DNA from: a bacterium | Lineage (GTDB): Bacteria; Bacillota; Clostridia; Oscillospirales; CAG-272 | Length of the DNA stretch: 64,000 bases | Direction: 5' to 3' | NCBI GenBank assembly: GCA_963642885.1 | Contig: CAVIJI010000008.1 | Span: forward strand, 14,873-78,872 | Part shown: positions 1-64,000 of the stretch, piece after piece | Numbering within the stretch: position 1 is the first letter of the stretch | Layout of the letters: each line of letters starts with the position of its first letter | Notes under the pieces: generated by a model | Told to the model about the DNA's origin: nothing | The model's input: the letters and a program-made list of their open reading frames with translations, nothing else | The model's database searches: none | Made by a program: the position numbers and the translations under genes

Positions 1-1625
<1,625 letters not shown>

Positions 1626-1669
1626 TTAAATTTTAAACTTTATTATATATTGTATCGGCTGGTTTTGTA

Positions 1670-2407
1670 TCAGTTCGCAACCTTAACGGTAGCGTATCTG
1701 ATAACCTTTTCGCCGTATTTATAGCCTTGCTGGAATACCTCTACGATTTCGCCCTCGCCGAGCGACTCATCATCGATATGCATCACCGCATTGTGAAGTG
1801 CGGGATCGAATGTTTCACCCGATTCACCGAACGGCTTAATGCCGAGCTTGTCGAGTGTGTCGGGAAGCTTTGACAAAATAAGCTCAAGACCTTCCGCAAG
1901 CTTTTCACTGTCGCCGGAAGAATATTTCGCGGCGTACTGCAGATTATCTATTATCGGCAAAAGCCCTGTAAGTGTATCCGTAACGGCATCACCGTAAATG
2001 TTTTTTCTCTCATTCTGCGTACGCTTTCTGAAATTGTCATACTCCGCGGCAAGTCTGAGATATTTATCGTTTTGCTCATCGAGCTTTTTCTTTGACTCTT
2101 CGAGATTTTTGTTAGCGGAATCAAGCTCCGTTCTTAATCTTTTAAGTTCCTTTTTTTCTTTTTTATCTGTTTTTTCCTCTGCTTCGCAGGCATCGGCTTT
2201 TATTTCTTTTTCTTCATCCGATCCGACTGTTTTCTCGGATTTTTCATTTTCACCGACTGTTGTATCACACTCTTTTGTATCGGTATTAACCTCTTTATCG
2301 GTATTGTTCTTGATTTCTTCTGTCATTATATCTTCCGAACACACTTTATTTTCGGTATGAGTGCGTCGGTCGGCTCCTTTCTTTAATCTGATCATCGCTT
2401 TCATCAC
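1670..2407 (-). CDS. grpE: Nucleotide exchange factor GrpE
   Basis: 245-aa ORF with an acidic/Lys-rich N-terminus and a GrpE-like C-terminal half (LPIIDNLQYA...HNAVMHIDDE...VIRYATVKVAN). Position between hrcA and dnaK fits. Start uncertain: ATG 2407, or ATG 2326 with GGAAG upstream. Confidence 0.9.
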   Translation of the reverse strand: MMKAMIRLKKGADRRTHTENKVCSEDIMTEEIKNNTDKEVNTDTKECDTTVGENEKSEKTVGSDEEKEIKADACEAEEKTDKKEKKELKRLRTELDSANKNLEESKKKLDEQNDKYLRLAAEYDNFRKRTQNERKNIYGDAVTDTLTGLLPIIDNLQYAAKYSSGDSEKLAEGLELILSKLPDTLDKLGIKPFGESGETFDPALHNAVMHIDDESLGEGEIVEVFQQGYKYGEKVIRYATVKVAN

Positions 2408-2414
2408 TTGTATG

Positions 2415-3503
2415 CTAATATTGTCCGCTGTCAGTCTGTCCCGGCTTTAAGCTGTTTTCGTGATTGTCATCTATCATGTCAGCCACACCGCTTGTCAAAC
2501 TGTCTATTGCGGCAATCACACGTCTGTAATTCATTCTGGTCGGTCCTATAACTCCGATAGCGCCGACTGTTTTACCGTCCTTGATTACGGGCTTGAAAAC
2601 CAATGTGGAATTGTCCATAACCTTTACGATATTTTCACGCCCTATATACACCTGCATGCCCTGTGCGCTTTTCGTTTCATCCGAAAGCACCTTCAGAAGA
2701 ATATCTTTCTTCTCGAATAAAGCAAGCATATCACGCAGTCTGTCCATATCGTAACATTCGGGATATGAAAGCAAGCGGTTTATTCCGTCGAATTTAATCT
2801 CACCACCGTCAAACGAGGTTATCGTTTCACATACCGTTTTAATCACAGGAGATACAAGATATTCGTACTCTCCCATTATTTTTTCCATTTCCATTAAGGC
2901 AGGCAATGTGATTTCCGATGCCGTAATACCCGTTGCTTTGGCGTTCAAAACCGCGGCCAGCTTTTTTGTCGCATCAATCGGAATCAACTGATTGGAGTGT
3001 ATATACTTTGTTTTTATAACCCCTCCGATTACCATGATTAATACAGCTGTATAATCATCAAGCCGCATTATTTCGTATCTTTGAACCGTAACTCTTTGCT
3101 GCAGCGGTTTTATCGCAAATGAAGTATAGTTCGTCAGCTTTGACGCCAACCTCATTGCGGTATTCATAAGCGAATCAAGTTCGTTCTGACGTTGTCTGAG
3201 CGAATTTTTCAGTTCTTCGATTTCGTTTTGCGTGAAGTTATATCTGTCAATCAGCCAGTCTACGTAAAATCTGTATCCCGCTTCCGACGGTATTCTTCCG
3301 GATGATGTATGCGGCTGTTCAAGGTAGCCCAAACTTTCAAGCTCTGCCATTTCATTTCTTATGGTAGCAGATGAACAGTTAATCTGCTTATTCTGTGTCA
3401 GAGTTTTGCTTCCAACAGGCTCGCCGTTAGCAATATGTGAATCAATAATAGCTTTAAGGATAAGCTTTTTTCTTTCCCCAAGCTCATCTTTACCGCCATT
3501 CAT
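2415..3503 (-). CDS. hrcA: Heat-inducible transcription repressor HrcA
   Basis: 362 aa. N-terminal winged-helix region (LILKAIIDSHIANGEPVGSKTL...SSATIRNEMAELESLGYLEQPHTSSGRIP). First gene of the hrcA-grpE-dnaK arrangement. GGAGGTG RBS; CIRCE immediately upstream. Confidence 0.93.
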   Translation of the reverse strand: MNGGKDELGERKKLILKAIIDSHIANGEPVGSKTLTQNKQINCSSATIRNEMAELESLGYLEQPHTSSGRIPSEAGYRFYVDWLIDRYNFTQNEIEELKNSLRQRQNELDSLMNTAMRLASKLTNYTSFAIKPLQQRVTVQRYEIMRLDDYTAVLIMVIGGVIKTKYIHSNQLIPIDATKKLAAVLNAKATGITASEITLPALMEMEKIMGEYEYLVSPVIKTVCETITSFDGGEIKFDGINRLLSYPECYDMDRLRDMLALFEKKDILLKVLSDETKSAQGMQVYIGRENIVKVMDNSTLVFKPVIKDGKTVGAIGVIGPTRMNYRRVIAAIDSLTSGVADMIDDNHENSLKPGQTDSGQY

Positions 3504-3534
3504 TTCATCACCTCCGATCTTTTGCTTGAAACCT

Positions 3535-3561
3535 TAGCACTTTATGTACCCGAGTGCTAAT
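3535..3561 (-). promoter_or_regulatory. CIRCE operator (HrcA binding site)
   Basis: On the gene strand it reads TTAGCACTC-N9-AAGTGCTAA, against the consensus TTAGCACTC-N9-GAGTGCTAA. Located 32 nt upstream of the hrcA ATG. A plausible TTGAAA-17-TAAATT promoter lies just upstream. Confidence 0.9.
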
Positions 3562-3650
3562 TTCTGATATTAATTTACCATTTTCGAATTTTACTTTCAA
3601 CAGTATTTTATTGCTCATTTGTTAACTATTTGTTACCGTGTGCGTTTAAA

Positions 3651-3690
3651 AGAAAAAACGGCGGATAAATTTAGCATTCCGCCGTTTTGT
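3651..3690 (-). terminator. Rho-independent terminator after the 3715-4557 gene (hairpin flanked by A- and T-runs)
   Basis: AACGGCGGA (3657-3665) pairs with TCCGCCGTT (3678-3686). A-run on the plus strand gives a T-run on the minus strand. Confidence 0.7.
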
Positions 3691-3714
3691 TTGTTTATAA
3701 TGTCTATTCGTTTA

Positions 3715-4557
3715 TTATGATATTTTGGTGCGTCTTCCGGTACGGTACATTCCCAATGCACCTAATCCTACCGGCAGAAGCAACAGCTTTACGCTCTTTG
3801 TTCCCGTATTCGGAGACTTTCCGTCATCGGTTGTTTCAAGCGATTCTTCGTATTCATCATGTTCATAATCATCCGAATACGAATTTTCGGCATAAAAGCC
3901 TTTCTTTACCGTATAATTCACACCGTTTATCACACTGATATCGTTAATTGTAACATTGGCGTTTCGCACTACAAACCCGAGACTGCCGACCGAAACGAGC
4001 GTAACTTCACGATTTTCCAAGGTATACTCTTCACCGTTCATACCTATTACAATTTCATGAAGTATACCGCCTTCAAGCGGAATTTTCACATTTATCATTT
4101 CACCGCCCGATATAGCGGTTTTCACTTTCTCGGGAGGGTCGGTAAATCCGTCTACGGTACCGCCTGCTCTGAATATCAGTGTTGTGATATTTGTCGGTTC
4201 ATCGCCTCTGCAGGTCAGCATCACAGCCAGTCTCGCGTTGTCACTCAGTTTATCATCGAATTTAAACGAGAATTCTATCGTTCTCGTCTCGCTCACATAG
4301 AATGAAGGAAGAAGAATATACGTACGTTCCGAGTCATATGTTTCGATTTTCAATCCCTCATCGGAGGATTTTAACATACAGTTCTGTGAACCTGCAGTGC
4401 CTACCCTGATTCCGCATCTGTCTATAGCCAACCCATCTTCAAATGATTGATGGTACAATACTTCTCCGACATCAATCGTTTTGTCAATCGCACACACGGG
4501 AATCGAAAGCGCCAGCAAAAGTATGACAAAAAATATAAGAACAGATTTGCTACGCAT
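3715..4557 (-). CDS. Secreted cell-wall-anchored protein with (S/P)PXTG-type sorting signal; unknown beta-rich domain
   Basis: Start moved to ATG 4557, which has a GGAGGAG RBS. Signal peptide MRSKSVLIFFVILLLALSIPVCA. C-terminus is SPNTG, then hydrophobic LLLLPVGLGALGM, then the basic tail RTGRRTKIS. Confidence 0.75.
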   Translation of the reverse strand: MRSKSVLIFFVILLLALSIPVCAIDKTIDVGEVLYHQSFEDGLAIDRCGIRVGTAGSQNCMLKSSDEGLKIETYDSERTYILLPSFYVSETRTIEFSFKFDDKLSDNARLAVMLTCRGDEPTNITTLIFRAGGTVDGFTDPPEKVKTAISGGEMINVKIPLEGGILHEIVIGMNGEEYTLENREVTLVSVGSLGFVVRNANVTINDISVINGVNYTVKKGFYAENSYSDDYEHDEYEESLETTDDGKSPNTGTKSVKLLLLPVGLGALGMYRTGRRTKIS

Positions 4558-4730
4558 ATATTCTCCTCCTTTCTCAATTCGGAGTTGATCTTCGACTACC
4601 ACGTTTATTATACATTTTTATGCAAGTCAAGTCAAGGCTTTATTAAATTTTTCATTTTATTTTTTATAAATACAAGCTACAATATACTATCGACGCAGAT
4701 ACATATATAAGTTCACAGTACAAAACTTAC

Positions 4731-4765
4731 AAAAAAAATCCGCCACCTGAGCCAGATGACGGATT
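4731..4765 (-). terminator. Rho-independent terminator after the sugar ABC ATPase gene
   Basis: On the minus strand AATCCGTCATCTG / CAGGTGGCGGATT form a 13-bp stem (2 G-U pairs), followed by T8. Confidence 0.8.
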
Positions 4766-4779
4766 TGAAATTATTAAGA

Positions 4780-5892
4780 TTAGTGGATGATGTATCTTTC
4801 TGTATCCTTGTCGAAGAGGTGAACTCTGGACATATCGAAAGCAACATTGATGATATCGCCGGCTCTTGCTGTGGAACGAGCGGATACACGAGCGGTAAGG
4901 GATGTCTCTTCTGCAACGAGATAGAGATAGATTTCAGCGCCCATAAGCTCGGTAACTTCAACGTCTGTCTCGATAACGGAATCGGACATAGCTCTGATTG
5001 TAGCAGCGTCATCATGGATACATTCGGGACGAATACCTGCAACGATTTCTTTTCCGATGTAATCCTTGAGAACGGGATTGGAAGCTTTTTCTGCGGGGAG
5101 CTTAAGTGAGTTGGAACCGAATGTGATATAGAGATCCTCACCCTTCTTTTCGAGAACACAGTTAATGAAGTTCATCATAGGTGTTCCGATGAAGCCTGCA
5201 ACGAAGAGGTTAACAGGATAATCGTAAAGGTTCTGAGGTGTATCAACCTGCTGAATAAGACCATCCTTCATAACAACGATACGAGTAGCCATTGTCATAG
5301 CTTCTGTCTGGTCGTGTGTTACGTATACGAATGTTGTGCCGACTCTCTGGTGAATCTTTGTAAGCTCTGTTCTCATCGTTGCACGAAGCTTAGCATCGAG
5401 GTTTGAAAGAGGCTCGTCGAGAAGGAATACTTTAGGGTTACGAACGATTGCACGACCGAGTGCAACACGCTGCTTCTGACCACCGGAAAGAGCCTTCGGC
5501 TTTCTGTCGAGGAGGTGTGTAATGTCAAGAATACGAGCTGCTTCTTCAACACGACGCTTAATCTCTTCCTTCGGAGTTTTACGGAGCTTAAGACCGAATG
5601 CCATGTTGTCAAATACTGACATATGCGGATAAAGAGCGTAGTTCTGGAACACCATCGCGATGTCTCTGTCCTTAGGAGCTACGTCGTTAACGAGTTTATC
5701 ACCGATGAAGAGTTCGCCTTCCGTGATTTCTTCGAGGCCGGCAATCATACGAAGAGTAGTTGTTTTACCGCAACCTGAAGGACCTACGAGAATAAGGAAT
5801 TCCTTATCCTTAATCTCAAGGCAAAAGTCGGATACAGCTGTAACGCCGCCGGGATATTTCTTGTAAATGTGTTTAAGGGATAAGCTTGCCAT
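4780..5892 (-). CDS. msmX: Carbohydrate ABC transporter ATP-binding protein (MsmX/MalK/UgpC type)
   Basis: 370 aa. Walker A GPSGCGKTT, LSGGQ signature (LSGGQKQRVALGRA), Walker B FLLDEPLSNLD. C-terminal MalK-like regulatory domain. Not adjacent to any permease genes. Confidence 0.88.
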   Translation of the reverse strand: MASLSLKHIYKKYPGGVTAVSDFCLEIKDKEFLILVGPSGCGKTTTLRMIAGLEEITEGELFIGDKLVNDVAPKDRDIAMVFQNYALYPHMSVFDNMAFGLKLRKTPKEEIKRRVEEAARILDITHLLDRKPKALSGGQKQRVALGRAIVRNPKVFLLDEPLSNLDAKLRATMRTELTKIHQRVGTTFVYVTHDQTEAMTMATRIVVMKDGLIQQVDTPQNLYDYPVNLFVAGFIGTPMMNFINCVLEKKGEDLYITFGSNSLKLPAEKASNPVLKDYIGKEIVAGIRPECIHDDAATIRAMSDSVIETDVEVTELMGAEIYLYLVAEETSLTARVSARSTARAGDIINVAFDMSRVHLFDKDTERYIIH

Positions 5893-6116
5893 TATTTAAT
5901 CCTCCTTGGATAATTATCAAACAAATTCTAATTTAAGCTCGAGTATATTCCTTGCTTATTAACCTGCGTATATTGTATCAAAACTCAAGTGATTTTTAAA
6001 GAGTTTTTTTTACCGAAATTTTATTTAATAGTTTGTGCAATATGCATACCTCATACTTCTCAATCGGTATGCATCACGCCGCATGGAGTATCTTTAATTC
6101 TAATTTTATTAGAGTT

Positions 6117-8261
6117 CTATTCGTTTATTCCCTTTCGTGTCAATGAAATGCGCTTTCTCTTGACATCCACGCTTTTTACCGCCACCTTTATTATATCACC
6201 CACAGAATAAAGCTCCGACGGGTGTTTGATAAACCTATCGCTCATCTCGGAAATATGAAGCAGTCCGTCCTGATGAACTCCTATATCGACAAAGGCACCG
6301 AAATCTATTACGTTTCTGACCGTTCCCGTAAGCACCATGCCTTCACTCAGATCCTCCATGGTAAGTACACTGTTTCTTAATACGGGCGGCGGAAGAGTAT
6401 CTCGGATGTCACGTCCGGGTTTTTCGAGCTCGTCGAGTATATCCGAAAGTGTCAATTCTCCGATACCGAGCTCCGATGCAAGTTTCTCCTTTCCGTATTT
6501 TTGCACAGATTCTTTTAAATTTATACCTCCATACGCGTCTTCCTTTTTGTACCCGAATTTCGCGAGAAGCTTTTCGGCCGCTTTATACGATTCAGGATGC
6601 ACACCGGTATTATCGAATGCCTCATCTCCGCCCGGAATACGCAAAAATCCCGCTGCCTGTTCAAACGCCTTCGCACCGAAACGGGGCACTTTAAGAATCT
6701 CACGGCGAGTTTTGAATTCTCCGTTTTCCTCGCGATATTTTACAATATTCTTCGCAGAGGCGGTATTTATTCCCGAAATATACGATAGCAGCGAATACGA
6801 CGCGGTATTCACATCAACTCCCACTGAGTTCACACACGATTCAACAACACCTGTCAGCGCCTCGTCAAGTCTTACGGGCTTCATGTCATGCTGATATTGT
6901 CCGACTCCTATCGATTTTGGATCGATCTTTACAAGCTCCGCAAGAGGATCCTGAAGTCTTCTGGCAATAGACACCGCGCTTCGTTCCGTAACATCAAAGT
7001 CCGGAAACTCTTCCGCACCGAGTTCTGACGCGGAATAGACACTCGCCCCCGCTTCGGAAACAATTATATATTTTGTTTTTCCTCCGATTTCACCGAGCAA
7101 TTCCGCAATGAACATTTCACTCTCACCGGATGCCGTACCGTTTCCTATGGCCACGACATCAACCGAGTACTTCTCTATGAGACGGCGAACTGTTTTTTTT
7201 GATTCGTCGATGCGCTCATGCGGCTTTGTGGGATAAATAACGGCTGTCTCTGCAACGGCTCCTGTTTTTGTGACAACCGCAAGCTTGCATCCTGTTCTGT
7301 AGCCGGGGTCGTATCCCAAAACCGTTTTACCTTTAAGCGGTGCCTGCATAAGAAGATTCTTCAAATTAACGGAAAAGAGAGATATTGCACTCTCACTCGC
7401 CCTGTCGGTAAGCTCTGCTCTTATTTCCCTTTCGATAGACGGTGCGATAAGTCTGTCATAACCGTCGCTGACAGCCGATGCCATATACTGAAATGCGCCG
7501 CTTTTATAGTTCGTTATAATCTCCGCAAAAAGCGCGTTCAGTATAATATCACGGTCTATTTCTATACCGACAGAAAGTGACTCATCCTTTTCTCCGCGAT
7601 TCACCGCAAGGATTCTGTGCGGCGGTATTTTCGACAACGGTTCGGAATAATCACTGTATTGCTCGTATGTGTGATTTTCCTTAGTCATCTTCGAAACAAG
7701 CTTTCCGTGACGCATGGTAAGGTTTCTTATCATACGTCTGTATCCTGCATTGTCGCTCACTTCTTCCGCAATTATATCGCACGCCCCAGCCAACGCATCG
7801 GATACGGTTTTTACTTCATCGTTTATGTATTTTTCCGCTTCCTTTTCTATCGGTGTGGGGTATTCCTTTAATTGCTCCGAAATAAGCAATGCGAGCGGTT
7901 CAAGGCCGTGCTCACGTGCTGTTGATGCTCTTGTTTTTCTCTTCGGTCTGTACGGACGGTAAATATCGTCCACCTCGGTTACAGTTTCGGCATCATCTAT
8001 TGCCGCAACAAGCTCATCCGTAAGTTTACCTTGGTTATCAATCAAATTTTTTACTTCGTCCTTCCGTTTTTCCAGACTTCTGAGATATGTCAGTCTGTCC
8101 AACAGATTTCTGAGCACTCCGTCATCGAGTCCTCCCGTGACTTCTTTTCTGTAACGTGCGACAAAAGGAACGGTGTTGCCCGCATCAAGAAGCTCTACAG
8201 CCGAATTCAGCTTCTCGAGCGGTATTTTAAGTTCGCTTGCTATTTTTTCGTTTATATTCAT
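6117..8261 (-). CDS. tex: Tex-like transcription accessory protein (YqgF/HhH/S1 domains)
   Basis: 714 aa. N-terminus ...TVPFVARYRKEVTGGLDD. C-terminal S1 domain (GMVLTGTVRNVIDFGAFVDIGVHQDGLLHISE). Confidence 0.9.
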   Translation of the reverse strand: MNINEKIASELKIPLEKLNSAVELLDAGNTVPFVARYRKEVTGGLDDGVLRNLLDRLTYLRSLEKRKDEVKNLIDNQGKLTDELVAAIDDAETVTEVDDIYRPYRPKRKTRASTAREHGLEPLALLISEQLKEYPTPIEKEAEKYINDEVKTVSDALAGACDIIAEEVSDNAGYRRMIRNLTMRHGKLVSKMTKENHTYEQYSDYSEPLSKIPPHRILAVNRGEKDESLSVGIEIDRDIILNALFAEIITNYKSGAFQYMASAVSDGYDRLIAPSIEREIRAELTDRASESAISLFSVNLKNLLMQAPLKGKTVLGYDPGYRTGCKLAVVTKTGAVAETAVIYPTKPHERIDESKKTVRRLIEKYSVDVVAIGNGTASGESEMFIAELLGEIGGKTKYIIVSEAGASVYSASELGAEEFPDFDVTERSAVSIARRLQDPLAELVKIDPKSIGVGQYQHDMKPVRLDEALTGVVESCVNSVGVDVNTASYSLLSYISGINTASAKNIVKYREENGEFKTRREILKVPRFGAKAFEQAAGFLRIPGGDEAFDNTGVHPESYKAAEKLLAKFGYKKEDAYGGINLKESVQKYGKEKLASELGIGELTLSDILDELEKPGRDIRDTLPPPVLRNSVLTMEDLSEGMVLTGTVRNVIDFGAFVDIGVHQDGLLHISEMSDRFIKHPSELYSVGDIIKVAVKSVDVKRKRISLTRKGINE

Positions 8262-8280
8262 CCTATATTTCCTTCAATGA

Positions 8281-8979
8281 TTAATTGTAACTCGTAAGTG
8301 TGTTTTCCTCCTCTGAGGTCAACTCACGCCACTCGCCGTCAGCTAAAGACGGGTCAAGGCGTATGCCCGCAAACACGATTCTCTCTAATGTCAGAATTTC
8401 GGAACCGACGGCAAGAAACATGCGCTTAATCTGATGGTACTTACCTTCTGTTACGGTTATTTCTCCGCTTGAATCCGAATCGAGCACAACGGTGCATGGT
8501 TTTGACGTAAAATCCGACAGCTCTATTCCCGTTTCGAGCTTCTGCTTCTGTTTGTCGTTTATGGGATTACACGTAAAACGATATGTTTTTTCGCAATGTT
8601 TTTTCGGTGACAATAAATTGTGAGCGGTCTGACCGTCATTTGTTATAATCAATAACCCCGTTGTATCGATATCAAGTCTTCCGCACGGAAACATATCCAT
8701 ATGTGAAAATTCATTCGGAAGCAGCTTCATCACGGATTTCGGATCATCCTCGGTTGTACTCACATAATCCGTCGGTTTATTCAGCATTATGTAGCGAAAC
8801 TTCTTCCACGATACCGTTTTCGAATCCAGTGTGACACAAGCGGTATTTTCGTCTATTTTCACAGAAGGATCTTTCACTACAGAATCGTTTACCGTTACCC
8901 TTCCGCCTCTGACCGCACGCACCGCTTCGCTTCTCGTAAGAATTCCGCAGTCGCAGATATACTTGTCGAGTCTTGTCAT
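8281..8979 (-). CDS. RsuA/RluB-family rRNA pseudouridine synthase with S4 domain
   Basis: 232 aa. N-terminal S4 motif (RLDKYICDCGILTRSEAVRAVRGGRVTVND). Catalytic GRLDIDTTGLLIITNDG motif. Confidence 0.85.
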   Translation of the reverse strand: MTRLDKYICDCGILTRSEAVRAVRGGRVTVNDSVVKDPSVKIDENTACVTLDSKTVSWKKFRYIMLNKPTDYVSTTEDDPKSVMKLLPNEFSHMDMFPCGRLDIDTTGLLIITNDGQTAHNLLSPKKHCEKTYRFTCNPINDKQKQKLETGIELSDFTSKPCTVVLDSDSSGEITVTEGKYHQIKRMFLAVGSEILTLERIVFAGIRLDPSLADGEWRELTSEEENTLTSYN

Positions 8980-9225
8980 GATTAACCTCTTTCGCTATTC
9001 CGTATATACAATCACTGCCGCATCAAACCAACGTCAGCTTAAGAAAACGCCGATTTAAGGTTGATTTAATCAGTTCATCATTAATTATATCAAATTAATT
9101 GTTTTTTTGCAATAGTACTCTTTTCATGATACCCTATAACCGCACAGTGCTACATTGTTAACATTTGTTTAAAAATGGCATTTTCATATTGACACAAGCC
9201 GATTGTTATGATAACATAACAGAAA

Positions 9226-9345
9226 TACCCAGGGAGTAGATAGCGCATTCAGCGTGTCAAGTCAACACACCGACTCATTGCAGTCTGGCTTGCCTTAAAT
9301 AACGAGACTCGGGTACGGTGTGAGGCTGTACTTGTGTCTTTTTTT
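9226..9345 (+). promoter_or_regulatory. yybP-ykoY Mn2+ riboswitch with expression-platform terminator
   Basis: Conserved AGGGAGUAG (9231-9239) and GAGAC (9304-9308). P1 is ACCC (9227-9230) with GGGU (9311-9314). Terminator AGACTCGGGTAC (9305-9316) / GTACTTGTGTCT (9328-9339) plus T-run overlaps the P1 3' strand. Sits directly upstream of mntP. Confidence 0.8.
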
Positions 9346-9385
9346 ATGCCCACGCCAAAATATTATTTTTATCGGAGTGTAAAGT

Positions 9386-9955
9386 ATGGGACTGTTTGAA
9401 TTATTTCTGATTGCCGTCGGGCTTTCAATGGATGCTTTTGCTGTTTCGCTATGTAAAGGGCTTTCCACCAAGGATATAAGACCCAAGCATTTTCTGATTA
9501 TCGGACTTTGGTTCGGTGGTTTTCAGGCATTAATGCCGACAATCGGTTATTTGCTCGGTTCATCATTCGAGCAATACATCACCGCGGTTGATCACTGGAT
9601 CGTTTTCGTTTTGCTTGCGTTAATCGGAGCAAATATGATACGCGAGAGCTTCTCGAACGACACCGAAGGTGCCAACGATTCTTTCTCTTTCAAGACAATG
9701 CTTCTGCTCGCTTTGGCTACAAGTATCGATGCCCTTGCGGTCGGAATCACGTTTGCTCTTCTTCCCGATGTTAATATCGCCGCAGCCGTATCATTCATCG
9801 GTGCGACAACGTTCATTCTATCGGGAGTAGGTTTGAAAATCGGAAATCTATTCGGAATGCGCTACAAGCAAAAAGCCGAAATAGCGGGCGGTGTTATACT
9901 TATTCTCATAGGAATCAAGGTACTCCTCGAGCATCTCGGCGTTATTAATTTCTAA
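9386..9955 (+). CDS. mntP: Manganese efflux pump MntP
   Basis: 189-aa polytopic membrane protein. Duplicated DAFAV / DALAVG motifs ([24 protein letters not shown]) typical of MntP/YebN. Confidence 0.88.
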
Positions 9956-10021
9956 ACCGACCTTCTTAAATCGAAATCAGATTACCACAATATAATAATA
10001 CCGCGAAAAGGAGATTATACA

Positions 10022-10885
10022 ATGAAATCAAAGGTTTATTTTTCTCGCGAAATCACACCGAAAAAAGTCTCTGAAATGTACGACTTGATTTGTGAGAATC
10101 TCAGCGGCAAAACAGCCGTAAAACTCCACAGCGGAGAAGTCGGAAACCAAAACTTCCTCGGCCCCGAATTTTGGAATGACGTAATCAAAAAGAACGGTGG
10201 AGTCGTTGTCGAGTGCAATACCGCGTATGAAGGCTCGCGAAACACTACCGAGAAGCATCTCGAAACACTCGAAAAACACGGTTGGAGCAAGTACTTTAAC
10301 GTGGACCTTCTCGACGGTGAGGGAGACGATATGATTCTCGATATTCCCGACGGAAAAATCATAAAAAAGAATTATGTCGGCTGCCATATCAAAAACTATG
10401 ATTCGCTTCTTGTTCTCTCACATTTCAAAGGCCACCCCATGGGTGGTTACGGCGGAGCTCTGAAGCAGCTTTCAATAGGCGTAGCCTCCTCATTCGGTAA
10501 AGCTTATATTCACGGTGCCGGAGATCCCGCAAAGCTTTGGACAGCGGAGCATGACTTATTCCTCGAATCAATGGCCGATGCCGCTTATTCCGTTGTCAAG
10601 TATTTCGGCGGCAAATCCGCGTATATAAACGTCATGAAGAACATGTCCGTTGACTGCGACTGCTGTGCCATAGCCGAAGATCCTTGTATGCCCGACATCG
10701 GAATTCTGGCGTCTGTAGACCCGATAGCAATCGATCAGGCTTGTATTGACCTTGTGTATTCCTCAGATGCTCCCGGAAAGGATCATCTCATCGAAAGAAT
10801 AGAAACCAGAAACGGCATTCACACAATCGAAGCCGCTTCGGCTCTCGGTTTCGGTTCCCGCGAGTATGAGCTCATCGAGCTTTAA
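10022..10885 (+). CDS. DUF362-family protein (putative Fe-S binding, function unknown)
   Basis: 287 aa. SHFKGHPMGGYGGALKQLSIG and Cys cluster SVDCDCCAIAEDPC, followed by DPIAIDQACIDLV, resemble DUF362 proteins. Assigned from memory of the family only. Confidence 0.6.
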   Translation: MKSKVYFSREITPKKVSEMYDLICENLSGKTAVKLHSGEVGNQNFLGPEFWNDVIKKNGGVVVECNTAYEGSRNTTEKHLETLEKHGWSKYFNVDLLDGEGDDMILDIPDGKIIKKNYVGCHIKNYDSLLVLSHFKGHPMGGYGGALKQLSIGVASSFGKAYIHGAGDPAKLWTAEHDLFLESMADAAYSVVKYFGGKSAYINVMKNMSVDCDCCAIAEDPCMPDIGILASVDPIAIDQACIDLVYSSDAPGKDHLIERIETRNGIHTIEAASALGFGSREYELIEL

Positions 10886-10968
10886 CACAGTAGCGTCAAA
10901 CGACTGTTGTTCATGAAAACAGTATAGTTTTGACTCCTCTTTTATTCGTTTTTTCTATCAATCTTCCA

Positions 10969-10997
10969 TTGACACGAAATTCGTTTTCTGATACAAT
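10969..10997 (+). promoter_or_regulatory. Sigma-A-type promoter of the pfl leader
   Basis: TTGACA (10969-10974), 17-nt spacer, TACAAT (10992-10997). Confidence 0.65.
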
Positions 10998-11003
10998 AAA
11001 TAC

Positions 11004-11132
11004 ATCATATGACTGACGGATGATGCGGAAACACCATATATTGTGCTTTGCATAATATGGAAGAACCGCGTGGAGTATGATTGTATATTAGCCGACCGTC
11101 TGGGCACCTTCGCTCGGACGTCGGCTTTTTTA
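11004..11132 (+). promoter_or_regulatory. ZTP riboswitch (pfl motif) with intrinsic terminator
   Basis: P1 is ATCATA (11004-11009) with TATGAT. UGACUG core is identical to the consensus. Pseudoknot GACGG (11015-11019) pairs with CCGTC (11096-11100). Conserved 3' CCGUCUGGGCA (11096-11106). Terminator AGCCGAC(C)GTC...GACGTCGGCT plus T6 (11090-11132). Confidence 0.85.
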
Positions 11133-11158
11133 GTTCTCGCAACAGAAAGGATACTGTG

Positions 11159-11872
11159 ATGCTCGGGTATATCCACTCATTCGAATCCATGGGACTTGTT
11201 GACGGCCCCGGTATACGCAGTGTCGTATTCATGCAGGGATGTCCCATGAGATGTATCTACTGTCACAATCCCGACACTTGGAAAACGGGTGAAGCGAACA
11301 CCATGTCTCCCGAGGATATTTTAAAAAAGCTGCTTAGATTCAAAGTATACTACGGAAATGACGGAGGTGTTACTTTTTCGGGCGGCGAACCGCTTGCGCA
11401 GCCGCAATTCCTTGCACAATGTCTTAAATTATGCAGAAGCAATGGAATTAATACATGTCTTGACACATCCGGGTGCGGAAACGGTGATTACGACGAAATA
11501 CTGAAATATACCGATCTCATACTTTACGATGTAAAGCATTATGACTCGGTTATGTACCGAACAATCACGTCGCAGCCTATCGAGCGTACACTGTTATTCC
11601 TCGATTCCGCACAAAGGCTCGGTATTCCTCTTTGGATAAGGCACGTAGTTGTTCCTGAAATTACCGACAGTATCGAGCATTTCGAGAAGCTTGAGGCTTA
11701 TATCAGGACTTTAAAAAATGTAAAGCGTGTTGAACTACTGCCGTATCACAATCTCGGCGAATCCAAATACGCTGCCATGGGAATCGAGTACAAGCTTAAA
11801 GGCCTTCAGCCGACAAAAAACGAAAACATAAACATTTGGAACGACAGACTTAATAAAAACTGTTTGTCGTAA
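11159..11872 (+). CDS. pflA: Pyruvate formate-lyase activating enzyme (radical SAM)
   Basis: Start moved from track position 11081, which lies inside the riboswitch, to ATG 11159 with an [46 protein letters not shown] contains the CX3CX2C motif. Confidence 0.92.
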
Positions 11873-11889
11873 AACTTACGGAGGTTACA

Positions 11890-14133
11890 ATGAGTATTGA
11901 TGTAAACTGCAGTGCATGGAGCGGATTTAAAACCGGAGAATGGCGCCATCTCGTCAATGTACGCAACTTTATACAAAAGAATTACACCCCATATTCGGGT
12001 GATGAAAGCTTTCTTTCTGGAATTTCCGAAAAAACATCGAAAATATGGGAAAAAGCCGAAGCACTGATTAAGGAAGAAATCAACAAGGGAATTATAGATG
12101 TCGAGGTTAATGCCGTAGCGGGAATCAACAATTTCGCGCCCGGTTATATCGACCGTGACAACGAGGTTATCGTAGGTCTGCAAACAGATGCTCCTCTGAA
12201 AAGGATAGTAAATCCGTTCGGCGGAATGAGGAACGCGGAGTCTGCTCTCGAACAGTACGGCTATCATCTTAATCCCGAAATCGAAAAGCACTTTAAGCTA
12301 TACCGCAAAACTCACAACGAAGGTGTTTTCGATGCGTATCCGAAACGTACAAGACTTGCGAGAACGGCCGGATTGCTCACAGGTCTCCCCGATGCATACG
12401 GCAGAGGAAGAATCGTAGGTGACTACAGAAGAGTTCCGTTATACGGTACCGATTTTCTGATTGAAGAAAAGAAAAAGGATCTCGATCTGCTTGACGGCCC
12501 GATGACCGACGAACGCATCCGCCTCAGAGAAGAAGTACAGATGCAAATACGTGCGCTTAACGAAATGAAGGAAATGGCACTCACATACGGCTGTGACATA
12601 TCAAAACCTGCCGAAAACGCGCGTGAAGCCGTACAGAATCTTTATCTCGCGTACTTAGCGGGAACAAAAGAAAACAACGGAGCCGCAACTTCTCTCGGTA
12701 GAACATCGACATTCCTTGATATATACATTCAGCGTGATATCGAAAACGGATTGATTACCGAAAAGGATGCGCAGGAGCTTATCGACCAGTTCATAATAAA
12801 GCTTCGTTTAATCAGGCATCTCAGAACACCCGAATATAATGAATTGTTCGGCGGCGACCCGACATGGGTAACGGAATCGATAGGCGGAATGGGTGTTGAC
12901 GGACGTACTTTAGTCACCAAAAACTCTTTCCGTTATCTTCACACATTAATCAACCTCGGAACCGCACCCGAGCCTAATTTAACCGTACTCTGGAGCAAAG
13001 CTCTTCCGAAAGCCTTCAAAGATTACTGTGCTCGAATAAGCATTGACACCGACTCGATTCAGTACGAAAACGACGATATAATGCGTCCCATGTACGGTGA
13101 TGATTACTGCATTGCATGCTGTGTGTCCGCAATGGCTGTAGGTAAACAGATGCAATTCTTCGGTGCGAGAGCAAATCTGGCTAAAAGCCTTTTATACGCA
13201 ATAAACGGAGGCGTCGACGAAATCAAAGGCATAAAGGTTGTTCCCGAAATCGAAAAGGATAATGACGAGGTATTGGAATACTCCAAGGTATTGGCAAACT
13301 ACAAGAAAGTTCTTGCATATGTCGCGGAGCTTTATGTCGACACAATCAACATTATCCACTACATGCACGATAAATACGCATACGAAAGCAGTCAGATGGC
13401 ACTCCACGACACCTTGGTAGATAGACTTGCCGCATTCGGTGTAGCCGGCTTGTCTATCGCAGCAGATTCGCTGTCGGCAATCAAATTCGCAAAGGTTAAA
13501 CCGATACGAAACGAAAACGGAATAACCGTCGATTTTGATGTCGAAGGAGATTTTCCCAAATACGGCAATGATAATGATCTCGTTGATGATATAGCGGTAG
13601 AAATTGTTTCCTATTTCTCTGCGGAATTGAAAAAGCACCCCCTCTACCGCGGTGCGATGCACACCCTTTCCGCGCTTACAATAACGAGCAATGTAATGTA
13701 CGGTAAAAAAACAGGCTCTACTCCCGACGGAAGGAACGCGGGAGAACCTTTCGCACCGGGTGCGAATCCCATGCACGGCCGTGATGTATACGGAGCTCTC
13801 GCTTCGCTTAACTCAGTCGCAAAAATACCGTATCGCGCGGTATGCCAGGATGGTATATCAAACACATTCTCTATCGTTCCCGCCGCTCTCGGTAAAACAG
13901 ACGAAAGCCGCACAAAGAATCTCGTGTCAATTCTCGACGGATACTTTGCGCAGGGAGCACATCATCTTAATGTAAACGTTATGAACCGTGAAATACTCGA
14001 GGATGCAATGGAACACCCCGAAAAATATCCGACACTGACTATACGTGTATCGGGTTATGCGGTAAACTTCAACCGACTCACACGCGAACAGCAGCTTGAA
14101 GTAATCAAACGTACATTCCACGAAAGCATGTAA
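11890..14133 (+). CDS. pflB: Formate C-acetyltransferase (pyruvate formate-lyase)
   Basis: 747 aa. Active-site CIACCVS. C-terminal glycyl-radical motif [11 protein letters not shown]. Confidence 0.95.
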
Positions 14134-14137
14134 TGAT

Positions 14138-14190
14138 AAAACAGTGTATTTCGCTATACTTAATAGTATGCGAAATACACTGTTTTTTTT
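14138..14190. terminator. Bidirectional terminator between convergent pflB and the GH36-like gene
   Basis: Near-perfect long hairpin ACAGTGTATTTCGC...GCGAAATACACTGT, flanked by an A-run and T8. Confidence 0.85.
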
Positions 14191-16162
14191 ATTTTATGCT
14201 GTAGAAAATCACGGTACCCTCTCTCGGTGCAAGCTTTACCGTAAGGCCGTCCGCAAGTTCATCCGAGCTTTTTTCGAAAGTTTTACCGTCTGAAGAATTT
14301 TCAAACACATATGTTTTACCTTCTTCCACATGTATATGCGCGGTAAATGTTTCATTTTCAGCGAAAATATTTCGAATAAACTGGATGAATCCGCATTTAT
14401 TGTCACTGTCATCGAACTGGCATACATACCAGTCGTGTCTGTCCTTGCGGCATTCGGTAAGAGGATAATAATCCCCCTGAAGAGCTAACCGTGCCGCCCT
14501 TCTCCATATCTTCTCTGCGGCTATCGAACGAGCGAACTCATCATCAGAAGCATCGAACCACGTCATATATGTCGCAGCGGGCACCATTGCATTCTGGAAC
14601 GAAAAATCGTCGTTTTGCGTCCATGTGCCGCCGCTCTTTTCGACGTCTTCCCTATCCCATGACATATTGTGTGAACGGAAATAAGGAATCCACTCGTGCA
14701 TTTGCCTGAATTGCTTCTGTTTAATTTCATGTTTGCCGTATCCTACATCGGTATAGTGAAGCGGAACCGCACGTTTCATGGTTTCAATATCGTTTCTCCT
14801 GCCGCCCGAAGCACATGAGTCTATAATGAGTCCGGGGTTGCGTGCTCTCAGCTCATCCCAGTATTCGAGATACCCTTGCACATGCAGATTTTCTCTTGCG
14901 CCTATACGATCTTCTTCTTCGGCATCTATCCAACAAGGCTTCGGATCGAAATTGAAATCCTGACGGTATACTCTGATGTGTCCTTCTTTGATTATCGAAT
15001 CCACTCTGTTTGTTATCCACTTTCTCGCCGCGGGATTACCCAAATCGAGCAGCTTGTCATAACTGTTTACATCGGGTGAAAGCAGCCAATCGGGATGCTC
15101 TTTGTACAGCTCAGTACCTTCGGCTACTCTTTCGGGTTCGAACCATACAAGAAGCTTTATGTCGTTCTCATCGCATAACTTTCCTATCGGTTCAAATCCG
15201 TTCGGAAATCTCTCCGGATCAGGTTTCCATGTACCGATATGAGGCCAGTTGTAATCACATTTATACCATCCGGCATCAATCCACCATATATCGGGTTTCA
15301 ATCCTTTACGGATATATTCATGTATTGCGTTAACCTGATTTTTTTCCGTAGCAGCTGTATGCTCCGGTTTTCCTTCACAGCTCCAATAGTGCAGGCAAAG
15401 AGACGGATCAAGCGTATGCCCGTTGCTTCTGGGAATTATATGTGCCATATACCATCTTCTCCACTGATTGCATGAACGCGTTTCATCACCTTCGGTAAAC
15501 ATCAGTGTCAAAGAAGGAGTGCGCATTTTCTCACCGGGATGTATCTTCATATGACATCTCAGCTGTCCGCATCGATAATCCACACCGTTTTCGGTACGTT
15601 TTACAACAGCTTTCCACATCTGGCTCCATCCCACTGCGGCACGGCAAACAAACGAATCGAATACAAGCTTCATATACGGGAATGCGCCTCTGCATGAATT
15701 GCCGTCTGTGGGATTAATTTGCATTTTCTCGGAATGAAGTGCATCGCGGAACCATTCGTACCCACTCTCGTCGCACGTATCTCCATTCCCGTGAACAAAT
15801 TCGGTGAAATTTCCGACAATATTTCCGCCGAGCATAATGTCGGATATTACGGGAGTGTCCTCTGTTCCGTTATTTTGAAATTCAGCCACCCATTCCGATA
15901 CCGCATAATCGTGATATTCGAGATGTACCGCCTTGATTTCGAGACCGCATTCTTCACATACTCCGATATATTCGTATCGTGTAATGTTCGCGTCTACTGT
16001 TTCACGTGTACAGCTCCGTTTCATTGTACTCGGAATGCCGCAAATCGTCCGCTCTCCTAACTTAAATGTAAGCGGAATGTCATACATATCACTTTCTTCG
16101 GATGTATGTATGAAGCCTTTTTCGATAAGCCGCATATCCGATTTTGTGGTTTTGCTTTCCAT
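14189..16162 (-). CDS. GH36-like (clan GH-D) alpha-galactosidase-family glycoside hydrolase
   Basis: 657 aa, cytoplasmic. WWIDAGWY, VYRQDFNFDP (equivalent of the KWD nucleophile region) and DSCASGGRRND (equivalent of CSSGGGRFD). Substrate unknown. Confidence 0.65.
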   Translation of the reverse strand: MESKTTKSDMRLIEKGFIHTSEESDMYDIPLTFKLGERTICGIPSTMKRSCTRETVDANITRYEYIGVCEECGLEIKAVHLEYHDYAVSEWVAEFQNNGTEDTPVISDIMLGGNIVGNFTEFVHGNGDTCDESGYEWFRDALHSEKMQINPTDGNSCRGAFPYMKLVFDSFVCRAAVGWSQMWKAVVKRTENGVDYRCGQLRCHMKIHPGEKMRTPSLTLMFTEGDETRSCNQWRRWYMAHIIPRSNGHTLDPSLCLHYWSCEGKPEHTAATEKNQVNAIHEYIRKGLKPDIWWIDAGWYKCDYNWPHIGTWKPDPERFPNGFEPIGKLCDENDIKLLVWFEPERVAEGTELYKEHPDWLLSPDVNSYDKLLDLGNPAARKWITNRVDSIIKEGHIRVYRQDFNFDPKPCWIDAEEEDRIGARENLHVQGYLEYWDELRARNPGLIIDSCASGGRRNDIETMKRAVPLHYTDVGYGKHEIKQKQFRQMHEWIPYFRSHNMSWDREDVEKSGGTWTQNDDFSFQNAMVPAATYMTWFDASDDEFARSIAAEKIWRRAARLALQGDYYPLTECRKDRHDWYVCQFDDSDNKCGFIQFIRNIFAENETFTAHIHVEEGKTYVFENSSDGKTFEKSSDELADGLTVKLAPREGTVIFYSIK

Positions 16163-16236
16163 AAATTCCTCCTTGATTATCAGAAAATTTATTTGCCGAC
16201 ATTTATAAACATATTTAATAAATCGATTTTTCGCCG

Positions 16237-18420
16237 TCAGTTTACGGTTTTAACGGATTTGGAATTAAAACGTTTTAACTGTATTCGAAGCTCTTTATAC
16301 TTTTCGTTTTTCAGGTACGGATCCTCCGATGCTATCTTCTCGGCGTAGTATGCGGCTTTTTCTATCATCTCGGTATCGGTGCATGAGGATGCGAGATTCA
16401 GGTTAAGCTCTCCGCTTTGACGGATAATACCGCTGTCCGACAAGAAATCTCCGGGGCCCCTCTGCTCAAGGTCATACTCTGCTATCTCAAATCCGTCGGA
16501 AGTACTCTTTATTGCATCAAGACGTTTGCGTGAAACAGCATCCTTCGCATCCGAAACAAGAATAAAATACGATTTCACGCTGCCTCGTCCTACTCTGCCG
16601 CGAAGCTGATGCAATTGTGAAAGTCCGAATCTCTCGGCATTTTCCACTATCATGAGCGAAGCATTCGGTACATTGACACCGACCTCGATTACGGTAGTCG
16701 AAACGAGTACGTCTATATTTCCCCTCTCGAACTCATGCATAACCTCTTCGCGTGCTCCGTTTTTCATTCTGCCGTGAATCAGTCCGATTCTCAACTCGGG
16801 CAATGCTTCGGATAAATATACCGCCATTGTTTCAGCTGCTTTCATCGGCAGTTTTTCACCTTGCCGGCTGTTTTCGAGAAGCATTATGTCGCCTATATTC
16901 TCGGTATCCTCGTTTTTATCCGTGTTCTCCTCCACCGCGGGACATACCACATACGTCTGATGCCCTTCATCTGCCTGTTTTTTTATAAACGCATTGAGTC
17001 GTTGTCGATAGCTTTCGTTGACCGTAAACGTATCTACCTTTTGTCTGCCTTTCGGCAGCTCGTCTATGCGTGAAACGGCAATGCTTCCATATGAAACCAA
17101 TGTCATTGTACGAGGTATCGGAGTGGCACTCATTACAAGACAATGTACATTTTCCGCCTTCTCGAATAAAGCCGCACGTTGGGTTACACCAAAGCGATGC
17201 TGTTCGTCTATAACAGCGATTCCCAAATTATCGAGTACGACATCATCGGATATAAGTGCCTGTGTACCTATGATTATATCTATTCTGTCATCCAATGGAT
17301 TATCATCCCTTAATCCCTTAAGAATCATATCCCTCGCTTTTTTCTTTGTCGAACCCGTAAGAAGAGCACACTTAATCCCAAGCGGTTCCAACAGTGCACC
17401 CAAATCATTCGCATGCTGCTCCGCTAAAATCTCCGTCGGAACCATTACCGCGGCTCTGTATCCGTTTTTAATCGCCGTATAACATGCGGCGGCGGCAACA
17501 ACCGTCTTTCCGCTTCCCACATCTCCCGTGAGAATACGGTTCATGAGATACTTTCCCGACATATCGGACAGTATTTCCGACACGCACCTTTTCTGAGCCG
17601 ACGTCAATTCGTACGGTAAAATATCGGTAAACTCATGTATTTCCGTATTACTCATCGGAATACTATTGCTTTTTTTTCCGATTTCACCTTTTACATCTAC
17701 AGATAACATCATCATAAAAAGCTCATTGAATGTCAATCGTCTTTTTGCTTTTTCAATATCTTCTATCGACGATGGATGATGTATCGTATTCAGTGCATAT
17801 GAATACGTAGGCAAAGCAAGCTCAGTCAGCATTTCGGGCGGTAAAAATTCTCTGAGCTCCTGTGAGATATATCTCAGCGCTTCCGAGATTATTCCAGACA
17901 TAAATTTCTGCTTTATTCCCGCGGTAAGCGGATACACAGGTACGATATCAGGCAGTACGGCACCGCTGTAATAAGGCTCCGCTATCGGGTTATTCATTGT
18001 GAGAGCACCGTTTTCATGCACAATCTTACCGAAAAAGCGAAAAACAGAGCCGATATGTATAGTGTTTTTTAAGTACTGCTGATTAAAATAGGTTATGTGT
18101 ATCGTTCCGCTTTCATCGAAAGCACTGAACTTCATCAATGTCATCCCTCTGCGTATCATTCTCACATTCGGTTCGTTTGATACGGTTAATACAACGGAAA
18201 AAATGCCGCTCTCTCCCCGGGCAAGCTTTTCTTTGATTTCTGCGGTTTGTACCGTATCCCCGCGGTTCTGATAGGCTCTCGGCAAACAGTTCACAAGATC
18301 ATACAGGCTTTCCAGATTCATTGCCGTGAGACTCTTATATCTCGTTTCACCGACACCTTTAAGTATACTTACGGAAGACGAGAGGGTATATTTATTTTCT
18401 TTATCGGAATTATTTATCAT
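16237..18420 (-). CDS. recG: ATP-dependent DNA helicase RecG
   Basis: 727 aa. Wedge domain followed by helicase motifs GDVGSGKTVVAA, DEQHRFG and QLRGRVGRG. Confidence 0.93.
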   Translation of the reverse strand: MINNSDKENKYTLSSSVSILKGVGETRYKSLTAMNLESLYDLVNCLPRAYQNRGDTVQTAEIKEKLARGESGIFSVVLTVSNEPNVRMIRRGMTLMKFSAFDESGTIHITYFNQQYLKNTIHIGSVFRFFGKIVHENGALTMNNPIAEPYYSGAVLPDIVPVYPLTAGIKQKFMSGIISEALRYISQELREFLPPEMLTELALPTYSYALNTIHHPSSIEDIEKAKRRLTFNELFMMMLSVDVKGEIGKKSNSIPMSNTEIHEFTDILPYELTSAQKRCVSEILSDMSGKYLMNRILTGDVGSGKTVVAAAACYTAIKNGYRAAVMVPTEILAEQHANDLGALLEPLGIKCALLTGSTKKKARDMILKGLRDDNPLDDRIDIIIGTQALISDDVVLDNLGIAVIDEQHRFGVTQRAALFEKAENVHCLVMSATPIPRTMTLVSYGSIAVSRIDELPKGRQKVDTFTVNESYRQRLNAFIKKQADEGHQTYVVCPAVEENTDKNEDTENIGDIMLLENSRQGEKLPMKAAETMAVYLSEALPELRIGLIHGRMKNGAREEVMHEFERGNIDVLVSTTVIEVGVNVPNASLMIVENAERFGLSQLHQLRGRVGRGSVKSYFILVSDAKDAVSRKRLDAIKSTSDGFEIAEYDLEQRGPGDFLSDSGIIRQSGELNLNLASSCTDTEMIEKAAYYAEKIASEDPYLKNEKYKELRIQLKRFNSKSVKTVN

Positions 18421-18636
18421 AATGTTGTACTTTTTATCATATTTTATTCTTTCTTTTCAATATATTAACACATCCGTCGGGAGAATGCAATAAGAATTAT
18501 TCGTACTCCATTATCAAACCGCACAAACGAATAATTTCACACGATAATTTTTCGACAAACAACCGATTTTTTTCAGCCGTCAATTTGTTCAAAATCGAAA
18601 TTCACCGTTTTCACGGTAAAAAAACATAAACACATA

Positions 18637-18665
18637 TTGACTTTGCGAATAATGTGTGCTAAAAT
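18637..18665 (+). promoter_or_regulatory. Promoter of the shikimate-operon leader
   Basis: TTGACT (18637-18642), 17-nt spacer, extended -10 TGcTAAAAT (18657-18665). Confidence 0.7.
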
Positions 18666-18695
18666 TAAGCCATCTTAAGCAAAGGATTAATCGTG

Positions 18696-18764
18696 ATGAA
18701 GAACAATATTGCGGCAGTTGCATATTTCTTTTTTTACTCTTACTTTTTTACCTGCAGGAAATAG
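18696..18764 (+). CDS. Candidate Phe/Tyr-rich leader peptide (22 aa) of the aro operon
   Basis: AAAGGA RBS 9 nt upstream. Reads ATG...TAG and encodes MKNNIAAVAYFFFYSYFFTCRK. 8 of 9 consecutive codons (18723-18749) are Tyr/Phe. Too short for the ORF track. Confidence 0.6.
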   Translation: MKNNIAAVAYFFFYSYFFTCRK

Positions 18765-18853
18765 TAAGAGTGTTTTTGCCGGAATTTTGTTTTTAAAACT
18801 TATATTAAAAACGGGCTTTCAGTATTAACACTGATTGGCCCGTTTTATTTTTT
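18736..18853 (+). terminator. Leader hairpins: ACTCTTAC/GTAAGAGT stem plus U-run, then a strong intrinsic terminator
   Basis: 18736-18743 is the exact complement of 18764-18771 and is followed by GTTTTTG. AAAACGGGC (18808-18816) pairs with GCCCGTTTT (18838-18846), with an inner TCAGT/ACTGA stem and a T-run to 18853. Confidence 0.7.
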
Positions 18854-18921
18854 GAGTACAACCGATTATTACCAGACTGTGAGATAAAATTTTAAAATTA
18901 AAAGAAATGAGATAAATTATT

Positions 18922-19926
18922 ATGATAGCCGTATTAAAAAGAGGAGTTTCGAAAAATCAGACAGACAGCTTCTGTGAATGGATTAAGGCTCAGGGAGTCG
19001 ATGTGCATGTATATGTCGGTGAATTCCAAACAGTTGTAGGCCTTATAGGAGATACCACAAAAATCGATGCCGAATTAATGGCAGGCCTTGATATAGTCGA
19101 GAGCGTAAAGCATATTTCCGACCCGTTCAAAAGTGCTAACCGTAAATTTCATCCCGACGACTCTATAATCGATATCTCGGGTAAAACCTCGGTAGGCGGA
19201 AAAAACTTCACGGTAATAGCGGGTCCCTGCTCTGTTGAATCCGAAGAACAAATACTCGAGGTCGCCAAAGCCGTAAAAAAATCGGGAGCAACGATACTTC
19301 GCGGCGGAGCATTCAAACCACGCACTTCTCCTTACGACTTCCAGGGCTTGCGAGCCGACGGTATAGAGCTTTTACTTGAAGCGAAAAAGGAAACCGGTCT
19401 TCCGATCGTCACTGAAATTATGAACGCAAACCACCTTCCTTTATTCGAGGATGTCGACATTATCCAGGTAGGCGCAAGAAATATGCAGAACTTCGAGCTT
19501 CTTAAGGAACTCGGTAAAATAAGAAAACCTATTTTGCTTAAGCGTGGTCTTGCCAATACGTTAAAGGAACTTCTTATGAGCGCCGAATATATCATGGCAG
19601 GCGGAAATGAAAATGTAATTCTTTGCGAACGCGGTGTAAGAACATTTGAAACATACACGAGAAACACTCTCGATCTGTCAGCTGTTCCCATGCTTCACGA
19701 GCTCTCACACCTTCCCGTTATTGTCGACCCGAGCCATGCAACGGGATTATCACGTTTGGTTAAGCCGATGGCTCTCGCAGCTGCCGCATGCGGTGCGGAT
19801 GGTATTATGATAGAGGTACACAACAATCCCAAAGCCGCTCTCTGTGACGGTGCTCAGTCATTGACACCCGAACAATTCGACGACGTAATGTGTACAACAA
19901 AACGCGTGCTTGAAGCGGTAAAGTAA
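18922..19926 (+). CDS. aroF: 3-deoxy-7-phosphoheptulonate (DAHP) synthase, type I-beta with N-terminal regulatory domain
   Basis: 334 aa. About 90 aa of ferredoxin-like N-terminal domain, then the KDO8PS-like core ([12 protein letters not shown]...[13 protein letters not shown]...VDPSH). Confidence 0.9.
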
Positions 19927-19947
19927 TCCGCATTCACCTGAATATTT

Positions 19948-21018
19948 ATGAAAATAATCAATGCCGGAAATTACAACATTATAATCGCACGCAATTCCCT
20001 CTCTCACCTCGGTGAGCACATTCAAAATGCAATCGGCACGCACGACTGCAAGGTTCTTGTTATTTCAGATGATAACGTGTATAACCTGTATCACGAAACG
20101 GTCGAAATAAGCCTTACCGAGGCGGGATTTATTCCCGTGAAAGCCTTTGTTTTCGAACATGGTGAAAAAAGCAAAAACCTTAATACACTCGGCAATATAT
20201 TAAGCCATGCCGCGAACGAAGGTCTCACTAGAGGTGATATAATCGTCGCGGTCGGGGGTGGAGTTGTAGGAGATATTGCGGGATTCGCATCTGCGGTATA
20301 TCTGAGAGGCATAAGATATGTCTCGGTACCGACTTCGATTCTCGCGGTGGTTGACTCCTCCGTTGGCGGAAAAACCGCCGTTGATATACCCGAGGGAAAA
20401 AATCTTGTCGGTGCATTTCATGAACCGTCTCTCGTTCTCAGCGACCCGACATTGTTCTCCACTCTGCCGAACGAATTTGTTTCCGATGGTATGGCAGAGG
20501 TAATAAAATACGGTGTGCTCGGAAATACCGCACTGTTTTCGCTTCTCGAACAGTCCGATAACCTGTCTTCCGACATAGACGTCATCACTGCAGAGTGCAT
20601 CAAAGACAAGGTAGATGTGGTTTCCCGAGATTATCTCGACAAGGGCGAAAGACAAAAGCTTAATCTCGGTCATACATTCGGTCACGGTATAGAAGCCCTA
20701 TCGGGGTTCACCGTATCTCACGGTCATGCCGTTGCGTCGGGAATGTATTTCATTACCGAAAGTGCTGTCAGGTGCGGATTATGCGACAGAAACAGCCTTA
20801 TCCGTCTTGAAAAGCTTCTGAAAAAATATTCGCTCGACCCGTTTATTTATCGGAAATACAAAACAGCCGATTTGATTTCAGCATCATCGCGTGATAAGAA
20901 GAGAAACGGTGATAAAATAACATTGGTTGTTCCGCGTAAAATCGGCGAATGCGATCTTATGAAAATCAATTTCGATGATATCGAAAAAGTCATTACGGGA
21001 GAGTTCCGATGGAAATAA
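19948..21018 (+). CDS. aroB: 3-dehydroquinate synthase
   Basis: 356 aa. GGGVVGDIAGFASA nucleotide-binding motif and HTFGHGIE metal ligands. Confidence 0.92.
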   Translation: MKIINAGNYNIIIARNSLSHLGEHIQNAIGTHDCKVLVISDDNVYNLYHETVEISLTEAGFIPVKAFVFEHGEKSKNLNTLGNILSHAANEGLTRGDIIVAVGGGVVGDIAGFASAVYLRGIRYVSVPTSILAVVDSSVGGKTAVDIPEGKNLVGAFHEPSLVLSDPTLFSTLPNEFVSDGMAEVIKYGVLGNTALFSLLEQSDNLSSDIDVITAECIKDKVDVVSRDYLDKGERQKLNLGHTFGHGIEALSGFTVSHGHAVASGMYFITESAVRCGLCDRNSLIRLEKLLKKYSLDPFIYRKYKTADLISASSRDKKRNGDKITLVVPRKIGECDLMKINFDDIEKVITGEFRWK

Positions 21019-22262
21019 CACTCCTTTCGCCGAAACCGCACGGTACAATCAGTGCTATCGCTTCAAAATCGTATGCACACAGAATACTTATCTGTGCTGC
21101 TCTTGCCGATAAACAAACCATTATAAAATGCTCTTCACGTTTGAGTGATGATATTGAAGCAACTGTATCATGTCTACGCTCACTCGGAACCGCGATCGAT
21201 TGTACCGACGAAGGATTTATTGTAACACCGATAAAAACAGCTCCGACCGAAGCTATCCTTCACCCTCGTGAATCGGGTTCGACTTTACGCTTTCTGATTC
21301 CGATTGCCGCGGCTCTCGGAACCGAAACCGAATTCGTAACGGAAGGAAGACTTTCGTCTCGTCCTCTCTCGCCTCTCACAGATGAGCTTGAGAAACACGG
21401 TGCGCGATTTACATCGAACCCATTAAAAATCAAAGGCAAAATCACACCGGGCACATATACCATGAACGGTTCCGTCTCATCTCAATTCACGACGGGATTA
21501 ATGCTTTCCCTCTCCTATTTCGACACGAAAAGTGTTATAATATTGGAAGGAAATATCGAGTCGAAACCTTATATCGACTTAACAATACAGGTGCTTGCGT
21601 CATTCGGTGTAATTGTTTCCGAAGAAGAACATGCTTACACCGTGTGCGGCAAACCACGTTCGCCTTCGATTACAGCTGTTGAAGGTGACTGGTCAAACGC
21701 GGCGTTCATGCTTGCCATGGGTACCATTGCGGACAACACACACAATGACGGAATAACCGTTACGGGTTTAAACACGGCATCGGCTCAAGGTGACCGTAAA
21801 ATAGTCGATATTCTTTCCGAATTCGGAGCGAATGTGGCAATCGGCAACAGCAGTGTTACCGTGAAAAAATCAAAGCTTCACGGTATTGAGCTGAACGCAT
21901 CGGATATACCCGATCTCGTACCGATAATGTCGATTGTGGCCATGTCAGCCGAGGGAGACACCGTTATACGGAATTGCGGAAGACTCAGGTTCAAGGAAAG
22001 TGACAGAATCGAATCTATATGTGAGATGATAACAGCTTTCGGAGGAAACATTTCGGTAAATAACGATGTAATAACGATCCGCGGCGGAATAACCGAAAGA
22101 AACAATATCGTCATAGACTCATTCAACGACCACCGAATTGTTATGGCGGCGGCAGCAGGTTCAATACTCGCCGATTCACCCGTTACAATTAAAAATTGTG
22201 AAGCGGTTTCGAAATCATATCCGAGCTTTTTCGATGACTTCGGAAAGCTCTGTATTAATTGA
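21009..22262 (+). CDS. aroA: 3-phosphoshikimate 1-carboxyvinyltransferase (EPSP synthase)
   Basis: 417 aa. SKSYAHRILICAAL, GSTLRFL, and the DHRIVMAAA C-terminal motif. Overlaps the aroB stop by 10 nt. Confidence 0.92.
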   Translation: MEITLLSPKPHGTISAIASKSYAHRILICAALADKQTIIKCSSRLSDDIEATVSCLRSLGTAIDCTDEGFIVTPIKTAPTEAILHPRESGSTLRFLIPIAAALGTETEFVTEGRLSSRPLSPLTDELEKHGARFTSNPLKIKGKITPGTYTMNGSVSSQFTTGLMLSLSYFDTKSVIILEGNIESKPYIDLTIQVLASFGVIVSEEEHAYTVCGKPRSPSITAVEGDWSNAAFMLAMGTIADNTHNDGITVTGLNTASAQGDRKIVDILSEFGANVAIGNSSVTVKKSKLHGIELNASDIPDLVPIMSIVAMSAEGDTVIRNCGRLRFKESDRIESICEMITAFGGNISVNNDVITIRGGITERNNIVIDSFNDHRIVMAAAAGSILADSPVTIKNCEAVSKSYPSFFDDFGKLCIN

Positions 22263-22338
22263 AAGCATAGTTTCTTCGATTTTCAACCTTGAAATCAGTG
22301 TAAATTAATTTATTCTGCGTATCCTACAGGAGGATTAT

Positions 22339-23433
22339 ATGACATCGTACGGAAAAAACATTAAAATAGAGGTTTTCGGCGGGTCTCATGACCCCGAGAT
22401 AGGTGCAACAGTATGCGGAATCCCCGCGAATATATCGGTTGACACCGACAAGCTTCTGACTTTTATGCAAAGGCGAGCTCCCGGACAGGGTAAATATTCA
22501 ACAACACGCAAGGAAAGTGATATTCCGATATTTATAAGCGGTCTGGACGGTAATAACATTACTACCGGTGAAACACTCAAAATCATCATAAAAAACGAGG
22601 ATGCGCATTCCGATGAATACCTGAAAATCGTCTCTAAGCCACGTCCGTCACACGCCGATTATCCCGCGATAATCAAATCGGAAGGAAAAGCGGATCTTCG
22701 CGGAGGCGGTCATTTTTCCGGTAGACTGACGGCTCCTATATGTGCTGTCGGAGGCATACTCAAGAATGAGCTCGAAAAGCGCGGTATTTATATTTGCGCT
22801 CATATTGAATCCATAGGAAGCGCTCTTGATTACCGTTTTGATCCCGTAGATGTGTGCCTTGACGATTTCAACACCGTTCTCTCGAACAGTCTTCCTGTTC
22901 TCAATTCAAAATCAGCCGATAACATGCTGAAAATCATAGACGGGGCGAAAATGCAGCAGGATTCCGTAGGCGGAGTTATCGAATGTGCCGTCATAGGATT
23001 ACCTGTGGGTCTCGGTGAGCATATGTTCTGCGGTATGGAGTCGCGTATTTCCGCCGCGATGTTTTCGATTCCCGCAGTAAAGGGAATCGAATTCGGAGCG
23101 GGCTTCGCTTCCACAGATATGTACGGCTCGGAAAATAACGATCCATTCTACTATAACAACGGTGTTGTTCGCACAAAGACCAATAACTGCGGCGGAATTC
23201 TCGGAGGAATGACAGACGGTATGCCTCTCATATTCCGATGCGCCGTAAAACCGACACCCTCGATAGGACTGCAGCAGGAAACAGTCGATCTCACAACACA
23301 CGAAAATACCGTAATAAGCGTAGAAGGACGTCATGATCCGTGTATTGTTCCGCGCGCGGTACCCGTTGTGGAAGCTATGTGCGCGGCGGCAATATTCGAC
23401 ACGATGCTTGATAACGGAGAAACAGAAAAATAA
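22339..23433 (+). CDS. aroC: Chorismate synthase
   Basis: 364 aa. GGSHDPEIG, RPSHAD and GGGHFSGR motifs. Confidence 0.92.
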   Translation: MTSYGKNIKIEVFGGSHDPEIGATVCGIPANISVDTDKLLTFMQRRAPGQGKYSTTRKESDIPIFISGLDGNNITTGETLKIIIKNEDAHSDEYLKIVSKPRPSHADYPAIIKSEGKADLRGGGHFSGRLTAPICAVGGILKNELEKRGIYICAHIESIGSALDYRFDPVDVCLDDFNTVLSNSLPVLNSKSADNMLKIIDGAKMQQDSVGGVIECAVIGLPVGLGEHMFCGMESRISAAMFSIPAVKGIEFGAGFASTDMYGSENNDPFYYNNGVVRTKTNNCGGILGGMTDGMPLIFRCAVKPTPSIGLQQETVDLTTHENTVISVEGRHDPCIVPRAVPVVEAMCAAAIFDTMLDNGETEK

Positions 23434-23452
23434 TCTGAGGTTATCGATAATA

Positions 23453-24697
23453 ATGAAAGAATCAAACGAACTAAGATGCGGTCTTATAGGCAAACCGCTC
23501 GGACACAGTTATTCACCGCAAATACATTCACACCTCGGCGATTATGAATACCGGCTTATAGAGCTTGACGAAGACGATGTCGGCACATTCATAAAAGCAG
23601 GTGATTACGATGCTCTGAATGTAACAATCCCATATAAGAAAACAGTCATGCGGTATCTTGACGTTATATCACCCGAAGCTTTGAGAATCGGCTCGGTTAA
23701 TACCGTAACTCACATGCGGGATGGCAGGCTCAAAGGTGACAACACAGATTACTACGGTTTTTCTTACATGATTGACAAAGGCGAAATTAATATCGGCGGT
23801 AAAAAAGTGCTTATTCTCGGCAGCGGCGGAGCTTCTATGACCGCACGCACGGTAGCGGCTGACAGAGATGCGAGAGAGGTTGTAATCATCTCCCGTCACG
23901 GTAAGGATAACTACGACAACATTGCCGTTCATTTCGACTGTGATATTATTATCAACACCACTCCCGTGGGAATGTTTCCGAACAACGGTGATTCTCCGGT
24001 ATCTCTCGACTGTTTTCCGAACTTGTGCGGTGTTGTCGACATGATATACAATCCTTCGAAAACCGCTCTGATTTTGGAAGCCGAAGAAAAAGGTATACCG
24101 TGTATTTCGGGATTGTGCATGCTTGTCGCTCAGGCAAAAGCAGCATCAGAGCTTTTTACGGGACGAAAAATCGAAAACGAAATCATAGACAAAATTACAT
24201 CTTTGATTGAATTCGAGACAAAAAATATCACGCTGATCGGGATGCCGGGTGTCGGTAAAACAACAAACGGCAAATTAATCGCCGAAAAGCTCAATCGTAA
24301 ATTCATAGATATTGACGAGGAAATCGTAAAGCGAAGCGGTACGACGATTCCGCTGATATTCTCGGAGCACGGAGAAGAATATTTCAGAAATATCGAGCAC
24401 AATGTCCTCGCTGAGTACTCTAAAATGTCGGGATTGGTAATTTCATGCGGCGGAGGCGTGGTCACACGCCACGACAACTGCAACCTAATAAAGGAAAACA
24501 GTACCGTAGTTTTTCTCAGGCGTGATGTCTCCTCCCTGCCGAAGGAAGGAAGACCTGTTTCTCTCGCAAATGATCTGCAGTCTCTGTATGCAAAACGTCT
24601 TCCGTTATATATGTACGCGGCAGATGTGATATATGATATATACGGAGATTCCGATACTACATCCGATGATATAATCGATATTTTAAAGAAGCGCTGA
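23453..24697 (+). CDS. aroE/aroK: Bifunctional shikimate dehydrogenase / shikimate kinase fusion
   Basis: Start moved from 23333, which overlaps aroC, to ATG 23453. N-terminal AroE (GLIGKPLGHSYSPQIH, NVTIPYK, GSGGAS). C-terminal AroK with Walker A GMPGVGKTT and DIDEEI. Confidence 0.85.
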   Translation: MKESNELRCGLIGKPLGHSYSPQIHSHLGDYEYRLIELDEDDVGTFIKAGDYDALNVTIPYKKTVMRYLDVISPEALRIGSVNTVTHMRDGRLKGDNTDYYGFSYMIDKGEINIGGKKVLILGSGGASMTARTVAADRDAREVVIISRHGKDNYDNIAVHFDCDIIINTTPVGMFPNNGDSPVSLDCFPNLCGVVDMIYNPSKTALILEAEEKGIPCISGLCMLVAQAKAASELFTGRKIENEIIDKITSLIEFETKNITLIGMPGVGKTTNGKLIAEKLNRKFIDIDEEIVKRSGTTIPLIFSEHGEEYFRNIEHNVLAEYSKMSGLVISCGGGVVTRHDNCNLIKENSTVVFLRRDVSSLPKEGRPVSLANDLQSLYAKRLPLYMYAADVIYDIYGDSDTTSDDIIDILKKR

Positions 24698-24718
24698 CTC
24701 AGTGAGGATAATGCAACA

Positions 24719-25156
24719 ATGAAATTACTTATAATAAACGGTCCGAACATAAATATGCTCGGGATAAGAGAGCCTGATATATACGGAAAGCAGGATTACA
24801 ATACCCTGCTATCGTTAGTGGACAAAACCTGCTCCGAAAACAATATCGAATATGAATGCTATCAATCGAATCACGAAGGTGACATTGTCGATAAAATACA
24901 AGCGGCATACAACAGATTCGACGGAATAGTCATAAATCCCGCGGCGTATACCCACACAAGTGTTGCTATACTCGATGCATTAAAAGCGGTAAATATTCCG
25001 ACTGTCGAGGTACATATTTCCGATGTCAACAATCGAGAACAGTTTCGTCGGATTTCTTATGTTTCTCTTGCGGCCGAGAAAACCATTTCGGGACACGGAA
25101 TCGAAGGATATTCGGAAGCGATAATATGGCTGAAGGATTATATTTCGCGGTTATGA
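24719..25156 (+). CDS. aroQ: Type II 3-dehydroquinate dehydratase
   Basis: 145 aa. LIINGPNINMLGIREPDIYG...QSNHEGDIVDKIQ...VINPAAYTHTSVAI. Confidence 0.93.
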   Translation: MKLLIINGPNINMLGIREPDIYGKQDYNTLLSLVDKTCSENNIEYECYQSNHEGDIVDKIQAAYNRFDGIVINPAAYTHTSVAILDALKAVNIPTVEVHISDVNNREQFRRISYVSLAAEKTISGHGIEGYSEAIIWLKDYISRL

Positions 25157-25189
25157 TTAACTGCCGGCAATAAACACACCATCGAACGA

Positions 25190-25237
25190 AAACAAACTCA
25201 AGGTAATGTGTTAACATGACTTTGAGTTTGTTTTTTT
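25190..25237 (+). terminator. Terminator of the aro operon
   Basis: AAACAAACTCAA / TTGAGTTTGTTT hairpin followed by T7. Confidence 0.85.
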
Positions 25238-25547
25238 ACGGTATCATTTTGTCTCATCGATATCACACGGCATCAAATCGTGCTTTTTTGCGGATATTAC
25301 CAAATTGTCAGTTCGCAAAATTCTTAATAATGACACAAAATAACTACAATAGACAATATGTACAAAAATGACTGTTATTTTTGTATTACTAAAAATGAAT
25401 AAATTTATGTTGTTCACAATTATATAATATATTTTTAAAATAATTCATGTTATAATAATCGTTGATAACTATGTATTTGAGCAAAGCAAAGGAGGAAGGC
25501 AGATTTTGAGCTGCGAGTATGCGGTTTGAATACTGTCGTTTTCAGTT

Positions 25548-27818
25548 TTGGAAAAAATATTCGAATACCTAAAAAGAAGCCTGACAATCGCATGGAAAAG
25601 CGTATTTTTTAATTTTAAACAGTATTTTTGCTTCTTCATGGCGATAATCATTGTTCAGGTACTCTACGGAATGATGTCGGTATCGGCGGATAACAACAAC
25701 AATGTCGAATACCAGCATGTTATGGAAGAATACAACTATCATATGGTGCTCAAGGGATTGAATGAAGACCAAGCCCGCTACCTTATTAAAGACGAGGGAA
25801 CGGTATTCAAGAGCGATGTGATATTCGAAGTCGTCTCTTCCGAACAATACGTTAACTCACTCACAGGCGAGAACAGATATGATGTGTATCTGTACTTCAC
25901 AGGCGACCTTGACCAGTGCATGAAGAGGTTCGAAAAGAGCTATCAGCCCGATTTAGCCGCTCTCGGTGATGCGGACAGAACGTTCACAAAAGCTACGACA
26001 CCTCTTATGACTTTCTCGAAAAATATTGCCGCCAATACGACAACATTTGTCTTTGTAACGATAATACTTCTTGCCGTATCGATATTCCTGCTTACATCAC
26101 TGTACAATATCAGGATTAACCAGTACAAATTCCAGTACGGTATATATCTTACATTCGGTGCCGATTTCAAAATGCTCTTCTCCACCGCATTTTGGGAGCT
26201 GTTTGTTATATTCGTTGTTACGTTTATTCCGTCTCTCGGAATCTCCACACTTATCTCGTATCTGATGTACAGCGCTTCGGGTTACGGATTTATATTCAAC
26301 GGCCTGTCGATACTGAAAATATTCCTGTTTACTTTGATTGTAATACTCGCTTCGGTATGGACACCTATGAAGATTATGTCCGTGAAGGACCCTATGTCCC
26401 TTATCATTACGGAAGATAACTCCAACCTTGTAACATCCCCTATGCGTTCTTTCAATATTTTTGCGGAAAAGTTCCCCGTAAAGTACGAATTCTATTCGAT
26501 TTGGCGTTTCAGAAAGTACAATATACAGCTTCTCAGCACTGCTATCGTATTCTGTGCACTGTTTATCATGGGACTCTACATGGCGGACATCTACACTACG
26601 GACTTATATTACCCTCGTCCTCAGTTCGAGGTTAACCTCTCGGAATCCGGCTTTGAATATGATGAGCTTATGAGCACAGAGCTTTATAATATGAGCGGTG
26701 TAAATGCGGTTGAGATCAACGATAACTCCACGGAAGCCTACGAAAATGCTTCTCACATGATAGTAGAGAAGAAAAACGTACGTGCATTTAAAAATCTCGT
26801 TAATTATGCGGGAACCGAGTTTGACACAGGCGACAAGAACTGGCGTGTATCAAGCGACATTGTCTACAAGGCCATGACCGCCGAGCAGGTGCGTATCCTC
26901 GAGGATTATGATTACGAAGGAGATGTCACGAGCGTTCTTCAGCCGGGTTATGTTGTTATAGGCGACTCCATATCAAACGTCCCGACATATAAGTTTAATG
27001 TCGGAGATAAGATATATATTTCCGTTAAGACAGGCCAAATCAAATCTGTCGATTCGAATGTAACAGGACGTTCTCTTCTGAAAAACCAGATTGATTTCTT
27101 CCATTACGAATACCATGAATTCACAATCGGCGCGATAATCTATGATATTCCCTCCGGATCCACTCCCATATTCATGAATTTCGACGATTACTACACAATC
27201 ACGGGAAAAGTTCCGAAAGCCACATCATTCAATGTTTATGTCGAAAAGGATATAACAACAGAAGAAGTTAACGCACTGTATTCCGAAATCAGAAGCTGGA
27301 GCCATACTTACGGTGATGTTAAGGTATCCAACAAGGATATTACATTGACCAACGCTATCGCAGCAGATAAGCACTATAATGAGCTTTATATCTGTATTTC
27401 TCTGCTTATTCTTCTCATTTCTCCTCTGGTATGGTTCTTCTCACAGACACTTTACTACACAAAGAGAGAAAAGGAATTCAATATCCTTCAATCAATCGGT
27501 GCTATACAGAAGGAAATCAAACAGATTTATCTGCAGGGCGGCTTGTGTATGGCTGTAATGTCGCTGTTCGTTTCGATAATACTCAGCTATGCGGGCAGCT
27601 ATATCCTCTTCTACATCTACAATGTAGTTATGCCGTATTTCACCGGCGAAAATGTCCGTTATGTGTTCTATATGCCATGGTATGCTATCCTTACAAGCAT
27701 CGTTATGTCTGTGGCATGCGGATTCTTCTCTACATACCTCCCGTACAGAAGCTATTACAAGAGCCGCTACTCACTTCAGAACGGCGGAGCGGGCGCCGAA
27801 TATTCCGGAGAAGAATAA
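25548..27818 (+). CDS. FtsX-family (MacB/BceB-like) ABC transporter permease with large extracytoplasmic domain
   Basis: 756 aa. Hydrophobic clusters at about residues 20-50, 160-290 and 610-740, around a soluble segment of about 300 aa. Followed by a MacB/LolD-type ATPase. TTG start without an obvious RBS, so the start is uncertain. Confidence 0.7.
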   Translation: MEKIFEYLKRSLTIAWKSVFFNFKQYFCFFMAIIIVQVLYGMMSVSADNNNNVEYQHVMEEYNYHMVLKGLNEDQARYLIKDEGTVFKSDVIFEVVSSEQYVNSLTGENRYDVYLYFTGDLDQCMKRFEKSYQPDLAALGDADRTFTKATTPLMTFSKNIAANTTTFVFVTIILLAVSIFLLTSLYNIRINQYKFQYGIYLTFGADFKMLFSTAFWELFVIFVVTFIPSLGISTLISYLMYSASGYGFIFNGLSILKIFLFTLIVILASVWTPMKIMSVKDPMSLIITEDNSNLVTSPMRSFNIFAEKFPVKYEFYSIWRFRKYNIQLLSTAIVFCALFIMGLYMADIYTTDLYYPRPQFEVNLSESGFEYDELMSTELYNMSGVNAVEINDNSTEAYENASHMIVEKKNVRAFKNLVNYAGTEFDTGDKNWRVSSDIVYKAMTAEQVRILEDYDYEGDVTSVLQPGYVVIGDSISNVPTYKFNVGDKIYISVKTGQIKSVDSNVTGRSLLKNQIDFFHYEYHEFTIGAIIYDIPSGSTPIFMNFDDYYTITGKVPKATSFNVYVEKDITTEEVNALYSEIRSWSHTYGDVKVSNKDITLTNAIAADKHYNELYICISLLILLISPLVWFFSQTLYYTKREKEFNILQSIGAIQKEIKQIYLQGGLCMAVMSLFVSIILSYAGSYILFYIYNVVMPYFTGENVRYVFYMPWYAILTSIVMSVACGFFSTYLPYRSYYKSRYSLQNGGAGAEYSGEE

Positions 27819-27968
27819 TATCATCCTCAATGTGATTATGTCTTCTTCAGATAGTTCGGTACAAAGATTTTCGTCACAGACGATACAGACGAACTAATCG
27901 AAATTTTCAATTTAAATTTAATTCTTACAAATCATCCAATGATTATGTGAAAGGTCAGGATTATAAAA

Positions 27969-28700
27969 ATGGCTGATACAATAGAATACATGCTGCAAAC
28001 CGAAAGCGTTATTAAACAATATAAGCAATACGATACGGTTATCACAGCCGTAAACAGAGTAAGCATTAAAGTCGAGCCCGGTGAGTTCGTTGCGATCATA
28101 GGTACATCGGGTTCAGGTAAATCTACGTTCCTTCATATATGTGCGGGCCTTGATTCAGCCGATGCGGGAAGAGTATTGATTCGCGGTCAGGATATCACAA
28201 AGATGTCAGCAGATGAACTCAGCCGTTTCCGCGGCATGAATATGGGATTCATCTTTCAGAGACATAACCTTATTCCGCAGTTCACCGCACTTGAAAACAT
28301 ACTCATCCCGACCATGATGTGCAACAAGTCCGAGCTTTCATATCAGGAAACGCTTCGACGCCTGGTTGAAACATTGCAGCTGACAGAACGACTCAATCAC
28401 CTGCCGTCAGAGCTTTCCGGCGGTCAGCAGCAGAGAGTTGCCATTGCAAGAGCTCTTATTAATATGCCCGATATAGTATTTGCGGATGAGCCTACAGGAA
28501 ACCTCGACAGAAACAATGCCGATGAAGTTTTAAAGCTTCTTCTCAAAACAAGAGAAGAAATGGGACAGACGCTTATCATGGTAACACATGACTTATCCAT
28601 AGCGGATCATGCGGACCGTATCTTCCGCATGGACAACGGTATTCTTTCGCTTGAAAGAGACTATATCGGCGGAACAAAGCGTACAATCAACGGTTATTAA
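27969..28700 (+). CDS. ABC transporter ATP-binding protein (MacB/LolD/FtsE type)
   Basis: 243 aa. GTSGSGKST, LSGGQQQRVAIARAL and FADEPTGNLD motifs. Confidence 0.9.
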   Translation: MADTIEYMLQTESVIKQYKQYDTVITAVNRVSIKVEPGEFVAIIGTSGSGKSTFLHICAGLDSADAGRVLIRGQDITKMSADELSRFRGMNMGFIFQRHNLIPQFTALENILIPTMMCNKSELSYQETLRRLVETLQLTERLNHLPSELSGGQQQRVAIARALINMPDIVFADEPTGNLDRNNADEVLKLLLKTREEMGQTLIMVTHDLSIADHADRIFRMDNGILSLERDYIGGTKRTINGY

Positions 28701-28712
28701 TTCCATATAAAG

Positions 28713-28757
28713 ACTCCGTATGTCTCGATATAATGAGAGATATGGAGTTTTTCTTGT
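28713..28757 (+). terminator. Terminator after the ABC ATPase gene
   Basis: ACTCCGTATGTCTC...GAGAGATATGGAGT hairpin followed by T5. Confidence 0.65.
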
Positions 28758-28796
28758 AAATCAATACAACAATTCAAAAACACAAGGAATCGCACA

Positions 28797-30197
28797 ATGA
28801 AATCATCATCAAAATCAGTCTATGTTTGCAGCGAATGTGATTACCAGAGCTCGAAGTGGTTGGGTAAATGTCCGAGCTGCGGAGCTTGGAATACATTCGT
28901 CGAAGAAACATATCAGGTTTCACCTAAATCGAGCTTATCAAAGAGTGCATCGGGTACTGTTAAGCTTGACAGAAATTACGAGCACGCTCAAAAATTCGGT
29001 GAATTTACTATGCCTGATTATCTGCGGCACAGTACCGGCATAAGTGAGCTTGACCGTGTGCTCGGCGGAGGTATGGTCGAAGGATCGGTAGTATTACTTG
29101 CGGGTGAGCCGGGTATAGGCAAGTCCACATTACTTATGCAGTTATGCGGTCAGATCGGTAATTCATGTAACGTATTATATGTTTCCGGTGAAGAATCAAA
29201 AGTCCAGCTTAAGATGCGTGCAGACCGTTTAGGCGTAAACGCAGAATTCGTATATGTTCTTACCGCGACTGACATTTCGGAAATTACCGCAGAATTCGAT
29301 AGACTCAAACCTGACGTTATGATTGTTGACTCGATTCAAACCATATATACAGAGACATCTTCTTCGATGAGCGGAAGTGTCACGCAGGTTCGGGAATGTG
29401 CTTCGATTCTTATAGAACGTGCGAAAAGCAACGGTACATCGATAATAATTGTCGGACACGTCAATAAGGAAGGCGGTATTGCCGGACCTAAGGTACTTGA
29501 ACACATGGTTGACGCTGTGTTGTACTTCGAAGGTGACCGACGCCAGCCTCACCGAATAATTCGTGCTATAAAAAATCGTTTCGGTTCGACTAATGAAATC
29601 GGAGTTTTCGAAATGTGCGAGGACGGTCTCGAAGAGGTCGCAAATCCGTCGGCTATGCTTCTCGAAGGCAGACCTATAGGTGTCAGCGGAAGCTGTGCCG
29701 TATGTATAATGGAAGGAAGCCGCCCGCTTATCGCGGAAATACAGGCTCTCGTTACACCCACGGTATTTCCCTCCCCCAGACGAACATCCAACGGTATAGA
29801 CTATAATCGCATGTGTCTGCTTCTTGCCGTACTTGAAAAGAGACTCGGACTGAAATTTTCTGCTTGCGATGTTTATCTTAATGTAATAGGCGGCTTAAAG
29901 CTTGATGAACCATCGATAGATGCCGCTGCTTGCCTGGCTATGATATCCTCACTCAGAGATATACCTGTACCCGATAATGTAATTGCTTTCGGTGAGGTGG
30001 GTCTTTCGGGAGAATTCCGTTCTGTCGCTTCAATTGAGCAGAGAGTAAATGAAGCATATCGTTTAGGTTTTACGAAGATAGCACTGCCTAAACGTTCACA
30101 TCTCAAAAATATTCCGGACGGAGTAGAGCTCGTTCACTTGGGAGGCATATACGATGCTTTGAGGCTTCTCTCCGAAGATAAAAAATCAAGCACTTGA
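28797..30197 (+). CDS. radA: DNA repair protein RadA/Sms
   Basis: 466 aa. Zinc ribbon CSECDYQSSKWLGKCPSCGAWN, Walker A GEPGIGKST, KNRFG motif and a Lon-like C-terminus. Confidence 0.94.
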   Translation: MKSSSKSVYVCSECDYQSSKWLGKCPSCGAWNTFVEETYQVSPKSSLSKSASGTVKLDRNYEHAQKFGEFTMPDYLRHSTGISELDRVLGGGMVEGSVVLLAGEPGIGKSTLLMQLCGQIGNSCNVLYVSGEESKVQLKMRADRLGVNAEFVYVLTATDISEITAEFDRLKPDVMIVDSIQTIYTETSSSMSGSVTQVRECASILIERAKSNGTSIIIVGHVNKEGGIAGPKVLEHMVDAVLYFEGDRRQPHRIIRAIKNRFGSTNEIGVFEMCEDGLEEVANPSAMLLEGRPIGVSGSCAVCIMEGSRPLIAEIQALVTPTVFPSPRRTSNGIDYNRMCLLLAVLEKRLGLKFSACDVYLNVIGGLKLDEPSIDAAACLAMISSLRDIPVPDNVIAFGEVGLSGEFRSVASIEQRVNEAYRLGFTKIALPKRSHLKNIPDGVELVHLGGIYDALRLLSEDKKSST

Positions 30198-30222
30198 CAA
30201 AAATATTAAAATGTTGTAGAAT
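30194..30222 (+). promoter_or_regulatory. Promoter of hisS
   Basis: TTGACA (30194-30199), 17-nt spacer, TAGAAT (30217-30222). Overlaps the radA stop. Confidence 0.65.
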
Positions 30223-30253
30223 GTATTATTAAATCATCAAAGGAAACATTACA

Positions 30254-31498
30254 ATGAAAATAACACCTGTAAAAGGCACTTCGGATTACCTTCCGAATGA
30301 AGTTCTCATACGCGACTATCTCCAGAACAGCATTCTCGAAACATATCGTTCGTGCGGCTTCGAGAGAATATCAACACCTATAATCGAAGACATCGAAAAT
30401 CTCGATAAAAGCGACGGCGGTGAAAATCTCAACTTAATATTTAAAATCATGAAGCGCGGCGAGAAGCTCGAAGAAGCTCTTTCGTCTGATAATGTTAATG
30501 AAAAAGAAATAGCCGACATGGGTTTGAGATACGACCTCACTCTTCCTCTGACACGCTACTACTCCAATAACCGTGCCAAGCTGCAAAACCCTTTCAAAGT
30601 TATTCAGATTGACAGAGTATATCGTGCGGAACGCCCGCAGAAAGGCAGAATGCGCGAGTTTTACCAGTGCGATATCGATATAATCGGCTCGGATTCATGG
30701 ACAGCTGAAGTCGAACTCATCACCACTACCGCAAAAGCACTCCACAACATCGGCTTCACCCGTTTCGGAATAAGGATTAACGACCGCAGACTGCTCAAGG
30801 CCATTATAATGGGCGCGGGATTTTCCGAAGCTGACTGTGACTCGATATGCATTTCACTCGACAAACTCGACAAGATAGACTTTGACGGAGTCAAAAACGA
30901 ACTCCTTGAAAAAGGATTCGACCGCAATAAAACAGAAACATTGATAAGCTCTATAAGTGTTTCTCCGTTCACGCTCGATGATGCTGAAAAGCTCTGCGGC
31001 AAGCTCGATTGTATCGACAATCTCAGACACATCATGGATGCCGCAAATTCTCTCGCCGACGGATTCGAGGTAACATATGATATGACACTCGTACGCGGTC
31101 AGGGTTACTACACCGGCACCGTATTCGAAATTTCGAGTCCCGATTTCAAGGGTGCTATCGGCGGCGGCGGAAGATATGACAACCTTATAGGTAAATTCCT
31201 CGGTGAAAGCATTCCGGCTGTAGGTTTTTCAATCGGCTTCGAGCGGCTTTGCGCTATTCTTCTCGAACAGAATTATAAAATTCCCACTCAGAAGAAAAAA
31301 TTTGCCGTTATCTACAATGACGATGAATTCATTGATGCTCTTAAGTATGCGGATTCTCTTCGCGGTGAATATGATGTCACGCTTTGTCAATCCGTCAAAA
31401 AGCTCGGTAAACTTTTCTCAAAGCTTGAAGAAAACGGTTTCTGCGGCTGTCGCGTAATGTCACAGGAAGAAGTTAAGTATTTCGAAAATAAAATTTAA
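30254..31498 (+). CDS. hisS: Histidine--tRNA ligase (class IIa)
   Basis: 414 aa. Motif 2 region GRMREFYQCDIDIIG, GGGRYDNLIGKF, and a C-terminal anticodon-binding-like domain. Confidence 0.8.
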   Translation: MKITPVKGTSDYLPNEVLIRDYLQNSILETYRSCGFERISTPIIEDIENLDKSDGGENLNLIFKIMKRGEKLEEALSSDNVNEKEIADMGLRYDLTLPLTRYYSNNRAKLQNPFKVIQIDRVYRAERPQKGRMREFYQCDIDIIGSDSWTAEVELITTTAKALHNIGFTRFGIRINDRRLLKAIIMGAGFSEADCDSICISLDKLDKIDFDGVKNELLEKGFDRNKTETLISSISVSPFTLDDAEKLCGKLDCIDNLRHIMDAANSLADGFEVTYDMTLVRGQGYYTGTVFEISSPDFKGAIGGGGRYDNLIGKFLGESIPAVGFSIGFERLCAILLEQNYKIPTQKKKFAVIYNDDEFIDALKYADSLRGEYDVTLCQSVKKLGKLFSKLEENGFCGCRVMSQEEVKYFENKI

Positions 31499-31506
31499 AT
31501 TTGCTA

Positions 31507-31535
31507 TTGACATTTTTGGTAATCAGTGATATCAT
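31507..31535 (+). promoter_or_regulatory. Promoter of the Tyr T-box leader
   Basis: TTGACA (31507-31512), 17-nt spacer, extended -10 TGaTATCAT (31527-31535). Confidence 0.7.
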
Positions 31536-31544
31536 ATACATATG

Positions 31545-31833
31545 TTTACAATGCGATGATGGAAAAAAAGTAGCATGAGGTACTCTGCAGAGAGTCGGTG
31601 GTTGGTGAAAACCGATGAAGTTAACTTGTGTGAATACATTTCCGTAGCAGCACACCGAAGGGTTGAATATCTTGTATAACCTGTGTAGGCTGTGACGTCT
31701 GATATACGTTACAATATCGGGGCATTATTTATTAAGTGCCTGCTGAGGCTGTACTTGTAAAAGTGCGGTAAATTGAGGTGGTAACACGGTACATCCGTCC
31801 TCTGCTTGATTAGTCGGCAGAGGACTTTTTTTG
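31545..31833 (+). promoter_or_regulatory. T-box riboswitch, Tyr specifier (UAC)
   Basis: GCGATGA K-turn start. AGAGAGU AG-bulge. Distal loop UUGGUGAAAACC. Specifier loop GAA-UAC-A (UAC at 31635-31637). T-box sequence GAGGUGGUAACACGG. Terminator GTCCTCTGC (31798-31806) / GCAGAGGAC (31818-31826) plus T7. Confidence 0.9.
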
Positions 31834-31908
31834 TTCTCCGCCGATCTAAGAATCATTTCTTATTTTAGAAGGAGGCATAGCCGTACACATAGCAGTACGG
31901 CTGAGATT

Positions 31909-33543
31909 ATGGTAATTACCGATCTTCTCGAAAAAAATGCAAAGCTGTATCCTGATGAAGTGGCATTGGTGGAAATAAACCCCGCAAATCAGCCCGATGT
32001 TAATATTACCTGGCGTGAGTATTCATTAATCGAAGCGACACCGGGTGAAAAATACCGCCGTGAAATGACATGGAAAGAATTCGATACGAAAGCAAATCGT
32101 TTTGCGAATCTGCTGAAAACACGTGGTGTTGAAAAGGGCGACAAGGTTGCCATTTTACTGATGAACTGTCTTGAATGGCTTCCGATTTATTTCGGAATAC
32201 TCAAAACAGGTGCTCTTGCGGTTCCGATGAACTATCGTTACTCTTCAGATGAAATCAAGTACTGTACCGAATTAGCCGATGTATCCGTTCTTGTTTTCGG
32301 TCCGGAATTCACAGAACGTGTATCCACGGTATTCCTCGATATGCCGCTTGTCAAGGATTACTTTTTTGTAGGTAAAAATCCGCCCGAATTCGCGGGAAGT
32401 TATGACAAGCTTGTTACATACTGCTCATCAACAGCTCCCGCTGTCGATTTGAGTGAGGACGACGATGCTGCGATTTATTTTTCATCAGGTACTACAGGAT
32501 TTCCTAAGGCTATACTTCATGCCCATCGTTCTTTAATCAATTCATGTCGTACCGAACAGAATCATCATGGTCAAACCAGAAATGATGTTTTCTTATGTAT
32601 ACCTCCGCTTTATCATACAGGTGCTAAGATGCATTGGTTCGGCAGTTTAATCAGCGGAAGCCGTGCCGTAATTCTCAAAGGTGTATCTCCCGAGTGGATA
32701 CTGCGTACCATATCAAACGAAAAAGCTACGATTGTTTGGCTTCTTGTTCCGTGGGCTCAAGATATACTCGATGCCATTGACAGAGGCGACATTAAGCTCG
32801 AAGATTACCGTCTGTCGCAGTGGAGACTCATGCACATAGGAGCACAGCCCGTACCGCCGTCACTTATTAAACGTTGGAAAGCGATTTTCCCTCATCATCA
32901 ATATGACACGAATTACGGTTTGTCCGAATCTATCGGCCCAGGATGTGTTCATCTCGGAGTTGACAATATCGACAAGGTTGGTGCCATAGGAGTTCCCGGT
33001 TACCTTTGGGAAGCTGACATTGTAGGATCCGACGGACACAGCTGTGCTGACGAAGAAGTCGGTGAATTGATTGTAAAAGGCCCCGGTGTGATGAAATGTT
33101 ACTATAAAAACGAGACCGCTACAAACGAGATTCTGAAAAACGGTTGGCTATATACGGGTGATATGGCCAAGCGTGACAGCGAAGGATTTATTTACCTTGT
33201 AGACCGTAAAAAAGATGTAGTTATCACCGGCGGTGAAAATCTTTATCCCGTACAAATCGAAGATTATTTAAGACAAAACGATAAAATCAAAGATGTGGCT
33301 GTCATCGGGCTGCCCGACACGCGGCTCGGTGAAATAGCGGCGGCAATAATTGAGCTTAAACCCGACGTCACCGCTACCGAAGACGAAATTAATGAATTCT
33401 GTCTCGGTCTGCCGCGCTACAAACGCCCGAAAAAGATTATTTTCGCGGACGTTCCACGCAATCCCACAGGCAAAATAGAAAAACCTAAGCTCAGAGAGAT
33501 GTATTGCGGTGTTTCTCTTGTTGAAGCTCAAACAACAAGATAA
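31909..33543 (+). CDS. AMP-dependent acyl-CoA synthetase/ligase (class I adenylate-forming enzyme), substrate unknown
   Basis: Start moved to ATG 31909, because track start 31831 lies in the terminator U-run. SSGTTGFPKA, YGLSES, GWLYTGDMAKRDSEGFIYLVDRKKD and PTGKIEKPKL motifs. Confidence 0.85.
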   Translation: MVITDLLEKNAKLYPDEVALVEINPANQPDVNITWREYSLIEATPGEKYRREMTWKEFDTKANRFANLLKTRGVEKGDKVAILLMNCLEWLPIYFGILKTGALAVPMNYRYSSDEIKYCTELADVSVLVFGPEFTERVSTVFLDMPLVKDYFFVGKNPPEFAGSYDKLVTYCSSTAPAVDLSEDDDAAIYFSSGTTGFPKAILHAHRSLINSCRTEQNHHGQTRNDVFLCIPPLYHTGAKMHWFGSLISGSRAVILKGVSPEWILRTISNEKATIVWLLVPWAQDILDAIDRGDIKLEDYRLSQWRLMHIGAQPVPPSLIKRWKAIFPHHQYDTNYGLSESIGPGCVHLGVDNIDKVGAIGVPGYLWEADIVGSDGHSCADEEVGELIVKGPGVMKCYYKNETATNEILKNGWLYTGDMAKRDSEGFIYLVDRKKDVVITGGENLYPVQIEDYLRQNDKIKDVAVIGLPDTRLGEIAAAIIELKPDVTATEDEINEFCLGLPRYKRPKKIIFADVPRNPTGKIEKPKLREMYCGVSLVEAQTTR

Positions 33544-33559
33544 ATTATCTATATAAAAC

Positions 33560-33612
33560 AGCAACCCTCACAGGTGATGTACTGTACGTACACCGCTCGT
33601 GAGGGTTTTGTT
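33560..33612. terminator. Bidirectional terminator between the convergent ligase gene and gltD
   Basis: CAACCCTCAC (33562-33571) pairs with GTGAGGGTTTTG (33599-33610). Confidence 0.75.
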
Positions 33613-33616
33613 ATAT

Positions 33617-35098
33617 TTATTCCATGTTGCTGTATTCCATAAGATACTCATCAACCTCGACGGCACATGCCCTTCCCTCGGCTATCGCCCATACTACCAA
33701 CGATTGCCCGCGATGAGCGTCTCCTGCGGTAAACACCTTAGGTACCGATGTTGAATACTTTCCGCTGTCACTGATAAGACAACCACGTGCATTTTTTTGA
33801 ACTCCGAAAGCCTCTGCAACATAGCTCTCACATCCCACAAAACCTGCGGCAATGAGTAAAAGATCACACGGTATTGTTTCCTCGCTTCCGCTAACCTCTT
33901 CCATAATTGTCCTGCCGCTTGATTCGTCCCTTTTCATATTGAGCTTAACAGTCCGCAAAGCCGATATGTGCCCGTTTTCATCGGATAATATCTCCTTAAC
34001 CGTTGTCTCATATATTCTCGGATCACGACCGAATACAACAGCCGCTTCTTCCTGCCCATAGTCATTCTTACAGATTCGCGGCCATTGCGGCCATGGATTA
34101 CCGTCGGTACGTTTATCGGGCAGTTTTTTCATCATTTCAAGCTGAACGACAGATGCGCATTTTTGCCGTATAGCGGTTCCGACACAATCATTTCCCGTGT
34201 CTCCGCCGCCTATTACAACAACATTCTTTCCGAACGCATCAATACCGAAATTTTCTCTGTCACCTATGATTTTTTCGGTCGCGGATGTGAGATAATCTAC
34301 GGCGAAATATATACCTTCCGAATTTCTGCCCGGTACACTGATATCTCTTGCGGTTTTTGCACCGCAAGAAAGTACTACAGCATCGTAATCGCTAAGTATA
34401 TCGGAAGCAGAAACATTAACGCCGACATTGGCACCGCATATAAATTCGACACCTTCTTCACGCATCATATTGACACGTCTCTCGATGACACTCTTATCCA
34501 ATTTCATATTGGGAATGCCGTACATCAATAGTCCGCCGGGCTTAGCTGCTCGCTCAAATACCGTGACCGAGTGTCCTCTTTTATTAAGTCTTTCGGCAAC
34601 AGTCAGACCCGCAGGACCCGAACCGATTACGGCTACTTTCTTACCGCTTCGAACTTTCGGAATCTCGGGCTTTATCCATCCGTTTTTATAACCTTCTTCT
34701 ATAACGGCAAGCTCGTTGTCGTGGATGGTAACAGCATCTCCGTTCATCCCGCATGTACATGCGGCTTCGCATAAAGCCGGGCACACACGTCCCGTGAATT
34801 CGGGAAAGTCATTGGTCTTCAACAGTCTTTTCAATGCCTCCTGCCAATCTCCGTTGTATACAGCATCATTCCACTCGGGAATTAAATTGTGCAAAGGACA
34901 TCCGCTGAACATCCCACCGTATAAAGTACCGGATTGACAGAACGGTACCCCGCAATTCATACATCTCGAAGCCTGTTCACGACGCTGTACCGAATCCAAA
35001 ATAGCGTGAAATTCGTTGAAATTATTAATTCGTTCCGACACAGGAATACATGGAGATGATATTCTGTTAAACTCTAAAAATCCCGTAGGTTTTCCCAT
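33617..35098 (-). CDS. gltD: Glutamate synthase (NADPH) small subunit
   Basis: 493 aa. N-terminal Fe-S Cys cluster (CMNCGVPFC...CP) and the dinucleotide fold VAVIGSGPAGL. Confidence 0.9.
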   Translation of the reverse strand: MGKPTGFLEFNRISSPCIPVSERINNFNEFHAILDSVQRREQASRCMNCGVPFCQSGTLYGGMFSGCPLHNLIPEWNDAVYNGDWQEALKRLLKTNDFPEFTGRVCPALCEAACTCGMNGDAVTIHDNELAVIEEGYKNGWIKPEIPKVRSGKKVAVIGSGPAGLTVAERLNKRGHSVTVFERAAKPGGLLMYGIPNMKLDKSVIERRVNMMREEGVEFICGANVGVNVSASDILSDYDAVVLSCGAKTARDISVPGRNSEGIYFAVDYLTSATEKIIGDRENFGIDAFGKNVVVIGGGDTGNDCVGTAIRQKCASVVQLEMMKKLPDKRTDGNPWPQWPRICKNDYGQEEAAVVFGRDPRIYETTVKEILSDENGHISALRTVKLNMKRDESSGRTIMEEVSGSEETIPCDLLLIAAGFVGCESYVAEAFGVQKNARGCLISDSGKYSTSVPKVFTAGDAHRGQSLVVWAIAEGRACAVEVDEYLMEYSNME

Positions 35099-35111
35099 AA
35101 TTTATCTCCTC

Positions 35112-38100
35112 TTATTTAATAGTTTCGGCAAGATAAAATGCTTTTAATTTAGCCTGTTCATAAGGAATCCCCTTCTCCTCGAGTTTTCCTATGCATATCA
35201 TCATTTTACGATAATCCTCGGGTATAATTTTTTTGAAATTCGGTAAAAACTCATCAAAGTGTTCGAGTACTTTTTTTCCTAAAGCTGAACCTGTCTCCGC
35301 AACATGATTAGCAATCAATTTTTTCAGTTCATCGGCATCATGCTGCTCCGTTATCTCTGTCATCGTCACCATTTGTTTGTTCAGCTTAAGGTATAAATCG
35401 TGATCCGTATCGAGAACATACGCTATACCACCGCTCATTCCGGCCGCGAAATTTTTACCTGTTTTTCCCAAAATCACAGCGCAGCCACCTGTCATATATT
35501 CACATCCGTGATCTCCGCAGCCTTCGACTACGGCAACAGCACCCGAATTCCTTACGCAGAATCTCTCACCTGCGATACCGTTAATATACGCCTCACCGCT
35601 TGTGGCTCCGTATAACGCAACATTACCTATAATAATATTTTTTTCTGCCGCAAAGCTCGAACCATCTTCGGGTTTTACCGTAAGTTTTCCCCCGGATAAA
35701 CCTTTTCCGAAGTAATCGTTTGAATCACCTTTAAGCTTGATTGTCAAACCCTTCGGCAGGAATGCTCCGAATGATTGACCGCCACCGCCGTTTGCATTTA
35801 TGATATATGTGTCGTCTGTTAAAGTATTTCCGAATCTTTTTGTAATAACAGAGCCGAGTATGGTCCCGAAAGTGCGGTTCGTACTTGATACCTTAATGTT
35901 TGTTTCATGTTTTCGGTTGCTCATGAAATATTTTTCGAATTCGGGAATCAAAATCGATTCGTCTATTGTTTTTTCGAGTTCGAAATTATACTTTGCGCTG
36001 TTATCAAAATGATAATATCTTCCGTTGCTCTCCCCCATAAGGCTCGTTAAATCAATCGTTTCAGCACGATGAGTTATCAGCTTGCTGCGGACACGTATTT
36101 TTTCGGTATGTCCCACAAGTTCGTTAACGGTATGAACTCCGAGCTTTGCCATGATTTCACGCAGCTCTTCGGCGATAAATTTCATAAAATTCATAACATA
36201 TTCGGGCTTTCCGCAAAAACGCTTTCTGAGCTCGGGATTTTGCGTTGCTATACCTACGGGACATGTATCGAGATTGCACACACGCATCATTACGCAGCCC
36301 ATCGAAACAAGCGGTGCGGTAGCGAATCCGAATTCTTCGGCGCCGAGTATGCAAGCTATGGCTACATCTCTTCCGCTCATCAGTTTTCCGTCTGTTTCAA
36401 GTCTTACTCTTTCCCTCAGTCCGTTTTTTACAAGTGTTTGATGAGCTTCCGCAAGTCCCAATTCCCACGGTAAACCCGCATTATGTATAGAGCTTCGCGG
36501 AGCGGCACCTGTTCCGCCGTCGTATCCCGAAATCAGAACCACTTCTGCTCCTGCCTTCGCTACGCCTGACGCTATTGTACCGACTCCCGCTTCCGATACA
36601 AGCTTTACCGATATGCTCGCGTCACGATTAGCGTTTTTTAAATCAAATATCAATTGTGCAAGATCTTCTATCGAATATATATCATGATGCGGCGGAGGTG
36701 AAATCAGTGAAACACCTGGTGTAGAGTAACGTGTTTCCGCAATCCACGGATAAACCTTTTTTCCGGGTAAATGTCCCCCTTCTCCGGGCTTAGCGCCTTG
36801 TGCCATTTTTATCTGTATTTCCTTTGCGCTGCATAAATATTCGCTTGTCACTCCGAATCTTCCCGATGCAACCTGCTTTATGGCACTGTTTTTAATTGTC
36901 CCGAATCTTGCGGGATTTTCACCGCCCTCTCCCGAATTTGATTTACCTCCGAGTGTATTCATGGCTATAGCCATGCATTCATGGGCTTCCTGCGATATCG
37001 AACCGTATGACATTGCACCCGTTTTAAATCTCTTGACTATTTCGGAAACAGGTTCGACCTCATCAAGCGGTATTCCTCCGTTTTCATCCCATACAAACTC
37101 CAAAAGGCCACGTAATGTATGAGGCTTTCTTTCGTCATCAACCGCAGCGGTATATTCTTTAAATCTTTCGTATGAACCTGTGTGAGTAGCTTCGCGAAGT
37201 GCTATGATTGTCTGAGGGTTATACATATGATCCTCGGCATTATTATTCGAACGAAGCTTATGTATTCCCGCGCTGTCCGCTGTAGTATCAACACCGAGTC
37301 CGAGAGGGTCAAATGCGTGATTATGGCGCCACTCTACACCCTCGTTTATCTCCGCAAGACCTATACCCTCAACAGGACTTACAGTATTCGTGAAATACTT
37401 GTCGGTGACTGATTTACATATGCCCACAGCTTCGAATATCTGTGCCGATTGATATGACTGAAGTGTCGATATACCCATTTTAGATGCTATTTTAACTATA
37501 CCGTGAAGGATGGCGTTGTTATAATCTTCTATGGCAGTGTGATAATCCTTATCAAGTCTGCCGCTGTCGATAAGCGAAGCAACACACTCCTGTGCAAGAT
37601 ACGGATTTATCGCACGTGCTCCGTAACCGAGCAATGTCGCAAAATGATGTACATCTCTCGGCTCACCGCTTTCAAGAATTATGGAAACCGATGTACGCTT
37701 TTTGGTTCGAATGAGGTACTGCTCCATTGCGGAAACAGCCAGAAGTGACGGTATTGCGACATGATTTTCGTCTATACCTCTGTCTGATAAAATCAAAATA
37801 TTGGCTCCGTCACGGTATTCTCTGTCGCATTCAACGAAAAGTCTGTCTAATGCTTTTTCCAAAGAAGTATTCTTATAATACAGCAATGATACCGTAGATA
37901 CTTTAAATCCCGATTTGTTCATAGAGCGTATCTTCATTAAATCTACGGACGTCAGTATCGGATTGTTAATCTGAAGCACACTGCAGTTATCGGGCTTTTC
38001 TTCCAGTAAATTTCCATCTGAACCGACATAAACCGTAGTATCCGTTACTATTTCCTCACGAAGTGAGTCTATAGGAGGATTGGTCACTTGAGCGAAAAGC

Positions 38101-39638
38101 TGCTTGAAATAATTGAATAAGGGCTGATGTTTCTCGGATAATACCGCTAACGGAACATCACATCCCATTGAAGCAGTTGCTTCGATTCCGTTCTTCGCCA
38201 TCGGTAAAATTGCGTCGTTTATGTCTTCGTATGTATAACCGAATACTTTACACAGTCTGTCTCTTTCCTGTGCGGTATACATGGAAACCTTTTTATTCGG
38301 TACCGAAAGTGATGAAAGTGAAACAAGATACCTGTCAAGCCATTCACCGTATGGTTTACGTGAAGCATAATATTCCTTGCATTCTTCGTCGGATACAATT
38401 TTTTTATTAACCGTATCTACAAGAAGCATTTTACCGGGTTCCAAACGTGACTTGCATACAATATCATCTGACGGTATTTCGAGAACTCCGACTTCAGATG
38501 AAAGGATAAGCCTTCTGTCTTTTGTCACATAGTATCTTGCCGGTCTTAATCCGTTTCTGTCGAGCACAGCCCCTATAATATCACCGTCGGAAAATAAAAT
38601 AGCTGCGGGACCATCCCACGGTTCCATCATGGTTGCGTAATACCTGTAAAGGTCTCGCTTCTCACGGGTCATGTCCGTACTGTTTTTCCACGGTTCGGGA
38701 ATCGTTATCATTACGGCAAGAGGCAACGGAATACCGTTCATTTCGAGAAATTCAAGTGTATTGTCCAGCATAGCGGAATCCGAGCCGGATGCGGATATAA
38801 CCGGATATACCTTGTCCAAATCCGATTGCATCAGTGTCGAACGCATTGTTTCCTCACGTGCGAGCATTCTGTCCGCATTGCCTCTGATTGTATTGATTTC
38901 ACCGTTATGCAAAATAAGGCGATTCGGGTGGGCTCTCTCCCAACTCGGTGTTGTATTGGTAGAAAATCTGGAATGAACCATAGCGATTGCACTTTCGTAT
39001 GATTCGTCCATAAGATCAAGATAAAACCTTCTGAGCTGCTTTACGAGGAACATGCCTTTGTATACAACCGTACGTGACGACAATGAACATACATATGTAT
39101 TGTCATTGCTCTGCTCGAAAACTCTTCGTATCACATACAGCTTTCTGTCAAAATCAAGTCCGCGTGATATATTCGACGGTCGTTCAACAAAACATTGAGC
39201 AATGAACGGCATGGTATTCTTGGCTTTTTCGCCCAAAATCGTGCTGTCGGTCGGAACATCTCTCCAACCGAGCAGCCGTACACCTTCCTTATCGCAAATA
39301 ATTTCAAACATTTTTTTAGCTTGACGTCTTGCAAGAGTATTTTGCGGAAAGAAAAACATACCGACACCATAGTCACGGCTATTCGGCAAATCGAATCCCA
39401 GAGGTTTAACCGCTTTCGAGAAGAAAGTATGTGAAATCTGCAAAAGAATTCCGACTCCGTCACCTGTCTCCCCTGTTGCGTCCTTACCCGCTCTGTGCTC
39501 TAACTTTTCAACAATCGACAATGCGTCATTCACTATCGAATAAGATGCAGTGCCGTCTATGCTGACTACCGCACCTATACCGCATGCATCATGTTCATAG
39601 CTCTCACTGTATAATGTTTTTTGCTGACCATCCGTCAT
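35112..39638 (-). CDS. gltB: Glutamate synthase large subunit
   Basis: Start moved to ATG 39638; track start 39710 overlaps asnB. MTDGQQKTLYSESYEHDACGIG carries the Ntn amidotransferase Cys. FMN and 3Fe-4S regions are present. About 1508 aa. Confidence 0.93.
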   Translation of the reverse strand: MTDGQQKTLYSESYEHDACGIGAVVSIDGTASYSIVNDALSIVEKLEHRAGKDATGETGDGVGILLQISHTFFSKAVKPLGFDLPNSRDYGVGMFFFPQNTLARRQAKKMFEIICDKEGVRLLGWRDVPTDSTILGEKAKNTMPFIAQCFVERPSNISRGLDFDRKLYVIRRVFEQSNDNTYVCSLSSRTVVYKGMFLVKQLRRFYLDLMDESYESAIAMVHSRFSTNTTPSWERAHPNRLILHNGEINTIRGNADRMLAREETMRSTLMQSDLDKVYPVISASGSDSAMLDNTLEFLEMNGIPLPLAVMITIPEPWKNSTDMTREKRDLYRYYATMMEPWDGPAAILFSDGDIIGAVLDRNGLRPARYYVTKDRRLILSSEVGVLEIPSDDIVCKSRLEPGKMLLVDTVNKKIVSDEECKEYYASRKPYGEWLDRYLVSLSSLSVPNKKVSMYTAQERDRLCKVFGYTYEDINDAILPMAKNGIEATASMGCDVPLAVLSEKHQPLFNYFKQLFAQVTNPPIDSLREEIVTDTTVYVGSDGNLLEEKPDNCSVLQINNPILTSVDLMKIRSMNKSGFKVSTVSLLYYKNTSLEKALDRLFVECDREYRDGANILILSDRGIDENHVAIPSLLAVSAMEQYLIRTKKRTSVSIILESGEPRDVHHFATLLGYGARAINPYLAQECVASLIDSGRLDKDYHTAIEDYNNAILHGIVKIASKMGISTLQSYQSAQIFEAVGICKSVTDKYFTNTVSPVEGIGLAEINEGVEWRHNHAFDPLGLGVDTTADSAGIHKLRSNNNAEDHMYNPQTIIALREATHTGSYERFKEYTAAVDDERKPHTLRGLLEFVWDENGGIPLDEVEPVSEIVKRFKTGAMSYGSISQEAHECMAIAMNTLGGKSNSGEGGENPARFGTIKNSAIKQVASGRFGVTSEYLCSAKEIQIKMAQGAKPGEGGHLPGKKVYPWIAETRYSTPGVSLISPPPHHDIYSIEDLAQLIFDLKNANRDASISVKLVSEAGVGTIASGVAKAGAEVVLISGYDGGTGAAPRSSIHNAGLPWELGLAEAHQTLVKNGLRERVRLETDGKLMSGRDVAIACILGAEEFGFATAPLVSMGCVMMRVCNLDTCPVGIATQNPELRKRFCGKPEYVMNFMKFIAEELREIMAKLGVHTVNELVGHTEKIRVRSKLITHRAETIDLTSLMGESNGRYYHFDNSAKYNFELEKTIDESILIPEFEKYFMSNRKHETNIKVSSTNRTFGTILGSVITKRFGNTLTDDTYIINANGGGGQSFGAFLPKGLTIKLKGDSNDYFGKGLSGGKLTVKPEDGSSFAAEKNIIIGNVALYGATSGEAYINGIAGERFCVRNSGAVAVVEGCGDHGCEYMTGGCAVILGKTGKNFAAGMSGGIAYVLDTDHDLYLKLNKQMVTMTEITEQHDADELKKLIANHVAETGSALGKKVLEHFDEFLPNFKKIIPEDYRKMMICIGKLEEKGIPYEQAKLKAFYLAETIK

Positions 39639-39660
39639 ATCTCTACCCTTCCCACCGATT

Positions 39661-41241
39661 TTATTTACCGCTTTCTCCGTAATTTGCCAGAACCCTTGCA
39701 GATGGATCATTTACATCACATCCTGCCCAATCTTTGTTCGGCATCCAGAATCCTGTAATCATTTCCGCCTGATCGGGATAATATTTTTCGAATAACTCCC
39801 TGTACAGCAATGACTCCTTGGTAAACGGAACGGCATATGTGTATTTTTTTATTCTGTTTTTAAATTCATCATCCGTGTACTTCTTTTCGGCAAATGCTTT
39901 CAAATCATCCACCATGGAATGCCCAACCGCATCACTGAATGCGGCTTTCTCTCTCATCAAGATGTTTCTCGGAAGCCATTCACCCTCAAATGCGTGTCTT
40001 AAAAGATATTTACCTATGCCCCGGCTGTTAATCTTCATTTCGGGATTAAGTGCTAAAACATACTGTGCAAAATCTATATCTCCGAACGGAACTCTCGCCT
40101 CAAGTGAATTTACCGAAATACATCTGTCGGCTCTCAGCACATCATACATGTGTATCTCGCGGATTCTTTTCTCGGATTCCTTTTGAAAAGCATAAGCCGA
40201 TGGAGCGTAATCGGTGTATTTATATCCGAAAAGCTCATCCGAAATTTCACCTGTCAATATCACACGCAAATCAGTGTTATCGTGTATATATTTGCATACC
40301 AAATACATACCTATCGAAGCACGAATTGTCGTAATGTCATATGAGCCGATTACAGACACAACCGTCGGTAATGCCTCTAAAACATCACTCTCGGTAATTA
40401 TTACCTCCGTATGTTCGGATTTAATATAATCCGCAACCTCTCTCGCATATTTTAAATCTATCGCATCGGTGCTCATTCCAATAGCAAAGGTTCTGATAGG
40501 CTTTTCCGAAAGTCTTGCGGCAATCGAGCAAACAAGCGATGAATCCAAGCCTCCGGATAATAAAAATCCTATCGGTGCATCTGCATCCAAACGCTTCTTT
40601 ACTCCGCTTATCAACTTATCTTTGATTTTCCGTGCCGATGTTTCGAGGTCATCGTATATTACACTCTTCGGGCATGAAATATCATTGTAGCAGATAAATC
40701 TACCTCTTTTGTAAAAATGTCCCGGAGGAAACGGTTTGATTTTATCACAGATACCTACAAGGTTTTTGGCTTCGCTTGCGAACAATATCCCGCCGCATTT
40801 ATCAAAGCCGTAAAACAAAGGACGTATTCCTATCGGATCACGTGCGGCAATTAACTCCTTTGCTTTGCCATCGTAAATAATGCATGCGAACTCTGCGTCC
40901 AACTTTGCGAACATATCGGTTCCGTATTCCTTGTATAAAGGAAGAAGAAGTTCACAATCCGATTCTCCGAAAAACTTATAACCTTTGCCTTCAAGCTCCG
41001 TTTTCAGGCTTCTGAAGCCGTATATTTCACCGTTGCATACAGAATAACAGTCTTCATACGAAAACGGCTGCATTCCCCTCTCATCCGGTCCCATAATCGA
41101 AAGTCTGTGAAATCCGAGTATGCCGCCATCGACATTTATAATCCTCGACATATCCGGCCCACGTGATACTGTTTTATCAAAGCCTTCGATGAATTTTTCC
41201 TGTGATATTGTATTTCCGTAATATCCCATGATAGAACACAT
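39661..41241 (-). CDS. asnB: Asparagine synthase (glutamine-hydrolysing)
   Basis: 526 aa. N-terminal Cys2 (MCSIMGYYG) and PP-loop SGGLDSS. Confidence 0.9.
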   Translation of the reverse strand: MCSIMGYYGNTISQEKFIEGFDKTVSRGPDMSRIINVDGGILGFHRLSIMGPDERGMQPFSYEDCYSVCNGEIYGFRSLKTELEGKGYKFFGESDCELLLPLYKEYGTDMFAKLDAEFACIIYDGKAKELIAARDPIGIRPLFYGFDKCGGILFASEAKNLVGICDKIKPFPPGHFYKRGRFICYNDISCPKSVIYDDLETSARKIKDKLISGVKKRLDADAPIGFLLSGGLDSSLVCSIAARLSEKPIRTFAIGMSTDAIDLKYAREVADYIKSEHTEVIITESDVLEALPTVVSVIGSYDITTIRASIGMYLVCKYIHDNTDLRVILTGEISDELFGYKYTDYAPSAYAFQKESEKRIREIHMYDVLRADRCISVNSLEARVPFGDIDFAQYVLALNPEMKINSRGIGKYLLRHAFEGEWLPRNILMREKAAFSDAVGHSMVDDLKAFAEKKYTDDEFKNRIKKYTYAVPFTKESLLYRELFEKYYPDQAEMITGFWMPNKDWAGCDVNDPSARVLANYGESGK

Positions 41242-41251
41242 ATTATACTCC

Positions 41252-41509
41252 GTTTAAGCACAACTTTATTGAATTTCAGGACGAACTGTGCTGTCCGCGG
41301 TGCCACCTGTATTATCCGCATAGGATCTCTTTACTGCTCATTATTTAAGCATTGCAAATTAACGCTTTGCACACGCCGTACCTACTGTCATATATATGAG
41401 TTCGGTTTGGGGCTCGAAGGTGTTATTCGCGCAGGCATCGGAATACGTTTCTCACTGTCACGTACTCACTGTGTCCTCTGTATCTGCGGTACTTCTCCTC
41501 GTCACAGCC
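41252..41509 (-). promoter_or_regulatory. T-box riboswitch, Asn specifier (AAC)
   Basis: Minus-strand reading: GUGACGAGGAGAAGUA stem I base; specifier loop CGAAU-AAC-A (AAC at 41424-41422); T-box AGGUGGCACCGCGG (41308-41295), where UGGC predicts discriminator G. No U-tract terminator is visible before the GGAG SD at 41251-41248. Confidence 0.8.
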
Positions 41510-41566
41510 TTTTTTCACTTTATTTTTTAATTATAATTGTTTTATTCTCGGTAAGCCGATTCTACT

Positions 41567-43660
41567 TTATCTGACTCCGAAAAGAAGCTCACCGTATGAC
41601 GGATAAGGCCAATTTTCACCTGAGGCAATAGTTTCCATTTCATCCGCGGGAATACGCATTGCTTTCATATCCGGAATAATCGTTGATTTATAAAACTCGG
41701 CAAGCTCGGCACAGTCTTTAATCGATTTTGCCGAAATAAGATCGAGCTCCGTCTTCTTTACAGCCGCATTGCATGCTCCGATTAATGCGCACAGATTCTT
41801 AATACTTTCCTTTTCATAGGTGCAATCCACATCAACGTCAAATGATGTTTTTACGGCAGCATTTTGCGCAAGCTCTGCCGAATATTTACTCATCGCGGGA
41901 AGTATATCTTTTCTCGCCATATCGAGCATTGTGAGTGCTTCTATATTTATTATCTTACAATAATTTTCAAGAAGTACCTCATGTCTTGCGATAAGCTCCG
42001 TTTTGCTGTACACATTATGACTTGTGAACAGCAATACATTTTTATCGTCCAACATATGCGAGAGTGCATCGGGAGTGGTTTTGAAATTGTACAAACCTCT
42101 CTTTTCCGCTTCCTTTACCCAAGATTCATCGTATCCGTCGCCGTTAAAGATTATTCTCTTATGCTCTTTAATTGTTTTCTTAATAAGCTCATGCAAATCT
42201 GCTTCGAAATTGTTTGAACCCTCGAGTATATCGGCAAACTGCTTCAATTCCTCGGCAACAGTCGTATTCAGCACCGTATTTGCACATGATATCGAAGCGG
42301 CTGAGCCGAGCATACGGAATTCGAATTTATTTCCCGTGAACGCGAAAGGACTTGTTCTGTTTCTGTCCGTCGTATCTTTGGGGAACTTGGGAAGAGTATG
42401 TACACCGATACGCATTAACTCTTTTTGCTTCGAATCGTACTTTTCGTCCTTCTCGATTGCTTCGAGTATTTCCGAAAGATCTGTACCGAGAAACATCGAA
42501 ACTATCGCAGGCGGTGCCTCGTTAGCACCTAATCTGTGATCGTTTCCGGCGGATGCTACCGAAATTCTGAGAAGATCCTGATATTCATCAACGGCTTTGA
42601 TTACGGCACAAAGGAAAAGTAAGAATTGCGCATTTTCGTACGGTGTTTCTCCGGGTTCGAGAAGGTTGGTTCCTTTATCCGTTGATATGGACCAGTTGTT
42701 ATGCTTACCGCTTCCGTTCACACCCGCAAACGGCTTTTCATGAAGCAAACATACCATTCCGTGACGTTTTGCAACCTTTTGCATCATTTCCATAGTAATT
42801 TGATTGTGATCAGCCGCAATATTCGTCGTAGTAAATATCGGTGCCATTTCATGCTGTGCGGGAGCTACTTCATTATGTTCTGTTTTCGCCAAAACTCCCA
42901 GCTTCCACAATTCTTCGTTGAGTTCCTTCATAAATGAGGCTACACGTGGTTTTATGGCACCGAAATAGTGATCGTCAAGTTCCTGTCCCTTCGGAGCCAT
43001 TGCACCGAACAAAGTTCTTCCCGTATATATCAAATCTTTTCTCTTGTCATACAGATTCTTATCGACTAAGAAATATTCCTGTTCGGGGCCTACCGTCGTT
43101 TTTACCGATGAAACATCATCGTTTCCGAATAATTTCAAAACGCGTAAAGCCTGACGGTTTATCGCCTCCATGGAACGGAGAAGTGCTGTTTTCTGATCGA
43201 GAGCCTCACCGCCGTACGAACAAAATACCGTCGGAATATAGAGCACACCGTCTTTTATAAACGCATATGAAGTTGCATCCCACGCCGTATATCCTCTCGC
43301 TTCAAATGTAGCACGCAATCCGCCCGACGGGAATGAAGAAGCATCGGGCTCACCGCGCATCAGCTCCTTACCTGAGAATTCCATTATCACTTTTCCGTTA
43401 GGCTTCGGCGAGATAAAGCTGTCGTGCTTCTCGGCAGTAACACCCGTCATCGGCTGGAACCAATGAGTATAGTGAGTTGCCCCTTTTTCGATTGCCCAAT
43501 CTTTCATTGCGTTCGCGACAACAGTAGCTACTTCAGTATCAAGATGCTTTCCGTTTTTTATTGTTTTTTGTAATGTCTTATATGTTTCCTTGGGAAGTCT
43601 TGCCTCCATCACGGAATCATCGAAAACCATTGACGCAAATAATTCGGTTATTGTACTCAT
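41567..43660 (-). CDS. glnN: Glutamine synthetase type III
   Basis: Start moved to ATG 43660 with a GGAGG RBS. About 697 aa. [28 protein letters not shown]... and length typical of GSIII. Confidence 0.88.
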
Positions 43661-43680
43661 CTTAATCCTCCAAATGAATG

Positions 43681-43749
43681 AAAAAAGCGACAATCGGGCA
43701 GGAAAATATCGGTCTGAACAGACCGTATTTTACCGACGCCATTGTCGCT
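43681..43749 (-). terminator. Long interrupted terminator hairpin in the glnN leader
   Basis: Minus strand: AGCGACAAT (43749-43741) pairs with ATTGTCGCT (43694-43686), followed by T6. The interior holds GGUAAAAUA/UAUUUUCC and CGGUCU-GUUC-AGACCG helices. Ends 20 nt before the RBS. Confidence 0.7.
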
Positions 43750-43816
43750 GTTAATCATATTAATATTATAAGTGAACACCTGTATCATTAACGGTTGTCC
43801 GCTTACTATGTGCATT

Positions 43817-43845
43817 ATTATATCACCCACATAAAGTCTTGTCAA
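43817..43845 (-). promoter_or_regulatory. Consensus promoter of glnN
   Basis: Minus strand: TTGACA (43845-43840), 17-nt spacer, TGaTATAAT (-10 at 43822-43817). Confidence 0.75.
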
Positions 43846-43875
43846 TCAGTAAAATAAAAAAACACGTCTGACACC

Positions 43876-43904
43876 TTGACAAATTTTTGCCGTCAAAGTA
43901 TAAT
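43876..43904 (+). promoter_or_regulatory. Consensus promoter of glnA
   Basis: TTGACA (43876-43881), 17-nt spacer, TATAAT (43899-43904). The spacer carries the inverted repeat TTGAC...GTCAA. Confidence 0.75.
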
Positions 43905-43970
43905 ATTTTCTGAAATTTTGATAAAATCATTCGAATTTATCACTTAATCACATTAACTCGGAGTAATTCT

Positions 43971-45185
43971 ATGAAATATACCGCTGATGAAGTTTTTGAT
44001 TATATCGAACAGGAAGACGTAAGCTTTGTTCGCCTTGCATTCTGTGATGTTCACGGCAGACAAAAAAATGTTTCCGTTATGCCGCATGAACTGAAGCGTG
44101 CCTTCGAATACGGTGTTTCATTTGACGCCACGGCTATTAACGGCTTTACATTTGATTCTAACGGAAAATCCGACCTCCTTCTTTTCCCGATTCCTTCGAC
44201 ATTGAACGTACTTCCGTGGAGACCTTCTCACGGTAAGGTTGTAAGAATGTTCTGTAATATAAAATATCCCGACGGCAGAATGTTCGAAAAAAACTCTCGT
44301 GCTGTACTGGAAAACGCTATATCCGAAGCAAAAGAAATGGGAATTACAGTCAAAATCGGATCCGAATATGAATTTTACCTTTTCAAAACCGATGAAGACG
44401 GAAATCCGACAAAAATACCGTTTGACAAAGCGGGGTATATGGATGTAGCCCCCGAGGATAAGGGAGAAAACGTACGCCGTGAAATATGTCTCACATTAAT
44501 CGATATGGATATACAGCCCGAATGCTCTCACCATGAAGAAGGGCCCGGTCAAAACGAAATCGACTTCCGTTACAGTGACGCTATGACAGCCGCAGACAAT
44601 GCGATGAATTTCATCACCGTTGTTAAAGCTACGGCAACACACAACGGTTTGTACGCGGATTTTTCTCCAAAGCCACTTTCCGATAAACCGGGTAACGGAC
44701 TCCACATAAATATGTCAATCTCATCGGACAGCGGAATTGATTACAGTGATTATTTCATAGCGGGTATATTGGACCACATATATGACATGAGTTTGATTCT
44801 CAACCCATGCGAGGAGTCTTACGCAAGACTCGGAAAGCTGAAAGCACCGAAATATATAAGCTGGGCTGCCGAAAACCGTTCTCAATTAATCAGAATTCCC
44901 GCGGCTTCAGGTGAATTCAAAAGATTCGAGCTTCGCTCACCCGACCCCATGGCAAATCCGTATCTCGCTTATGCCGTATTGATTTATGCCGGATTAGACG
45001 GTATCAGGAGAAAGCTTAACTTATCTAAGCCATCGGATATCGATCTTTATTCAGCGGACAACGATACGCTATCCGAATTTAAAAAACTTCCCGAAACATA
45101 TACCGAAGCGGTCAATGCCGCTCTTTCAAGCGACTTTATTTCATCAATACTTCCATTTGACGTTCGCTCTCTCATAAACAGATAA
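43971..45185 (+). CDS. glnA: Glutamine synthetase family protein (short type I)
   Basis: 404 aa. HHEEGPGQNEIDFRY, SPKPLSDKPGNGLHINMS and RIPA...ELRSPDPMANPYLA motifs. Confidence 0.82.
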   Translation: MKYTADEVFDYIEQEDVSFVRLAFCDVHGRQKNVSVMPHELKRAFEYGVSFDATAINGFTFDSNGKSDLLLFPIPSTLNVLPWRPSHGKVVRMFCNIKYPDGRMFEKNSRAVLENAISEAKEMGITVKIGSEYEFYLFKTDEDGNPTKIPFDKAGYMDVAPEDKGENVRREICLTLIDMDIQPECSHHEEGPGQNEIDFRYSDAMTAADNAMNFITVVKATATHNGLYADFSPKPLSDKPGNGLHINMSISSDSGIDYSDYFIAGILDHIYDMSLILNPCEESYARLGKLKAPKYISWAAENRSQLIRIPAASGEFKRFELRSPDPMANPYLAYAVLIYAGLDGIRRKLNLSKPSDIDLYSADNDTLSEFKKLPETYTEAVNAALSSDFISSILPFDVRSLINR

Positions 45186-45195
45186 GGAGGCAAAA

Positions 45196-45786
45196 ATGCT
45201 TGAAGAAACGTCTCCTTATCGTGTATTGATTGTATCAGACACAGATAAAGTCTCCGATTATATAACGGATTTGCTTCCGAAACGTGAGTTTTCGCCAATA
45301 CTTCGGGCAAGCAGTGCAGGCGATGCAAAGCGCATGCTTCTATCATCGGAATGTGATATTGTGATAATCAACTCTCCCTTACCGGACGAATTCGGCACTG
45401 AGCTGGCTATTGATATTTCGGAGGATCTGTCAAAAACAGCGGTAATGCTTCTCGTAAAAAGTGACAGCTACGATGCTGTTTCGTACAAAGTAGAAAAGAG
45501 CGGTGTTCTCACATTGCCTAAGCCGAATACCAAACAAAATATATATGCGTCAGTGCGGCTTCTCGCGGCGATGAGCATGAAATTAAATCAACTTGAGAAA
45601 AAAAATCGTTCTCTGCAGGATAAAATGACCGATATTCGTACTGTCAACAGAGCTAAATGGCTTCTTATAGAGAATCTGAACATGACGGAAAAGGAAGCAC
45701 ATTATTATATCGAAAAGCAGGCTATGGATATGCGAATGACACGCCGCGACGTTGCTTTCGGAATAATCCGTACATACGATAAATAA
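45196..45786 (+). CDS. ANTAR-domain RNA-binding antiterminator with pseudo-receiver domain
   Basis: 196 aa. REC-like N-terminus in which the phospho-acceptor position reads DIVIINSPLP (Asn, not Asp). Coiled-coil linker. ANTAR motif IRTVNRAKWLLIENLNMTEKEAHYYIEKQAMDMRMTRRDVAFGII. Lies 10 nt after the glnA stop. Confidence 0.85.
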   Translation: MLEETSPYRVLIVSDTDKVSDYITDLLPKREFSPILRASSAGDAKRMLLSSECDIVIINSPLPDEFGTELAIDISEDLSKTAVMLLVKSDSYDAVSYKVEKSGVLTLPKPNTKQNIYASVRLLAAMSMKLNQLEKKNRSLQDKMTDIRTVNRAKWLLIENLNMTEKEAHYYIEKQAMDMRMTRRDVAFGIIRTYDK

Positions 45787-45846
45787 AACAAAACCATCGT
45801 TTTTAACCGTAAAAATAACTCGGTTAAATCGCGATGGTTTTGTTTT
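45785..45846. terminator. Bidirectional terminator
   Basis: AAAACAAAACCATCG (45785-45799) pairs with CGATGGTTTTGTTTT (45832-45846), with an inner AACCG/CGGTT stem. Confidence 0.85.
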
Positions 45847-45855
45847 ATGGATTTT

Positions 45856-46023
45856 TTACAGCACAATCAAAAGAATGGAGACCACGGAAATCAGTGCACC
45901 GACAACCGATGTTATCGTGTAGATTTTCTTTGATTCCTTATCATCCTTTTCTTTCGCGAGATAATAAAGTCCTGCTCCGAGAATAAGTACCCCGATGATA
46001 AGTCCGATGATTTTTACAGCCAT
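45856..46023 (-). CDS. Small two-TM membrane protein (55 aa) coupled to the P-type ATPase gene
   Basis: The ATG at 46023 lies 2 nt after the ATPase stop, with a GGAGG inside the ATPase 3' end. MAVKIIGLIIGVLILGAGLYYLAKEKDDKESKKIYTITSVVGALISVVSILLIVL. Confidence 0.6.
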   Translation of the reverse strand: MAVKIIGLIIGVLILGAGLYYLAKEKDDKESKKIYTITSVVGALISVVSILLIVL

Positions 46024-46025
46024 AT

Positions 46026-47897
46026 TTATTTTTTCCTCCATGTTAATAAAAATGCAGAATTGGTAATTACAAGAACAGAACCTGCGTTGTGTACAAGAGC
46101 CCCTACAACGGGATTCAGTGTGCCGACAATAGCCAATGCTATTGCGATAAAGTTCAATGTCATGGAAAACGTCATGTTGAGCTTGATAACAGTCATCATC
46201 CGTTTTGAGAGTGCAACAAGATGCGGAAGTTCTTTAACCTCATCGTCAACCAAAGCAATATCTGCGGCATCAACCGCAATATCACTGCCCACACCGCCCA
46301 TGGCAATACCGATATCCGCTTTTTTGAGTGCGGGAGCATCGTTAATACCATCGCCGATCATACAGACTGACATATCTTTGTTTTGATATTCACCGATATA
46401 TTTCAGTTTATCTTCAGGCAAACAATTTGCACGTACTTCTTTAATGTGTAGATTTTCGGCTATATTTTTCGCCGCATTTTCGTTGTCACCCGTTAAAAGT
46501 ACAGGCTGAATTCCCAGATTCGATAACGATTCAATGGTTTGGGCACTTTCTTTACGCAAGGTATCCGATAATGCGATAAATCCTGCGAATACACCGTCTA
46601 TGGCAATATATGTTACGGTACAACCCTTTGCTATATACGATTCGGCGTCATGATTTTTCTCGAATACGATGCCGTTTTCGGAAAGCAATTCTCTGTTTCC
46701 GGCTAAAACATCTTTTCCGTCAACTCGCGCACAAACTCCCCTTCCGGGTATCATTTTAAAATTATCAGCCTGACTCAGTGCTGCTCCGCTTTTTTTATAA
46801 CAGTTGACAATAGCTTTTCCGAGAGGATGCTCGGATAACTGCTCTGCCGAAGCTGCCGATTTGTATATGTCATCCTTGCCTATCTCTTTAACAACACTTA
46901 CAACGCCGACAACCTCGGGTGTTCCGTAGGTTAATGTGCCCGTCTTGTCAAATGCGATTACTTTGGCTTTTGATAACCTCTCGAGAGCATCGCCTTCCCG
47001 CACGAGAAAACCGTGCTTTGTAGCATTTCCGATAGCAGCCATTATGGCGGTCGGTGTAGCCAAAACCAATGCACAAGGGCAGAACACGACCAATATTGTA
47101 ACCGCACGGATAATTTTACCTGTAAATAGCCATGTTAATCCCGCGGCGGAAAGAGCGAATACAACTATCCATGTTGCCCAGCTGTCTGCCAAACCGACTA
47201 TCTTAGCCTTACCCGCATCGGCAGACTGTACCAAACGAATCATTCTTTGGATAGAACTGTCTTCTCCTACTTTTGTCGCTTCCATTTCAAAAGCTCCGAA
47301 TTGGTTAACAGTACCGCTTGATACACTATCTCCGACGGATTTATCTACGGGAAGTGATTCTCCTGTCATTACAGCCTGATTGATTGATGTCTGACCGGAA
47401 ATAATAACACCGTCGACGGGAACTCCCTCACCCGGTAAAACACGAATACGATCCCCTACCGCTACATTTTCGGCGGGAATAATATTTTCCGTACCGTCTT
47501 TGATTACTCTTGCAGTTTGAGGTGTCAGGTGTACCAGCTTTTCGATGCCCGCTCTTGCTCTCGCAACTGTCAATTCCTCAAGCAAAGCTCCGAGCTGCAT
47601 GATAAACGCCACTTCACCTGCGGCAAAATCCTCACCGATGCAAACAGATGCTATCAACGCAAGAGATACAAGCACATCCGCTTTGATATCGAACGCCGTT
47701 ATCAAGCCGATAATCGCCTCTAAAATTATAGGAACTCCACATAAAATTATGGCAACCCATGCCATATCAAACGGGAACGGCTGAAACTTTAACAGACTGC
47801 AAACAACCGCTATGCCCGATATCACAAGTAAGGTTATATCCTTCTTAATTCCACCGAGACTCAGTAGATCCTGAAGTTTTTCCATTGCGCGTTTCAT
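46026..47897 (-). CDS. P1B-type heavy-metal-translocating ATPase lacking an N-terminal metal-binding domain
   Basis: 623 aa. CPC (FCPCALVLATPTA), DKTGTLT, GDGINDAPAL and TM6 VHNAGSVLV. The N-terminus starts directly in membrane segments with no CxxC. Confidence 0.88.
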   Translation of the reverse strand: MKRAMEKLQDLLSLGGIKKDITLLVISGIAVVCSLLKFQPFPFDMAWVAIILCGVPIILEAIIGLITAFDIKADVLVSLALIASVCIGEDFAAGEVAFIMQLGALLEELTVARARAGIEKLVHLTPQTARVIKDGTENIIPAENVAVGDRIRVLPGEGVPVDGVIISGQTSINQAVMTGESLPVDKSVGDSVSSGTVNQFGAFEMEATKVGEDSSIQRMIRLVQSADAGKAKIVGLADSWATWIVVFALSAAGLTWLFTGKIIRAVTILVVFCPCALVLATPTAIMAAIGNATKHGFLVREGDALERLSKAKVIAFDKTGTLTYGTPEVVGVVSVVKEIGKDDIYKSAASAEQLSEHPLGKAIVNCYKKSGAALSQADNFKMIPGRGVCARVDGKDVLAGNRELLSENGIVFEKNHDAESYIAKGCTVTYIAIDGVFAGFIALSDTLRKESAQTIESLSNLGIQPVLLTGDNENAAKNIAENLHIKEVRANCLPEDKLKYIGEYQNKDMSVCMIGDGINDAPALKKADIGIAMGGVGSDIAVDAADIALVDDEVKELPHLVALSKRMMTVIKLNMTFSMTLNFIAIALAIVGTLNPVVGALVHNAGSVLVITNSAFLLTWRKK

Positions 47898-47910
47898 TTA
47901 CATCCTCCTT

Positions 47911-47961
47911 ATACCTTATGGGGTATGTGTATATTATACTTATAGGGGTATATGTTGTCAA
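47911..47961 (-). promoter_or_regulatory. ATPase promoter with two CsoR-type operator boxes
   Basis: Minus strand: TTGACA (47961-47956), 17-nt spacer, TATAAT (47938-47933). Box ATACCCCTATAAGTAT (47951-47936) fills the spacer. Box ATACCCCATAAGGTAT (47926-47911) lies just downstream of the -10. Confidence 0.7.
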
Positions 47962-47971
47962 TGGTGAAAAT

Positions 47972-48002
47972 AAAAAAATCAGTCGCTCGGACTGATTTTT
48001 TT
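47972..48002. terminator. Terminator between csoR and the ATPase promoter
   Basis: AATCAGTC / GACTGATT hairpin flanked by A7 and T-run. Confidence 0.75.
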
Positions 48003-48004
48003 AT

Positions 48005-48280
48005 TTATTGCATATTGGCGAATCTTTCTACGGCCTTGGTAAAGCTCTCTATGGTTTTATCCGCATCCCCGTGCTCTATACCATCACGGACACAATGCTT
48101 TATATGTCCCTCGAGAACTACTTTACCGCATCCGTTCAAAGCGGATTTAGCCGCGTTAATCTGTGCCAGTACATCTTCACAAGGCACATCTTCATCAACC
48201 ATTCTCTCTATAGCTTGTACCTGACCTATAATTTTTTTTAATCTGCGATGCAGATTTTCCGCATCCATGCATTGCTTCAT
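48005..48280 (-). CDS. csoR: CsoR/RcnR-family metal-sensing repressor (C-H-C ligand pattern)
   Basis: 91 aa. LHRRLKKIIGQVQAIERMV, Cys in VPCEDV, and His/Cys in HIKHC. Confidence 0.88.
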   Translation of the reverse strand: MKQCMDAENLHRRLKKIIGQVQAIERMVDEDVPCEDVLAQINAAKSALNGCGKVVLEGHIKHCVRDGIEHGDADKTIESFTKAVERFANMQ

Positions 48281-48294
48281 ACTTTATCATCTCC

Positions 48295-48345
48295 GTACTG
48301 TAAGGGGTATATGTACATTATAATACCGATTGCGGAAAAAGTCAA
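48295..48345 (-). promoter_or_regulatory. csoR promoter with a third operator box
   Basis: Minus strand: TTGACT (48345-48340), 17-nt spacer, TATAAT (48322-48317), followed by ATACCCCTTACAGTAC (48310-48295). Confidence 0.65.
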
Positions 48346-48390
48346 TACATCTTCGTACCTGCGAACTGTACGATAATTACACGTGCCTGC

Positions 48391-49062
48391 TCAGTCATCC
48401 TCAAATTTCCTCAAGCCTGCTACCTCGGAAACAGGCAACGAGAAACATATAGCTCCCGCACTCGTGTTTGTACCTGCGTTTTTGTTAATAGCACGCATTA
48501 TTTCAGATTTTTTGTCGGCAGACGAAACAATGTAAATCATATCCTTTTCTTCAGCGAGAGAAACTCCGAAAAACTTTTCCGTTTTTGTTTTTCCGGTTCC
48601 TTTAGCATGCAGAACGGTACCTCCCGTTGCCCCCGCCGAACGAGCCGCATCCATTACCATATCAGAGTAACCTTCATTCAGAACCACAATTATCAACTCA
48701 TATTCAAATTCCATGACCGGCTTTGATTCTCCGAGCCTTAGCCCATCTGCTAAATACTCGAGAGTTTTTCCTCCTCCTACTGATTTCATCGGTATCGACA
48801 TCATAATCCCGTTTCCGGGTATATCTATATACATCTTTTTCTTAGCGGTTTTTATCAGCTTTTTGGTTGATTCTGCATCCGCGACGGTACTTATTATCGC
48901 CTTTTCGGTTGTCTCCAGTCCGTAAATGGCAAGATTTTCCGAAGTTGCCGTTCCCTTGCCGAGATTAGTAAGTACCATTGACAGTGACAATTCGTGATGT
49001 ATATCAAGCAATGCAGCTGCCTTGGAGCGATCGGTTATAGTAATAACATAATACAATTCCAT
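48391..49062 (-). CDS. Tandem P-II-like domain protein (two P-II-like repeats, about 223 aa)
   Basis: Start moved to ATG 49062 (GAGGAGGG RBS); the track's extra 66 N-terminal residues overlap the upstream gene. Two beta-alpha-beta repeats: MELYYVITITDRSKAAALL... and YELIIVVLNEGYSDMVMDAARSAGATGGTVLHAKGTG. Confidence 0.6.
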   Translation of the reverse strand: MELYYVITITDRSKAAALLDIHHELSLSMVLTNLGKGTATSENLAIYGLETTEKAIISTVADAESTKKLIKTAKKKMYIDIPGNGIMMSIPMKSVGGGKTLEYLADGLRLGESKPVMEFEYELIIVVLNEGYSDMVMDAARSAGATGGTVLHAKGTGKTKTEKFFGVSLAEEKDMIYIVSSADKKSEIMRAINKNAGTNTSAGAICFSLPVSEVAGLRKFEDD

Positions 49063-49073
49063 AATTGCCCTCC

Positions 49074-50597
49074 TCAATTCTTCCAAAGCTCGATAATTTC
49101 GTCGTCGGCAAATTCGGGAAGCGGTGCTTCTGCTTCGACCTTCTTCGACTTGAAGACGTAAATCGCACCCATAACCTGTACTGTAATCAGAGGCATCATC
49201 GCAACCATAGCTACTATGCCGAATGCATCCGTCATAATATTTCCTCCGATTGCGGAACAAGCACCCATGGCAAACGGAAGCATGAATGTAGCGGTGAGAG
49301 GTCCCGACGCAACACCACCCGAGTCAAAGGCTATAGCGGTAAATGTCGGCGGGACGAAGAAACTCAAAGCAAGCGCTATAATATATCCCGGAAGCATAAA
49401 CCACATTATCGAAATTCCGGTTATGACTCTGATCATCGCCAAGCCCATTGCGGCTGAAATTGCTATTGAAAGGCTCAAACCCATAGCTTTTGCCGATATA
49501 GCACCCGCACTTAATTCCTCAACCTGCTTATTCAGTACATGAACCGCAGGTTCGGCATTTATTATAAACCAACCCATCAGCATAGCGAGCGGAATAAGTA
49601 CAAGCTTAAGACTACGTTCCACAAGTATCTGACCGAGTACATAACCGAGAGACGAAAATCCTACATTAACTCCGGTCAGAAACAAAACAAGTCCTATATA
49701 AGTATACACTATACCGATAATTATCTTTATCAGCGGACGTTTTTTTAATTTGAGTGAAAAAATCTGGTATATTATGAAAAATACAAATATCGGCAGGAGA
49801 GCGAATGCCACTTCCCCGAGATAATCCGGAAGCTCGAGCAAATATTCCCGACCCAACTCAACCGAATCCGCATAGCTTTTGACCAATGTCGAAACCGATG
49901 CCTCGGCACCGTCATTATATATGAAGCTCAGGATAAGCACTGCCAGTATAGGTCCGATAGAACACAGTGCAATCAATCCGAAGCTGTCCGATTTTGCGTT
50001 TTCGTCACTTCGAATGGATGCCACACCCACACCGAGCGCCATAATAAACGGAACTGTTATCGGTCCTGTTGTAACACCGCCCGAGTCGAAAGCTACTGAC
50101 AGAAAACCTTTATCCGCAAACAGCGCCAACAGAAACAGCACGGCATAAAAAGCTACCAGCAGCCATTTCAACGAGATTGCGAAAAGTATTCTGAACATAC
50201 TGACAAGAAGGAACAAACCTACACCGACCGATACGGTCATTATGAGGACCGTCTTATCTATCGCGGGAGCATACGTAGCAAGAACCTGCAAATCCGGTTC
50301 GGCAAGTGTGATAATAAAACCGAGGACAAAGCTGAGTACTAATATAAATCCCAGATTCCTTGATTTTGTCATTTTCGCTCCGACCAGATTACCCATTTGC
50401 GTCATAGACACATCGGAGCCTATATTAAATAAGCTCATTCCGATGATAATCATAACCGAGCCGATCAGAAACGATAGCATAAGTCCGCTTTCGATAGGGA
50501 TAAAAAACAGACAAAGCACTGCTACAATCAGTGTAATCGGCAGCACCGACGCGACTGACTCACGCACCTTTTCCTTAAATAAGTCTTTGGGGAGCAA
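49074..50597 (-). CDS. Fused double DUF1538 membrane protein
   Basis: 507 aa, polytopic. LPITLIV...IITLAEPDLQVLA in the first half and a repeat-like INAEPAVHVLNKQVEE in the second. AFDSGGVTTGP and AFDSGGVASGP are duplicated. Confidence 0.7.
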   Translation of the reverse strand: MLPKDLFKEKVRESVASVLPITLIVAVLCLFFIPIESGLMLSFLIGSVMIIIGMSLFNIGSDVSMTQMGNLVGAKMTKSRNLGFILVLSFVLGFIITLAEPDLQVLATYAPAIDKTVLIMTVSVGVGLFLLVSMFRILFAISLKWLLVAFYAVLFLLALFADKGFLSVAFDSGGVTTGPITVPFIMALGVGVASIRSDENAKSDSFGLIALCSIGPILAVLILSFIYNDGAEASVSTLVKSYADSVELGREYLLELPDYLGEVAFALLPIFVFFIIYQIFSLKLKKRPLIKIIIGIVYTYIGLVLFLTGVNVGFSSLGYVLGQILVERSLKLVLIPLAMLMGWFIINAEPAVHVLNKQVEELSAGAISAKAMGLSLSIAISAAMGLAMIRVITGISIMWFMLPGYIIALALSFFVPPTFTAIAFDSGGVASGPLTATFMLPFAMGACSAIGGNIMTDAFGIVAMVAMMPLITVQVMGAIYVFKSKKVEAEAPLPEFADDEIIELWKN

Positions 50598-50645
50598 AAC
50601 ATTACCTCCTTTTTTATAAAAACGCCGTTTAAATACGGATTATTA

Positions 50646-51422
50646 TCAATTAATCGATTCGAAAATAAAAATGACTATTCCGAGAATAACAAGCACAACA
50701 CCCGTGTATCTGTTAAGTGCCTTTGCCTCCGCATTATTCGCAATAAGCGCGGCTATTCTCGCCCAAACAAACGTAAATGCTATAGACAATACAAGAACGA
50801 ATATATCGGGAGTATTGCCTATTACGAAGTGAGATACGGCACCCGTCAGTGCGGTAAACGTCATGATAAAAACGCTTGTACCTACTGCGGTTTTCAATTC
50901 GTAGCCGAGTACGCTCGTCAGAATCAAAAGCATCATCATTCCGCCGCCCGCTCCGATAAATCCGCAAATAAAACCGATAACCACACCACAAACAATCGAC
51001 TGTACTATGCGTTTTCTCGCCGAAACCGCGGCCATACTCTCCTTTGTTGTCATCACAGGTTTTACTATGAACTTAACGCCGAGTAAAAATGTCATGAAAA
51101 CGGAAAAGTTGCCCATAGCAGTCGACGGCACGAGTTTAGACACGTAGCTTCCGATAACCGTAAACAAAAGAACCGCAGTCATCATAACCGTACCGTTCTT
51201 TATATCCAAATTTTTGTTTTTCCCGTATGTATAAGCCGAGACCGCACTTGCGAGAACATCGGAGGCAAGCGCAATTCCAACCGCCGTATACGGCTCGATA
51301 TTTAAAAACGTGACAAGCATCGGTGTTATCACAGCCGCCGCGCTCATTCCCGCAAAGCCTGTTCCGAGTCCCGCTCCCATTCCCGCAAAAAAAGTTACGA
51401 GAATTATTTTTATTATTTCCAA
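50646..51422 (-). CDS. TauE/SafE (DUF81) family anion exporter-like membrane protein
   Basis: Start placed at TTG 51422, because ORF-track start 51533 lies upstream of the TGGTATAAT -10 element at about 51470. MEIIKIILVTFFAGMGAGLGTGFAGMSAAAVITPMLV and a repeated GxGGG-type motif (GFIGAGGGMMM). Confidence 0.7.
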   Translation of the reverse strand: MEIIKIILVTFFAGMGAGLGTGFAGMSAAAVITPMLVTFLNIEPYTAVGIALASDVLASAVSAYTYGKNKNLDIKNGTVMMTAVLLFTVIGSYVSKLVPSTAMGNFSVFMTFLLGVKFIVKPVMTTKESMAAVSARKRIVQSIVCGVVIGFICGFIGAGGGMMMLLILTSVLGYELKTAVGTSVFIMTFTALTGAVSHFVIGNTPDIFVLVLSIAFTFVWARIAALIANNAEAKALNRYTGVVLVILGIVIFIFESIN

Positions 51423-51587
51423 ATATATGCCCCGAAAAATATTATTCACTATAGAACCATTATACCATAATGACACGTGCAAAAAATGTAAATTGTGTAA
51501 ATTATAAGTTCTATTTTCCCTTTTGTAAAGCAATATCCCTGCGCTTGGGAAACAGCACCGAAATGTAATGGAAAAACTTAAATGATA

Positions 51588-51616
51588 TTGATTTGTCGTA
51601 TGTTTTGATATATAAT
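51588..51616 (+). promoter_or_regulatory. Promoter of the 51647 gene
   Basis: TTGATT (51588-51593), 17-nt spacer, TATAAT (51611-51616). Confidence 0.65.
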
Positions 51617-51646
51617 AATCACATAAAACCCGACACGGAGGTCAAA

Positions 51647-53740
51647 ATGAAAGAATACAACAGAAACGAAGAACGTACCGGTGTACAGGAAGCAGCGATG
51701 TTCAGCCGTGAATTCGATGTACAGAGCGATTTCGTTATGGTATACGGATTCCATGATTTGAAAAACAGAATATCCAAATGGGCAAAAAGAGGATATGTTA
51801 TCCATCTTATGACAGGTGTATCATGGGGCGAATATCAGGATTACCTCTACGGTAAATTTGACGGTATCGATCATCATGACGAAGGACAGCTCAGACGCGA
51901 CGGAAGTGATATCAGCCACGGCAAGGATGTACCTTATATGGTTCCGTCGAATTCATTTGCGCACTATCTTGCTTCAAATCTAAAGAAAGCCGTTGACTAC
52001 GGTGTTGAGGCAATTCATCTCGAAGAACCTGAATTCTGGGTTGCGTCAGGCTATTCGGATGCTTTCAAGAGAGAATGGAAAATATACTATAAGGAAGACT
52101 GGCAGGATCCGCAGTCCACACCCGAGGCACAATACAGAGCATCAAAGCTCAAGCAATATCTGTATACACGAACACTTGACAGACTTTGCTCCGAATTAAA
52201 AGAATATGCTCTCGTAAAATACGGCAGGGTACTGCGCTTCTACGTTCCGACTCACTCGCTTATCAATTATACACAATGGAAGATTGTTTCGCCTGAGTCG
52301 GCACTTATAGATATTCCCACAATAGACGGATATATAGCTCAAATCTGGACAGGCACTTCTCGTGCGGTAAATGTATACCGCGGTGTGCATAAGGAAAGAA
52401 CCTTCGAAACTGCATTTCTCGAATACGGAGTAATGCAGGAGCTTGTTCGCGGTACCGGCAGAAAAATGTGGTATCTCGCAGACCCTATCGAGGACAATCC
52501 GCATCACACATGGGTTGATTATCGTGAAAATTATTACCGCACAGTCACGGCTTCATTATTCCATCCGGAAATATCGGATTACGAGGTATCACCGTGGCCA
52601 AACCGCATAATGAACGGCAAACATCTGCTTGCCGACGGTAAAGAAAGCGGCGGTATTCCCGCGGAATACAAAACAAACCTTCTTGAGGTTATGCACACAC
52701 TTCGTCAGATGAAGGATAACGACAATTCCGAATGGATAACCAAAACATCCGAGGTCGCTGTTATGATCGCAGATTCGTCTATGTTCCAAAGAATCTGCCC
52801 CGTTGCAAACGGTGATGATTCACCCGAGTTTTCTTCATTCTTCGGCCTTGCTCTTCCGCTCTTAAAGGGTGGTATAGCCGCACGTCCCGTTCAGCTTGAC
52901 AATGTAAAAAGATATGCGGGTTATCTTGACGCATATAAGACAATGATTCTTTCATATGAATTTATGAAACCTCAGTCACCCGATATAAACGGAGTTATCG
53001 CAAACTGGGTAAAGAACGGCGGAACTCTTGTTTACGTCGGTGACGGTTCGGACCCGTTCATGAACATCCGCGAATGGTGGAATACAGGACTCGGTACATA
53101 CTCCAATCCCGCGGAACATCTCTTCGAATCACTCGGTCTCTCTCGCAACCCCGATGTAGGCCTTCATAACGTCGGTAACGGAAGAGTTTACTACATAAAG
53201 AAAGCACCAAAAACATTTGCGGATGATCCCGCATCTTCCGATGAACTCCTTTCGATAGTTACCGAGCTAATTAATGCCGAAAATTCGTCAAGTCTCATTC
53301 TTCGCCGCGGTTCATATTACATAACGGCTGTCATGGACGAAACTCAGAGAAGCGAAAAGAAGATTATGAAAGGCAATTTTATCGACCTCTACGATCATAC
53401 TCTTCCCGTCATTGAAGATCCGGAGCTTGAAGTAGGTTCTGTCGGTCTTTGGTTTGATGTATCACGCATTGACAAGACTGACAGTGCTTCCATTATCGCT
53501 CTGTCCGGCAGAGCAGTATCCGTTAAAGCCACACAGCGTGCTCTGAGCTTTACCGTAATGTCTCCTACCGATATGAACGTATCTGCAAGAATCTGGACAA
53601 AGCGCCCTCCGAAATCGATAAAGATTACGGTAGATAAGATAACATCGGATATATCCTTTGAGTATGAACCCGACAGCGAAACAACTTATTTTGCTTACCC
53701 CGCAGGCAATTCAGACGCAAAAATCTCGGTAAGCTTCTGA
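51647..53740 (+). CDS. Hypothetical 697-aa cytoplasmic protein, possibly a glycoside-hydrolase-like TIM barrel with a GH42-type trimerisation-like domain
   Basis: Start at ATG 51647 with a GGAGG RBS. No signal peptide. GVEAIHLEEPEFW acidic motif. Mid-region ...MILSYEFMKPQSPDINGVIANWVKNGGTLVYVGDG resembles the amidotransferase-like fold of beta-galactosidase trimerisation domains. Weak, from memory only. Confidence 0.35.
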   Translation: MKEYNRNEERTGVQEAAMFSREFDVQSDFVMVYGFHDLKNRISKWAKRGYVIHLMTGVSWGEYQDYLYGKFDGIDHHDEGQLRRDGSDISHGKDVPYMVPSNSFAHYLASNLKKAVDYGVEAIHLEEPEFWVASGYSDAFKREWKIYYKEDWQDPQSTPEAQYRASKLKQYLYTRTLDRLCSELKEYALVKYGRVLRFYVPTHSLINYTQWKIVSPESALIDIPTIDGYIAQIWTGTSRAVNVYRGVHKERTFETAFLEYGVMQELVRGTGRKMWYLADPIEDNPHHTWVDYRENYYRTVTASLFHPEISDYEVSPWPNRIMNGKHLLADGKESGGIPAEYKTNLLEVMHTLRQMKDNDNSEWITKTSEVAVMIADSSMFQRICPVANGDDSPEFSSFFGLALPLLKGGIAARPVQLDNVKRYAGYLDAYKTMILSYEFMKPQSPDINGVIANWVKNGGTLVYVGDGSDPFMNIREWWNTGLGTYSNPAEHLFESLGLSRNPDVGLHNVGNGRVYYIKKAPKTFADDPASSDELLSIVTELINAENSSSLILRRGSYYITAVMDETQRSEKKIMKGNFIDLYDHTLPVIEDPELEVGSVGLWFDVSRIDKTDSASIIALSGRAVSVKATQRALSFTVMSPTDMNVSARIWTKRPPKSIKITVDKITSDISFEYEPDSETTYFAYPAGNSDAKISVSF

Positions 53741-53763
53741 CAAATATTTCTATATAAGTGAAA

Positions 53764-53801
53764 ATAACCCGTACACCTATCTGCTGTGCGGGTTATTTTT
53801 T
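53764..53801 (+). terminator. Terminator after the 51647 gene
   Basis: ATAACCCGTACA / TGTGCGGGTTAT hairpin followed by T6. Confidence 0.8.
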
Positions 53802-53904
53802 ACGGAATCTTAGTTAAATAAAGAAAAAACATACCGCCGCACTCCGATAAACGAGTGAGCGGTACGCTTTTTCATGTATAATTTACAATGTCGACTTACT
53901 TAAT

Positions 53905-55014
53905 TCAGTCCTCGAGAATGCCGCATTCAAGGTCATTTCTCATTATAGGAGATTTATCGAAACGAGATTCGATCTTAACTTCTTTTCTCTCGTCGCCGCT
54001 TGTTGTAAAGCCTTCCATGATTTCAAGAACATGGTATGTCTGAGAACAGTTGCATCTGAATTTACGTCCGGTCTGAAGTGCCTTTGCCATATCCGCAAGT
54101 CCGAGTGCACGGCTGTTATCGGCATAGTTATTGAATTCAAGAGGCATTTCACGTGTGCCTTCGCCCGGTGTATGCAACGTTATGGGACCGCCGAAACCGT
54201 TCGGGTCAGGTACATAAAGTGTTCCCTTCGAGCCGTAAACCTCGACTCTTGCCTGTCCGGGATAGTATACATCGAATGTGGTGAACAATGTACCGATAGC
54301 TCCGGATTCAAAGCGCATGGTACCCGCAATGTATGTATTTACATCAACATCGATGATTTCACCGTTATGGGGCTGGCTGGTAATCAGTCTCTTATCAAAG
54401 CTCTTCTTTGTCATAGCGGAAACTTCGCTGACATTGCCGAGAAGGTTAATAAGTGCGGTGATATAATACGGACCCATATCAAACATAGGACCACCGCCGT
54501 ACTTGTAGTAGAATTCCGGGTCCGGATGCCATGTTTCATGTCCGTGGCAGATCATAAATCCCGCACAGCCTATGGGTGTTCCGATTAATCCGTCTTCTAT
54601 AATCTTTCTGCAGGTCTGTATACCGGCACCGAGGAATGTATCGGGTGCTCCGCCGAGCATAAGGTTCTTTTCCTTTGCGATTTTAACAAGCTCTTTTCCT
54701 TCTGCGAGGCTTGCGGCAAGAGGCTTCTCGGAATATACATGCTTACCCGCAAGAAGTGCTGCCTTTGATACTTCGTAGTGCTCATAAGGACGGGTTATAT
54801 TCAATACAATATCAACCTCGGGATCCGCAAACAACTCATACATATCGTTGTACAGCTTCGGTATATTATACTTTTTTACCGCATTTTCAGCACGTTCTCT
54901 GATACGGTCGCATACACCGATAATTTCGATTTCCTTGAATTTATTTGTTATATTTTCGAGGTATATACCCGAAATGGCACCGACACCGACGAAACCTATT
55001 CTGACTTTTTTCAT
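53905..55014 (-). CDS. Gfo/Idh/MocA-family NAD(P)-dependent oxidoreductase
   Basis: 369 aa. N-terminal Rossmann fold MKKVRIGFVGVGAISG and the EKP motif (VYSEKPLA). Confidence 0.88.
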   Translation of the reverse strand: MKKVRIGFVGVGAISGIYLENITNKFKEIEIIGVCDRIRERAENAVKKYNIPKLYNDMYELFADPEVDIVLNITRPYEHYEVSKAALLAGKHVYSEKPLAASLAEGKELVKIAKEKNLMLGGAPDTFLGAGIQTCRKIIEDGLIGTPIGCAGFMICHGHETWHPDPEFYYKYGGGPMFDMGPYYITALINLLGNVSEVSAMTKKSFDKRLITSQPHNGEIIDVDVNTYIAGTMRFESGAIGTLFTTFDVYYPGQARVEVYGSKGTLYVPDPNGFGGPITLHTPGEGTREMPLEFNNYADNSRALGLADMAKALQTGRKFRCNCSQTYHVLEIMEGFTTSGDERKEVKIESRFDKSPIMRNDLECGILED

Positions 55015-55032
55015 TGTTTCCTCCGTTGTAAA

Positions 55033-55755
55033 TCAATACATCTTCGCGTTGTTTTCGAAACGCTCGGTTGTAAGGTTATGGTCGATAGCATACTGCTTTC
55101 CTTCAGCAGCCCAAAGCATACCGCGCTTCATAAGAACTTCTGCTGTGGGTGACTTTTCGAATACATCGTCGTGATGTCCTACTGAAAGGTAGAATACTCT
55201 TCCATTGCCCCAGTACTTCGTCCAAGCTACCGGCATATCGATCGGCTTATTGGAAATATTGTAATATCTTACCTGGGGGAAGCGTGTTGTGGCAAGAACT
55301 TCGATGGCAGGGTCTACATGAAGATAATAGTGCTCACTGCAAACCTCGAAATCCTCAAGTCCTTCTACAAGCGGACTGGAACCATGGCGGATATTTACTT
55401 TGTATACCTGATCGCCTCCACCCGGATGGCTGATCCACTGGCCGCCTGTAATAAACTGCCATTCAGTATTTTCACGGAATGCGTCGCACATACCGCCGTG
55501 GCAACCGGCAATACCTGTTCCCTTGCCTACTGCCTTTGAAACGTTCTGTACTCTTTCCGATGAAAGCTGTCCGCCTGTCCAGCAAGGACAAATAAGGTCG
55601 TATGTGCACAGCTTTTCCGCATCATCAAGACATTCGAGATTGTCGTAGATTTCGGCACTGTAGCCTTCTTCTTCCATAAGACGTGCGAAACGCTCGGAAA
55701 CGAGCTTAGGCTCATGTCCGTCCCAACCACCTTGGAAAATCAAGACCTTTTTCAT
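55033..55755 (-). CDS. ThuA-domain protein (trehalose-utilisation-like, class I amidotransferase-like fold)
   Basis: 240 aa. MKKVLIFQGGWDGHEP...GIAGCHGG...FYLSVGHH. Confidence 0.75.
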   Translation of the reverse strand: MKKVLIFQGGWDGHEPKLVSERFARLMEEEGYSAEIYDNLECLDDAEKLCTYDLICPCWTGGQLSSERVQNVSKAVGKGTGIAGCHGGMCDAFRENTEWQFITGGQWISHPGGGDQVYKVNIRHGSSPLVEGLEDFEVCSEHYYLHVDPAIEVLATTRFPQVRYYNISNKPIDMPVAWTKYWGNGRVFYLSVGHHDDVFEKSPTAEVLMKRGMLWAAEGKQYAIDHNLTTERFENNAKMY

Positions 55756-55772
55756 AAGTACGTTCTCCTTTA

Positions 55773-57296
55773 TTATAGCTCTGCGAGAGCTTTGTAGTCA
55801 TTCTTCAGGTGCGAATAAAGACCTTTGTAAATTCCGTAGAACTTACCGTATTGTACTGTATTTTCTTCTTCTGCTTCGACTGTATCCTTAACCTTAACGA
55901 TTGCGTCGCATGCTTCTTTGACAGTCGGATATAATCCCGCACCGACCATTGCCAAAATCGCCACGCCGAGAGCAGGTCCTTCATCCGATTCGATTGTATT
56001 AACCGGTATACCGTATACATCCGCAAGCATCTTACGCCAAAGCTTACTCTTGCCGCCGCCTCCGCATATCTTCATGCTGTCCGGATGAACATTCATTTCA
56101 TCGAGAACAGACAAGCAGTCCTTGAGCGAGTAGCATACGCCTTCGAGAACAGCACGCGTAATGTCTCCTCTTGTATGCATAGCGGAGAGACCTATGAATG
56201 CACCTCTGCAGTCAGGATCAAGATGAGGAGTTCTTTCACCCATCAGATACGGCAGATACAAGAGTCTGTTTGCGCCTATGGGCGACTCAGCCGCTTCTCT
56301 GTCCATAACTACGTACGGGTCAACACCCTCTTTTTCGGCTTCATGTATCTCTTCGGTGCATATATTATCTCTGATCCATCTCAGTGATAATCCTGCAGCT
56401 TGAGTTACACCCATAACATGCCATGCACCGGGAACGGCACAGCAGAATGTGTGAACTCTGCCCGCGGGATCGATAACAATATTATCGGTATGTGCGAATA
56501 CAACTCCGCTGGTACCGATGGTAGTAAATGCACGTCCGTCGGATACTACACCTTCGCCTACAGCTGCCGCGGCATTGTCACCGGCTCCGCCTACCACGGG
56601 AGTTCCGACGGCAAGGGCGCATTTTTCGGCAGCATCTTTTGTAAGGTAGCCTGTAATTTCGGGGGATTCATATACTTTTCCGAGAAGCTTTTTGTCTATT
56701 CCGAGTTTTTCGAGAACTTCATCGGACCATTGTCTTACGGGTACATCGAGAAGCTGCATACCGCTGGCATCGGAAACCTCTGTCGCATATTCACCCGTAA
56801 GAGTAAATCTGATGTAGTCCTTGGGAAGAAGTATGTGAGCGCATTTTGCGTATATCTCAGGCTCGTGCTTCTTCACCCACATAATCTTGGAAGCGGTGAA
56901 ACCGGTAAGGGCGGGATTTGCGGTAATCTCGATGAGTCGTGCACGCCCGATTATATTTTCTATGTCACGGCATTCCTCACCTGTTCTTTGGTCGCACCAA
57001 ATTATCGAAGGACGGAGAATATTGTTATTCTCATCAAGCATTACCAAACCATGCATTTGTCCCGATATGCCGATTCCCACAACATCGCTTTTATCTACTC
57101 CGCTTTTCGTCATTACGGCATGAACGGTTTCGAACACTGCGTTTTTCCAATCCTCGGGATTCTGTTCAGCCCATCCGTTTTTCGGTTGATATAAAGGATA
57201 TTCAACTGTATTCGAAGCTATCTTTTTTCCGAATTGATCAAACAATACGGTTTTAGTACCCGATGTACCTACATCGATTCCTATCGTATATTTCAT
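55773..57296 (-). CDS. xylB: Xylulokinase (FGGY family)
   Basis: 507 aa. IGIDVGTSGTKTVLFD, GWAEQNPEDW, and the GGGGKS C-terminal motif. Lies in an operon with xylA. Confidence 0.88.
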   Translation of the reverse strand: MKYTIGIDVGTSGTKTVLFDQFGKKIASNTVEYPLYQPKNGWAEQNPEDWKNAVFETVHAVMTKSGVDKSDVVGIGISGQMHGLVMLDENNNILRPSIIWCDQRTGEECRDIENIIGRARLIEITANPALTGFTASKIMWVKKHEPEIYAKCAHILLPKDYIRFTLTGEYATEVSDASGMQLLDVPVRQWSDEVLEKLGIDKKLLGKVYESPEITGYLTKDAAEKCALAVGTPVVGGAGDNAAAAVGEGVVSDGRAFTTIGTSGVVFAHTDNIVIDPAGRVHTFCCAVPGAWHVMGVTQAAGLSLRWIRDNICTEEIHEAEKEGVDPYVVMDREAAESPIGANRLLYLPYLMGERTPHLDPDCRGAFIGLSAMHTRGDITRAVLEGVCYSLKDCLSVLDEMNVHPDSMKICGGGGKSKLWRKMLADVYGIPVNTIESDEGPALGVAILAMVGAGLYPTVKEACDAIVKVKDTVEAEEENTVQYGKFYGIYKGLYSHLKNDYKALAEL

Positions 57297-57334
57297 ATGT
57301 AGCTCCCTTAACTTAGTTTATCTTAATATGTTTA

Positions 57335-59425
57335 TTATTCTATGACAAGGCAGTCGTCAAGTCCGAGTTCTCTGCTTCTTTCATCGGGCTGATGTCCGCC
57401 GACATAGAACTTAAGTCCGCCGTCTGCGACAGTTCTCGTGCCATCGGAAAGAACCGCTTTTGTCCAGTAAGCATCGACAGGAACCACAACACTCTTCTCT
57501 TCTCCAACCTCGAGAGCAACCGCTTCAAGGCCACAGAGCTGGAAATTAGGTGTCGGAGTTCTCGAATCCTTATATTGCGCGTATACCTGAACCTTTTCGA
57601 TGCCATTCATCTTGCCCGTATTCTTAACCTTCACGCTTACTTCATATCCGTTTTCGGTTTTTGCGAATTTTGCGTCAGAATACTCAAACTTTGTGTATGA
57701 CAGGCCGTATCCGAAGGGATAGAGCGGCTTTTCGGTCATGTATCTGTATGTTCTGCCCTGCATTGCATATTCGGTAAAATCGGGGATAGTGTTGTTTTCG
57801 CCGTAGAAAGTAATAGGCAGTCTGCCGTTCGGTGAGAATTTGCCCGCAATAAGTTCTGCAACCGCAAGACCGCCGACAGCACCCGGATACCATACGTCTA
57901 TTACCGCATGAACCTTAGATCTGAGCTCATCGCCGAGATCCAAAGCACCGCCGCCCATGAGAACAACAACAACGTCATCGCAAACCTCGCAAACCTTCTC
58001 GGCAAGCTCCATCTGCGTCTTCGGAAGCTTCAATGCAACCTTATCACCGTTATCGAAGTACTCGTTCTTCATACCGGTTTCTTCACCCTCGATTGTACAG
58101 TCAAGGCCTAAGCAAAGTACCGTTACATCCGCGTTTTCGGCATAGGATATACCTTCGCTTATCATATTGGTAAAGCCCGAGCAGTCATTTCTGTGGTCAA
58201 GCCAAACGTTGCAGCCTTTGGCAACACGAACGTTTTCGGAACCGAATACCCTTCTCATTCCGTCAGCGGGAGTAATATATTCGGATGCCATACCGTTATA
58301 GTTTCCTTCGAGAGCGATATGCGACATCGCATTCGGACCGATTACCGCGATTTTCTTTTTATCTGCGGGATTAAGCGGGAGGAATCCGTCATTTTGAAGA
58401 AGTACTGCACATTCCTCGGCAGCCTTTAAATTGAGCTGTCTGAATTCCTCGCAGTCAAGTTTGTCGAATGGAATATCAGAATACGGATGCTCATTCTCGA
58501 ACTCTCCGAGAAGAACTCTGATAGTGTAAAGTCTTATCGCCGCGGCAGTAATATCTTCCTCGGTAATAAGGTCGCTTTCATACGCTTCCATAAGGTGAGA
58601 ATAAGCGCTTCCGCAGTTAAGATGACAGCCTGCCTTCAAGGATATGGCACATGCTTCTTCTATCGTTTCGGTATAGTGATGATATGCGTAAATATCGTTA
58701 ATCGCTCCGCAGTCGGACGTATAGTATCCGTCAAACTTCAGCTGGTCGAAAAGGATATCCTGCATAAGCTTCGGAGAAGCACAGCACGGCTCGCCGTTTG
58801 TTCTGTTATACGCGCCCATAACACCCGCTACACCTGCGTTAACCGCATATTCAAATGCGGGAAGATATGTTTCCCACAAGTCATGGTCGCTTACCACGGC
58901 ATTGAATGTATGTCTGAGCGGTTCGGGTCCGGAATGCACTGCGTAATGTTTTGCGCAGGCGGCAGCTTTAAGAAATTCGCCATCACCCTGTATACCCTTT
59001 ATGTAGTTTACAGCCATAGATGCCGTAAGGTACGGGTCTTCTCCGAAGGTTTCCTGTCCTCTTCCCCATCTCGGGTCACGATATATATTTATATTAGGTG
59101 TCCAATATGTAAGTCCCTTATAAATATCGTAATCCTCGTGCTTTTGCGAGCTGTTATACTTAGCTCTCGCCTCTGTTGAAACAGCCTCGCCCACTTTGCC
59201 GATAAGCTTCGGATCGAATGTTGCAGCAAGACCGATAGCATGCGGGAATACCGTTGCCATACCCGATCTCGCAACTCCGTGAGAGGCTTCATTCCACCAG
59301 TTATACTCATGTATGCCGAGTCTTTCGATTGCGGGTGAATTATAGAGCAGCTGTGACGCTTTTTCTTCAACCGTCATTTGAGAGACCAGTTCCAGAGCTT
59401 TTTTTCTCGCAGTTTCTTTATTCAT
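57335..59425 (-). CDS. GH3 beta-xylosidase/beta-glucosidase
   Basis: 696 aa, no signal peptide. EEKASQLLY...YNWWNEASHGVA, GYYTSDCGAI (nucleophile region) and a fibronectin-like C-terminus. Confidence 0.85.
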   Translation of the reverse strand: MNKETARKKALELVSQMTVEEKASQLLYNSPAIERLGIHEYNWWNEASHGVARSGMATVFPHAIGLAATFDPKLIGKVGEAVSTEARAKYNSSQKHEDYDIYKGLTYWTPNINIYRDPRWGRGQETFGEDPYLTASMAVNYIKGIQGDGEFLKAAACAKHYAVHSGPEPLRHTFNAVVSDHDLWETYLPAFEYAVNAGVAGVMGAYNRTNGEPCCASPKLMQDILFDQLKFDGYYTSDCGAINDIYAYHHYTETIEEACAISLKAGCHLNCGSAYSHLMEAYESDLITEEDITAAAIRLYTIRVLLGEFENEHPYSDIPFDKLDCEEFRQLNLKAAEECAVLLQNDGFLPLNPADKKKIAVIGPNAMSHIALEGNYNGMASEYITPADGMRRVFGSENVRVAKGCNVWLDHRNDCSGFTNMISEGISYAENADVTVLCLGLDCTIEGEETGMKNEYFDNGDKVALKLPKTQMELAEKVCEVCDDVVVVLMGGGALDLGDELRSKVHAVIDVWYPGAVGGLAVAELIAGKFSPNGRLPITFYGENNTIPDFTEYAMQGRTYRYMTEKPLYPFGYGLSYTKFEYSDAKFAKTENGYEVSVKVKNTGKMNGIEKVQVYAQYKDSRTPTPNFQLCGLEAVALEVGEEKSVVVPVDAYWTKAVLSDGTRTVADGGLKFYVGGHQPDERSRELGLDDCLVIE

Positions 59426-59464
59426 AAGGTAATACCTATCTTTCTTATCTTTAAAATTATCCGC

Positions 59465-60784
59465 TTAAGCACCGAACATTACGTCGTTTACGATATTTTC
59501 GAGGTATTCCTGTCTGCCGCTGATGTTTGTTGTAACATCGCCCATCTTCTTTGCATATGCATCAAGCTCTTCGATTGTAACGGTTCTGTCGCTGATCTTC
59601 TTACCGATACCATCATTGTAGCTTGCGTAACGATTCTTTATAAACTCGTCTATTCTGCCGTCCTTGATAAGACGTTCCGCGAGTCTGAGACCGAGTGCGA
59701 ATGAATCCATACCTGCGATATAGGAGTATGCAATATCATCCCATGTGTATGAACCGCGGCGAGCCTTAGCATCGAAGTTCAAACCGCCGTTTGTGAATCC
59801 GCCGGCACGAATAACTTCGAGCATGCAGAACGCTGTCTCATATACGTTTGTCGGGAACTGGTCTGTGTCCCAACCGAGGAACAAATCGCCCTGGTTTGCA
59901 TCGATTGAACCGAACGCGCCGTTAACTCTCGCTACATTGAGCTCATGCTGGAATGTATGACCTGCGAGTGTTGCATGGTTAGCTTCGATATTGAGTTTAA
60001 AGTCCTTATCAAGGCCGTATTTTGCTATAAATCCGCATACCGTGGATGCGTCAAAGTCATACTGGTGCTTTGTGGGTTCCTTCGGTTTCGGCTCAATGTA
60101 ATAGTCGCCCGTGAAGCCTATGGAACGACCGTAGGACGATGTGAGCTTGAGAAGGAATGCGAGGTTGTCAAGCTCCTTGCCCATATCCGTGTTGAGAAGT
60201 GTTTCATAGCCTTCTCTGCCGCCCCAGTATACATAACCGTTACCGCCGAGTTTAACCGTAACTTCAATAGCCTTCTTATTCTGTGCTGCCGCGAAAGCGA
60301 AAACATCGGCATTCGGAGCTGTGCCGGCACCGTGCATATATCTCGGATTGTTGAAGCAGTTAGCTGTGCCCCAAAGAAGCTTCTTATTGTTTTCTTTCAT
60401 AAGCTGTGCGAGAAGCTCGGAAATCTCGTCTATACGCTCGTTGCTTTCTTCAAGAGACTTTCCTTCGGGAGCGATGTCTCTGTCATGGAAGCAGTAGTAG
60501 TCTATGGAAAGCTTATTCATAAATTCAAATGCCGCATAAGCCTTTGCCTTTGCGATTTCCATAGGATCTGTCTCGCCGTATGTCTTTACGTTAGTACCGC
60601 AGCCGAACATATCGGTACCGTCGGCGCACATTGTGTGCCAATAGGACATAGCGAACTTAAGCTGGTCCTTCATCGGTTTTCCGAGTATTACCTCATCGGG
60701 ATTGTAGTAGCGGAACGACATCGGATTTTTGGAATCCTTGCCTTCGTATTTAACGTACGGAATAGATGCGAAAAATTCTTTCAT
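59465..60784 (-). CDS. xylA: Xylose isomerase
   Basis: Start moved to ATG 60784 (AAGGAG RBS). [36 protein letters not shown]-like [11 protein letters not shown], and WGGREGY. Confidence 0.94.
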
Positions 60785-60975
60785 GTTTTTTCTCCTTATT
60801 TCAGAAAAATATTGTTTTATGTATATATTGTATGATATCGACAAATGTTTTTCACGTCATATAGATATTTTTTATAGACAAAATTTGACTTTTCGAAAAT
60901 GGGAACTTGAAATCGTATCGTCGTATATGTATAATAAATTCAAAATATTGATTTTGTTTTTATTCTGTTGAAATT

Positions 60976-61776
60976 ATGTTTTATGAATTCAGTCACTCAT
61001 TGTCCGCCGATTATTTTACTGTAGAACATGGCTGTGATTTTAACTTTCCGGCTCACATGCATCACTGTTTCGAACTTCTGTGCATTCTCGAGGGAGAAAT
61101 GCATGTCGAGATTGACGATGTCGGATACGACATGGTACAGGGAGATGCGGCAATGATTTTTTCAAACCAAATACATTCCATGAAAACCGTCGGTAATTCC
61201 AAACACGTATTGACGGTTTTTTCTCCCAGGCTTATCAGCGCATATTCCGAAAAAACATCGGGTAAAATCCCACTTAATAATATCTTCAGACCCGACATGT
61301 TTTACATCGGAAAGCTCGAGACATTCAGCAAACAAACACCGATAATCGATGTCAAAGGGCTTCTATATTCGATTTGCGGAGAATTCGATGCGGTTACCGA
61401 ATATCATGTGAACGACGCCAAATCGAATATGCTTCTCTACAACATATTCAAGTTCATCGAAAACAACTACAATAAAAACTGTATGCTGTCAAACCTTGCC
61501 AAATATACCGGTTATGATTATGCGTACATATCAAGATATTTCCGCAAAACAGTCGGAATATCGTATAACGATTATGTTAATCAGTACAGAATATCAAAGG
61601 CATGCTATCTTCTTCAAAACAACGAAATGAGCATACTGGAAATATCAAACGAATGCGGTTTCAACTCGCTGAGAAGTCTCAACCGTCATTTTAAAGAACA
61701 GCTGGGAATGCCGCCCGCCGACTACAGAAAAGTGATAAAGGATCGCGTTAAGACGACAAAGTCGGAAATTAATTAA
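60976..61776 (+). CDS. AraC-family transcriptional regulator (cupin plus HTH), divergent from the xylose operon
   Basis: 266 aa. N-terminal cupin (FPAHMHHCFELLCILEG). C-terminal HTH_AraC (ISRYFRKTVGISYNDYVNQYRISKACYLL...CGFNSLRSLNRHFKEQLGMPPADYR). Confidence 0.88.
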   Translation: MFYEFSHSLSADYFTVEHGCDFNFPAHMHHCFELLCILEGEMHVEIDDVGYDMVQGDAAMIFSNQIHSMKTVGNSKHVLTVFSPRLISAYSEKTSGKIPLNNIFRPDMFYIGKLETFSKQTPIIDVKGLLYSICGEFDAVTEYHVNDAKSNMLLYNIFKFIENNYNKNCMLSNLAKYTGYDYAYISRYFRKTVGISYNDYVNQYRISKACYLLQNNEMSILEISNECGFNSLRSLNRHFKEQLGMPPADYRKVIKDRVKTTKSEIN

Positions 61777-61856
61777 CGAACCGAATTCGTCGGCGAATAC
61801 GATAATCTTCGTTTTTTCTTCGAAAACGACTTATTACGCACTTCATTAAGGACAAT

Positions 61857-61889
61857 CCCCCGATTTTGTGATTTTAGACAAATCGGGGG
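61857..61889. terminator. Hairpin between convergent genes
   Basis: CCCCCGATTT (61857-61866) pairs with AAATCGGGGG (61880-61889). Confidence 0.65.
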
Positions 61890-61897
61890 CTGTTCTT

Positions 61898-63286
61898 TTA
61901 TTTACTTTTCTTTTTCGGAGACGACTGGATATACACTATAACAATAACAACCGCCGCCAAAAACAATGTGGTTGCGGCAAACATCGTTATATTGTCGCTC
62001 GAATTCTCGACGTCCGCATCCGTTGCTATAATCTCCTCGACATGTTTTTCATAATCGTACTCTGTCGATGTCTGTTCGACGATGGTACCGCCGGGTACTT
62101 CCTCTTCTGCCTCTGTTTCCTTGACGGTCTGTTCGGTTTTGTCCGTCGTACCGCATATTGTCACCTCGGACAGCTGGAATGTTCCCGATCGTGCCGCAGT
62201 AGCGTAAAATCTGAAATAAGAATAAGACTCGTCGCTTTCAACTGTCGTTGAAAAATATGTGAAATTAACATTTTCGAAAAACGAATCGTCACCTGAAATA
62301 ATCGTCGTCCAATTCTGTCCGTCGTTTGAACCTTCTAAACGCCATTTTTTCGGATTTCGTCCCTCGTATTCCTTTGTATCATTCGCGGTTGCCATCAGCA
62401 AACCCGTCACAAAATACTGCTGTCTGCACTTTATTGTCGAATACAGCGGAAAATCTCCTGTACAGAACTTAGTATTGACACTTCCGTCCCACAGCATATC
62501 CGCACTCTCGTTCGGATTTCCGCCTGTTCCGTTAACAAATTCATATCCTTTAATTATGGTCAGCCCAAGTGCATCCGCCGCTTCCTTTGCACCCGAGCTT
62601 TGTCTTGCACCCGATCCGCCCAGTTCAATGTACGACCAGTTTGAGCTGTCACTCTCACCCTCTCCGATCTCATCGGACCACGTAAAGAAATATGAAAGCT
62701 CCCCTTCTTCGTTTATATCGCAGAACGCGAAATCGGCAAGAAGTCTCACACCGTCTTCCAATACCATGTTTTCGGGTACATATTTATACTCTATTATGTA
62801 TCCGTTGTTCTCTTTTCTGTAGCCTATCTTTGAGTATTCGGGTTCTTTGCCGTGAATGGTACGTATCGGATTCATACCGTCAGGAACCAGCTGAACCATA
62901 CGCTGACCGTCCTGCCATGTTTCACCGTAGACGTCATTTTCATCTATATAGACGTTTATGCAGTCATTCTTATATTTACCGTCCGAATCGAACGTAAAAT
63001 CGTCATCGTAAATTTCAAAAAGAAAATATATCGCCTCATCGTCGTACAATACCGAGACATACGCAACAGAGCCACCGGGAAGCTTGCCGTTATAATCACT
63101 GCCTCCCGTCACATTCATAAGTCTTGAACGTGTTGTTTTATACCATATTTTATCGATACTTCCGTCAATTACGGGGGTACCGTATTTCGCTGTCATAGTC
63201 TGTCCGATTGCGGATACGGGCACAGGAAACGACGCTAATGCGGTCACGATTATCATCGCAAGAAGAAGTGACACAATTTTTCTCAT
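61898..63286 (-). CDS. Secreted, C-terminally membrane-anchored protein with CBM9-like and F5/8 type C (discoidin/CBM32-like) domains
   Basis: Probable start ATG 63286 (AAGGAAA RBS). Signal peptide MRKIVSLLLAMIIVTALASFPVPVSA. PVIDGSIDKIWYK...AIYFLFEIYDD resembles CBM9. WDGSVNTKFC...RNPKKWRLEGSNDGQNWTTI resembles discoidin. C-terminal TM helix plus KKKSK. Confidence 0.65.
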   Translation of the reverse strand: MRKIVSLLLAMIIVTALASFPVPVSAIGQTMTAKYGTPVIDGSIDKIWYKTTRSRLMNVTGGSDYNGKLPGGSVAYVSVLYDDEAIYFLFEIYDDDFTFDSDGKYKNDCINVYIDENDVYGETWQDGQRMVQLVPDGMNPIRTIHGKEPEYSKIGYRKENNGYIIEYKYVPENMVLEDGVRLLADFAFCDINEEGELSYFFTWSDEIGEGESDSSNWSYIELGGSGARQSSGAKEAADALGLTIIKGYEFVNGTGGNPNESADMLWDGSVNTKFCTGDFPLYSTIKCRQQYFVTGLLMATANDTKEYEGRNPKKWRLEGSNDGQNWTTIISGDDSFFENVNFTYFSTTVESDESYSYFRFYATAARSGTFQLSEVTICGTTDKTEQTVKETEAEEEVPGGTIVEQTSTEYDYEKHVEEIIATDADVENSSDNITMFAATTLFLAAVVIVIVYIQSSPKKKSK

Positions 63287-63480
63287 TAATAACAATTTCC
63301 TTATTTCAATTTATGTAAAATATATTGATTTTATATATTCTCACTCCTATTATAATATTACATAAAGGTTTTGTCAACCGTTTTTATAAAGTCGATTATA
63401 TTGCATTATTCCGGTTTTCATAGTATAATAGTGCAGAATTCATTTACATTTCAGCTATTTAAATATAACAGAGGATAATT

Positions 63481-64000
63481 ATGATAACAGACTATAATAT
63501 TCCGTATGGCAATCTCAGTGAGCACAAGCTTGACTGCTACAGTACAGACAATACCGAAAATTCTCCGCTCTTTATATACTTTCACGGCGGAGGGCTCGAA
63601 TGCGGTGATAAAGGCAACGGTTCGCCTGCCGCATTCGAATACCTTGCTTCCCACGGTATAAGCGTTGTTTCCGCCGACTACAGAATGTACCCCGATGCAC
63701 ACTTTCCCGATTTCATCGAGGATGCCGCACAATGTGTCGCTTGGTGTGTGAAAAATCTGTCGTACAGCGAACTCTATGTGGGCGGTCAGAGTGCGGGCGG
63801 ATATATTTCCATGATGCTTGCGTTCGACAAAAGATATCTCTCCGCTTACGGAATCGACTGTGCCGACAAAAATCAAATCGCGGGATTCTATCTCGATGCG
63901 GGACAACCTACAGTACACTACAATATTCTGCGTGAGCGCGGTCTTGACACTCGTCTTATCCGCGTTGACGAAGCCGCTCCGATTTACTTCATAGATGAAC
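63481..64000 (+). CDS. Alpha/beta-hydrolase esterase (HGGG-type), 3' end cut by window edge
   Basis: AGAGGA RBS, ATG 63481, open to the window end and so absent from the ORF track. MITDYNIPYGNL...PLFIYFHGGGLECGDKG oxyanion motif and the nucleophile elbow GGQSAGGY. Confidence 0.75.
   Translation, partial: MITDYNIPYGNLSEHKLDCYSTDNTENSPLFIYFHGGGLECGDKGNGSPAAFEYLASHGISVVSADYRMYPDAHFPDFIEDAAQCVAWCVKNLSYSELYVGGQSAGGYISMMLAFDKRYLSAYGIDCADKNQIAGFYLDAGQPTVHYNILRERGLDTRLIRVDEAAPIYFIDE

Follow-up and report, generated by a model that had tools for sequence, protein, structure and literature searches.

Firmicutes are usually said to use T-boxes, riboswitches and RNA-binding proteins, and a preliminary description of the locus studied here regarded leader peptides as rare in this group. 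That view is fair as a generalization but not absolute, as amino-acid leader peptides are on record for bacilli, Staphylococcus aureus, Lactococcus and Acholeplasma (PMC2965389, PMC5794164, PMC8632094). Bacilli, for example, have a His leader in front of hisS paralogues and hisZ (PMC2965389), and ilvBNC of S. aureus has a Leu-rich attenuator peptide (PMC5794164). Two described systems stand before aroF itself. In Corynebacterium glutamicum, an attenuator was predicted for aroR-aroF (PMC4046766), and a passage of PMC11802643 citing Neshat 2014 describes stalling at Phe/Tyr codons as inducing aroF. The second, uORFC-13-1 (Brewer et al. 2021, PMC8632094), comprises 24 sequences from Acholeplasma and unassigned environmental DNA. 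We compare with these systems a leader located 5′ of aroF in the window (the whole 64-kb stretch of DNA that was analyzed), for which the preliminary description had proposed ribosome-mediated attenuation; every sequence observation made there was correct.

The promoter, leader and operon described here lie on the forward strand. A sigma-A type promoter at 18637 to 18665 (−35 TTGACT at 18637 to 18642, a 17-nt spacer and an extended −10 TGcTAAAAT at 18657 to 18665) was read in the sequence; a promoter scan also recovered it, with the TG present and 10 of 12 positions matching, and it is kept in a relative locus, L001. Transcription would start at about 18672, some 24 nt 5′ of the leader ATG at 18696, which is 31 nt past the −10. 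The Shine-Dalgarno motif AAAGGA (18681 to 18686) stands 9 nt ahead of this ATG, and the leader ORF (18696 to 18764) extends for 22 codons to a TAG at 18762 to 18764, encoding the peptide MKNNIAAVAYFFFYSYFFTCRK. Eight of the nine codons at 18723 to 18749 are aromatic (TAT TTC TTT TTT TAC TCT TAC TTT TTT, read as Y F F F Y S Y F F), and no other small ORF in the six frames of the 64-kb window has such a run; its codons are proposed as candidate stall sites for ribosomes lacking Phe-tRNA or Tyr-tRNA. In another MAG of this species the leader ORF differs by a single base (N4D), a change that retains a G-U pair. The operon that would be regulated, aroF-aroB-aroA-aroC-aroE/K-aroQ (18922 to 25156), is the complete chorismate pathway, with NCBIfam cutoffs passed or approached for aroF (18922 to 19926), aroB (19948 to 21018), aroA (21009 to 22262), aroC (22339 to 23433), an aroE/aroK fusion (within 23333 to 24697) and aroQ (24719 to 25156). 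A terminator-like site is found 3′ of the operon at 25266 to 25292. Upstream of the leader, the neighboring gene recG runs divergently, which rules out that the leader terminator belongs to it.

The leader can be modeled as four segments that form a long hairpin (1:2), an antiterminator (2:3) and a terminator (3:4). Segment 1 (18699 to 18749) contributes both 5′ arms to the long hairpin, with an outer arm at 18699 to 18717 (codons 2 to 8) and an inner arm at 18735 to 18749, within the F/Y codons. Segment 2 (18758 to 18796) pairs with the F/Y codons through 18758 to 18772 and with codons 2 to 8 through 18776 to 18794; alternatively, 18772 to 18796 pair with segment 3. In minimum free energy (MFE) folds, the 1:2 hairpin (18699 to 18749 with 18758 to 18794) reaches −29.7 kcal/mol (z = −4.6). 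The preliminary description had noted that ACTCTTAC (18736 to 18743) exactly complements GTAAGAGT (18764 to 18771), followed by GTTTTTG, which we could confirm, and had suggested that this first hairpin might itself be the regulated element; the pairing of ACUCUUAC with GUAAGAGU is instead the inner part of the longer 1:2 hairpin, which in the four-segment model is an anti-antiterminator. The intrinsic terminator (18808 to 18853) pairs AAAACGGGCU.UCAGU (18808 to 18823) with ACUGA..GGCCCGUUUU (18830 to 18846), its core stem being AAAACGGGC (18808 to 18816) with GCCCGTTTT (18838 to 18846), and is completed by AUUUUUU (ATTTTTT in the DNA) at 18847 to 18853. This strong hairpin and T-run, placed about 70 nt before aroF in the preliminary description, fold at −20.6 kcal/mol (z = −6.75) and end 69 nt ahead of the aroF ATG at 18922; the fold of the 189-nt leader as a whole has a z of −5.8.

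No convincing antiterminator pairing had been recognized previously, but one was found at 18772 to 18829 by folding the transcript minus the 3′ arm of the terminator, its state in mid-transcription. It joins GUU/UGC/GGAA/UUUGUUUUUAA (18772 to 18796) to UUAAAAACGGG/UUUC/GUA/AAC (18805 to 18829), ties up the 5′ arm of the terminator over 14 of its 16 nt, and is supported by the consensus among relatives, (G)AUUUUUGCUGC with GCAGUGAAA(A)UC. In the window the pairing is weak, consisting mostly of A-U and G-U pairs (−12.3 kcal/mol; z = −1.6 to −2.0; 16 of 200 shuffles folded equally well). Equilibrium folding with the ribosome footprint masked, as had been suggested, always retained the terminator and did not reveal the antiterminator, so that the attenuation model leans on the order of co-transcriptional folding.

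The architecture of the leader recurs in relatives far beyond control levels. Of 153 related aroF loci, taken from Clostridia genomes and from metagenomes (the 160 loci fetched included none from Acholeplasma), 93 had a small ORF that begins with ATG and has six or more aromatic codons in nine, and 85 of these 93 had a terminator in the matching position. The aromatic runs of relatives (median, 8 codons; range, 4 to 13) comprised 321 F, 296 Y and 2 W, and both F and Y occurred in the run of 81 of 86 leaders. A Shine-Dalgarno core was found in 67 of 86 leaders (78%; median spacing, 8 nt) versus 13.6% at random positions. Promoters with a score of 10 or more out of 13 accompany 86% of 83 leaders, no farther than 90 nt from their ATG, versus 2.8% of shuffles. 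The ribosome-binding site, ATG, in-frame F/Y run and terminator, whose conservation the preliminary description had singled out for checking, are kept in most related aroF loci. Cultured strains that carry the leader include Hominicoprocola fusiformis CLA-AA-H269, Pseudoflavonifractor sp. AF19-9AC and Angelakisella massiliensis Marseille-P3217T. F/Y order, run length, the N-terminus and the C-terminal tail vary freely, and the tails of long leader forms are merely translated RNA stems. No sequence closer than the genome relatives was found in a metagenome scan, save for one incomplete hit at 91%, and an Rfam scan of 20 aroF loci without the leader found no replacement element. A covariance model of the leader matched 96 of 164 sources, once apiece, on the forward strand and always immediately 5′ of aroF, in Oscillospiraceae, Ruminococcaceae, Acutalibacteraceae, Lachnospiraceae and Anaerovoracaceae; its sole match in the window is at 18681 to 18847 (84.4 bits). 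When the whole window was searched against Rfam at the gathering score, no family was placed on the aroF leader. The leader families of Rfam release 15 (Phe, Leu/Phe, Trp, His, Thr and others) gave nothing at E ≤ 10 on 18421 to 18960, the one exception being L20_leader, which scored 17 bits where its gathering score is 58.7. T-box identity was rejected, as RF00230 matches two other leaders in the window (31547 to 31805 and 41274 to 41514) and not that of aroF. Readings of the leader as a riboswitch or a TRAP-like repeat site were also rejected.

At the level of sequence, the complementarity of 1:2, 2:3 and 3:4 is lineage-specific. Duplexes between cognate segments were more stable than those between non-cognate segments for 1:2 (−22.8 versus −16.4 kcal/mol, P = 3 × 10−12), 2:3 (−14.6 versus −10.8 kcal/mol, P = 4 × 10−12) and 3:4 (−22.0 versus −9.2 kcal/mol, P = 1 × 10−14), and the control pairings 1:3, 1:4 and 2:4 showed no cognate/non-cognate difference (P = 0.4 to 0.9). 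Pairs were counted by projecting per-sequence folds onto alignment columns. In a plain MAFFT alignment, columns of 1:2 plus 3:4 were 74.8% paired and those of 2:3 77.1% paired, compared to 29 to 55% in slid controls, and covariation was above that of all 500 shuffles. A 65-sequence model-fitted alignment gave 70% paired for 2:3 (31 to 56% when slid) and likewise upheld covariation in 1:2 and 3:4. RNAalifold recovered the terminator alone from the MAFFT alignment, because variable spacers misalign; covariation in the terminator stem is strong. Compensatory changes, which the preliminary description had proposed to look for, occur in the stems: one 2:3 pair is GC in 13 leaders and UA in 11, the outer 1:2 stem has A-U in L001 for G-C in the window, and where a codon switches from F to Y (UUU to UAU) the change is offset in segment 2 (UA in 14, AU in 7). 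As the F/Y codons form an arm of a covarying helix, part of their conservation is structural.

The aroF leader combines an ORF and ribosome-binding site after a promoter, clustered codons for end products of the pathway, a terminator before aroF, an exclusive 2:3 pairing, and regulatory codons within 1:2, all of which are criteria for an attenuator. We therefore regard it as likely to be a classical four-segment ribosome-mediated transcription attenuator sensing charged tRNA-Phe and tRNA-Tyr, and the comparative evidence strongly supports the preliminary proposal that ribosomes stalling at Phe/Tyr codons control aroF-aroB-aroA-aroC-aroE/K-aroQ. We infer translation of the ORF, stalling, its timing against polymerase and the direction of the response as follows. 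A ribosome would translate the 22-codon leader while RNA polymerase makes the next ∼90 nt. If Phe-tRNA or Tyr-tRNA were scarce, the ribosome would stall in 18723 to 18749 and occupy segment 1, leaving free the part of segment 2 (18772 to 18796) that lies at least 20 nt past the run and beyond the footprint. Free segment 2 would pair with segment 3 (18805 to 18829) once the latter emerges, and formation of 2:3 would make the terminator 5′ arm unavailable and allow readthrough into aroF to aroQ. If both amino acids were ample, the ribosome would reach the UAG at 18762 and depart, segment 2 would be captured by the far stronger 1:2 hairpin (or, in long-ORF relatives, alternatively masked by the ribosome itself), and the 3:4 terminator would form, ending transcription near 18853.

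Footprint geometry is consistent with such a switch: a ribosome on the last aromatic codon covers ∼3 to 4% of the antiterminator-forming bases of segment 2, whereas one at the stop codon covers 97% of them in 45 long-ORF leaders and 41% in 34 short-ORF leaders. In the window, the stop codon lies within the hairpin loop, and a terminating ribosome would cover only ∼17% of segment 2; termination must therefore hinge on fast re-formation of 1:2. The outer 1:2 arm (18699 to 18717), being behind the stalled ribosome, could in principle re-pair unless covered by a second ribosome. It is also worth noting that transcription in Bacillus subtilis is reported to outrun translation (reviewed in PMC7858274), so that coupling in Clostridia is an assumption of the model. 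The 1:2 hairpin and its U-tract may make polymerase pause, giving the ribosome time to draw level.

Other explanations of the same conservation can be weighed against an attenuator. The F/Y codons also form one side, the 5′ arm, of a helix that is conserved and covaries, as would be expected if the leader were a structured RNA with an incidental ORF, sensed by a trans factor (a TRAP- or PyrR-kind protein, uncharged tRNA or a small ligand) that stabilizes 1:2 or the antiterminator; T-boxes, moreover, are common in Firmicutes, and the window has two others. However, that arm is made of U-[U/A]-[U/C] triplets that keep to the reading frame of the ATG, which a helix alone would not dictate, and variation is limited to changes that preserve F or Y and are compensated. 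The Shine-Dalgarno motif, the ATG and the open frame across the run are kept at fixed spacing, no Rfam family (T-box included) matches the leader, and no unpaired loop or bulge is conserved that would hint at a ligand pocket or a tRNA-binding platform. A trans-acting factor is therefore improbable. Still harder to sustain is the idea that the ORF arose by chance in a T-rich leader, before a terminator that is unregulated or regulated otherwise. TTT and TAT codons do arise easily in T-rich intergenic DNA, yet in the first batch an ATG-started ORF with six or more aromatic codons in nine was found in 59 of 81 upstream regions, whereas their reverse strands yielded none (0 of 81) and shuffling gave 1 in 405. 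The 64-kb window has no second ORF like that of the leader, and conservation reaches across families of Clostridia. A chance origin is effectively refuted by the shuffle and reverse-strand controls, the cognate segment pairings and the matches of the covariance model.

The small first hairpin (18735 to 18772) with GUUUUUG could itself be the regulated terminator, leaving the downstream hairpin as a constitutive or secondary stop. Its 5′ arm lies within the regulatory codons, a U-run follows it in the window and in most relatives (AUUUUUGCUGC), and it would open once a ribosome entered the run; nonetheless, its stem is A-U-rich and was not scored as terminator-like by the scan, it is nested within the longer 1:2 hairpin, and its U-tract is explained by the antiterminator pairing. 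The downstream terminator and antiterminator covary with segment 2, which would be needless if the first hairpin were the switch. We consider this highly improbable, and a role in pausing is more likely for the first hairpin than one in terminating. An action of the peptide in place of tRNA charging, either as a nascent chain that arrests upon sensing free amino acid or general translation stress, or as a small free hydrophobic membrane peptide with a separate function, would suit the highly hydrophobic and aromatic product of the leader ORF, and arrest peptides and trans-acting leader peptides are known (peTrpL, PMC7298713). Against this stand the free variation of F/Y order, of run length (4 to 13) and of both termini, and the origin of long-form tails as translated RNA stems, while induction by free Phe or Tyr would have the wrong sign for a biosynthetic operon; such an action is scarcely plausible. 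Ribosome-mediated attenuation thus remains the preferred reading of the aroF leader.

We found no account of such a leader in the literature searched for Clostridia, Ruminococcus or Lachnospiraceae. It is quite possible, and we suggest it tentatively, that these leaders (96 of 164 sampled aroF loci) constitute an undescribed and very widespread family, representing mainstream ribosome-coupled attenuation in gut Clostridia with dual Phe and Tyr sensing on the shikimate pathway and a 1:2 hairpin and U-tract pause that enforces ribosome-polymerase coupling, in a phylum where polymerase is believed to run ahead of ribosomes. Through the leader, shortage of Phe or Tyr would very probably raise expression of the shikimate operon in a gut Clostridium, providing a concrete and testable regulatory mechanism for this operon in many abundant, mostly uncultured gut Clostridia, whose aromatic amino-acid metabolism feeds host-relevant metabolites. 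Such an attenuator would need the ribosome abreast of polymerase over ∼150 nt and would offer a natural system for the study of coupling and pausing in Clostridia. Dozens of “hypothetical” small ORFs and unannotated leaders 5′ of aroF could be relabeled, as the covariance model finds them specifically.

Comparison with known systems places the aroF leader among them as follows. Like a T-box, it would choose between terminator and antiterminator in a 5′ leader with the tRNA charging ratio as the signal; in contrast, a T-box binds uncharged tRNA directly and without translation. The His leader of bacilli and S. aureus ilvBNC show that ribosome-mediated, amino-acid-specific attenuation operates in Firmicutes, though for other amino acids and operons, in another order (Bacillales) and with unrelated sequences. 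With uORFC-13-1, compared by its published description only (PMC8632094), the leader shares a candidate uORF with promoter, ribosome-binding site, start codon and U-rich Phe codons, directly 5′ of a terminator and exclusively before aroF, and that description, also purely computational, of a Phe-codon uORF with an adjacent terminator fits the anatomy in the window; it differs in describing coding for “at least one” Phe and in having no antiterminator model, Tyr codons or Clostridia. C. glutamicum aroR-aroF, again compared by description, has a leader-peptide ORF containing Phe and Tyr codons 5′ of the DAHP synthase gene aroF, and in the passage of PMC11802643 cited above Phe limitation leads to stalling and more transcription. 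It belongs to an Actinobacterium, has only an F-Y-F motif where the run here has a median of eight codons, and the response reported in that passage is to Phe, not Tyr. To the pheL-pheA leader of Escherichia coli (as well as trpL and hisL) the window leader has no similarity in sequence or by Rfam model; with its interleaved Phe and Tyr codons it would sense two amino acids together, and it would govern the common shikimate pathway rather than a terminal branch. The window leader, from a Clostridium-class Firmicute, also has an unusually long 1:2 hairpin that encloses nearly the whole ORF. Yet both have a short ORF led by a Shine-Dalgarno motif, place a run of regulatory codons within segment 1, can form either 1:2 and 3:4 or 2:3 but not both, and have an intrinsic terminator before the first biosynthetic gene, with stalling predicted to give readthrough in the window leader as it does in pheL-pheA. 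The mechanism is very probably of the textbook E. coli kind and is shared by many gut Clostridia, a group in which one would not normally look for it.

All defining features of leader-peptide attenuators that can be tested computationally are present in the RNA ahead of aroF (the leader). This RNA is very probably a classical four-segment attenuator (1:2 long hairpin, 2:3 antiterminator, 3:4 terminator), so that the ribosome-mediated attenuation proposed in the preliminary description is very probably right, judging from conservation of the open reading frame (ORF), covariation in 1:2, 2:3 and 3:4, and ribosome footprint geometry. When the sequence was re-read, all leader features listed in that description were found in place on the + strand: a promoter (TTGACT-17 nt-TGcTAAAAT, 18637-18665; 10/12 matches plus TG in a consensus scan), a Shine-Dalgarno sequence (AAAGGA, 18681-18686) 9 nt ahead of the ATG at 18696, the leader ORF MKNNIAAVAYFFFYSYFFTCRK with its TAG at 18762-18764, the aromatic codon run Y F F F Y S Y F F (18723-18749), the complementarity of ACTCTTAC (18736-18743) to GTAAGAGT (18764-18771), and a terminator hairpin AAAACGGGC...GCCCGTTTT plus T-run (18808-18853), 69 nt ahead of the aroF ATG at 18922. 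A small ORF with eight aromatic codons in nine was unique to the leader across all frames of the 64-kb window. The leader folded far better than its shuffles (z -5.8), with the 3:4 terminator at -20.6 kcal/mol (z -6.75).

By NCBIfam, the downstream genes are aroF, aroB, aroA, aroC, a fused aroE/aroK and aroQ, a set covering all seven steps to chorismate. The upstream neighbor, recG, is divergent, and the terminator inside the aro leader therefore ends no other gene. Shikimate dehydrogenase and shikimate kinase are fused in one ORF (23333-24697, + strand); as listed, its first 100 nt overlap aroC, so it probably starts near 23440 instead. The interval from the recG start (18420) to the aro promoter also holds a minus-strand terminator-like hairpin with a T-run (18620-18601); it may be due to chance, since such sites were not above the shuffle count. 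The AroF of the window has an N-terminal FXD regulatory domain (Pfam listing), which in the Thermotoga enzyme mediates Tyr/Phe feedback inhibition; the same role here would put allosteric and transcriptional control under the same two amino acids. In the genome set, the nearest relative at species level carries the label Ruminococcus sp. (AroF identity 84%).

To compare leaders, aroF loci were fetched from species-representative genomes (80) and metagenomes (80), along with three exact-protein loci, and leader ORFs were called on an ATG start, 8-80 codons and ≥6 aromatic residues per 9-codon window. The F/Y-rich ORF was kept in relatives, being present in 59/81 first upstream regions, compared with 0/81 reverse complements and 1/405 shuffles, and in 93 of the 153 loci having ≥200 nt upstream; a stable hairpin and U-run lay between ORF and aroF in 85 of these 93. 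Typical peptides were MKNMLFAFAYFYFYFYFKV..., MSLFVFAAAYFYFYFIMTRSKSDLCCK and MKRNIFAAEYFYFYFINKS. The aromatic run had a median of 8 codons with onset at about codon 9-10 and comprised 321 F, 296 Y and 2 W, F and Y both occurring in 81/86 non-identical leaders. A Shine-Dalgarno core was found in 67/86 leaders (median 8 nt ahead of the ATG; 13.6% at random positions), and 86% of leaders versus 2.8% of shuffles had a near-consensus promoter no more than 90 nt away, its -10 a median of 34 nt ahead of the ATG. The conserved run, Shine-Dalgarno and promoter, with a freely varying remainder of the peptide, argue for translation of the leader ORF. Both the peptide outside the run and the F/Y order within it vary freely, which speaks for sensing at the codon level and against a peptide with a specific function. 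Leader carriers among cultured isolates were Hominicoprocola fusiformis CLA-AA-H269 (locus L011), Pseudoflavonifractor sp. AF19-9AC (L024) and Angelakisella massiliensis Marseille-P3217T (L052). Clostridia-like aroF genes (65-72% identity) also occurred on contigs binned as Bacteroidaceae, Alloprevotella or Lentisphaerae (L021, L032, L034, L047, L055, L070), which are probably mis-binned; L034 also carries a leader (37.7 bits).

The long 1:2 hairpin was conserved in per-locus folds of relatives, with an outer stem pairing UUUGCAGCAG, the codons right before the run, with UUUUGCUGCAAA, and an inner stem pairing UACUUUUACUUU, the F/Y codons themselves, with AAAGUAAAAGUG. In the window (-29.7 kcal/mol, z -4.6), the stems were 18699-18717 with 18776-18794 (outer) and 18735-18749 with 18758-18772 (inner); the first hairpin of the preliminary description is a real pairing, but forms only the core of this inner stem. 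Equilibrium folding with the ribosome footprint masked still retained the terminator. Because the terminator 3' arm is absent during transcription, the fold was restricted to the stretch from just past the run to the terminator loop, and one helix then recurred in almost every locus (mean z -1.95, 52 loci). To its consensus, segment 2 contributes (G)AUUUUUGCUGC and the terminator 5' arm contributes GCAGUGAAA(A)UC; lineage-specific variants also occur (GAUUUGUGC with GCACAAAUC; AAUACGGUUAU with AUGACCGUAUU). An antiterminator, which could not be found by eye earlier, was thus derived for the window (18772-18796 with 18805-18829, -12.3 kcal/mol), taking up 14/16 nt of the terminator 5' arm.

In an alignment-free test on 79 non-identical leaders, the duplex energy of each cognate segment pair was set against those of all non-cognate combinations. 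Cognate pairing was stronger for 1:2 (-22.8 versus -16.4 kcal/mol, p 3e-12), 2:3 (-14.6 versus -10.8 kcal/mol, p 4e-12) and 3:4 (-22.0 versus -9.2 kcal/mol, p 1e-14), and no different from non-cognate for the control pairings 1:3, 1:4 and 2:4, which have the same phylogeny (p 0.4-0.9). On a plain MAFFT alignment of 37 leaders (A1), 1:2 plus 3:4 were 74.8% paired (36-49% with slid partners) and 2:3 was 77.1% paired (29-55% slid), both with covariation scores above all 500 shuffles. A covariance model (R1) built from 1:2 and 3:4 only matched 65/100 sources in the first set and 31/64 in the rest, once per source, on the + strand directly upstream of aroF; its sole match in the window was 18681-18847 (84.4 bits, E 1e-13). 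On the 65-sequence R1 alignment, 1:2 plus 3:4 were 81.7% paired and 2:3, to which it was not fitted, 70.2% (31-56% slid). The compensatory stem changes sought in relatives were present in 1:2 and 2:3: one antiterminator pair was GC:13 / UA:11, position 2 of an aromatic codon showed UA:14 / AU:7, so that replacing F with Y brings a compensating change in segment 2, and the outer 1:2 stem differed by a G-C to A-U change between the window and L001. The single within-species difference (N4D) retained a G-U pair. R1 missed the F/Y leader ORFs (such as MKKVFNYYFYNFYFFRPY) upstream of aroF at L005, L056, L060, L072 and L075, which have their own terminator and antiterminator; their stem sequences differ, and they make up a diverged sub-family.

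Antiterminator bases of segment 2 began a median of 18-20 nt past the last aromatic codon, and a ribosome stalled there, assuming a leading edge ~13 nt from the A site, covered 3-4% of them. Scarce Phe-tRNA or Tyr-tRNA would stall the ribosome on segment 1, leaving segment 2 free for 2:3, which would block 3:4 and permit readthrough into aroF-aroQ; with enough of both, 1:2 and 3:4 would form and transcription would terminate near 18853. The 1:2 hairpin and following U-tract may act as a pause synchronizing ribosome and polymerase. As Trp codons are absent from the run, the common pathway appears tuned to Phe and Tyr only. Stop-codon position was bimodal: in 45 'long' leaders (L006, L014, L019, L025, L038, L043 and others) the ORF runs through segment 2, its peptide tail (...SKSDLCCK and similar) being the translated UUGCUGC stem, and a terminating ribosome covers 97% of segment 2; in 34 'short' leaders, the window among them, the stop lies within the hairpin loop and 41% is covered on average. 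The soft antiterminator and the stop-codon position are caveats for the window leader, where a ribosome at the stop covers only ~17% of segment 2; termination would therefore rely mainly on 1:2 re-forming after ribosome release.

An Rfam search returned no family matching the aroF leader, and T-box and ZTP models matched elsewhere in the window. A full-length T-box (31547-31805, + strand, 109.7 bits) follows hisS (ORF 30254-31498) and immediately precedes an AMP-dependent acyl-CoA-ligase-like ORF (31831-33543; best NCBIfam match sub-cutoff), an unusual T-box target. A second (41274-41514, - strand, 110.7 bits) lies upstream of asnB (39661-41241), followed on the same strand by the large (35112-39710) and small (33617-35098) glutamate synthase genes. 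This genome thus combines T-boxes with the putative leader-peptide attenuator. A ZMP/ZTP riboswitch aptamer (10999-11112, + strand, 46.5 bits) scored above the gathering threshold.

No curated Rfam leader model matched the aroF leader, and our literature search found no account of this element in Clostridia. Within gut Clostridia the leader family has many members from a broad range of taxa, and it is relevant to whether transcription and translation are coupled in Firmicutes (PMC7858274). The mechanism itself is textbook and near precedents exist. Its regulatory logic is common to E. coli pheL and trpL, and amino-acid leader peptides are described for His in bacilli (PMC2965389) and Leu in S. 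aureus (PMC5794164). Among the closest functional precedents is, by its description, uORFC-13-1, a computational motif upstream of aroF in 24 Acholeplasma and environmental sequences (PMC8632094). Another is C. glutamicum aroR-aroF, where transcription is reported to rise when limiting Phe stalls the ribosome at an F-Y-F leader (PMC11802643, citing Neshat 2014; PMC4046766).

Follow-up and report, generated by a model that had tools for sequence, protein, structure and literature searches.

A tyrosine-specifier T-box leader upstream of a FadD-like CoA ligase with a candidate role in aryl-acid salvage

It is a long-standing observation that rumen bacteria can make Phe and Tyr out of the aryl acids phenylacetate and 4-hydroxyphenylacetate. 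AMP-forming ligases run in the direction from acid to thioester, and the classical pairing of such a ligase with an SSF permease is that of Acs and ActP. In methanogens, PaaK and an indolepyruvate:ferredoxin oxidoreductase (IOR) assimilate aryl acids via reductive carboxylation (cited in PMC6737245). The T-box of the Bacillus subtilis tyrS type (class I, Rfam RF00230) is the closest described counterpart of the leader reported here, and the two share the same full architecture, including the S-turn specifier loop, a UAC specifier and a UGGU bulge. Unlike the B. subtilis leader, however, the one described here precedes a FadD-like CoA ligase rather than an aminoacyl-tRNA synthetase, a shikimate-pathway gene or a recognised amino-acid transporter. 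A CoA-ligase target is not mentioned in the T-box surveys PMC2494555, PMC3766115 (with its supplements) and PMC7778990, and our literature search returned no relevant paper linking a T-box with IOR, PaaK or an acyl-CoA synthetase; an earlier report is possible (Vitreschak 2008, Gutierrez-Preciado 2009, Porat 2004, RegPrecise). The RNA element itself is ordinary, and the novelty lies in the regulated target and its implications. Below, "the window" denotes the whole 64-kb stretch of DNA that was analysed.

A complete tyrosine T-box leader and its single target gene

The leader of the ligase gene is a transcriptional T-box of canonical class I design that carries UAC (Tyr) as its specifier and UGGU in its bulge (Table 1). 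Rfam cmscan matches RF00230 to window positions 31547-31805 of the plus strand at 109.7 bits, above the gathering score of 93 (E 2.4e-23), and the match spans the whole model (positions 1-219 of 219). Besides this score, the structural hallmarks of the family are present, namely the stem I elements and a UGGN antiterminator opposed to a U-tract terminator. The 3′ arm of the antiterminator doubles as the 5′ arm of the terminator, and the two structures are mutually exclusive. The terminator hairpin folds at -18 kcal/mol (z -4.81), and none of 200 shuffles folds as well. An earlier note, made by reading the sequence, had listed every T-box element, the Tyr specifier register, the UGGU and the terminator, and had proposed a check with the Rfam covariance model; sequence, cmscan score and folding all bear its reading out.

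Table 1 Features of the T-box leader and the ligase transcription unit (window coordinates)
Feature	Position	Strand	Details
Sigma-70-type promoter	31507-31535	+	TTGACA-17 nt-TATCAT with upstream TG; 11/12 positions match
Complete transcriptional T-box leader	31547-31833	+	Stem I, stem II, IIA/B, stem III, antiterminator/terminator; cmscan with fold-based terminator extension
Stem I	31549-31651	+	Contains K-turn, AG bulge, distal loop and specifier loop; sequence, Rfam, folding
K-turn GCGAUGA	31553-31559	+	Sequence reading
AGUA	31569-31572	+	Sequence reading
AG bulge AGAGAGU	31589-31595	+	Sequence reading
Distal loop GGUGAAA	31604-31610	+	Sequence reading
Specifier codon UAC (Tyr)	31635-31637	+	Context GAA-UAC-A; closing helix UUUCC immediately 3′
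T-box sequence GAGGUGGUAACACGG	31775-31789	+	UGGU at 31779-31782
Antiterminator helix with 7-nt T-box bulge	31775-31802	+	Fold of 31725-31812
Intrinsic terminator	31797-31833	+	Hairpin 31797-31825, then U7 at 31827-31833
Ribosome-binding region	31868-31905	+	SD GAAGGAGG at 31868-31875, then 9-bp hairpin 31878-31903 before ATG
Ligase gene (LIG)	31909-33543	+	ATG to stop, 544 aa
Bidirectional terminator-like hairpin, convergent ligase/gltD	33557-33612		-29.4 kcal/mol (+), -30.4 kcal/mol (-); z -5.7, -6.0

Stem I is also matched by a purpose-built covariance model (R1) at 92.5 bits. Among 39 related leaders, 14 of its 15 pairs are backed by compensatory changes and pairing holds in 94% of cells, a level reached by none of 500 shuffles. 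The combination of UAC and UGGU suits bacterial tRNA-Tyr, which has the anticodon GUA and the discriminator A73. A search for the cognate tRNA, meant to read its anticodon and discriminator, found no tRNA gene in the window, nor did 34 related loci yield a tRNA-Tyr. The UAC register follows both the specifier position and the C-rule of TBDB (PMC7778990). Uncharged tRNA-Tyr would pair through its anticodon with the UAC of stem I, while its free ACCA-3′ end (discriminator A) would pair with the UGGU and favour the antiterminator over the terminator. Such antitermination would allow RNA polymerase to enter the ligase gene.

The promoter begins 9 nt past the hisS stop codon (31498). Between the terminator and the ligase ATG there is no promoter-like site. 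The hairpin between the Shine-Dalgarno sequence and the ATG folds at -14.6 kcal/mol (z -3.5) and is not present in the nearest relative, L001. A TTG at 31831 was considered as the start codon and ruled out, since all orthologues begin, with M-[VPI]-I-T, at the point that corresponds to ATG 31909. The next gene, gltD (33617-35098), lies on the opposite strand. Because gltD is convergent and a terminator-like hairpin intervenes, the ligase is the sole gene that the leader can control, and the single-gene control claimed previously stands.

A FadD-like ligase family distinct from PaaK

Judged by its domains and motifs, the 544-aa product is a class I adenylate-forming (ANL) acyl/aryl-CoA ligase of the FadD-like type, in agreement with the earlier description of a class I adenylating enzyme of about 545 aa. 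It contains the Pfam domains AMP-binding (PF00501, 1.3e-71) and AMP-binding_C (PF13193, 1.3e-10), and its translation carries the ANL core motifs SSGTTGFPKA, YGLSES, YTGDMA and PTGKIEKPK(L). The closest solved structure is FadD13 (3r44, E 2.4e-71), accompanied by FadD5, with feruloyl-CoA synthetase and 4CL more distant. The best NCBIfam match is PRK06187 (NF004837, "long-chain-fatty-acid-CoA ligase"), whose 407.4 bits lie under the subfamily cut-off of 476. FadD13, FadD5 and PRK06187 share the ANL core motifs with the ligase, but it differs from them in this sub-threshold score, in an N-terminal segment and in a genomic context of aromatic amino-acid rather than lipid metabolism. The N-terminal segment appears to be family-specific, because most alignments to other families begin near residue 50. 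PaaK (TIGR02155) is not among the best 25 NCBIfam matches of the ligase. In contrast to the ligase of the PaaK route, the window ligase belongs to another ANL branch, with AMP-binding_C instead of AMP-binding_C_2, and represents an extra ligase.

The orthologues form a compact and widespread family. The 81 sequences aligned here are 63-97% identical in pairwise comparison, with 173 of 544 columns invariant, and all belong to one cluster at 50% identity (898 bits). The score then drops to 610 bits for the next relative, at 53% identity. This protein (P0136) proved uninformative for LIG, its neighbours being a PP-binding carrier protein and an ABC exporter in an unrelated context. Matches to LIG at 69% identity or more occur in over 600 species genomes, and the labels given to family members go no further than "acyl-CoA ligase", "long-chain fatty acid-CoA ligase" or "AMP-binding protein".

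T-boxes and gene neighbourhoods of the orthologues

Across 80 genome loci, the orthologues recur in a cluster of the form (Na+/solute symporter)-ligase-iorA-iorB-paaK-ACT-(aminotransferase). In 36 of the 80 loci, iorA follows the ligase directly and in the same orientation, and a same-strand SSF symporter adjoins the ligase in 34. The loci also include 29 with iorB, 19 with a PaaK-type ligase and 16 with an ACT protein, and aminotransferases stand at the cluster end in several. The neighbouring IorA matches TIGR03336 at 715.8 bits (cut-off 650.9), IorB matches NF005325 at 274.6 bits (cut-off 230) and the PaaK-like ligase matches TIGR02155 at 556 bits; the remaining partners match SSF (PF00474), ACT_8 and Aminotran_1_2. 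An Amidohydro_2 gene also recurs in the clusters. In metagenome loci centred on IorA, the slot of LIG is taken by a second PaaK paralogue (SSS-paaK′-iorA-iorB-paaK-ACT). The window itself contains no homologues of IorA, IorB, PaaK, ACT, SSF, Amidohydro_2 or the aminotransferase by tblastn, and the closest relative, L001, likewise has a ligase without the cluster partners.

These clusters resemble the PaaK and IorAB assimilation system of methanogens and rumen anaerobes in encoding an ACT protein, a PaaK-like ligase and both IOR proteins, IorA and IorB, each of which exceeds its NCBIfam equivalog cut-off. The logic in common would be the conversion of an aryl acid to an aryl-CoA, an arylpyruvate and finally an amino acid (PMC6737245). 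What distinguishes the present system is its gating by a T-box, so far undescribed for that pathway, and the position of IOR, which is not adjacent in the source genome. The earlier note had raised, as a speculative option, aryl-acid activation for reductive carboxylation. The orthologue loci lend this weight through iorA directly 3′ of the ligase, the frequent presence of iorB, PaaK, ACT and aminotransferase genes next to it, and the adjoining symporter, but the window holds no IOR gene and the substrate is only inferred.

The same neighbourhoods bear on the possibility that the ligase acts on another carboxylate, related to Tyr or not, such as 3-(4-hydroxyphenyl)propionate, 4-hydroxyphenyllactate, 4-coumarate or a medium- or long-chain fatty acid, with the proximity of IOR reflecting co-regulation and not a shared pathway. 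Fatty-acyl, feruloyl and 4-coumarate ligases are indeed the nearest structures and family models, at a similarity too low to decide the substrate, and the recurrent Amidohydro_2 gene would also be compatible with such an activity. The clusters, however, contain no recurrent dehydratase, acyl-CoA dehydrogenase or 2-hydroxyacid dehydrogenase genes, arylacetyl-CoAs are themselves IOR products or substrates, and in the sister clusters it is a PaaK paralogue that takes the position of the ligase. A fatty-acid role would moreover leave 35 Tyr/Phe T-boxes unexplained. We consider a substrate of this kind improbable.

T-box leaders precede the ligase or the symporter-ligase pair at 34 of the 80 orthologue loci in addition to the window, with strong stem I matches of 61-98 bits. 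Retention of the Tyr T-box by orthologues, on which the earlier note had proposed a survey, is therefore positive: the specifiers of these 35 leaders, window included, comprise 32 UAC (Tyr) and three UUC (Phe) in the same register throughout. UGGU is found in 18 of 18 aligned full leaders and in every matched associated T-box sequence. At the other 46 loci the T-box is absent, which Rfam confirmed for 12 of them; for about eight the upstream sequence is too short for a call. The scan of those 12 loci recovered tRNAs and an unrelated cobalamin riboswitch, but neither a divergent T-box nor another riboswitch ahead of the cluster. At L094, a leader with a Phe specifier lies directly 5′ of iorA-iorB-paaK-ACT; with 81.9 bits (E 2.7e-18) it falls under the RF00230 gathering score of 93 and is taken here as a probable T-box, short of curated grade.

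The symporter invites comparison with the acs-actP module. As in that module, an SSF symporter adjoins the ligase, and the two are often the only genes under the T-box, an arrangement that fits uptake followed by thioester trapping. The symporter nevertheless resembles PutP and PanF more than ActP or MctC, and the window has no symporter gene. By these family matches the symporter could carry an amino acid, and amino-acid transporters are commonly T-box-controlled (PMC2494555). One might accordingly suppose that the module serves mainly Tyr uptake, the SSF protein importing Tyr, the ligase being accessory or unrelated and the window ligase merely keeping an old leader. Yet no symporter intervenes between the T-box and the ligase it controls in the window, nor in 18 or more of the other leaders, and the conservation of the ligase is far above what an accessory gene would need; we regard this possibility as very remote.

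How far the T-box extends within the cluster, and which specifier it carries, bear on the specificity of the ligase. In about 14 leaders the T-box is limited to LIG or SSS-LIG, which suggests that LIG is the Tyr-specific step. The Tyr T-box of about 20 loci extends its control to iorAB and PaaK, genes that would be useful for Phe as well, and the Phe (UUC) specifier has been acquired in three independent lineages. No column of the ligase alignment separates the copies under Phe T-boxes from those under Tyr T-boxes, so that both arylacetates, and not just the 4-hydroxy compound, may be substrates. These three observations would suit a general arylacetate-CoA ligase (for phenylacetate, 4-hydroxyphenylacetate and perhaps indoleacetate), with the Tyr specifier marking the aromatic amino acid that is usually limiting, for instance where prephenate dehydrogenase is weak or absent. 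Against such a ligase stand the Tyr specifier of 32 of the 35 leaders, the Tyr control confined to LIG or SSS-LIG, and the redundancy it would create in most clusters, where a PaaK-type ligase is already present. On balance we hold a general arylacetate ligase to be unlikely, if less so than the other two alternatives.

A proposed route from 4-hydroxyphenylacetate to tyrosine

The conserved gene neighbourhood and the T-box specificity of the orthologues form the basis for a functional assignment. It appears reasonably likely that uncharged tRNA-Tyr induces the ligase as the activating enzyme for the Tyr branch of an aryl-acid salvage pathway that leads from 4-hydroxyphenylacetate to Tyr via IorAB. 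In this pathway, external 4-hydroxyphenylacetate would be imported, in many relatives probably by the adjacent Na+/solute symporter, and the ligase would convert it to 4-hydroxyphenylacetyl-CoA. IorAB would then use reduced ferredoxin and CO2 for the reductive carboxylation of the thioester to 4-hydroxyphenylpyruvate, from which an aminotransferase would form tyrosine. In the source genome the ligase stands alone under its T-box, and IorAB is presumed to be encoded outside the window. The placement of both ligase and IOR under the control of uncharged tRNA argues for the anabolic direction, given the acid-to-thioester course of AMP-forming ligases. The wider proposal, that the FadD-like family supplies the missing 4-hydroxyphenylacetate-CoA ligase of a T-box-gated SSF-ligase-IorAB-aminotransferase route in hundreds of species of Oscillospirales and other Clostridia from gut and rumen, has in our estimate an even chance of being correct. 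The contrast first drawn between this target and a biosynthesis gene is misleading: on the salvage reading, the ligase would itself be biosynthetic and the logic of the T-box ordinary.

The T-box specifier gives a ligase family that lacks a functional annotation a physiological role open to testing. In bacterial clusters of IOR and PaaK, degradation and synthesis of aromatic amino acids have been hard to tell apart from sequence, and a response to uncharged tRNA-Tyr or tRNA-Phe speaks for synthesis. If this is true, the Tyr and Phe T-boxes would constitute the first regulatory evidence for anabolic IOR clusters in bacteria, and the synthesis of Phe and Tyr from aryl acids in the rumen would gain specific genes. 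Carriers of the pathway would draw on 4-hydroxyphenylacetate and phenylacetate, from which p-cresol and phenylacetylglutamine are formed, as starting material for their own Tyr and Phe. Both acids are host-relevant gut metabolites, which lends practical interest to the bacteria that would use them.

A Tyr T-box governing a single ligase gene

The acyl-CoA-ligase-like gene of the window is governed, alone, by a canonical transcriptional T-box with a Tyr specifier. The Rfam covariance model matches the leader over its full length (109.7 bits, E 2.4e-23, model positions 1-219 of 219; gathering score 93 bits), and every element that the earlier note had read from the sequence lies where it was placed. 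The Tyr register also holds, with one base between codon and closing helix and C in the third codon position, as the usual rule has it (PMC7778990). By folding, the antiterminator holds a 7-nt bulge, UGGUAAC, and overlaps the terminator hairpin (-18 kcal/mol, z -4.8); a U7 run comes after the hairpin. A near-consensus promoter (TTGACA-17-TGnTATCAT, 11/12 matches) lies directly past the hisS stop codon, and a promoter scan gave nothing promoter-like from the terminator to the ligase start codon.

The ligase (544 aa) is the sole gene downstream, bracketed by the T-box terminator and by a strong two-way hairpin before the convergent gltD on the opposite strand, which bears out the single-gene control proposed earlier. 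Pfam domains AMP-binding and AMP-binding_C with intact ANL motifs confirm a class I adenylate-forming enzyme. Among NCBIfam models the top score goes to the generic PRK06187 "long-chain-fatty-acid-CoA ligase" subfamily (407 bits, below the cut-off of 476), and the nearest solved structures are FadD13 and FadD5, followed more distantly by feruloyl-CoA synthetase, MenE, MatB and 4CL. Neither models nor structures give a substrate identity, as the earlier note had anticipated. The enzyme is not PaaK-type.

Features of the window and, where a locus is named, of IorA-centred loci
Feature	Position	Strand	Basis
Promoter	31507-31535		promoter scan
T-box leader	31547-31805	+	Rfam covariance model
K-turn GCGAUGA	31553-59	+	sequence
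AG bulge AGAGAGU	31589-95	+	sequence
Distal loop GGUGAAA	31604-10	+	sequence
Specifier loop GAA-UAC-A	UAC 31635-37	+	sequence
T-box sequence GAGGUGGUAACACGG	31775-89	+	sequence
Antiterminator	31775-31802		folding
Terminator hairpin	31797-31825		folding
Shine-Dalgarno GAAGGAGG	31868-75	+	
9-bp hairpin	31878-31903		
Ligase, ATG to stop	31909-33543	+	
Two-way hairpin	33557-33612		
gltD	33617-35098	-	
gltB	35112-39710	-	
asnB	39661-41241	-	
Second T-box, specifier AAC (Asn)	41274-41514	-	110.7 bits
ZMP/ZTP riboswitch	10999-11112	+	46.5 bits
Radical-SAM activase	11081-11872		
PFL-like glycyl-radical enzyme	11890-14133		
Phe T-box, L094	6272-6540	+	81.9 bits
Trp T-box, L083 and L123	11148-11360	+	

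The only strong Shine-Dalgarno sequence stands 33 nt from the ATG; the hairpin between them (-14.6 kcal/mol, z -3.5) would, if folded, shorten the effective distance to about 9 nt. In the nearest relative, L001, the 33-nt segment before the ATG is missing and the Shine-Dalgarno sequence is 10 nt away. Elsewhere in the window, the second full T-box precedes asnB, gltB and gltD, and the riboswitch precedes the activase and glycyl-radical enzyme genes, the classical "pfl motif" context.

Conservation of the ligase and its leader

The ligase has more than 600 genome matches, of which the best 80 (69-90% identity) come mainly from gut and rumen MAGs of Oscillospirales and other Clostridia. Pairwise identity among the 81 aligned sequences is 63-97%, with 173 invariant columns out of 544. 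Clustering of a library at 50% identity leaves a single full-length representative of the family (898 bits); the score falls to 610 bits (53% identity) for the next relatives, the nearest of which adjoins genes for a carrier protein and an ABC exporter, a different context. The identity range, the invariant columns and this drop together mark an orthologous group with sharp boundaries and under strong constraint, annotated as nothing beyond "acyl-CoA ligase". Three non-Firmicutes copies (L044 and L069 from Thermoguttaceae MAGs, L074 from a Chloroflexota MAG; 70-71% identity) are without T-box or IOR cluster and could reflect lateral transfer or binning error.

A stem I covariance model built from 18 leaders matched strongly, at 61-98 bits, ahead of the ligase or a symporter-ligase pair in the window and in 34 of the 80 loci. 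Among the 46 negative loci, about 8 have upstream sequence too short to judge, and an Rfam scan of 12 found no T-box. A T-box is thus retained in part of the orthologues, and its absence from about half of them is a weak point of the route predicted below. The specifiers are 32 UAC (Tyr) and 3 UUC (Phe), the window included; the Phe cases fall in three separate ligase lineages. Compensatory changes occur in 14 of 15 stem I pairs. The bulge is UGGU in all ligase-associated T-boxes, fitting the A73 of both tRNA-Tyr and tRNA-Phe. Control by the T-box is confined to the ligase or symporter-ligase pair in about 14 leaders, whereas in about 20 others transcription can run on into iorAB and often paaK-ACT.

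Indolepyruvate oxidoreductase clusters

Clustering of neighbouring ORFs across the 80 loci revealed a recurring arrangement, (SSF symporter)-ligase-(SSF)-iorA-iorB-paaK-ACT-(aminotransferase). The ligase is directly followed on the same strand by iorA in 36 loci (TIGR03336, 715.8 bits, cut-off 650.9), and an SSF symporter (PF00474, closest to PutP/PanF) is adjacent in 34. The other partners are iorB (29 loci; NF005325, 274.6 bits, cut-off 230), a PaaK-like ligase (19; TIGR02155, 556 bits), an ACT protein (16; ACT_8) and, at the cluster end in several loci, a class I/II aminotransferase (Aminotran_1_2). Judged by these families, the genes jointly encode uptake, CoA activation, a reversible arylpyruvate/arylacetyl-CoA oxidoreductase and transamination; the symporter could instead be an amino-acid carrier. 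The earlier suggestion of aryl-acid activation for reductive carboxylation therefore gains from iorA downstream of orthologues, but not from the window itself, whose 64 kb hold none of the partner genes. In L001, too, the ligase stands alone after hisS.

In L048 iorA-iorB is flanked by two ligase copies, the upstream one on the same strand and the downstream one convergent, which hints at paralogues differing in aryl-acid specificity. An Amidohydro_2 gene (PF04909, about 263 aa) turns up repeatedly within or next to these clusters, between SSF and ligase in L039, L060 and L078 and adjoining iorA in L083, L089-L092, L096, L099, L116, L121 and L123; its product could be a hydrolase freeing aryl acids or a (de)carboxylase.

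Many of 80 metagenome loci centred on IorA read (SSF)-paaK'-iorA-iorB-paaK-ACT, where paaK', a second PaaK paralogue, holds exactly the slot of the FadD-like ligase in other clusters. The preferred interpretation is non-orthologous displacement between arylacetate-activating enzymes. Two pieces of background serve only as leads: PaaK enzymes usually accept little besides phenylacetate, and Penicillium activates phenylacetate with a 4CL-type ligase. In L094 a Phe-specifier T-box (E 2.7e-18, below the Rfam gathering score) precedes a 100-aa TrpR/YerC-like ORF with iorA-iorB-paaK-ACT behind it; there the FadD-like ligase is divergently transcribed and lacks its own T-box. L083 and L123 each hold an SSF-paaK'-iorAB-paaK-ACT cluster whose ACT gene is immediately followed by a T-box of Trp specificity (specifier UGG, bulge UGGC) that controls a 459-aa TrpB2-like protein.

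A predicted route to tyrosine

As an RNA element the leader is ordinary, belonging to a very well known class; at first sight, however, a ligase is an unusual target for it. In those T-box surveys that were searched, neither a CoA ligase nor an IOR gene is listed as a target, and targeted searches of a limited literature collection likewise gave none. We propose that uncharged tRNA-Tyr would stabilise the antiterminator and induce the ligase, which would activate exogenous 4-hydroxyphenylacetate; IorAB would reductively carboxylate the thioester to 4-hydroxyphenylpyruvate, and transamination would yield Tyr. The anabolic direction is favoured because AMP-forming ligases drive acid to thioester and because induction by starvation is sensible only for a supply route. 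A serious rival is a broad arylacetate ligase, since no residue in the ligase alignment tracks the Tyr/Phe specifier switch. The proposed route recalls classical rumen observations of aryl-acid assimilation. Its precedent lies in methanogens, which assimilate aryl acids via PaaK and IOR (PMC6737245, citing Tersteegen 1997 and Porat).

The comparative evidence turns a widespread, unannotated ligase family into the subject of a coherent, testable functional prediction, and the same evidence also predicts the direction of bacterial IOR clusters.

Follow-up and report, generated by a model that had tools for sequence, protein, structure and literature searches.

An asparagine-specific T-box leader without an intrinsic terminator between the GS-III and asnB genes of a clostridial operon: candidate control of translation

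T-box leaders of the Firmicutes are treated as transcription attenuators. One of them, in the gltX-cysE-cysS operon of Bacillus subtilis, reportedly lies between cistrons, is of the terminator type and affects all the cistrons downstream. The translational mode of T-box action is well known only from another phylum, the Actinobacteria, in the form of the ileS T-box (Sherwood, Grundy & Henkin 2015; M. tuberculosis and N. farcinica structures), as it is summarised in PMC7583486. In TBDB, class II T-boxes were sought only in Actinobacteria and among matches with a truncated Stem I, and T-boxes are trimmed to a poly-U.

The leader analysed here, upstream of asnB in a 64,000-nucleotide stretch of DNA (the window), is an Asn T-box that lacks an intrinsic terminator. 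We propose, tentatively, that it is a functional tRNA-Asn-sensing element placed between cistrons, which most likely acts on initiation of asnB translation and not on transcription.

The T-box core and its operon

The operon order is GS-III, T-box, asnB, gltB, gltD, the T-box being intercistronic and beginning 52 nt after the GS-III stop codon. Its features are:

43817..43845, minus strand: operon promoter, TTGACA-17-TATAAT (12/12, TG-extended), from a sequence scan
41567..43660, minus strand: type III glutamine synthetase (GS-III) gene, from GSIII_N / Gln-synt_C Pfam matches on orthologues
41274..41514, minus strand: T-box leader (Stem I, Stem II, IIA/B, Stem III, antiterminator), Rfam RF00230
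41422..41424, minus strand: specifier codon AAC (Asn) within GAA-U-AAC-A (41428-41421), register from the Rfam alignment
41314..41326, minus strand: Stem III (AUCC-UAUGC-GGAU), from the Rfam alignment and folding
41277..41309, minus strand: antiterminator / anti-sequestrator, with helix A1 CAGG:CCUG, 7-nt bulge UGGCACC, helix A2 GCGGAC:GUUCGU and loop AGCACA
39661..41241, minus strand: asnB, glutamine-hydrolysing asparagine synthetase (526 aa, starting Met-Cys), NCBIfam NF006949, 603.6 bits, cut-off 499
35112..39638, minus strand: gltB, glutamate synthase large subunit, NF008730, 1641 bits
33617..35098, minus strand: gltD, glutamate synthase small subunit, TIGR01317, 661.5 bits

A scan of the window found no terminator between GS-III and the T-box and no terminator-like site in the asnB-gltB-gltD junctions. 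The initial annotation had likewise seen these three genes follow one another without terminators; its spacing of 20 nt needs correction, since the gltB ATG (39638) lies 22 nt past the asnB stop. It had correctly placed the asnB SD, GGAG at 41251-41248, six nt 5' of the ATG at 41241. At many related loci the T-box starts only 10-60 nt past the stop of the gene before it, so that a promoter of its own has little room.

The RF00230 covariance model, scoring with which had been proposed as a check, confirms the T-box at 110.7 bits (gathering score 93, E = 1e-23) over model positions 1-219, that is, at full length. Stem I, whose base GUGACGAGGAGAAGUA was rightly recognised at 41505-41490, aligns to the full model, AG bulge and distal loop region included, and is thus not the truncated or ultrashort stem without an elbow-binding distal motif that is the majority architecture of the ileS class. 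The specifier-loop S-turn combines AGUA at 41493-41490 with GAA-U-AAC-A at 41428-41421; the alignment gives the same AAC register as had been read from the letters, and GAA-N-AAC-(A/C) is present in 27 of the 27 distinct asnB T-box leaders collected. An Asn specifier agrees with the regulated downstream gene, asnB. The T-box sequence AGGUGGCACCGCGG (41308-41295) and its UGGC (41305-41302) are also as first described. In the relatives the bulge is UGGC in 20 leaders and UGGU in 7, and UGGA or UGGG in none, a distribution that would fit a G discriminator (tRNA-Asn G73); neither the window nor the 47 related loci checked contain tRNA genes. The antiterminator has an energy of -8.4 to -9.5 kcal/mol, and across 8 leaders its two helices are paired in 96.6% of cells, with two compensatory pairs, one of them an A-U specific to the window.

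The missing terminator

No terminator-like site was found by the window scan between the antiterminator and the asnB ATG, which bears out the initial claim that the leader lacks an intrinsic terminator. The sole hairpin in this interval, a 9-bp stem before the SD that had also been seen at the outset, is:

41257..41292, minus strand: hairpin 1, AGCACAGUU (41292-41284) : AGUUGUGCU (41265-41257), 9 bp, from folding

It is weak, at -4.4 to -6.4 kcal/mol, and in the window is followed by UUAAAC; a U tract is found after it in none of the 3 members of the clade to which the window belongs (AAAAAC and GCACGG in the others). With its best local alternative fold less stable than the antiterminator and no U tract, the leader does not have the make-up of a transcriptional-class T-box. 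Terminators in TBDB average -19.5 +/- 7.9 kcal/mol. That the asnB leader has none is more than chance: in the second T-box of the window (31547-31805, plus strand) a canonical terminator of -18 kcal/mol is followed by U7. Hairpin 1 was considered as a weak terminator and rejected; it looks like the apex of a larger refolded structure covering the ribosome-binding site.

Masking of the ribosome-binding site

Comparison with the asnB leaders of relatives, a course the initial annotation had recommended, brings out clear sequestrators of the SD and AUG or of the start codon, and a terminator only where asnB stands alone. Terminator-type leaders, with a canonical terminator, are those of L045 and L178 only, in which asnB has no tightly linked downstream gene; behind terminator-less leaders asnB is followed, within about 50 nt, by gltBD, purF, pyrG, nadE or purC-purF-guaA. 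In the sister clade 1b (L002-L005, L164 and L177) a duplex of the antiterminator 3' half with the SD and AUG reaches -16 to -18 kcal/mol where the null lies at about -10 (p = 0 to 0.09), and the ON fold is less stable than the global fold by 4-10 kcal/mol. In the 15 distinct leaders of a larger set, group 2, a 13-bp helix joins the segment just past the antiterminator to codons 1-6; it is 88.7% paired, as against 18-48% when slid, and UA, AU and CG pairs alternate at a Ser wobble position, which is covariation.

The window belongs with L001 and L161 in a clade of three species in which the SD complementarity seen in clade 1b is lost. In the window the duplex of antiterminator 3' half and ribosome-binding site has -8.6 kcal/mol, against -8.9 for shuffled sequence (p = 0.51), and a sequestrator of the ileS type, with the antiterminator 3' strand on the SD, is absent from the window, L001 and L161 (p about 0.5). 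The 5-bp UUCGU:ACGGA sequestrator first suggested can thus be drawn, yet neither in the window nor in its two closest relatives does it rise above chance. Unconstrained RNAalifold gives for the three clade members a consensus of another kind, a long-range sequestrator capped by hairpin 1; its predicted pairs join Stem III and the T-box 5' strand to the SD, the AUG and codons 2-7. The proposed arms are:

41319..41326, minus strand: outer 5' arm, Stem III 5' half and loop, AUCCUAUG (41326-41319)
41298..41312, minus strand: inner 5' arm, AUACA (41312-41308), GC of the UGGC bulge (41303-41302) and CCG (41300-41298), RNAalifold consensus
41223..41252, minus strand: 3' arm, CGG (41252-41250), GU (41248-41247), UGUGU (41240-41236), UCU (41235-41233) and CAUGGGAU (41230-41223), RNAalifold consensus; it spans the SD, the ATG (41241-41239) and codons 2-7

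The consensus has 32 pairs, with several consistent one-sided changes and one compensatory change, in L001, from G-C to A-U between Stem III and asnB codon 4; this is the one compensatory pair in favour of the long-range helix, and the three members, being related, are not independent. The arm-to-arm duplex has -19.1 kcal/mol in the window (null -14.7 +/- 3.0, p = 0.086) and -21.7 and -26.0 kcal/mol in the two sister species (p = 0.038 and 0.048); the rank of the 3' arm under synonymous recoding is 0.08 in the window and 0.18 and 0.017 in the sister species. Ensemble energies for OFF versus ON, from nearest-neighbour folding that leaves out tRNA, ribosomes, pseudoknots and folding kinetics, are -27.2 versus -25.8 in the window, -35.3 versus -28.6 in L001 and -45.6 versus -29.8 in L161. 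By this prediction the long-range OFF fold is strong in L001 and L161 and marginal in the window, where it betters the ON fold by only about 1.4 kcal/mol and both significance tests give p about 0.08. A window-specific hairpin on the SD, GUUGUGCUU:GAGUAUAAU (-7.0 kcal/mol), can coexist with the antiterminator and would leave the SD masked even in the predicted ON state.

These observations suggest the following switch. By analogy with the T-box family, uncharged tRNA-Asn would pair with the AAC specifier and the UGGC bulge, holding Stem III and the antiterminator together and leaving the asnB ribosome-binding site free. Otherwise the whole discriminator would refold: hairpin 1 (41292-41257) would take the antiterminator loop and the start of the 3' strand, and Stem III, the linker and the T-box 5' strand (41326-41298), now released, could pair with the SD, AUG and codons 2-7 (41252-41223), to give one long imperfect hairpin with hairpin 1 as its tip. 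It counts against such refolding that Stem III is regarded as static in characterised T-boxes (review, PMC7583486). The identity of the T-box, its Asn specifier, the lack of a terminator, the selection on the leader, its place between cistrons and the sequestrators of relatives are established; the exact OFF fold in the window, and the size of its effect, are inferred. The translational or otherwise non-canonical output that the initial annotation had envisaged is thus the best-supported reading, given the sequestrators of relatives; its other option, weak termination, finds no support in the 9-bp hairpin.

The same annotation had raised the possibility that glutamate synthase comes under tRNA-Asn charging control. 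Such control of its transcription is unlikely: there is no terminator, so that gltBD would be transcribed independently of the switch and at any Asn status, and what follows terminator-less asnB T-boxes across relatives is a mixed set of glutamine amidotransferases (gltBD, purF, pyrG, nadE, guaA), a variety which argues that the design may insulate them from Asn control and not couple them to it. Polarity or translational coupling onto gltBD is possible.

A simpler output, which we consider unlikely, is that the T-box senses tRNA-Asn but acts weakly or through hairpin 1 alone, by occlusion of a standby site or a change in mRNA stability, with no long-range pairing: without tRNA on the antiterminator, hairpin 1 would fold the A/U-rich, single-stranded stretch immediately upstream of the SD and modestly lower translation. 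Hairpin 1 is indeed the best position-conserved element, its GUGC core standing 4-7 nt before the SD in 9/9 group-1 leaders, and homologous hairpins of 8-9 bp are significant in L001 (p = 0.008) and L161 (p = 0.004; window, p = 0.085), whereas the long-range arms are barely above chance in the window. It also extends, in three different ways, into the antiterminator 3' strand, and therefore competes with the antiterminator, at its upper helix. Against this, the antiterminator is in the window more stable than hairpin 1, which, with its base 5 nt from GGAG, leaves the SD untouched; no case of standby-site control by a T-box or riboswitch turned up in the literature searched; and RNAalifold recovered the long-range arms without constraint.

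Non-canonical attenuation, in which hairpin 1 or the untranslated OFF-state RNA would trigger termination that depends on a factor (NusA/NusG-assisted, or Rho), bringing gltBD under the same regulation as asnB, is improbable. Hairpin 1 is indeed built like a T-box terminator, with a 5' strand drawn from the antiterminator loop and 3' strand, and a translationally silent asnB could conceivably expose RNA to Rho, with polarity on gltBD; but the hairpin is weak in the window and without a U tract in 3/3 clade members, the scan is empty of any terminator-like site, the other T-box of the same organism has its canonical terminator, and purF, pyrG, nadE and gltBD behind such leaders are hard to square with Asn-dependent termination.

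The leader is under purifying selection, its identity to sister species being 0.86/0.71/0.74 against 0.52/0.40/0.36 at 4-fold sites, and is therefore not a relic. That the expression platform has decayed around a retained or recently orphaned tRNA-binding core, leaving asnB essentially constitutive from the operon transcript, is least probable of all, for although the window's antiterminator is as stable as any alternative fold and the SD complementarity of clade 1b is gone, selection is clear, the window-specific compensatory A-U pair maintains the antiterminator, and hairpin 1 is kept by different sequences in three species.

Comparison with described T-boxes

Returning to control of translation, the asnB leader is most likely a new variant of the translational T-box. 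With a little more reserve than for the leader itself, we suggest that Oscillospirales-type Clostridia contain an undescribed class of long-Stem-I, Asn-specific translational T-boxes, in which the terminator would have given way to a discriminator that refolds over the ribosome-binding site. Which half of the discriminator serves as the mask may differ by lineage: SD/AUG may be covered by the antiterminator 3' strand, codons 1-6 by the post-antiterminator segment, or SD/AUG/codons 2-7 by Stem III and the T-box 5' strand, a decoy hairpin then taking the 3' strand. If true, gut and rumen Clostridia would harbour a family of full-length, Asn-specific, terminator-less T-boxes; the switch from terminator to sequestrator would have arisen independently outside Actinobacteria; different parts of the discriminator would be recruitable as a mask; and translational output would tune one cistron within a polycistronic nitrogen-assimilation mRNA. 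Such a design would give asnB-specific control in operons of glutamine-consuming enzymes (GS-III with gltBD, purF, pyrG, nadE, guaA) while keeping those genes on, and in annotation gltBD behind the asnB leader should stay out of the Asn T-box regulon. The practical importance of the window locus is modest, because the predicted switch is weak there.

With the canonical transcriptional T-box (RF00230; B. subtilis tyrS and glyQS) the asnB leader shares a full-length Stem I with specifier loop, Stem II/IIA-B, Stem III, the T-box sequence, UGGN bulge and antiterminator helix, and an amino-acid biosynthesis gene matching the specifier. It differs in having no terminator hairpin or U tract, in an alternative fold predicted to involve the ribosome-binding site and first codons, and in lying between cistrons instead of at the transcript 5' end. 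The gltX-cysE-cysS T-box is likewise placed inside an operon and puts a downstream gene under its own amino-acid-specific control; unlike it, the asnB leader has no terminator, and gltBD downstream would be expected to escape control. With the actinobacterial ileS T-box, to the extent that the summary cited describes it, the asnB leader would share SD accessibility, not termination, as output and an anti-sequestrator stabilised by uncharged tRNA, and clade 1b the predicted direct pairing of the antiterminator 3' strand with the SD. As portrayed in that same summary, the ileS element is actinobacterial, specific for Ile and truncated or ultrashort in Stem I, whereas the asnB leader comes from Bacillota (Clostridia MAGs), specifies Asn and has a long Stem I with a distal elbow-binding region; in the window clade, moreover, the predicted partner of the ribosome-binding site is Stem III with the T-box 5' strand, a decoy hairpin taking the 3' strand, and the start codon and early codons would be masked besides the SD.

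The asnB leader and its missing terminator

The leader of asnB is a complete T-box, 41274-41514 on the minus strand: the covariance-model check proposed in the initial annotation gave 110.7 bits over model positions 1-219, against an Rfam gathering score of 93. The elements listed there (T-box sequence, AAC specifier, UGGC bulge and the series asnB-gltB-gltD) were all found where it had placed them.

Features of the asnB operon
41567-43660, minus: type III glutamine synthetase (GS-III) gene, ending 52 nt upstream of the T-box
41424-41422, minus: specifier AAC, in the context GAA-U-AAC-A (Rfam alignment)
41308-41295, minus: T-box sequence AGGUGGCACCGCGG, with the UGGC bulge
39661-41241, minus: asnB, an equivalog-level match to asparagine synthase B
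From 39638, minus: gltB, 22 nt after asnB
Minus: gltD, 13 nt beyond gltB

By all core features tested, the terminator excepted, the element belongs to the T-box family. tRNA-Asn genes, sought for their discriminator base, were found neither in the window nor in 47 loci.

A pattern scan revealed no terminator-like site between antiterminator and start codon, and neither local folds nor a look through the opening 60 nt of asnB turned up a hairpin with a U tract, which tells against a missed terminator; the initial annotation had likewise seen no intrinsic terminator. The antiterminator (41309-41277) folds at -8.4 to -9.5 kcal/mol, and its sole local competitor is hairpin 1, 9 bp formed by AGCACAGUU (41292-41284) and AGUUGUGCU (41265-41257), at -4.4 to -6.4 kcal/mol and followed by UUAAAC; in TBDB, antiterminators average -7.4 ± 4.2 kcal/mol and terminators -19.5 ± 7.9. 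The window holds a second T-box (31547-31805, within the stretch 31547-31830, plus strand; 109.7 bits). It ends in a canonical terminator, the hairpin CCUCUGC...GCAGAGG at -18 kcal/mol and a U7 tract after it, so the absence is peculiar to the asnB leader and not a habit of the organism.

Other RNA elements accompany these. The second T-box has a UAC (Tyr) specifier by Rfam alignment and a UGGU bulge. The ORF that it heads, listed at 31831-33543 and probably starting at ATG 31909, resembles acyl-CoA/AMP-dependent ligases, and such a gene is an unusual one to find behind a Tyr T-box. A ZMP/ZTP riboswitch aptamer lies at 10999-11112 on the plus strand (RF01750, 46.5 bits, gathering score 39). 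The GS-III gene, whose start is ATG 43660 rather than the TTG 43693 of the ORF list, has a 5' leader of ~150 nt (43661-43812, minus) behind a perfect sigma-70 promoter (43845-43817), with a long hairpin GCGACAAU (43748-43741) ... AUUGUCGC (43693-43686) followed by U6; it folds at an MFE of -48.5 kcal/mol (z = -4.4), matches no Rfam family at E <= 1, and is a candidate attenuator, of unassigned type, for the operon that it opens.

As for a promoter of the T-box itself, the TATAAT at 41535-41530 lacks an acceptable -35 or TG extension, is absent from the promoter scan list and is not conserved. In many loci 10-60 nt separate the start of the T-box from the stop codon of the preceding gene, be it GS-III, amtB-PII or guaA (~10-30 nt in L161, L164 and L002), which makes the T-box intercistronic. 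The independent gltB promoter that the initial annotation had entertained found no favour either: scan matches reach only 9/12, and their number, 22, is below the 27.1 expected from shuffles.

Platform types among related leaders

Genome and metagenome scans with AsnB supplied 160 loci, all from Clostridia MAGs, to which protein look-ups added more. Across these operons asnB recurs with GS-III, gltBD, purF, pyrG, nadE, guaA and an amtB-PII fusion, and many asnB genes are without any T-box. The 27 distinct asnB leaders with a T-box all read GAA-N-AAC-(A/C), with UGGC or UGGU, and sort into four platform types. Canonical terminators with U tracts are confined to one type of two leaders (L045 with its copies, and L178), in neither of which is a gene closely linked behind asnB; in L045 an intrinsic terminator comes directly after asnB.

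Comparison with relatives, which the initial annotation had suggested, uncovered two terminator-less types with sequestrators. In clade 1b (L002-L005, L164, L177) the SD region AGGACGA finds its complement in the antiterminator 3' strand, UCGUCCU, and UGUGUU, comprising the start codon and a Cys codon, in the loop AGCACA; the duplex reaches -16 to -18 kcal/mol where shuffles give about -10 (p = 0 to 0.09), and the global fold is 4-10 kcal/mol better than the ON fold, that of Stem III and the antiterminator (helices A1 and A2). In group 2 (15 distinct leaders) codons 1-6 pair with GCCCUAUUGAAUGC, a segment whose first bases still belong to the antiterminator 3' strand; 88.7% of cells are paired, against 18-48% in slid controls, and a Ser wobble position alternates between UA, AU and CG pairs. 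The fourth type is the window's own clade, consisting of the window and two sister species, L001 and L161: only these three species-level types occur in the collections, copies within a species having identical 3' domains.

In L003 and L164 of clade 1b the T-box sequence GGUACCGCGG is in addition complementary to CUGCGGUACC, asnB codons 7-11 (Tyr-Cys-Gly-Thr codons), in a helix of 10-11 bp (-20.6 kcal/mol in L003), so that both antiterminator halves have partners in the RBS and coding region. The nested sequestrator of this clade makes no use of the GUGC motif and does not account for it. Covariation on the nested sequestrator and hairpin 1 over 8 leaders told little, both strands being almost invariant, and mean-accessibility scores of ON and OFF ensembles over all leaders were too noisy. 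An H-type pseudoknot, in which the loop GCACA would pair with a downstream UGUGC, either while the antiterminator stands or alongside the SD helix, was rejected: in the window's clade, where hairpin 1 extends into helix A2, it has no room to form. In clade 1b it is sterically conceivable.

A proposed sequestrator in the window's clade

The SD sequestrator first proposed, UUCGU paired with ACGGA, does not survive comparison with shuffled sequence: in the window's clade, complementarity between the antiterminator 3' half and the RBS (SD GGAG and ATG 41241) is at chance level (p ~0.5), and the nested version is worth just -2.4 kcal/mol. In 3/3 species the RBS and coding start are instead matched best by the Stem III region, and the unconstrained RNAalifold consensus is one long structure with hairpin 1 at its apex.

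Pairings of the proposed sequestrator (RNAalifold, minus strand)
41326-41319 with 41230-41223: AUCCUAUG with CAUGGGAU
GGA with UCU
41312-41308 with 41240-41236: AUACA with UGUGU
GC of the UGGC bulge with GU at 41248-41247
41300-41298 with 41252-41250: CCG with CGG

Neither Stem III nor the bulge nor helix A1 can form alongside this fold, which is thus incompatible with a tRNA-bound discriminator. Hairpin 1 is extended to 8-9 bp, differently in each of the three species; it is significant in L001 (p = 0.008) and L161 (p = 0.004) and weaker in the window (p = 0.085), and once it is enforced in ensemble folding the arms form spontaneously. One sequestrator pair is compensatory, at an Ile wobble position (A-U in L001, G-C in the window and L161). 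For the window, L001 and L161 respectively, the arms pair at -19.1, -21.7 and -26.0 kcal/mol, where the nulls give -14.7, -15.6 and -19.5 (p = 0.086, 0.038 and 0.048, values not independent since the three members are related); ranked among synonymous recodings, the real codons come within the top 8%, 18% and 1.7%; and OFF versus ON ensemble energies are -27.2/-25.8, -35.3/-28.6 and -45.6/-29.8. The switch predicted for the window is marginal.

An SD hairpin specific to the window, GUUGUGCUU (41264-41256) with GAGUAUAAU (41250-41242), at -7.0 kcal/mol, can form while the antiterminator is in place; the SD would then be masked even in the ON state, so there is no clean ON/OFF prediction. Conserved in neither L001 nor L161, it is probably fortuitous. 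It shares a strand with hairpin 1, and the resulting 1:2/2:3/3:4 arrangement, taken literally, has its logic inverted.

Operon logic, selection and known systems

Where the leader lacks a terminator, the genes that come within ~50 nt after asnB are gltBD, purF (six loci), pyrG (two), nadE or purC-purF-guaA. These linked genes, mostly glutamine amidotransferases, should stay on when Asn is plentiful, which argues against the earlier idea that tRNA-Asn controls glutamate synthase. The arrangement fits a cistron-specific translational switch, in a small sample with exceptions such as L014, where a terminator follows asnB.

The leader is not a relic. Among the window and its two closest relatives it is 86%, 71% and 74% identical, whereas four-fold degenerate sites of asnB in the same comparisons are only 52%, 40% and 36% identical; the antiterminator is 96.6% paired across eight related leaders, with two compensatory pairs, one a window-specific change from G-C to A-U.

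Of the initial reading, the Asn T-box lacking a terminator stands, and a translational or otherwise non-canonical output is favoured; the UUCGU:ACGGA pairing falls away, and control of gltBD is unlikely. Evidence for a translational T-box is good at the level of the family and suggestive for the window's own copy. The literature searched contained no asnB or translational T-box in Clostridia, though Vitreschak 2008, Sherwood 2015 and Gutierrez-Preciado 2009 could mention one. In function the window's leader would be akin to the translational ileS T-boxes of Actinobacteria, from which it differs in phylum, in specifier, in its full-length Stem I and, in the window's clade, in the strands that mask the RBS.

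Follow-up and report, generated by a model that had tools for sequence, protein, structure and literature searches.

The type III glutamine synthetase gene glnN of this bacterium is preceded by a structured leader with a terminator hairpin, and a gene for an ANTAR-domain protein lies 1.5 kb away. The first-pass annotation proposed that the protein controls termination in this leader and recorded a single candidate binding hairpin. The question is whether one hairpin could serve, because all characterised ANTAR antiterminators (EutV, NasR, AmiR and NasT) need two hexaloops (Ramesh 2012, PMC3369931; PMC8934654), and a single-hairpin substrate therefore contradicts the only mechanism that has been tested. 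We analysed the leader in its stretch of 64,000 nucleotides (the window, 64 kb) and compared it with related loci. From this comparison of sequences we consider it likely that glnN is controlled by an ANTAR-type switch in its leader, in which a protein decides between terminator and antiterminator and which has one hexaloop hairpin and not two.

Organisation of the glnN leader

The extended promoter TTGACA-17-TGaTATAAT given by the first-pass annotation at 43845-43817 was recovered with a 12/12 match and the additional TG. Transcription of glnN is predicted to start at about 43811-43809, within CACAUA, and the arrangement of a -10 element, N5-7 and CAUA(A) is repeated across orthologous leaders. 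The features of the leader and its surroundings are as follows.

43876..43904, plus strand: divergent consensus promoter of the GS-like/ANTAR operon (12/12 match)
43840..43845, minus strand: -35 hexamer TTGACA of the glnN promoter (promoter scan 12/12, 17-nt spacer)
43817..43825, minus strand: extended -10 element TGaTATAAT of the glnN promoter (promoter scan and sequence)
43768..43806, minus strand: 5' stem-loop, GUAAG.GGACA.CCGU-UAAUGAU-AC.GG.UGUUC.CUUAU, lineage-specific
43750..43767, minus strand: A/U-rich spacer from the 5' stem-loop to the terminator, unpaired in the minimum-free-energy and centroid folds
43687..43749, minus strand: intrinsic terminator hairpin, 64 nt, interrupted, with a basal stem of 9-10 bp and two inner helices above it
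43734..43747, minus strand: hairpin H, proposed antiterminator, 4-bp stem CGAC/GUCG and hexaloop AAUGGC
43681..43686, minus strand: U-run (T6) of the terminator, directly after the stem, read in the sequence
43671-43667, minus strand: GGAGG ribosome-binding site
41567..43671, minus strand: glnN with its GGAGG, type III glutamine synthetase of 697 aa, ATG at 43660
41514-41274, minus strand: T-box 5' of asnB (Rfam, 110.7 bits), about 2 kb downstream of the leader

GlnN has the Pfam domains GSIII_N, Gln-synt_C and Gln-synt_C-ter, and its gene is followed on the same strand by the T-box, asnB, gltB and gltD (Pfam for the three genes). The divergent GS-like/ANTAR operon has a leader of 66 nt in the window, in which the H module is absent. 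Between the divergent promoters no GlnR/TnrA box (TGTNA-N7-TNACA) was found by eye. The whole glnN leader folds with -46.1 kcal/mol and a z-score of -4.9 (RNAfold; 200 dinucleotide shuffles). It had been described as a structured unit of 150 nt; the conserved part is only the 3' ~70 nt, which comprise the hairpin and the terminator, and the 5' ~60 nt are limited to the closest relatives.

Hairpin H and the intrinsic terminator are alternative folds

As expected of an intrinsic terminator, the 3' part of the leader forms a stable G+C-containing stem-loop followed by a U-run. The earlier reading of an interrupted hairpin with exact closing arms holds: on the minus strand AGCGACAAU (43749-41) is paired with AUUGUCGCU (43694-86), and the arms enclose two further helices and are followed by T6. 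The distance to the ribosome-binding site, given before as 20 nt, has to be corrected, as 9 nt separate the U-run from GGAGG. A simple terminator scanner found the inner helix only, because the full stem is interrupted. In the sister species L164 the basal stem and H are identical, and the inner helix is wholly different in sequence and still paired.

Hairpin H lies entirely within the 5' arm of this terminator, at 43747-43734, where the first-pass annotation had placed it, and consists of CGAC (43747-44), the loop AAUGGC (43743-38), whose first nucleotide is A and whose fourth is G, and GUCG (43737-34). It thus has the features of an ANTAR target, namely a stem of at least 3 bp and a hexaloop with A1 and G4. 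Its closing C-G pair and AANGGC loop are as in experimentally defined ANTAR target hairpins (Ramesh 2012, Fig. S1/S2). The hairpin is also of the same stem and loop type as the validated NasR and AmiR targets, it fits the ANTAR consensus SYAC-AAHGRH-GUDB / RRGY-AAHGDV-GCYY, and its loop is identical to that of the eutP/eutG P1 hairpin CAC-AAUGGC-GUG. A covariance model built for hairpins like H gave H itself as the best match in the 64-kb window (21 bits, E 0.002), the window's own sequence being one of the 119 in the model. The second-best match (23145-23176), which lies inside the chorismate synthase gene and has no terminator, is attributed to chance, as is GUC-GAUGGC-GGC at ~41133, inside asnB. 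A pattern-plus-fold scan of the 64-kb window found no H module besides that of glnN.

The two folds are mutually exclusive. A fold constrained to contain H is less favourable by 12.1 kcal/mol, and in it the 3' arm beside the U-run is without its normal partner. H alone folds with -4.5 kcal/mol and the terminator alone with -29.6 kcal/mol (RNAfold; the family medians are -3.4 and -22.7), and H therefore needs a stabilising factor.

A family of H+terminator modules precedes nitrogen and glutamine genes

Scans of genomes and metagenomes with GlnN gave relatives of at most 78% identity and look-ups of the exact protein gave identical leaders; useful sister species were obtained only via homologues of the ANTAR protein. 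In about 160-170 related loci we found 190 modules in which H overlaps a terminator, against 8 in shuffled sequence, the overlap being a condition of the scan and so always present. About 180 modules are known besides the window's. A smaller scan of 80 genome loci gave 49 modules, against ~1 in shuffles. The overlap with a terminator that characterises ANTAR targets is thus seen in the fold of the window and in the enrichment of the family.

Modules were found across Clostridia, Erysipelotrichia and Negativicutes, and they are restricted to nitrogen and glutamine genes: glnN, amtB, gltB, pyrG (CTP synthase), asnA/asnB, a class I glutamine amidotransferase gene and the GS-like/ANTAR operon. Only 14-18 nt are conserved in them and the remaining hairpin varies freely. 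Their loops are AAAGGC, AAUGGC, AACGGC and similar, and the hexaloop is nearly invariant across distant Firmicutes.

The structural conservation in related leaders for which the first-pass annotation had called was found. Among ~120 independent leaders, picked without requiring the H stem, 87.1% of the H-stem cells are paired, against 62.5% when shuffled (0/500). The stem has a covariation score of 0.69, which falls to 0.23 on shuffling (0/500) and to 0.08-0.16 on sliding. AU, GC, CG and UA pairs all occur in the stem and four of five pairs have changes on both sides, which are the compensatory changes expected of an ANTAR target stem. Since the terminator does not need H pairing, this covariation speaks in favour of the alternative fold.

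One hexaloop hairpin close to the transcription start

The canonical tandem of P1 and P2 separated by a linker of ~5-12 nt is absent from the window and does not occur above chance in the family, so that the earlier remark that only one hexaloop hairpin is present holds well beyond the window. The window's only other A1/G4 candidate is the G-U-rich GAU-ACAGGU-GUU, which starts 39 nt 5' of H and would leave a 27-nt linker. An upstream partner hexaloop within 40 nt occurs in 10 of the 177 modules (16.6 expected) and a downstream partner in 20 (13.5 expected), neither of which is above chance. The apical loop of the terminator was rejected as P2, its length and sequence being variable and the AACGGA of L013 isolated. 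The -10 element ends 11-14 nt 5' of H in 71 of the 106 modules that have a strong promoter. From this promoter position, and with no second hexaloop above chance, the element is read as one hexaloop without a partner, placed at the transcript's 5' end.

A canonical ANTAR substrate of two hairpins, with the 5' stem-loop (43806-43768) as P1 and H as P2, is an improbable reading of the glnN leader. The apical loop UAAUGAU does include AAUGAU, a loop of published ANTAR hairpins, and both sister species L164 and L166 keep a 5' stem-loop with RAUG in or near the loop. However, RNAfold gives a loop of 7 nt closed by U-A and not a hexaloop closed by C-G, the loops UAAGAU in L164 and AUGAGA in L166 mean that A1/G4 is not conserved, and the covariance model has no H-like match in the 5' stem-loop. 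The 5' stem-loop is separated from H by 18 nt or more, whereas the EutV leader tolerates 5-12 nt and fails with 14 or +20 nt (Ramesh 2012, PMC3369931; PMC8934654), and in the ~180 other modules a promoter 11-14 nt upstream leaves no room for a P1. We conclude that the 5' stem-loop is not a canonical ANTAR P1 hairpin.

In L164 and L166 the hairpin at the 5' position has a different sequence, and in the ~180 other modules the 5' stem-loop has no counterpart. Its position is taken in the relatives L168, L081 and L084 by a complete first module, and on this positional homology with tandem modules we base the hypothesis that the 5' stem-loop is probably the remnant of an H+terminator module that lay next to the promoter. 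Local alignment of the 5' stem-loop with the H region scored 20, against 14.8 +/- 2.9 (p = 0.07), a weak similarity that is no more than suggestive.

The ANTAR regulator and the co-encoded glutamine synthetase-like protein

The divergent operon encodes two proteins.

43971..45185, plus strand: GS-like protein, 404 aa (Pfam Gln-synt_N and Gln-synt_C)
45196..45786, plus strand: ANTAR regulator, proposed H-binding effector, 196 aa (Pfam ANTAR 54 bits, Response_reg 34.7 bits)

An ANTAR-domain protein is thus encoded near the leader, and the synteny is conserved. Where an ANTAR gene lies beside glnN the glnN leader carries a module in 22/22 loci, and where there is none in 69/128 (54%), in a census that covered flanks of 3-4 kb and related species that are not independent samples. 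Modules also occur 5' of the GS-like/ANTAR operon itself (L022, L081, L084, L095, L147, L168, L169 and L170). As 54% of the glnN loci lacking a flanking ANTAR gene carry a module, the link to the protein is drawn from co-localisation in a subset of loci. The comparative evidence of hairpin type, covariation, terminator overlap and the 22/22 loci supports the original proposal that glnN termination is regulated by the neighbouring ANTAR protein. The fallback offered with it, an undescribed nitrogen-responsive RNA element, is not needed, and the leader RNA is better described as a variant ANTAR substrate.

H could instead be recognised by another RNA-binding protein, or by a small RNA that pairs with the AANGGC loop, and the proximity of the ANTAR gene would then reflect a shared nitrogen function; we think this unlikely. 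In favour of it, roughly half the glnN loci that carry a module lack an ANTAR gene in the examined flank, but the flanks extended over 3-4 kb only and ANTAR genes can be elsewhere in these genomes. In its loop and closing pair H is moreover identical to validated ANTAR substrates, and both the co-occurrence and the modules on the ANTAR operon point to the ANTAR protein.

An unregulated attenuator or 5' stabilising structure, in which H is an accident of a self-complementary terminator arm, is very unlikely. The terminator is far more stable than H, as this reading would have it, but the H stem covaries independently of terminator pairing, its hexaloop hardly changes and only nitrogen and glutamine genes have the modules; a strong terminator that always acts would also make little sense downstream of a 12/12 promoter and ahead of an essential assimilation gene. 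Glutamine riboswitches control nitrogen genes in cyanobacteria, asnB has a T-box 2 kb downstream of the leader and an ORF (43845-43657) spans the leader, but it is scarcely credible that the leader is a riboswitch for a metabolite (e.g. a glnA RNA that senses glutamine), a T-box or an attenuator with a leader peptide: the first two are rejected because Rfam has no match in the leader 43661-43845 at E <= 10 (a scan of 41000-48500 gave the asnB T-box and spurious matches only) or on the modules of seven canonical family loci at E <= 1, so short a conserved core in a freely varying hairpin also speaks against a riboswitch, and the ORF lacks a ribosome-binding site and is not intact in L164.

In the alignment, residue N59 of the ANTAR protein stands where Rv1626 and EutV (Asp54) have their phospho-acceptor Asp, and this position is N in 19/23 homologues. 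No kinase is encoded among the genes neighbouring the ANTAR gene. The protein therefore has the marks of an AmiR-type pseudo-receiver, which has no acceptor Asp and no cognate kinase. Because Asn replaces the acceptor Asp the protein is not phosphorylatable, which makes control by contact with a partner probable. The Arg and Lys through which EutV touches G4 are conserved, and Tyr164 of EutV is His here, as in AmiR.

The GS-like protein scores 335 bits against a GlnA equivalog cut-off of 429 and aligns to residues 29-432 of the 467-residue glutamine synthetase chain 8ufj_A of the PDB. It is a GSI-alpha paralogue short of ~35 C-terminal residues, in which the metal- and substrate-binding motifs are retained and all catalytic motifs kept, and its gene is always co-encoded with the ANTAR gene. 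We propose it as the probable nitrogen/glutamine sensor, although with its catalytic motifs intact it may be no more than an enzyme whose gene shares a transcript with that of the regulator.

Proposed mechanism

In the following scheme, that the ANTAR protein binds, that it antiterminates, which way the regulation runs and that the GS paralogue is a sensor are all inferred. By default the 43749-43687 hairpin and its U-run would terminate transcription 20 nt 5' of the start codon. When nitrogen (glutamine) is scarce, the ANTAR protein would bind the weak H and hold it. H makes up the first 14 nt of the terminator 5' arm, and once it is locked the basal stem beside the U-run could not form; RNA polymerase would then continue into glnN and probably on into asnB-gltBD. 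The activity of the ANTAR protein would probably be set by contact with the co-encoded truncated GS paralogue, for which AmiC-AmiR and the action of feedback-inhibited GS on TnrA/GlnR offer parallels. Whether this scheme extends to a class of Bacillota antiterminators, with a single hexaloop at the transcript 5' end (mostly +2 to +6), non-phosphorylatable ANTAR proteins, a GS-paralogue signal and the regulon glnN/amtB/gltB/pyrG/asnA/asnB/guaA, is in our estimate evenly balanced.

Relation to known systems

The eut leaders of Enterococcus faecalis and their regulator EutV/EutW likewise combine an ANTAR protein with a short hairpin in which a C-G pair closes an AANGNN hexaloop (Ramesh 2012, PMC3369931; Walshe 2022, PMC8934654). 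In them, as in the glnN leader, the 3' half of the hairpin overlaps the 5' arm of an intrinsic terminator, and the eutA P2 hairpin AGC-AAAGGC-GCU is identical to the commonest member of the module family. In the EutV-RNA crystal structure a single hexaloop is contacted by an ANTAR dimer (PMC8934654). The eut leaders differ in having two hairpins 5-12 nt apart, whereas the modules have one, mostly 2-6 nt after the start. EutV is moreover a phosphorylated response regulator with a kinase, in contrast to the acceptor Asn and lack of an adjacent kinase found here, and the eut signal is ethanolamine where we propose nitrogen status.

AmiR/AmiC, which acts on the amiE leader of Pseudomonas aeruginosa, also pairs an ANTAR protein that has a non-phosphorylated pseudo-receiver with a separately encoded ligand-sensing partner. 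AmiR, too, antiterminates a nitrogen-related operon, and the aromatic RNA-contact position is His in both regulators. AmiC is however periplasmic-binding-protein-like, whereas the putative partner here is a GS paralogue, and the amiE leader, unlike that of glnN, has been described with dual hairpins.

According to the account in PMC6316151, NitR (formerly GlnR) of Clostridium saccharobutylicum is an ANTAR regulator encoded directly 3' of a GS gene (Stutz 2007, cited therein), which reportedly antiterminates GS and GOGAT genes, and so induces them, when nitrogen is limiting. The same neighbourhood of GS, ANTAR and glutamate synthase genes is seen in the glnA-nitR / gltAB cluster of that species and in the window. 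Unlike in the NitR cluster, the GS regulated here is of type III and the regulator has as its neighbour a truncated GS paralogue that fails the GlnA equivalog cut-off. In Clostridia, ANTAR targets have been predicted 5' of GS, GS+ANTAR pairs, amtB, PII and glutamate synthase genes (Ramesh 2012, Table S2). These predicted nitrogen regulons (Desulfotomaculum, Carboxydothermus, Alkaliphilus and the amtB gene of C. thermocellum) comprise the same gene classes and terminator overlap was required for them as well, but the matches were found with a two-hairpin model of 45-64 nt, whereas our family has no second hairpin above chance. For the sensor role, feedback-inhibited GS of Bacillus subtilis is a conceptual precedent, as it acts as a nitrogen sensor on TnrA/GlnR through direct protein contact; TnrA and GlnR are DNA-binding factors of the MerR type, in contrast to the RNA-binding ANTAR protein.

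Implications

Because ANTAR antitermination of nitrogen genes is already established, the basic reading of the glnN leader is not new. The family of single-hairpin nitrogen-gene switches in Firmicutes is apparently undescribed, and if the modules function as predicted, the novelty would lie in one hexaloop right after the transcription start, paired with a non-phosphorylatable ANTAR subfamily. In the current model, which derives from the eut, nas and ami leaders, one ANTAR dimer binds two hexaloops of fixed spacing in succession and both are essential. If our prediction is true, one hexaloop would suffice where it lies at the terminator base and leaves the polymerase first. Neither the need for two hairpins nor the 'successive binding' model, both derived from EutV, would then be general, and two-hairpin search models would be expected to under-detect such targets. 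The module would then be a very small (~45-65 nt) protein-gated transcriptional switch of possible use in engineering. Like AmiC, GS paralogues would count among the protein sensors of ANTAR regulators, with the GS-like protein as a candidate glutamine sensor, and the modules would define a compact, testable nitrogen/glutamine regulon in abundant and poorly studied Firmicutes of the gut and rumen.

A predicted terminator overlaps an ANTAR-type hairpin in the glnN leader

The glnN leader is about 150 nt long and folds at -46.1 kcal/mol (RNAfold; z = -4.9 relative to shuffles); an Rfam scan of it gave no match even at E <= 10. Its features are listed below.

Features of the glnN promoter and leader
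43845-43840, minus strand: -35 element TTGACA (sequence and promoter scan)
43825-43817, minus strand: extended -10 element TGaTATAAT, after a 17-nt spacer (12/12 with extended TG)
43806-43768, minus strand: 5' stem-loop (RNAfold)
43749-43687, minus strand: long interrupted hairpin, 3' of an A/U-rich spacer that follows the 5' stem-loop (RNAfold)
43686-43681, minus strand: U-run (T6), directly 3' of the interrupted hairpin
43671-43667, minus strand: GGAGG ribosome-binding site
43660, minus strand: glnN ATG (697-aa type III glutamine synthetase; Pfam GSIII_N, Gln-synt_C, Gln-synt_C-ter)

The first-pass annotation had described a perfect consensus promoter (12/12, 17-nt spacer, TG extension), terminator closing arms AGCGACAAU/AUUGUCGCU and a small alternative hairpin, CGAC-AAUGGC-GUCG (43747-43734, hereafter H), and all three are present exactly as it had them. 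The U-run, which it placed 20 nt before the GGAGG, in fact ends 9 nt before it. Experimentally supported ANTAR hairpins include eutP P1 (CAC-AAUGGC-GUG), eutA P2 (AAGC-AAAGGC-GCUU) and nasF P2 (GAU-AAAGGC-GUC) (PMC3369931, Fig. S1/S2), P1 and P2 being the first and second hairpins of the canonical tandem target, and the consensus is SYAC-AAHGRH-GUDB and RRGY-AAHGDV-GCYY (PMC3369931). The hairpins of Ramesh et al. 2012 include both the AAUGGC loop of H and the commonest member of the H family, AGC-AAAGGC-GCU. Judged by its sequence, H is an ANTAR-type hairpin. In Clostridia, ANTAR targets have been predicted before GS genes, GS and ANTAR gene pairs, amtB, PII and glutamate synthase genes (PMC3369931, Table S2), and in C. 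saccharobutylicum the ANTAR regulator NitR is reported to induce the GS and GOGAT genes (PMC6316151). Systems in which an ANTAR protein controls a GS gene are thus already known.

H belongs to a covarying family of modules

We sampled 80 glnN loci from species-representative genomes and 80 from metagenomes (GlnN identity 59-78%). Where the same divergent GS-like/ANTAR operon is present, glnN leaders are short: a consensus promoter is followed, after a few nt, by a 3-5 bp hairpin (H) that is closed by a C-G pair and has the loop AA(N)GG(C/U). The 3' half of this hairpin is the start of a terminator that ends with a U-run. In the first 80 loci, a scanner for modules, defined as H plus terminator plus U-run, found 49 where shuffled sequence gave about 1; in all 160 loci the counts were 190 and 8. 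By this signature there are some 180 H modules across Bacillota. For a non-circular test, modules were reselected on loop sequence and terminator only, folded from loop position 4 with the 5' half of H unused, which gave 119 distinct sequences. The four variable stem pairs of H are paired in 69-91% of these, with AU, GC, CG and UA all occurring, and 87.1% of H stem cells are paired compared with 62.5% in shuffles (0/500). The H stem also covaries across the aligned leaders of relatives, where the first-pass annotation had suggested looking, with a score of 0.69 against 0.23 in shuffles and 0.08-0.16 with slid partners. Since the terminator does not need the two halves of H to be complementary, this is evidence for the alternative fold.

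The top window match of a covariance model of H is at 43756-43725 (21 bits, E 0.002), the window sequence being one of the 119 in the model, and the 64-kb window holds one module only, that of glnN. The second-best match (23145-23176) falls within the coding sequence of chorismate synthase, where there is no terminator, and was attributed to chance. The window carries a complete shikimate/chorismate operon at 18922-24697 (plus strand), encoding DAHP synthase, DHQ synthase, EPSP synthase, chorismate synthase and a shikimate dehydrogenase-kinase fusion.

Modules accompany an ANTAR gene and mark a predicted nitrogen regulon

Features flanking glnN
43876-43904, divergent, upstream of glnN: second 12/12 promoter
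43971-45185, plus strand: GS-like gene (404 aa)
45196-45786, plus strand: ANTAR gene (196 aa; receiver-like domain and ANTAR domain, Pfam)
41514-41274, minus strand: full-length T-box (Rfam RF00230; 110.7 bits, E 1.5e-24)
Downstream of the T-box, minus strand (as glnN): asnB, gltB, gltD

Where the flank includes an ANTAR gene, the glnN leader carries a module in 22/22 loci, compared with 69/128 where it does not (binomial chance ~2e-5, the species not being independent). A second sampling route, in which loci were fetched via ANTAR homologues instead of glnN, led to modules before the GS-like/ANTAR operon itself (loci L168, L169 and L170), before pyrG (L169) and before glnN (L164 and L170).

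Genes downstream of modules
glnN: 98 (sampling bias)
Ammonium transporter: 17
Glutamate synthase GATase_2: 17
CTP synthase: 6
AsnA: 1
AsnB: 1
Class I glutamine amidotransferase: 1

Together these genes form a coherent predicted nitrogen/glutamine regulon. Modules precede CTP synthase (pyrG) in L169 (5259-5311) and at six pyrG-like ORFs in L081-L160; the other targets outside assimilation are a class I glutamine amidotransferase (GuaA-like), AsnA and AsnB, at L024 (~9690), L015 (2834-2880) and L058 (~4100). The predicted regulon therefore extends to glutamine-consuming nucleotide and asparagine synthesis. In the window, the T-box lies between glnN and asnB, about 50 nt past the glnN stop, and asnB-gltBD may be under two serial attenuators, first the ANTAR module where the operon begins and after it the T-box.

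Near the nitrogen cluster (48391-50597, minus strand), a DUF1538 membrane protein gene (507 aa) is followed by an overlapping ORF for a protein with a C-terminal P-II domain; this pair is conserved in related contigs (L161, L164, L167) and has no H module. Between the convergent ANTAR and P-type ATPase genes, a long perfect hairpin AAAACAAAACCAUCG...CGAUGGUUUUGUUUU (45751-45873) looks like a bidirectional terminator, and a weak, sub-threshold Rfam ohsC match there on both strands was taken as spurious. A further 12/12 promoter (47933-47961, minus strand) lies upstream of the P-type ATPase gene and adjoins a CsoR-type repressor gene, and a terminator-like hairpin at 47927-48002 (plus strand) has a sub-threshold OrzO-P match.

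The proposed regulator is a pseudo-receiver ANTAR protein paired with a GS paralogue

The window ANTAR protein can be aligned over its full length to Rv1626, EutV and AmiR. The phospho-acceptor Asp (EutV Asp54) is replaced by Asn59; of 23 family members, 19 have N here, the alternatives being A, Q, S, L or D. Among the best 120 of 4255 ANTAR homologues (E <= 1e-10; P0009-P0120), most have the ANTAR domain alone in Pfam annotation; the receiver half of these is too degenerate for Pfam, which fits a family-wide pseudo-receiver. No kinase gene was found among the genes neighbouring the ANTAR gene. The Arg and Lys with which EutV contacts G4 are kept, and the position of EutV Tyr164 is His, as in AmiR. 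The protein is therefore best described as an AmiR-like pseudo-receiver ANTAR protein.

The constant partner of the ANTAR gene is a GSI-alpha paralogue (404 aa), which at 335 bits falls below the NCBIfam GlnA equivalog cut-off (429) and is about 35 residues short at its C-terminus; all catalytic motifs are retained. The protein could act as an enzyme, as a sensor or as both. AmiC is the sensor partner of AmiR, and feedback-inhibited GS acts on TnrA/GlnR; by analogy, we infer that the GS paralogue could serve as the nitrogen sensor.

One hexaloop hairpin instead of two

ANTAR substrates are defined by two hexaloop hairpins with 5-12 nt between them. EutV needs both, and a linker change abolishes function (PMC8934654); this also applies to NasT. 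The first-pass annotation had seen a single hexaloop hairpin in the window and no canonical tandem pair, and the same holds across 177 distinct modules. A promoter of at least 10/12 lies within 60 nt upstream of 106 of them, and 71 of these 106 have 11-14 nt between the end of the -10 hexamer and H. H therefore begins about 2-6 nt past the predicted start, too close for a P1 to fit in between. Upstream, a further A1/G4 hexaloop hairpin within 40 nt was no commoner than expected from shuffles (10/177, 16.6 expected); downstream, 20/177 modules had one (13.5 expected). The terminator apical loops vary in size and sequence across the family. Seven glnN leaders (L011, L024, L030, L056, L081, L084, L168) carry two H, each with its own terminator and U-run; by this layout, each leader holds two successive ANTAR-type switches rather than a dual hairpin. 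Our literature searches found no description of a single-hexaloop antiterminator. In the structure of Walshe et al. 2022 an ANTAR dimer grips one hexaloop, and these authors suggested that single-hexaloop sites might exist without kinetic constraint from the transcribing polymerase (PMC8934654).

The window leader has an extra 60 nt, holding a 5' stem-loop that is missing from almost all other modules. Two sister species, L164 (ANTAR 92% identical) and L166 (82%), have a stem-loop of other sequence at the same place; L164 shares H and the basal terminator stem with the window letter for letter, and its inner helix is wholly different yet paired. The more distant L168, L081 and L084 have a complete first module at this place, and MAFFT aligned the window 5' stem-loop opposite the first terminator hairpin of L168. 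The most economical reading of these comparisons is that the 5' stem-loop is a vestigial promoter-proximal module that has lost termination and is now a plain stem-loop. Within the window leader, the 5' region and the H region resemble each other weakly (p = 0.07). Less probably, the stem-loop could serve as a distant, non-canonical P1 in this lineage; its place is shared by both sisters, the A1/G4 feature is not retained in their loops (UAAGAU and AUGAGA), and the covariance model of H gave no match at the window 5' stem-loop.

A predicted switch at the glnN terminator

In the window, the folding energies are -4.5 kcal/mol for H alone and -29.6 kcal/mol for the terminator; a fold in which H is forced is 12.1 kcal/mol less stable and releases the terminator 3' arm by the U-run. 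Across the family the medians are -3.4 kcal/mol for H and -22.7 kcal/mol for the terminator, with H starting 44 nt ahead of the U-run. The energies suggest that H would lose to the terminator unless held by a protein. As the first RNA out of the polymerase, H would be first to fold; with no protein holding it, the terminator would outcompete it, whereas an ANTAR protein bound to H would block the basal terminator stem and allow read-through. We speculate that one hairpin might suffice because H, which is also the terminator base, leaves the polymerase 30-60 nt ahead of its competitor; this would give time for protein loading without a recruiting P1.

In the H-locked fold (43811-43681, minus strand; RNAfold) the 5' region AAGCGGACAAC (~43804-43794), which resembles the terminator's own 5' arm, pairs with the freed 3' arm GAUUGUCGCUU. 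It could be an auxiliary anti-terminator strand, or may be a duplication relic.

In all, the H family, its covariation and its co-occurrence with ANTAR genes support the regulated termination of glnN first proposed, and argue for an ANTAR-type terminator/antiterminator switch. The type of system is already known and the architecture appears to be a new variation on it: a single hexaloop, its placement at the transcript 5' end, and a pseudo-receiver ANTAR protein partnered with a GS paralogue.
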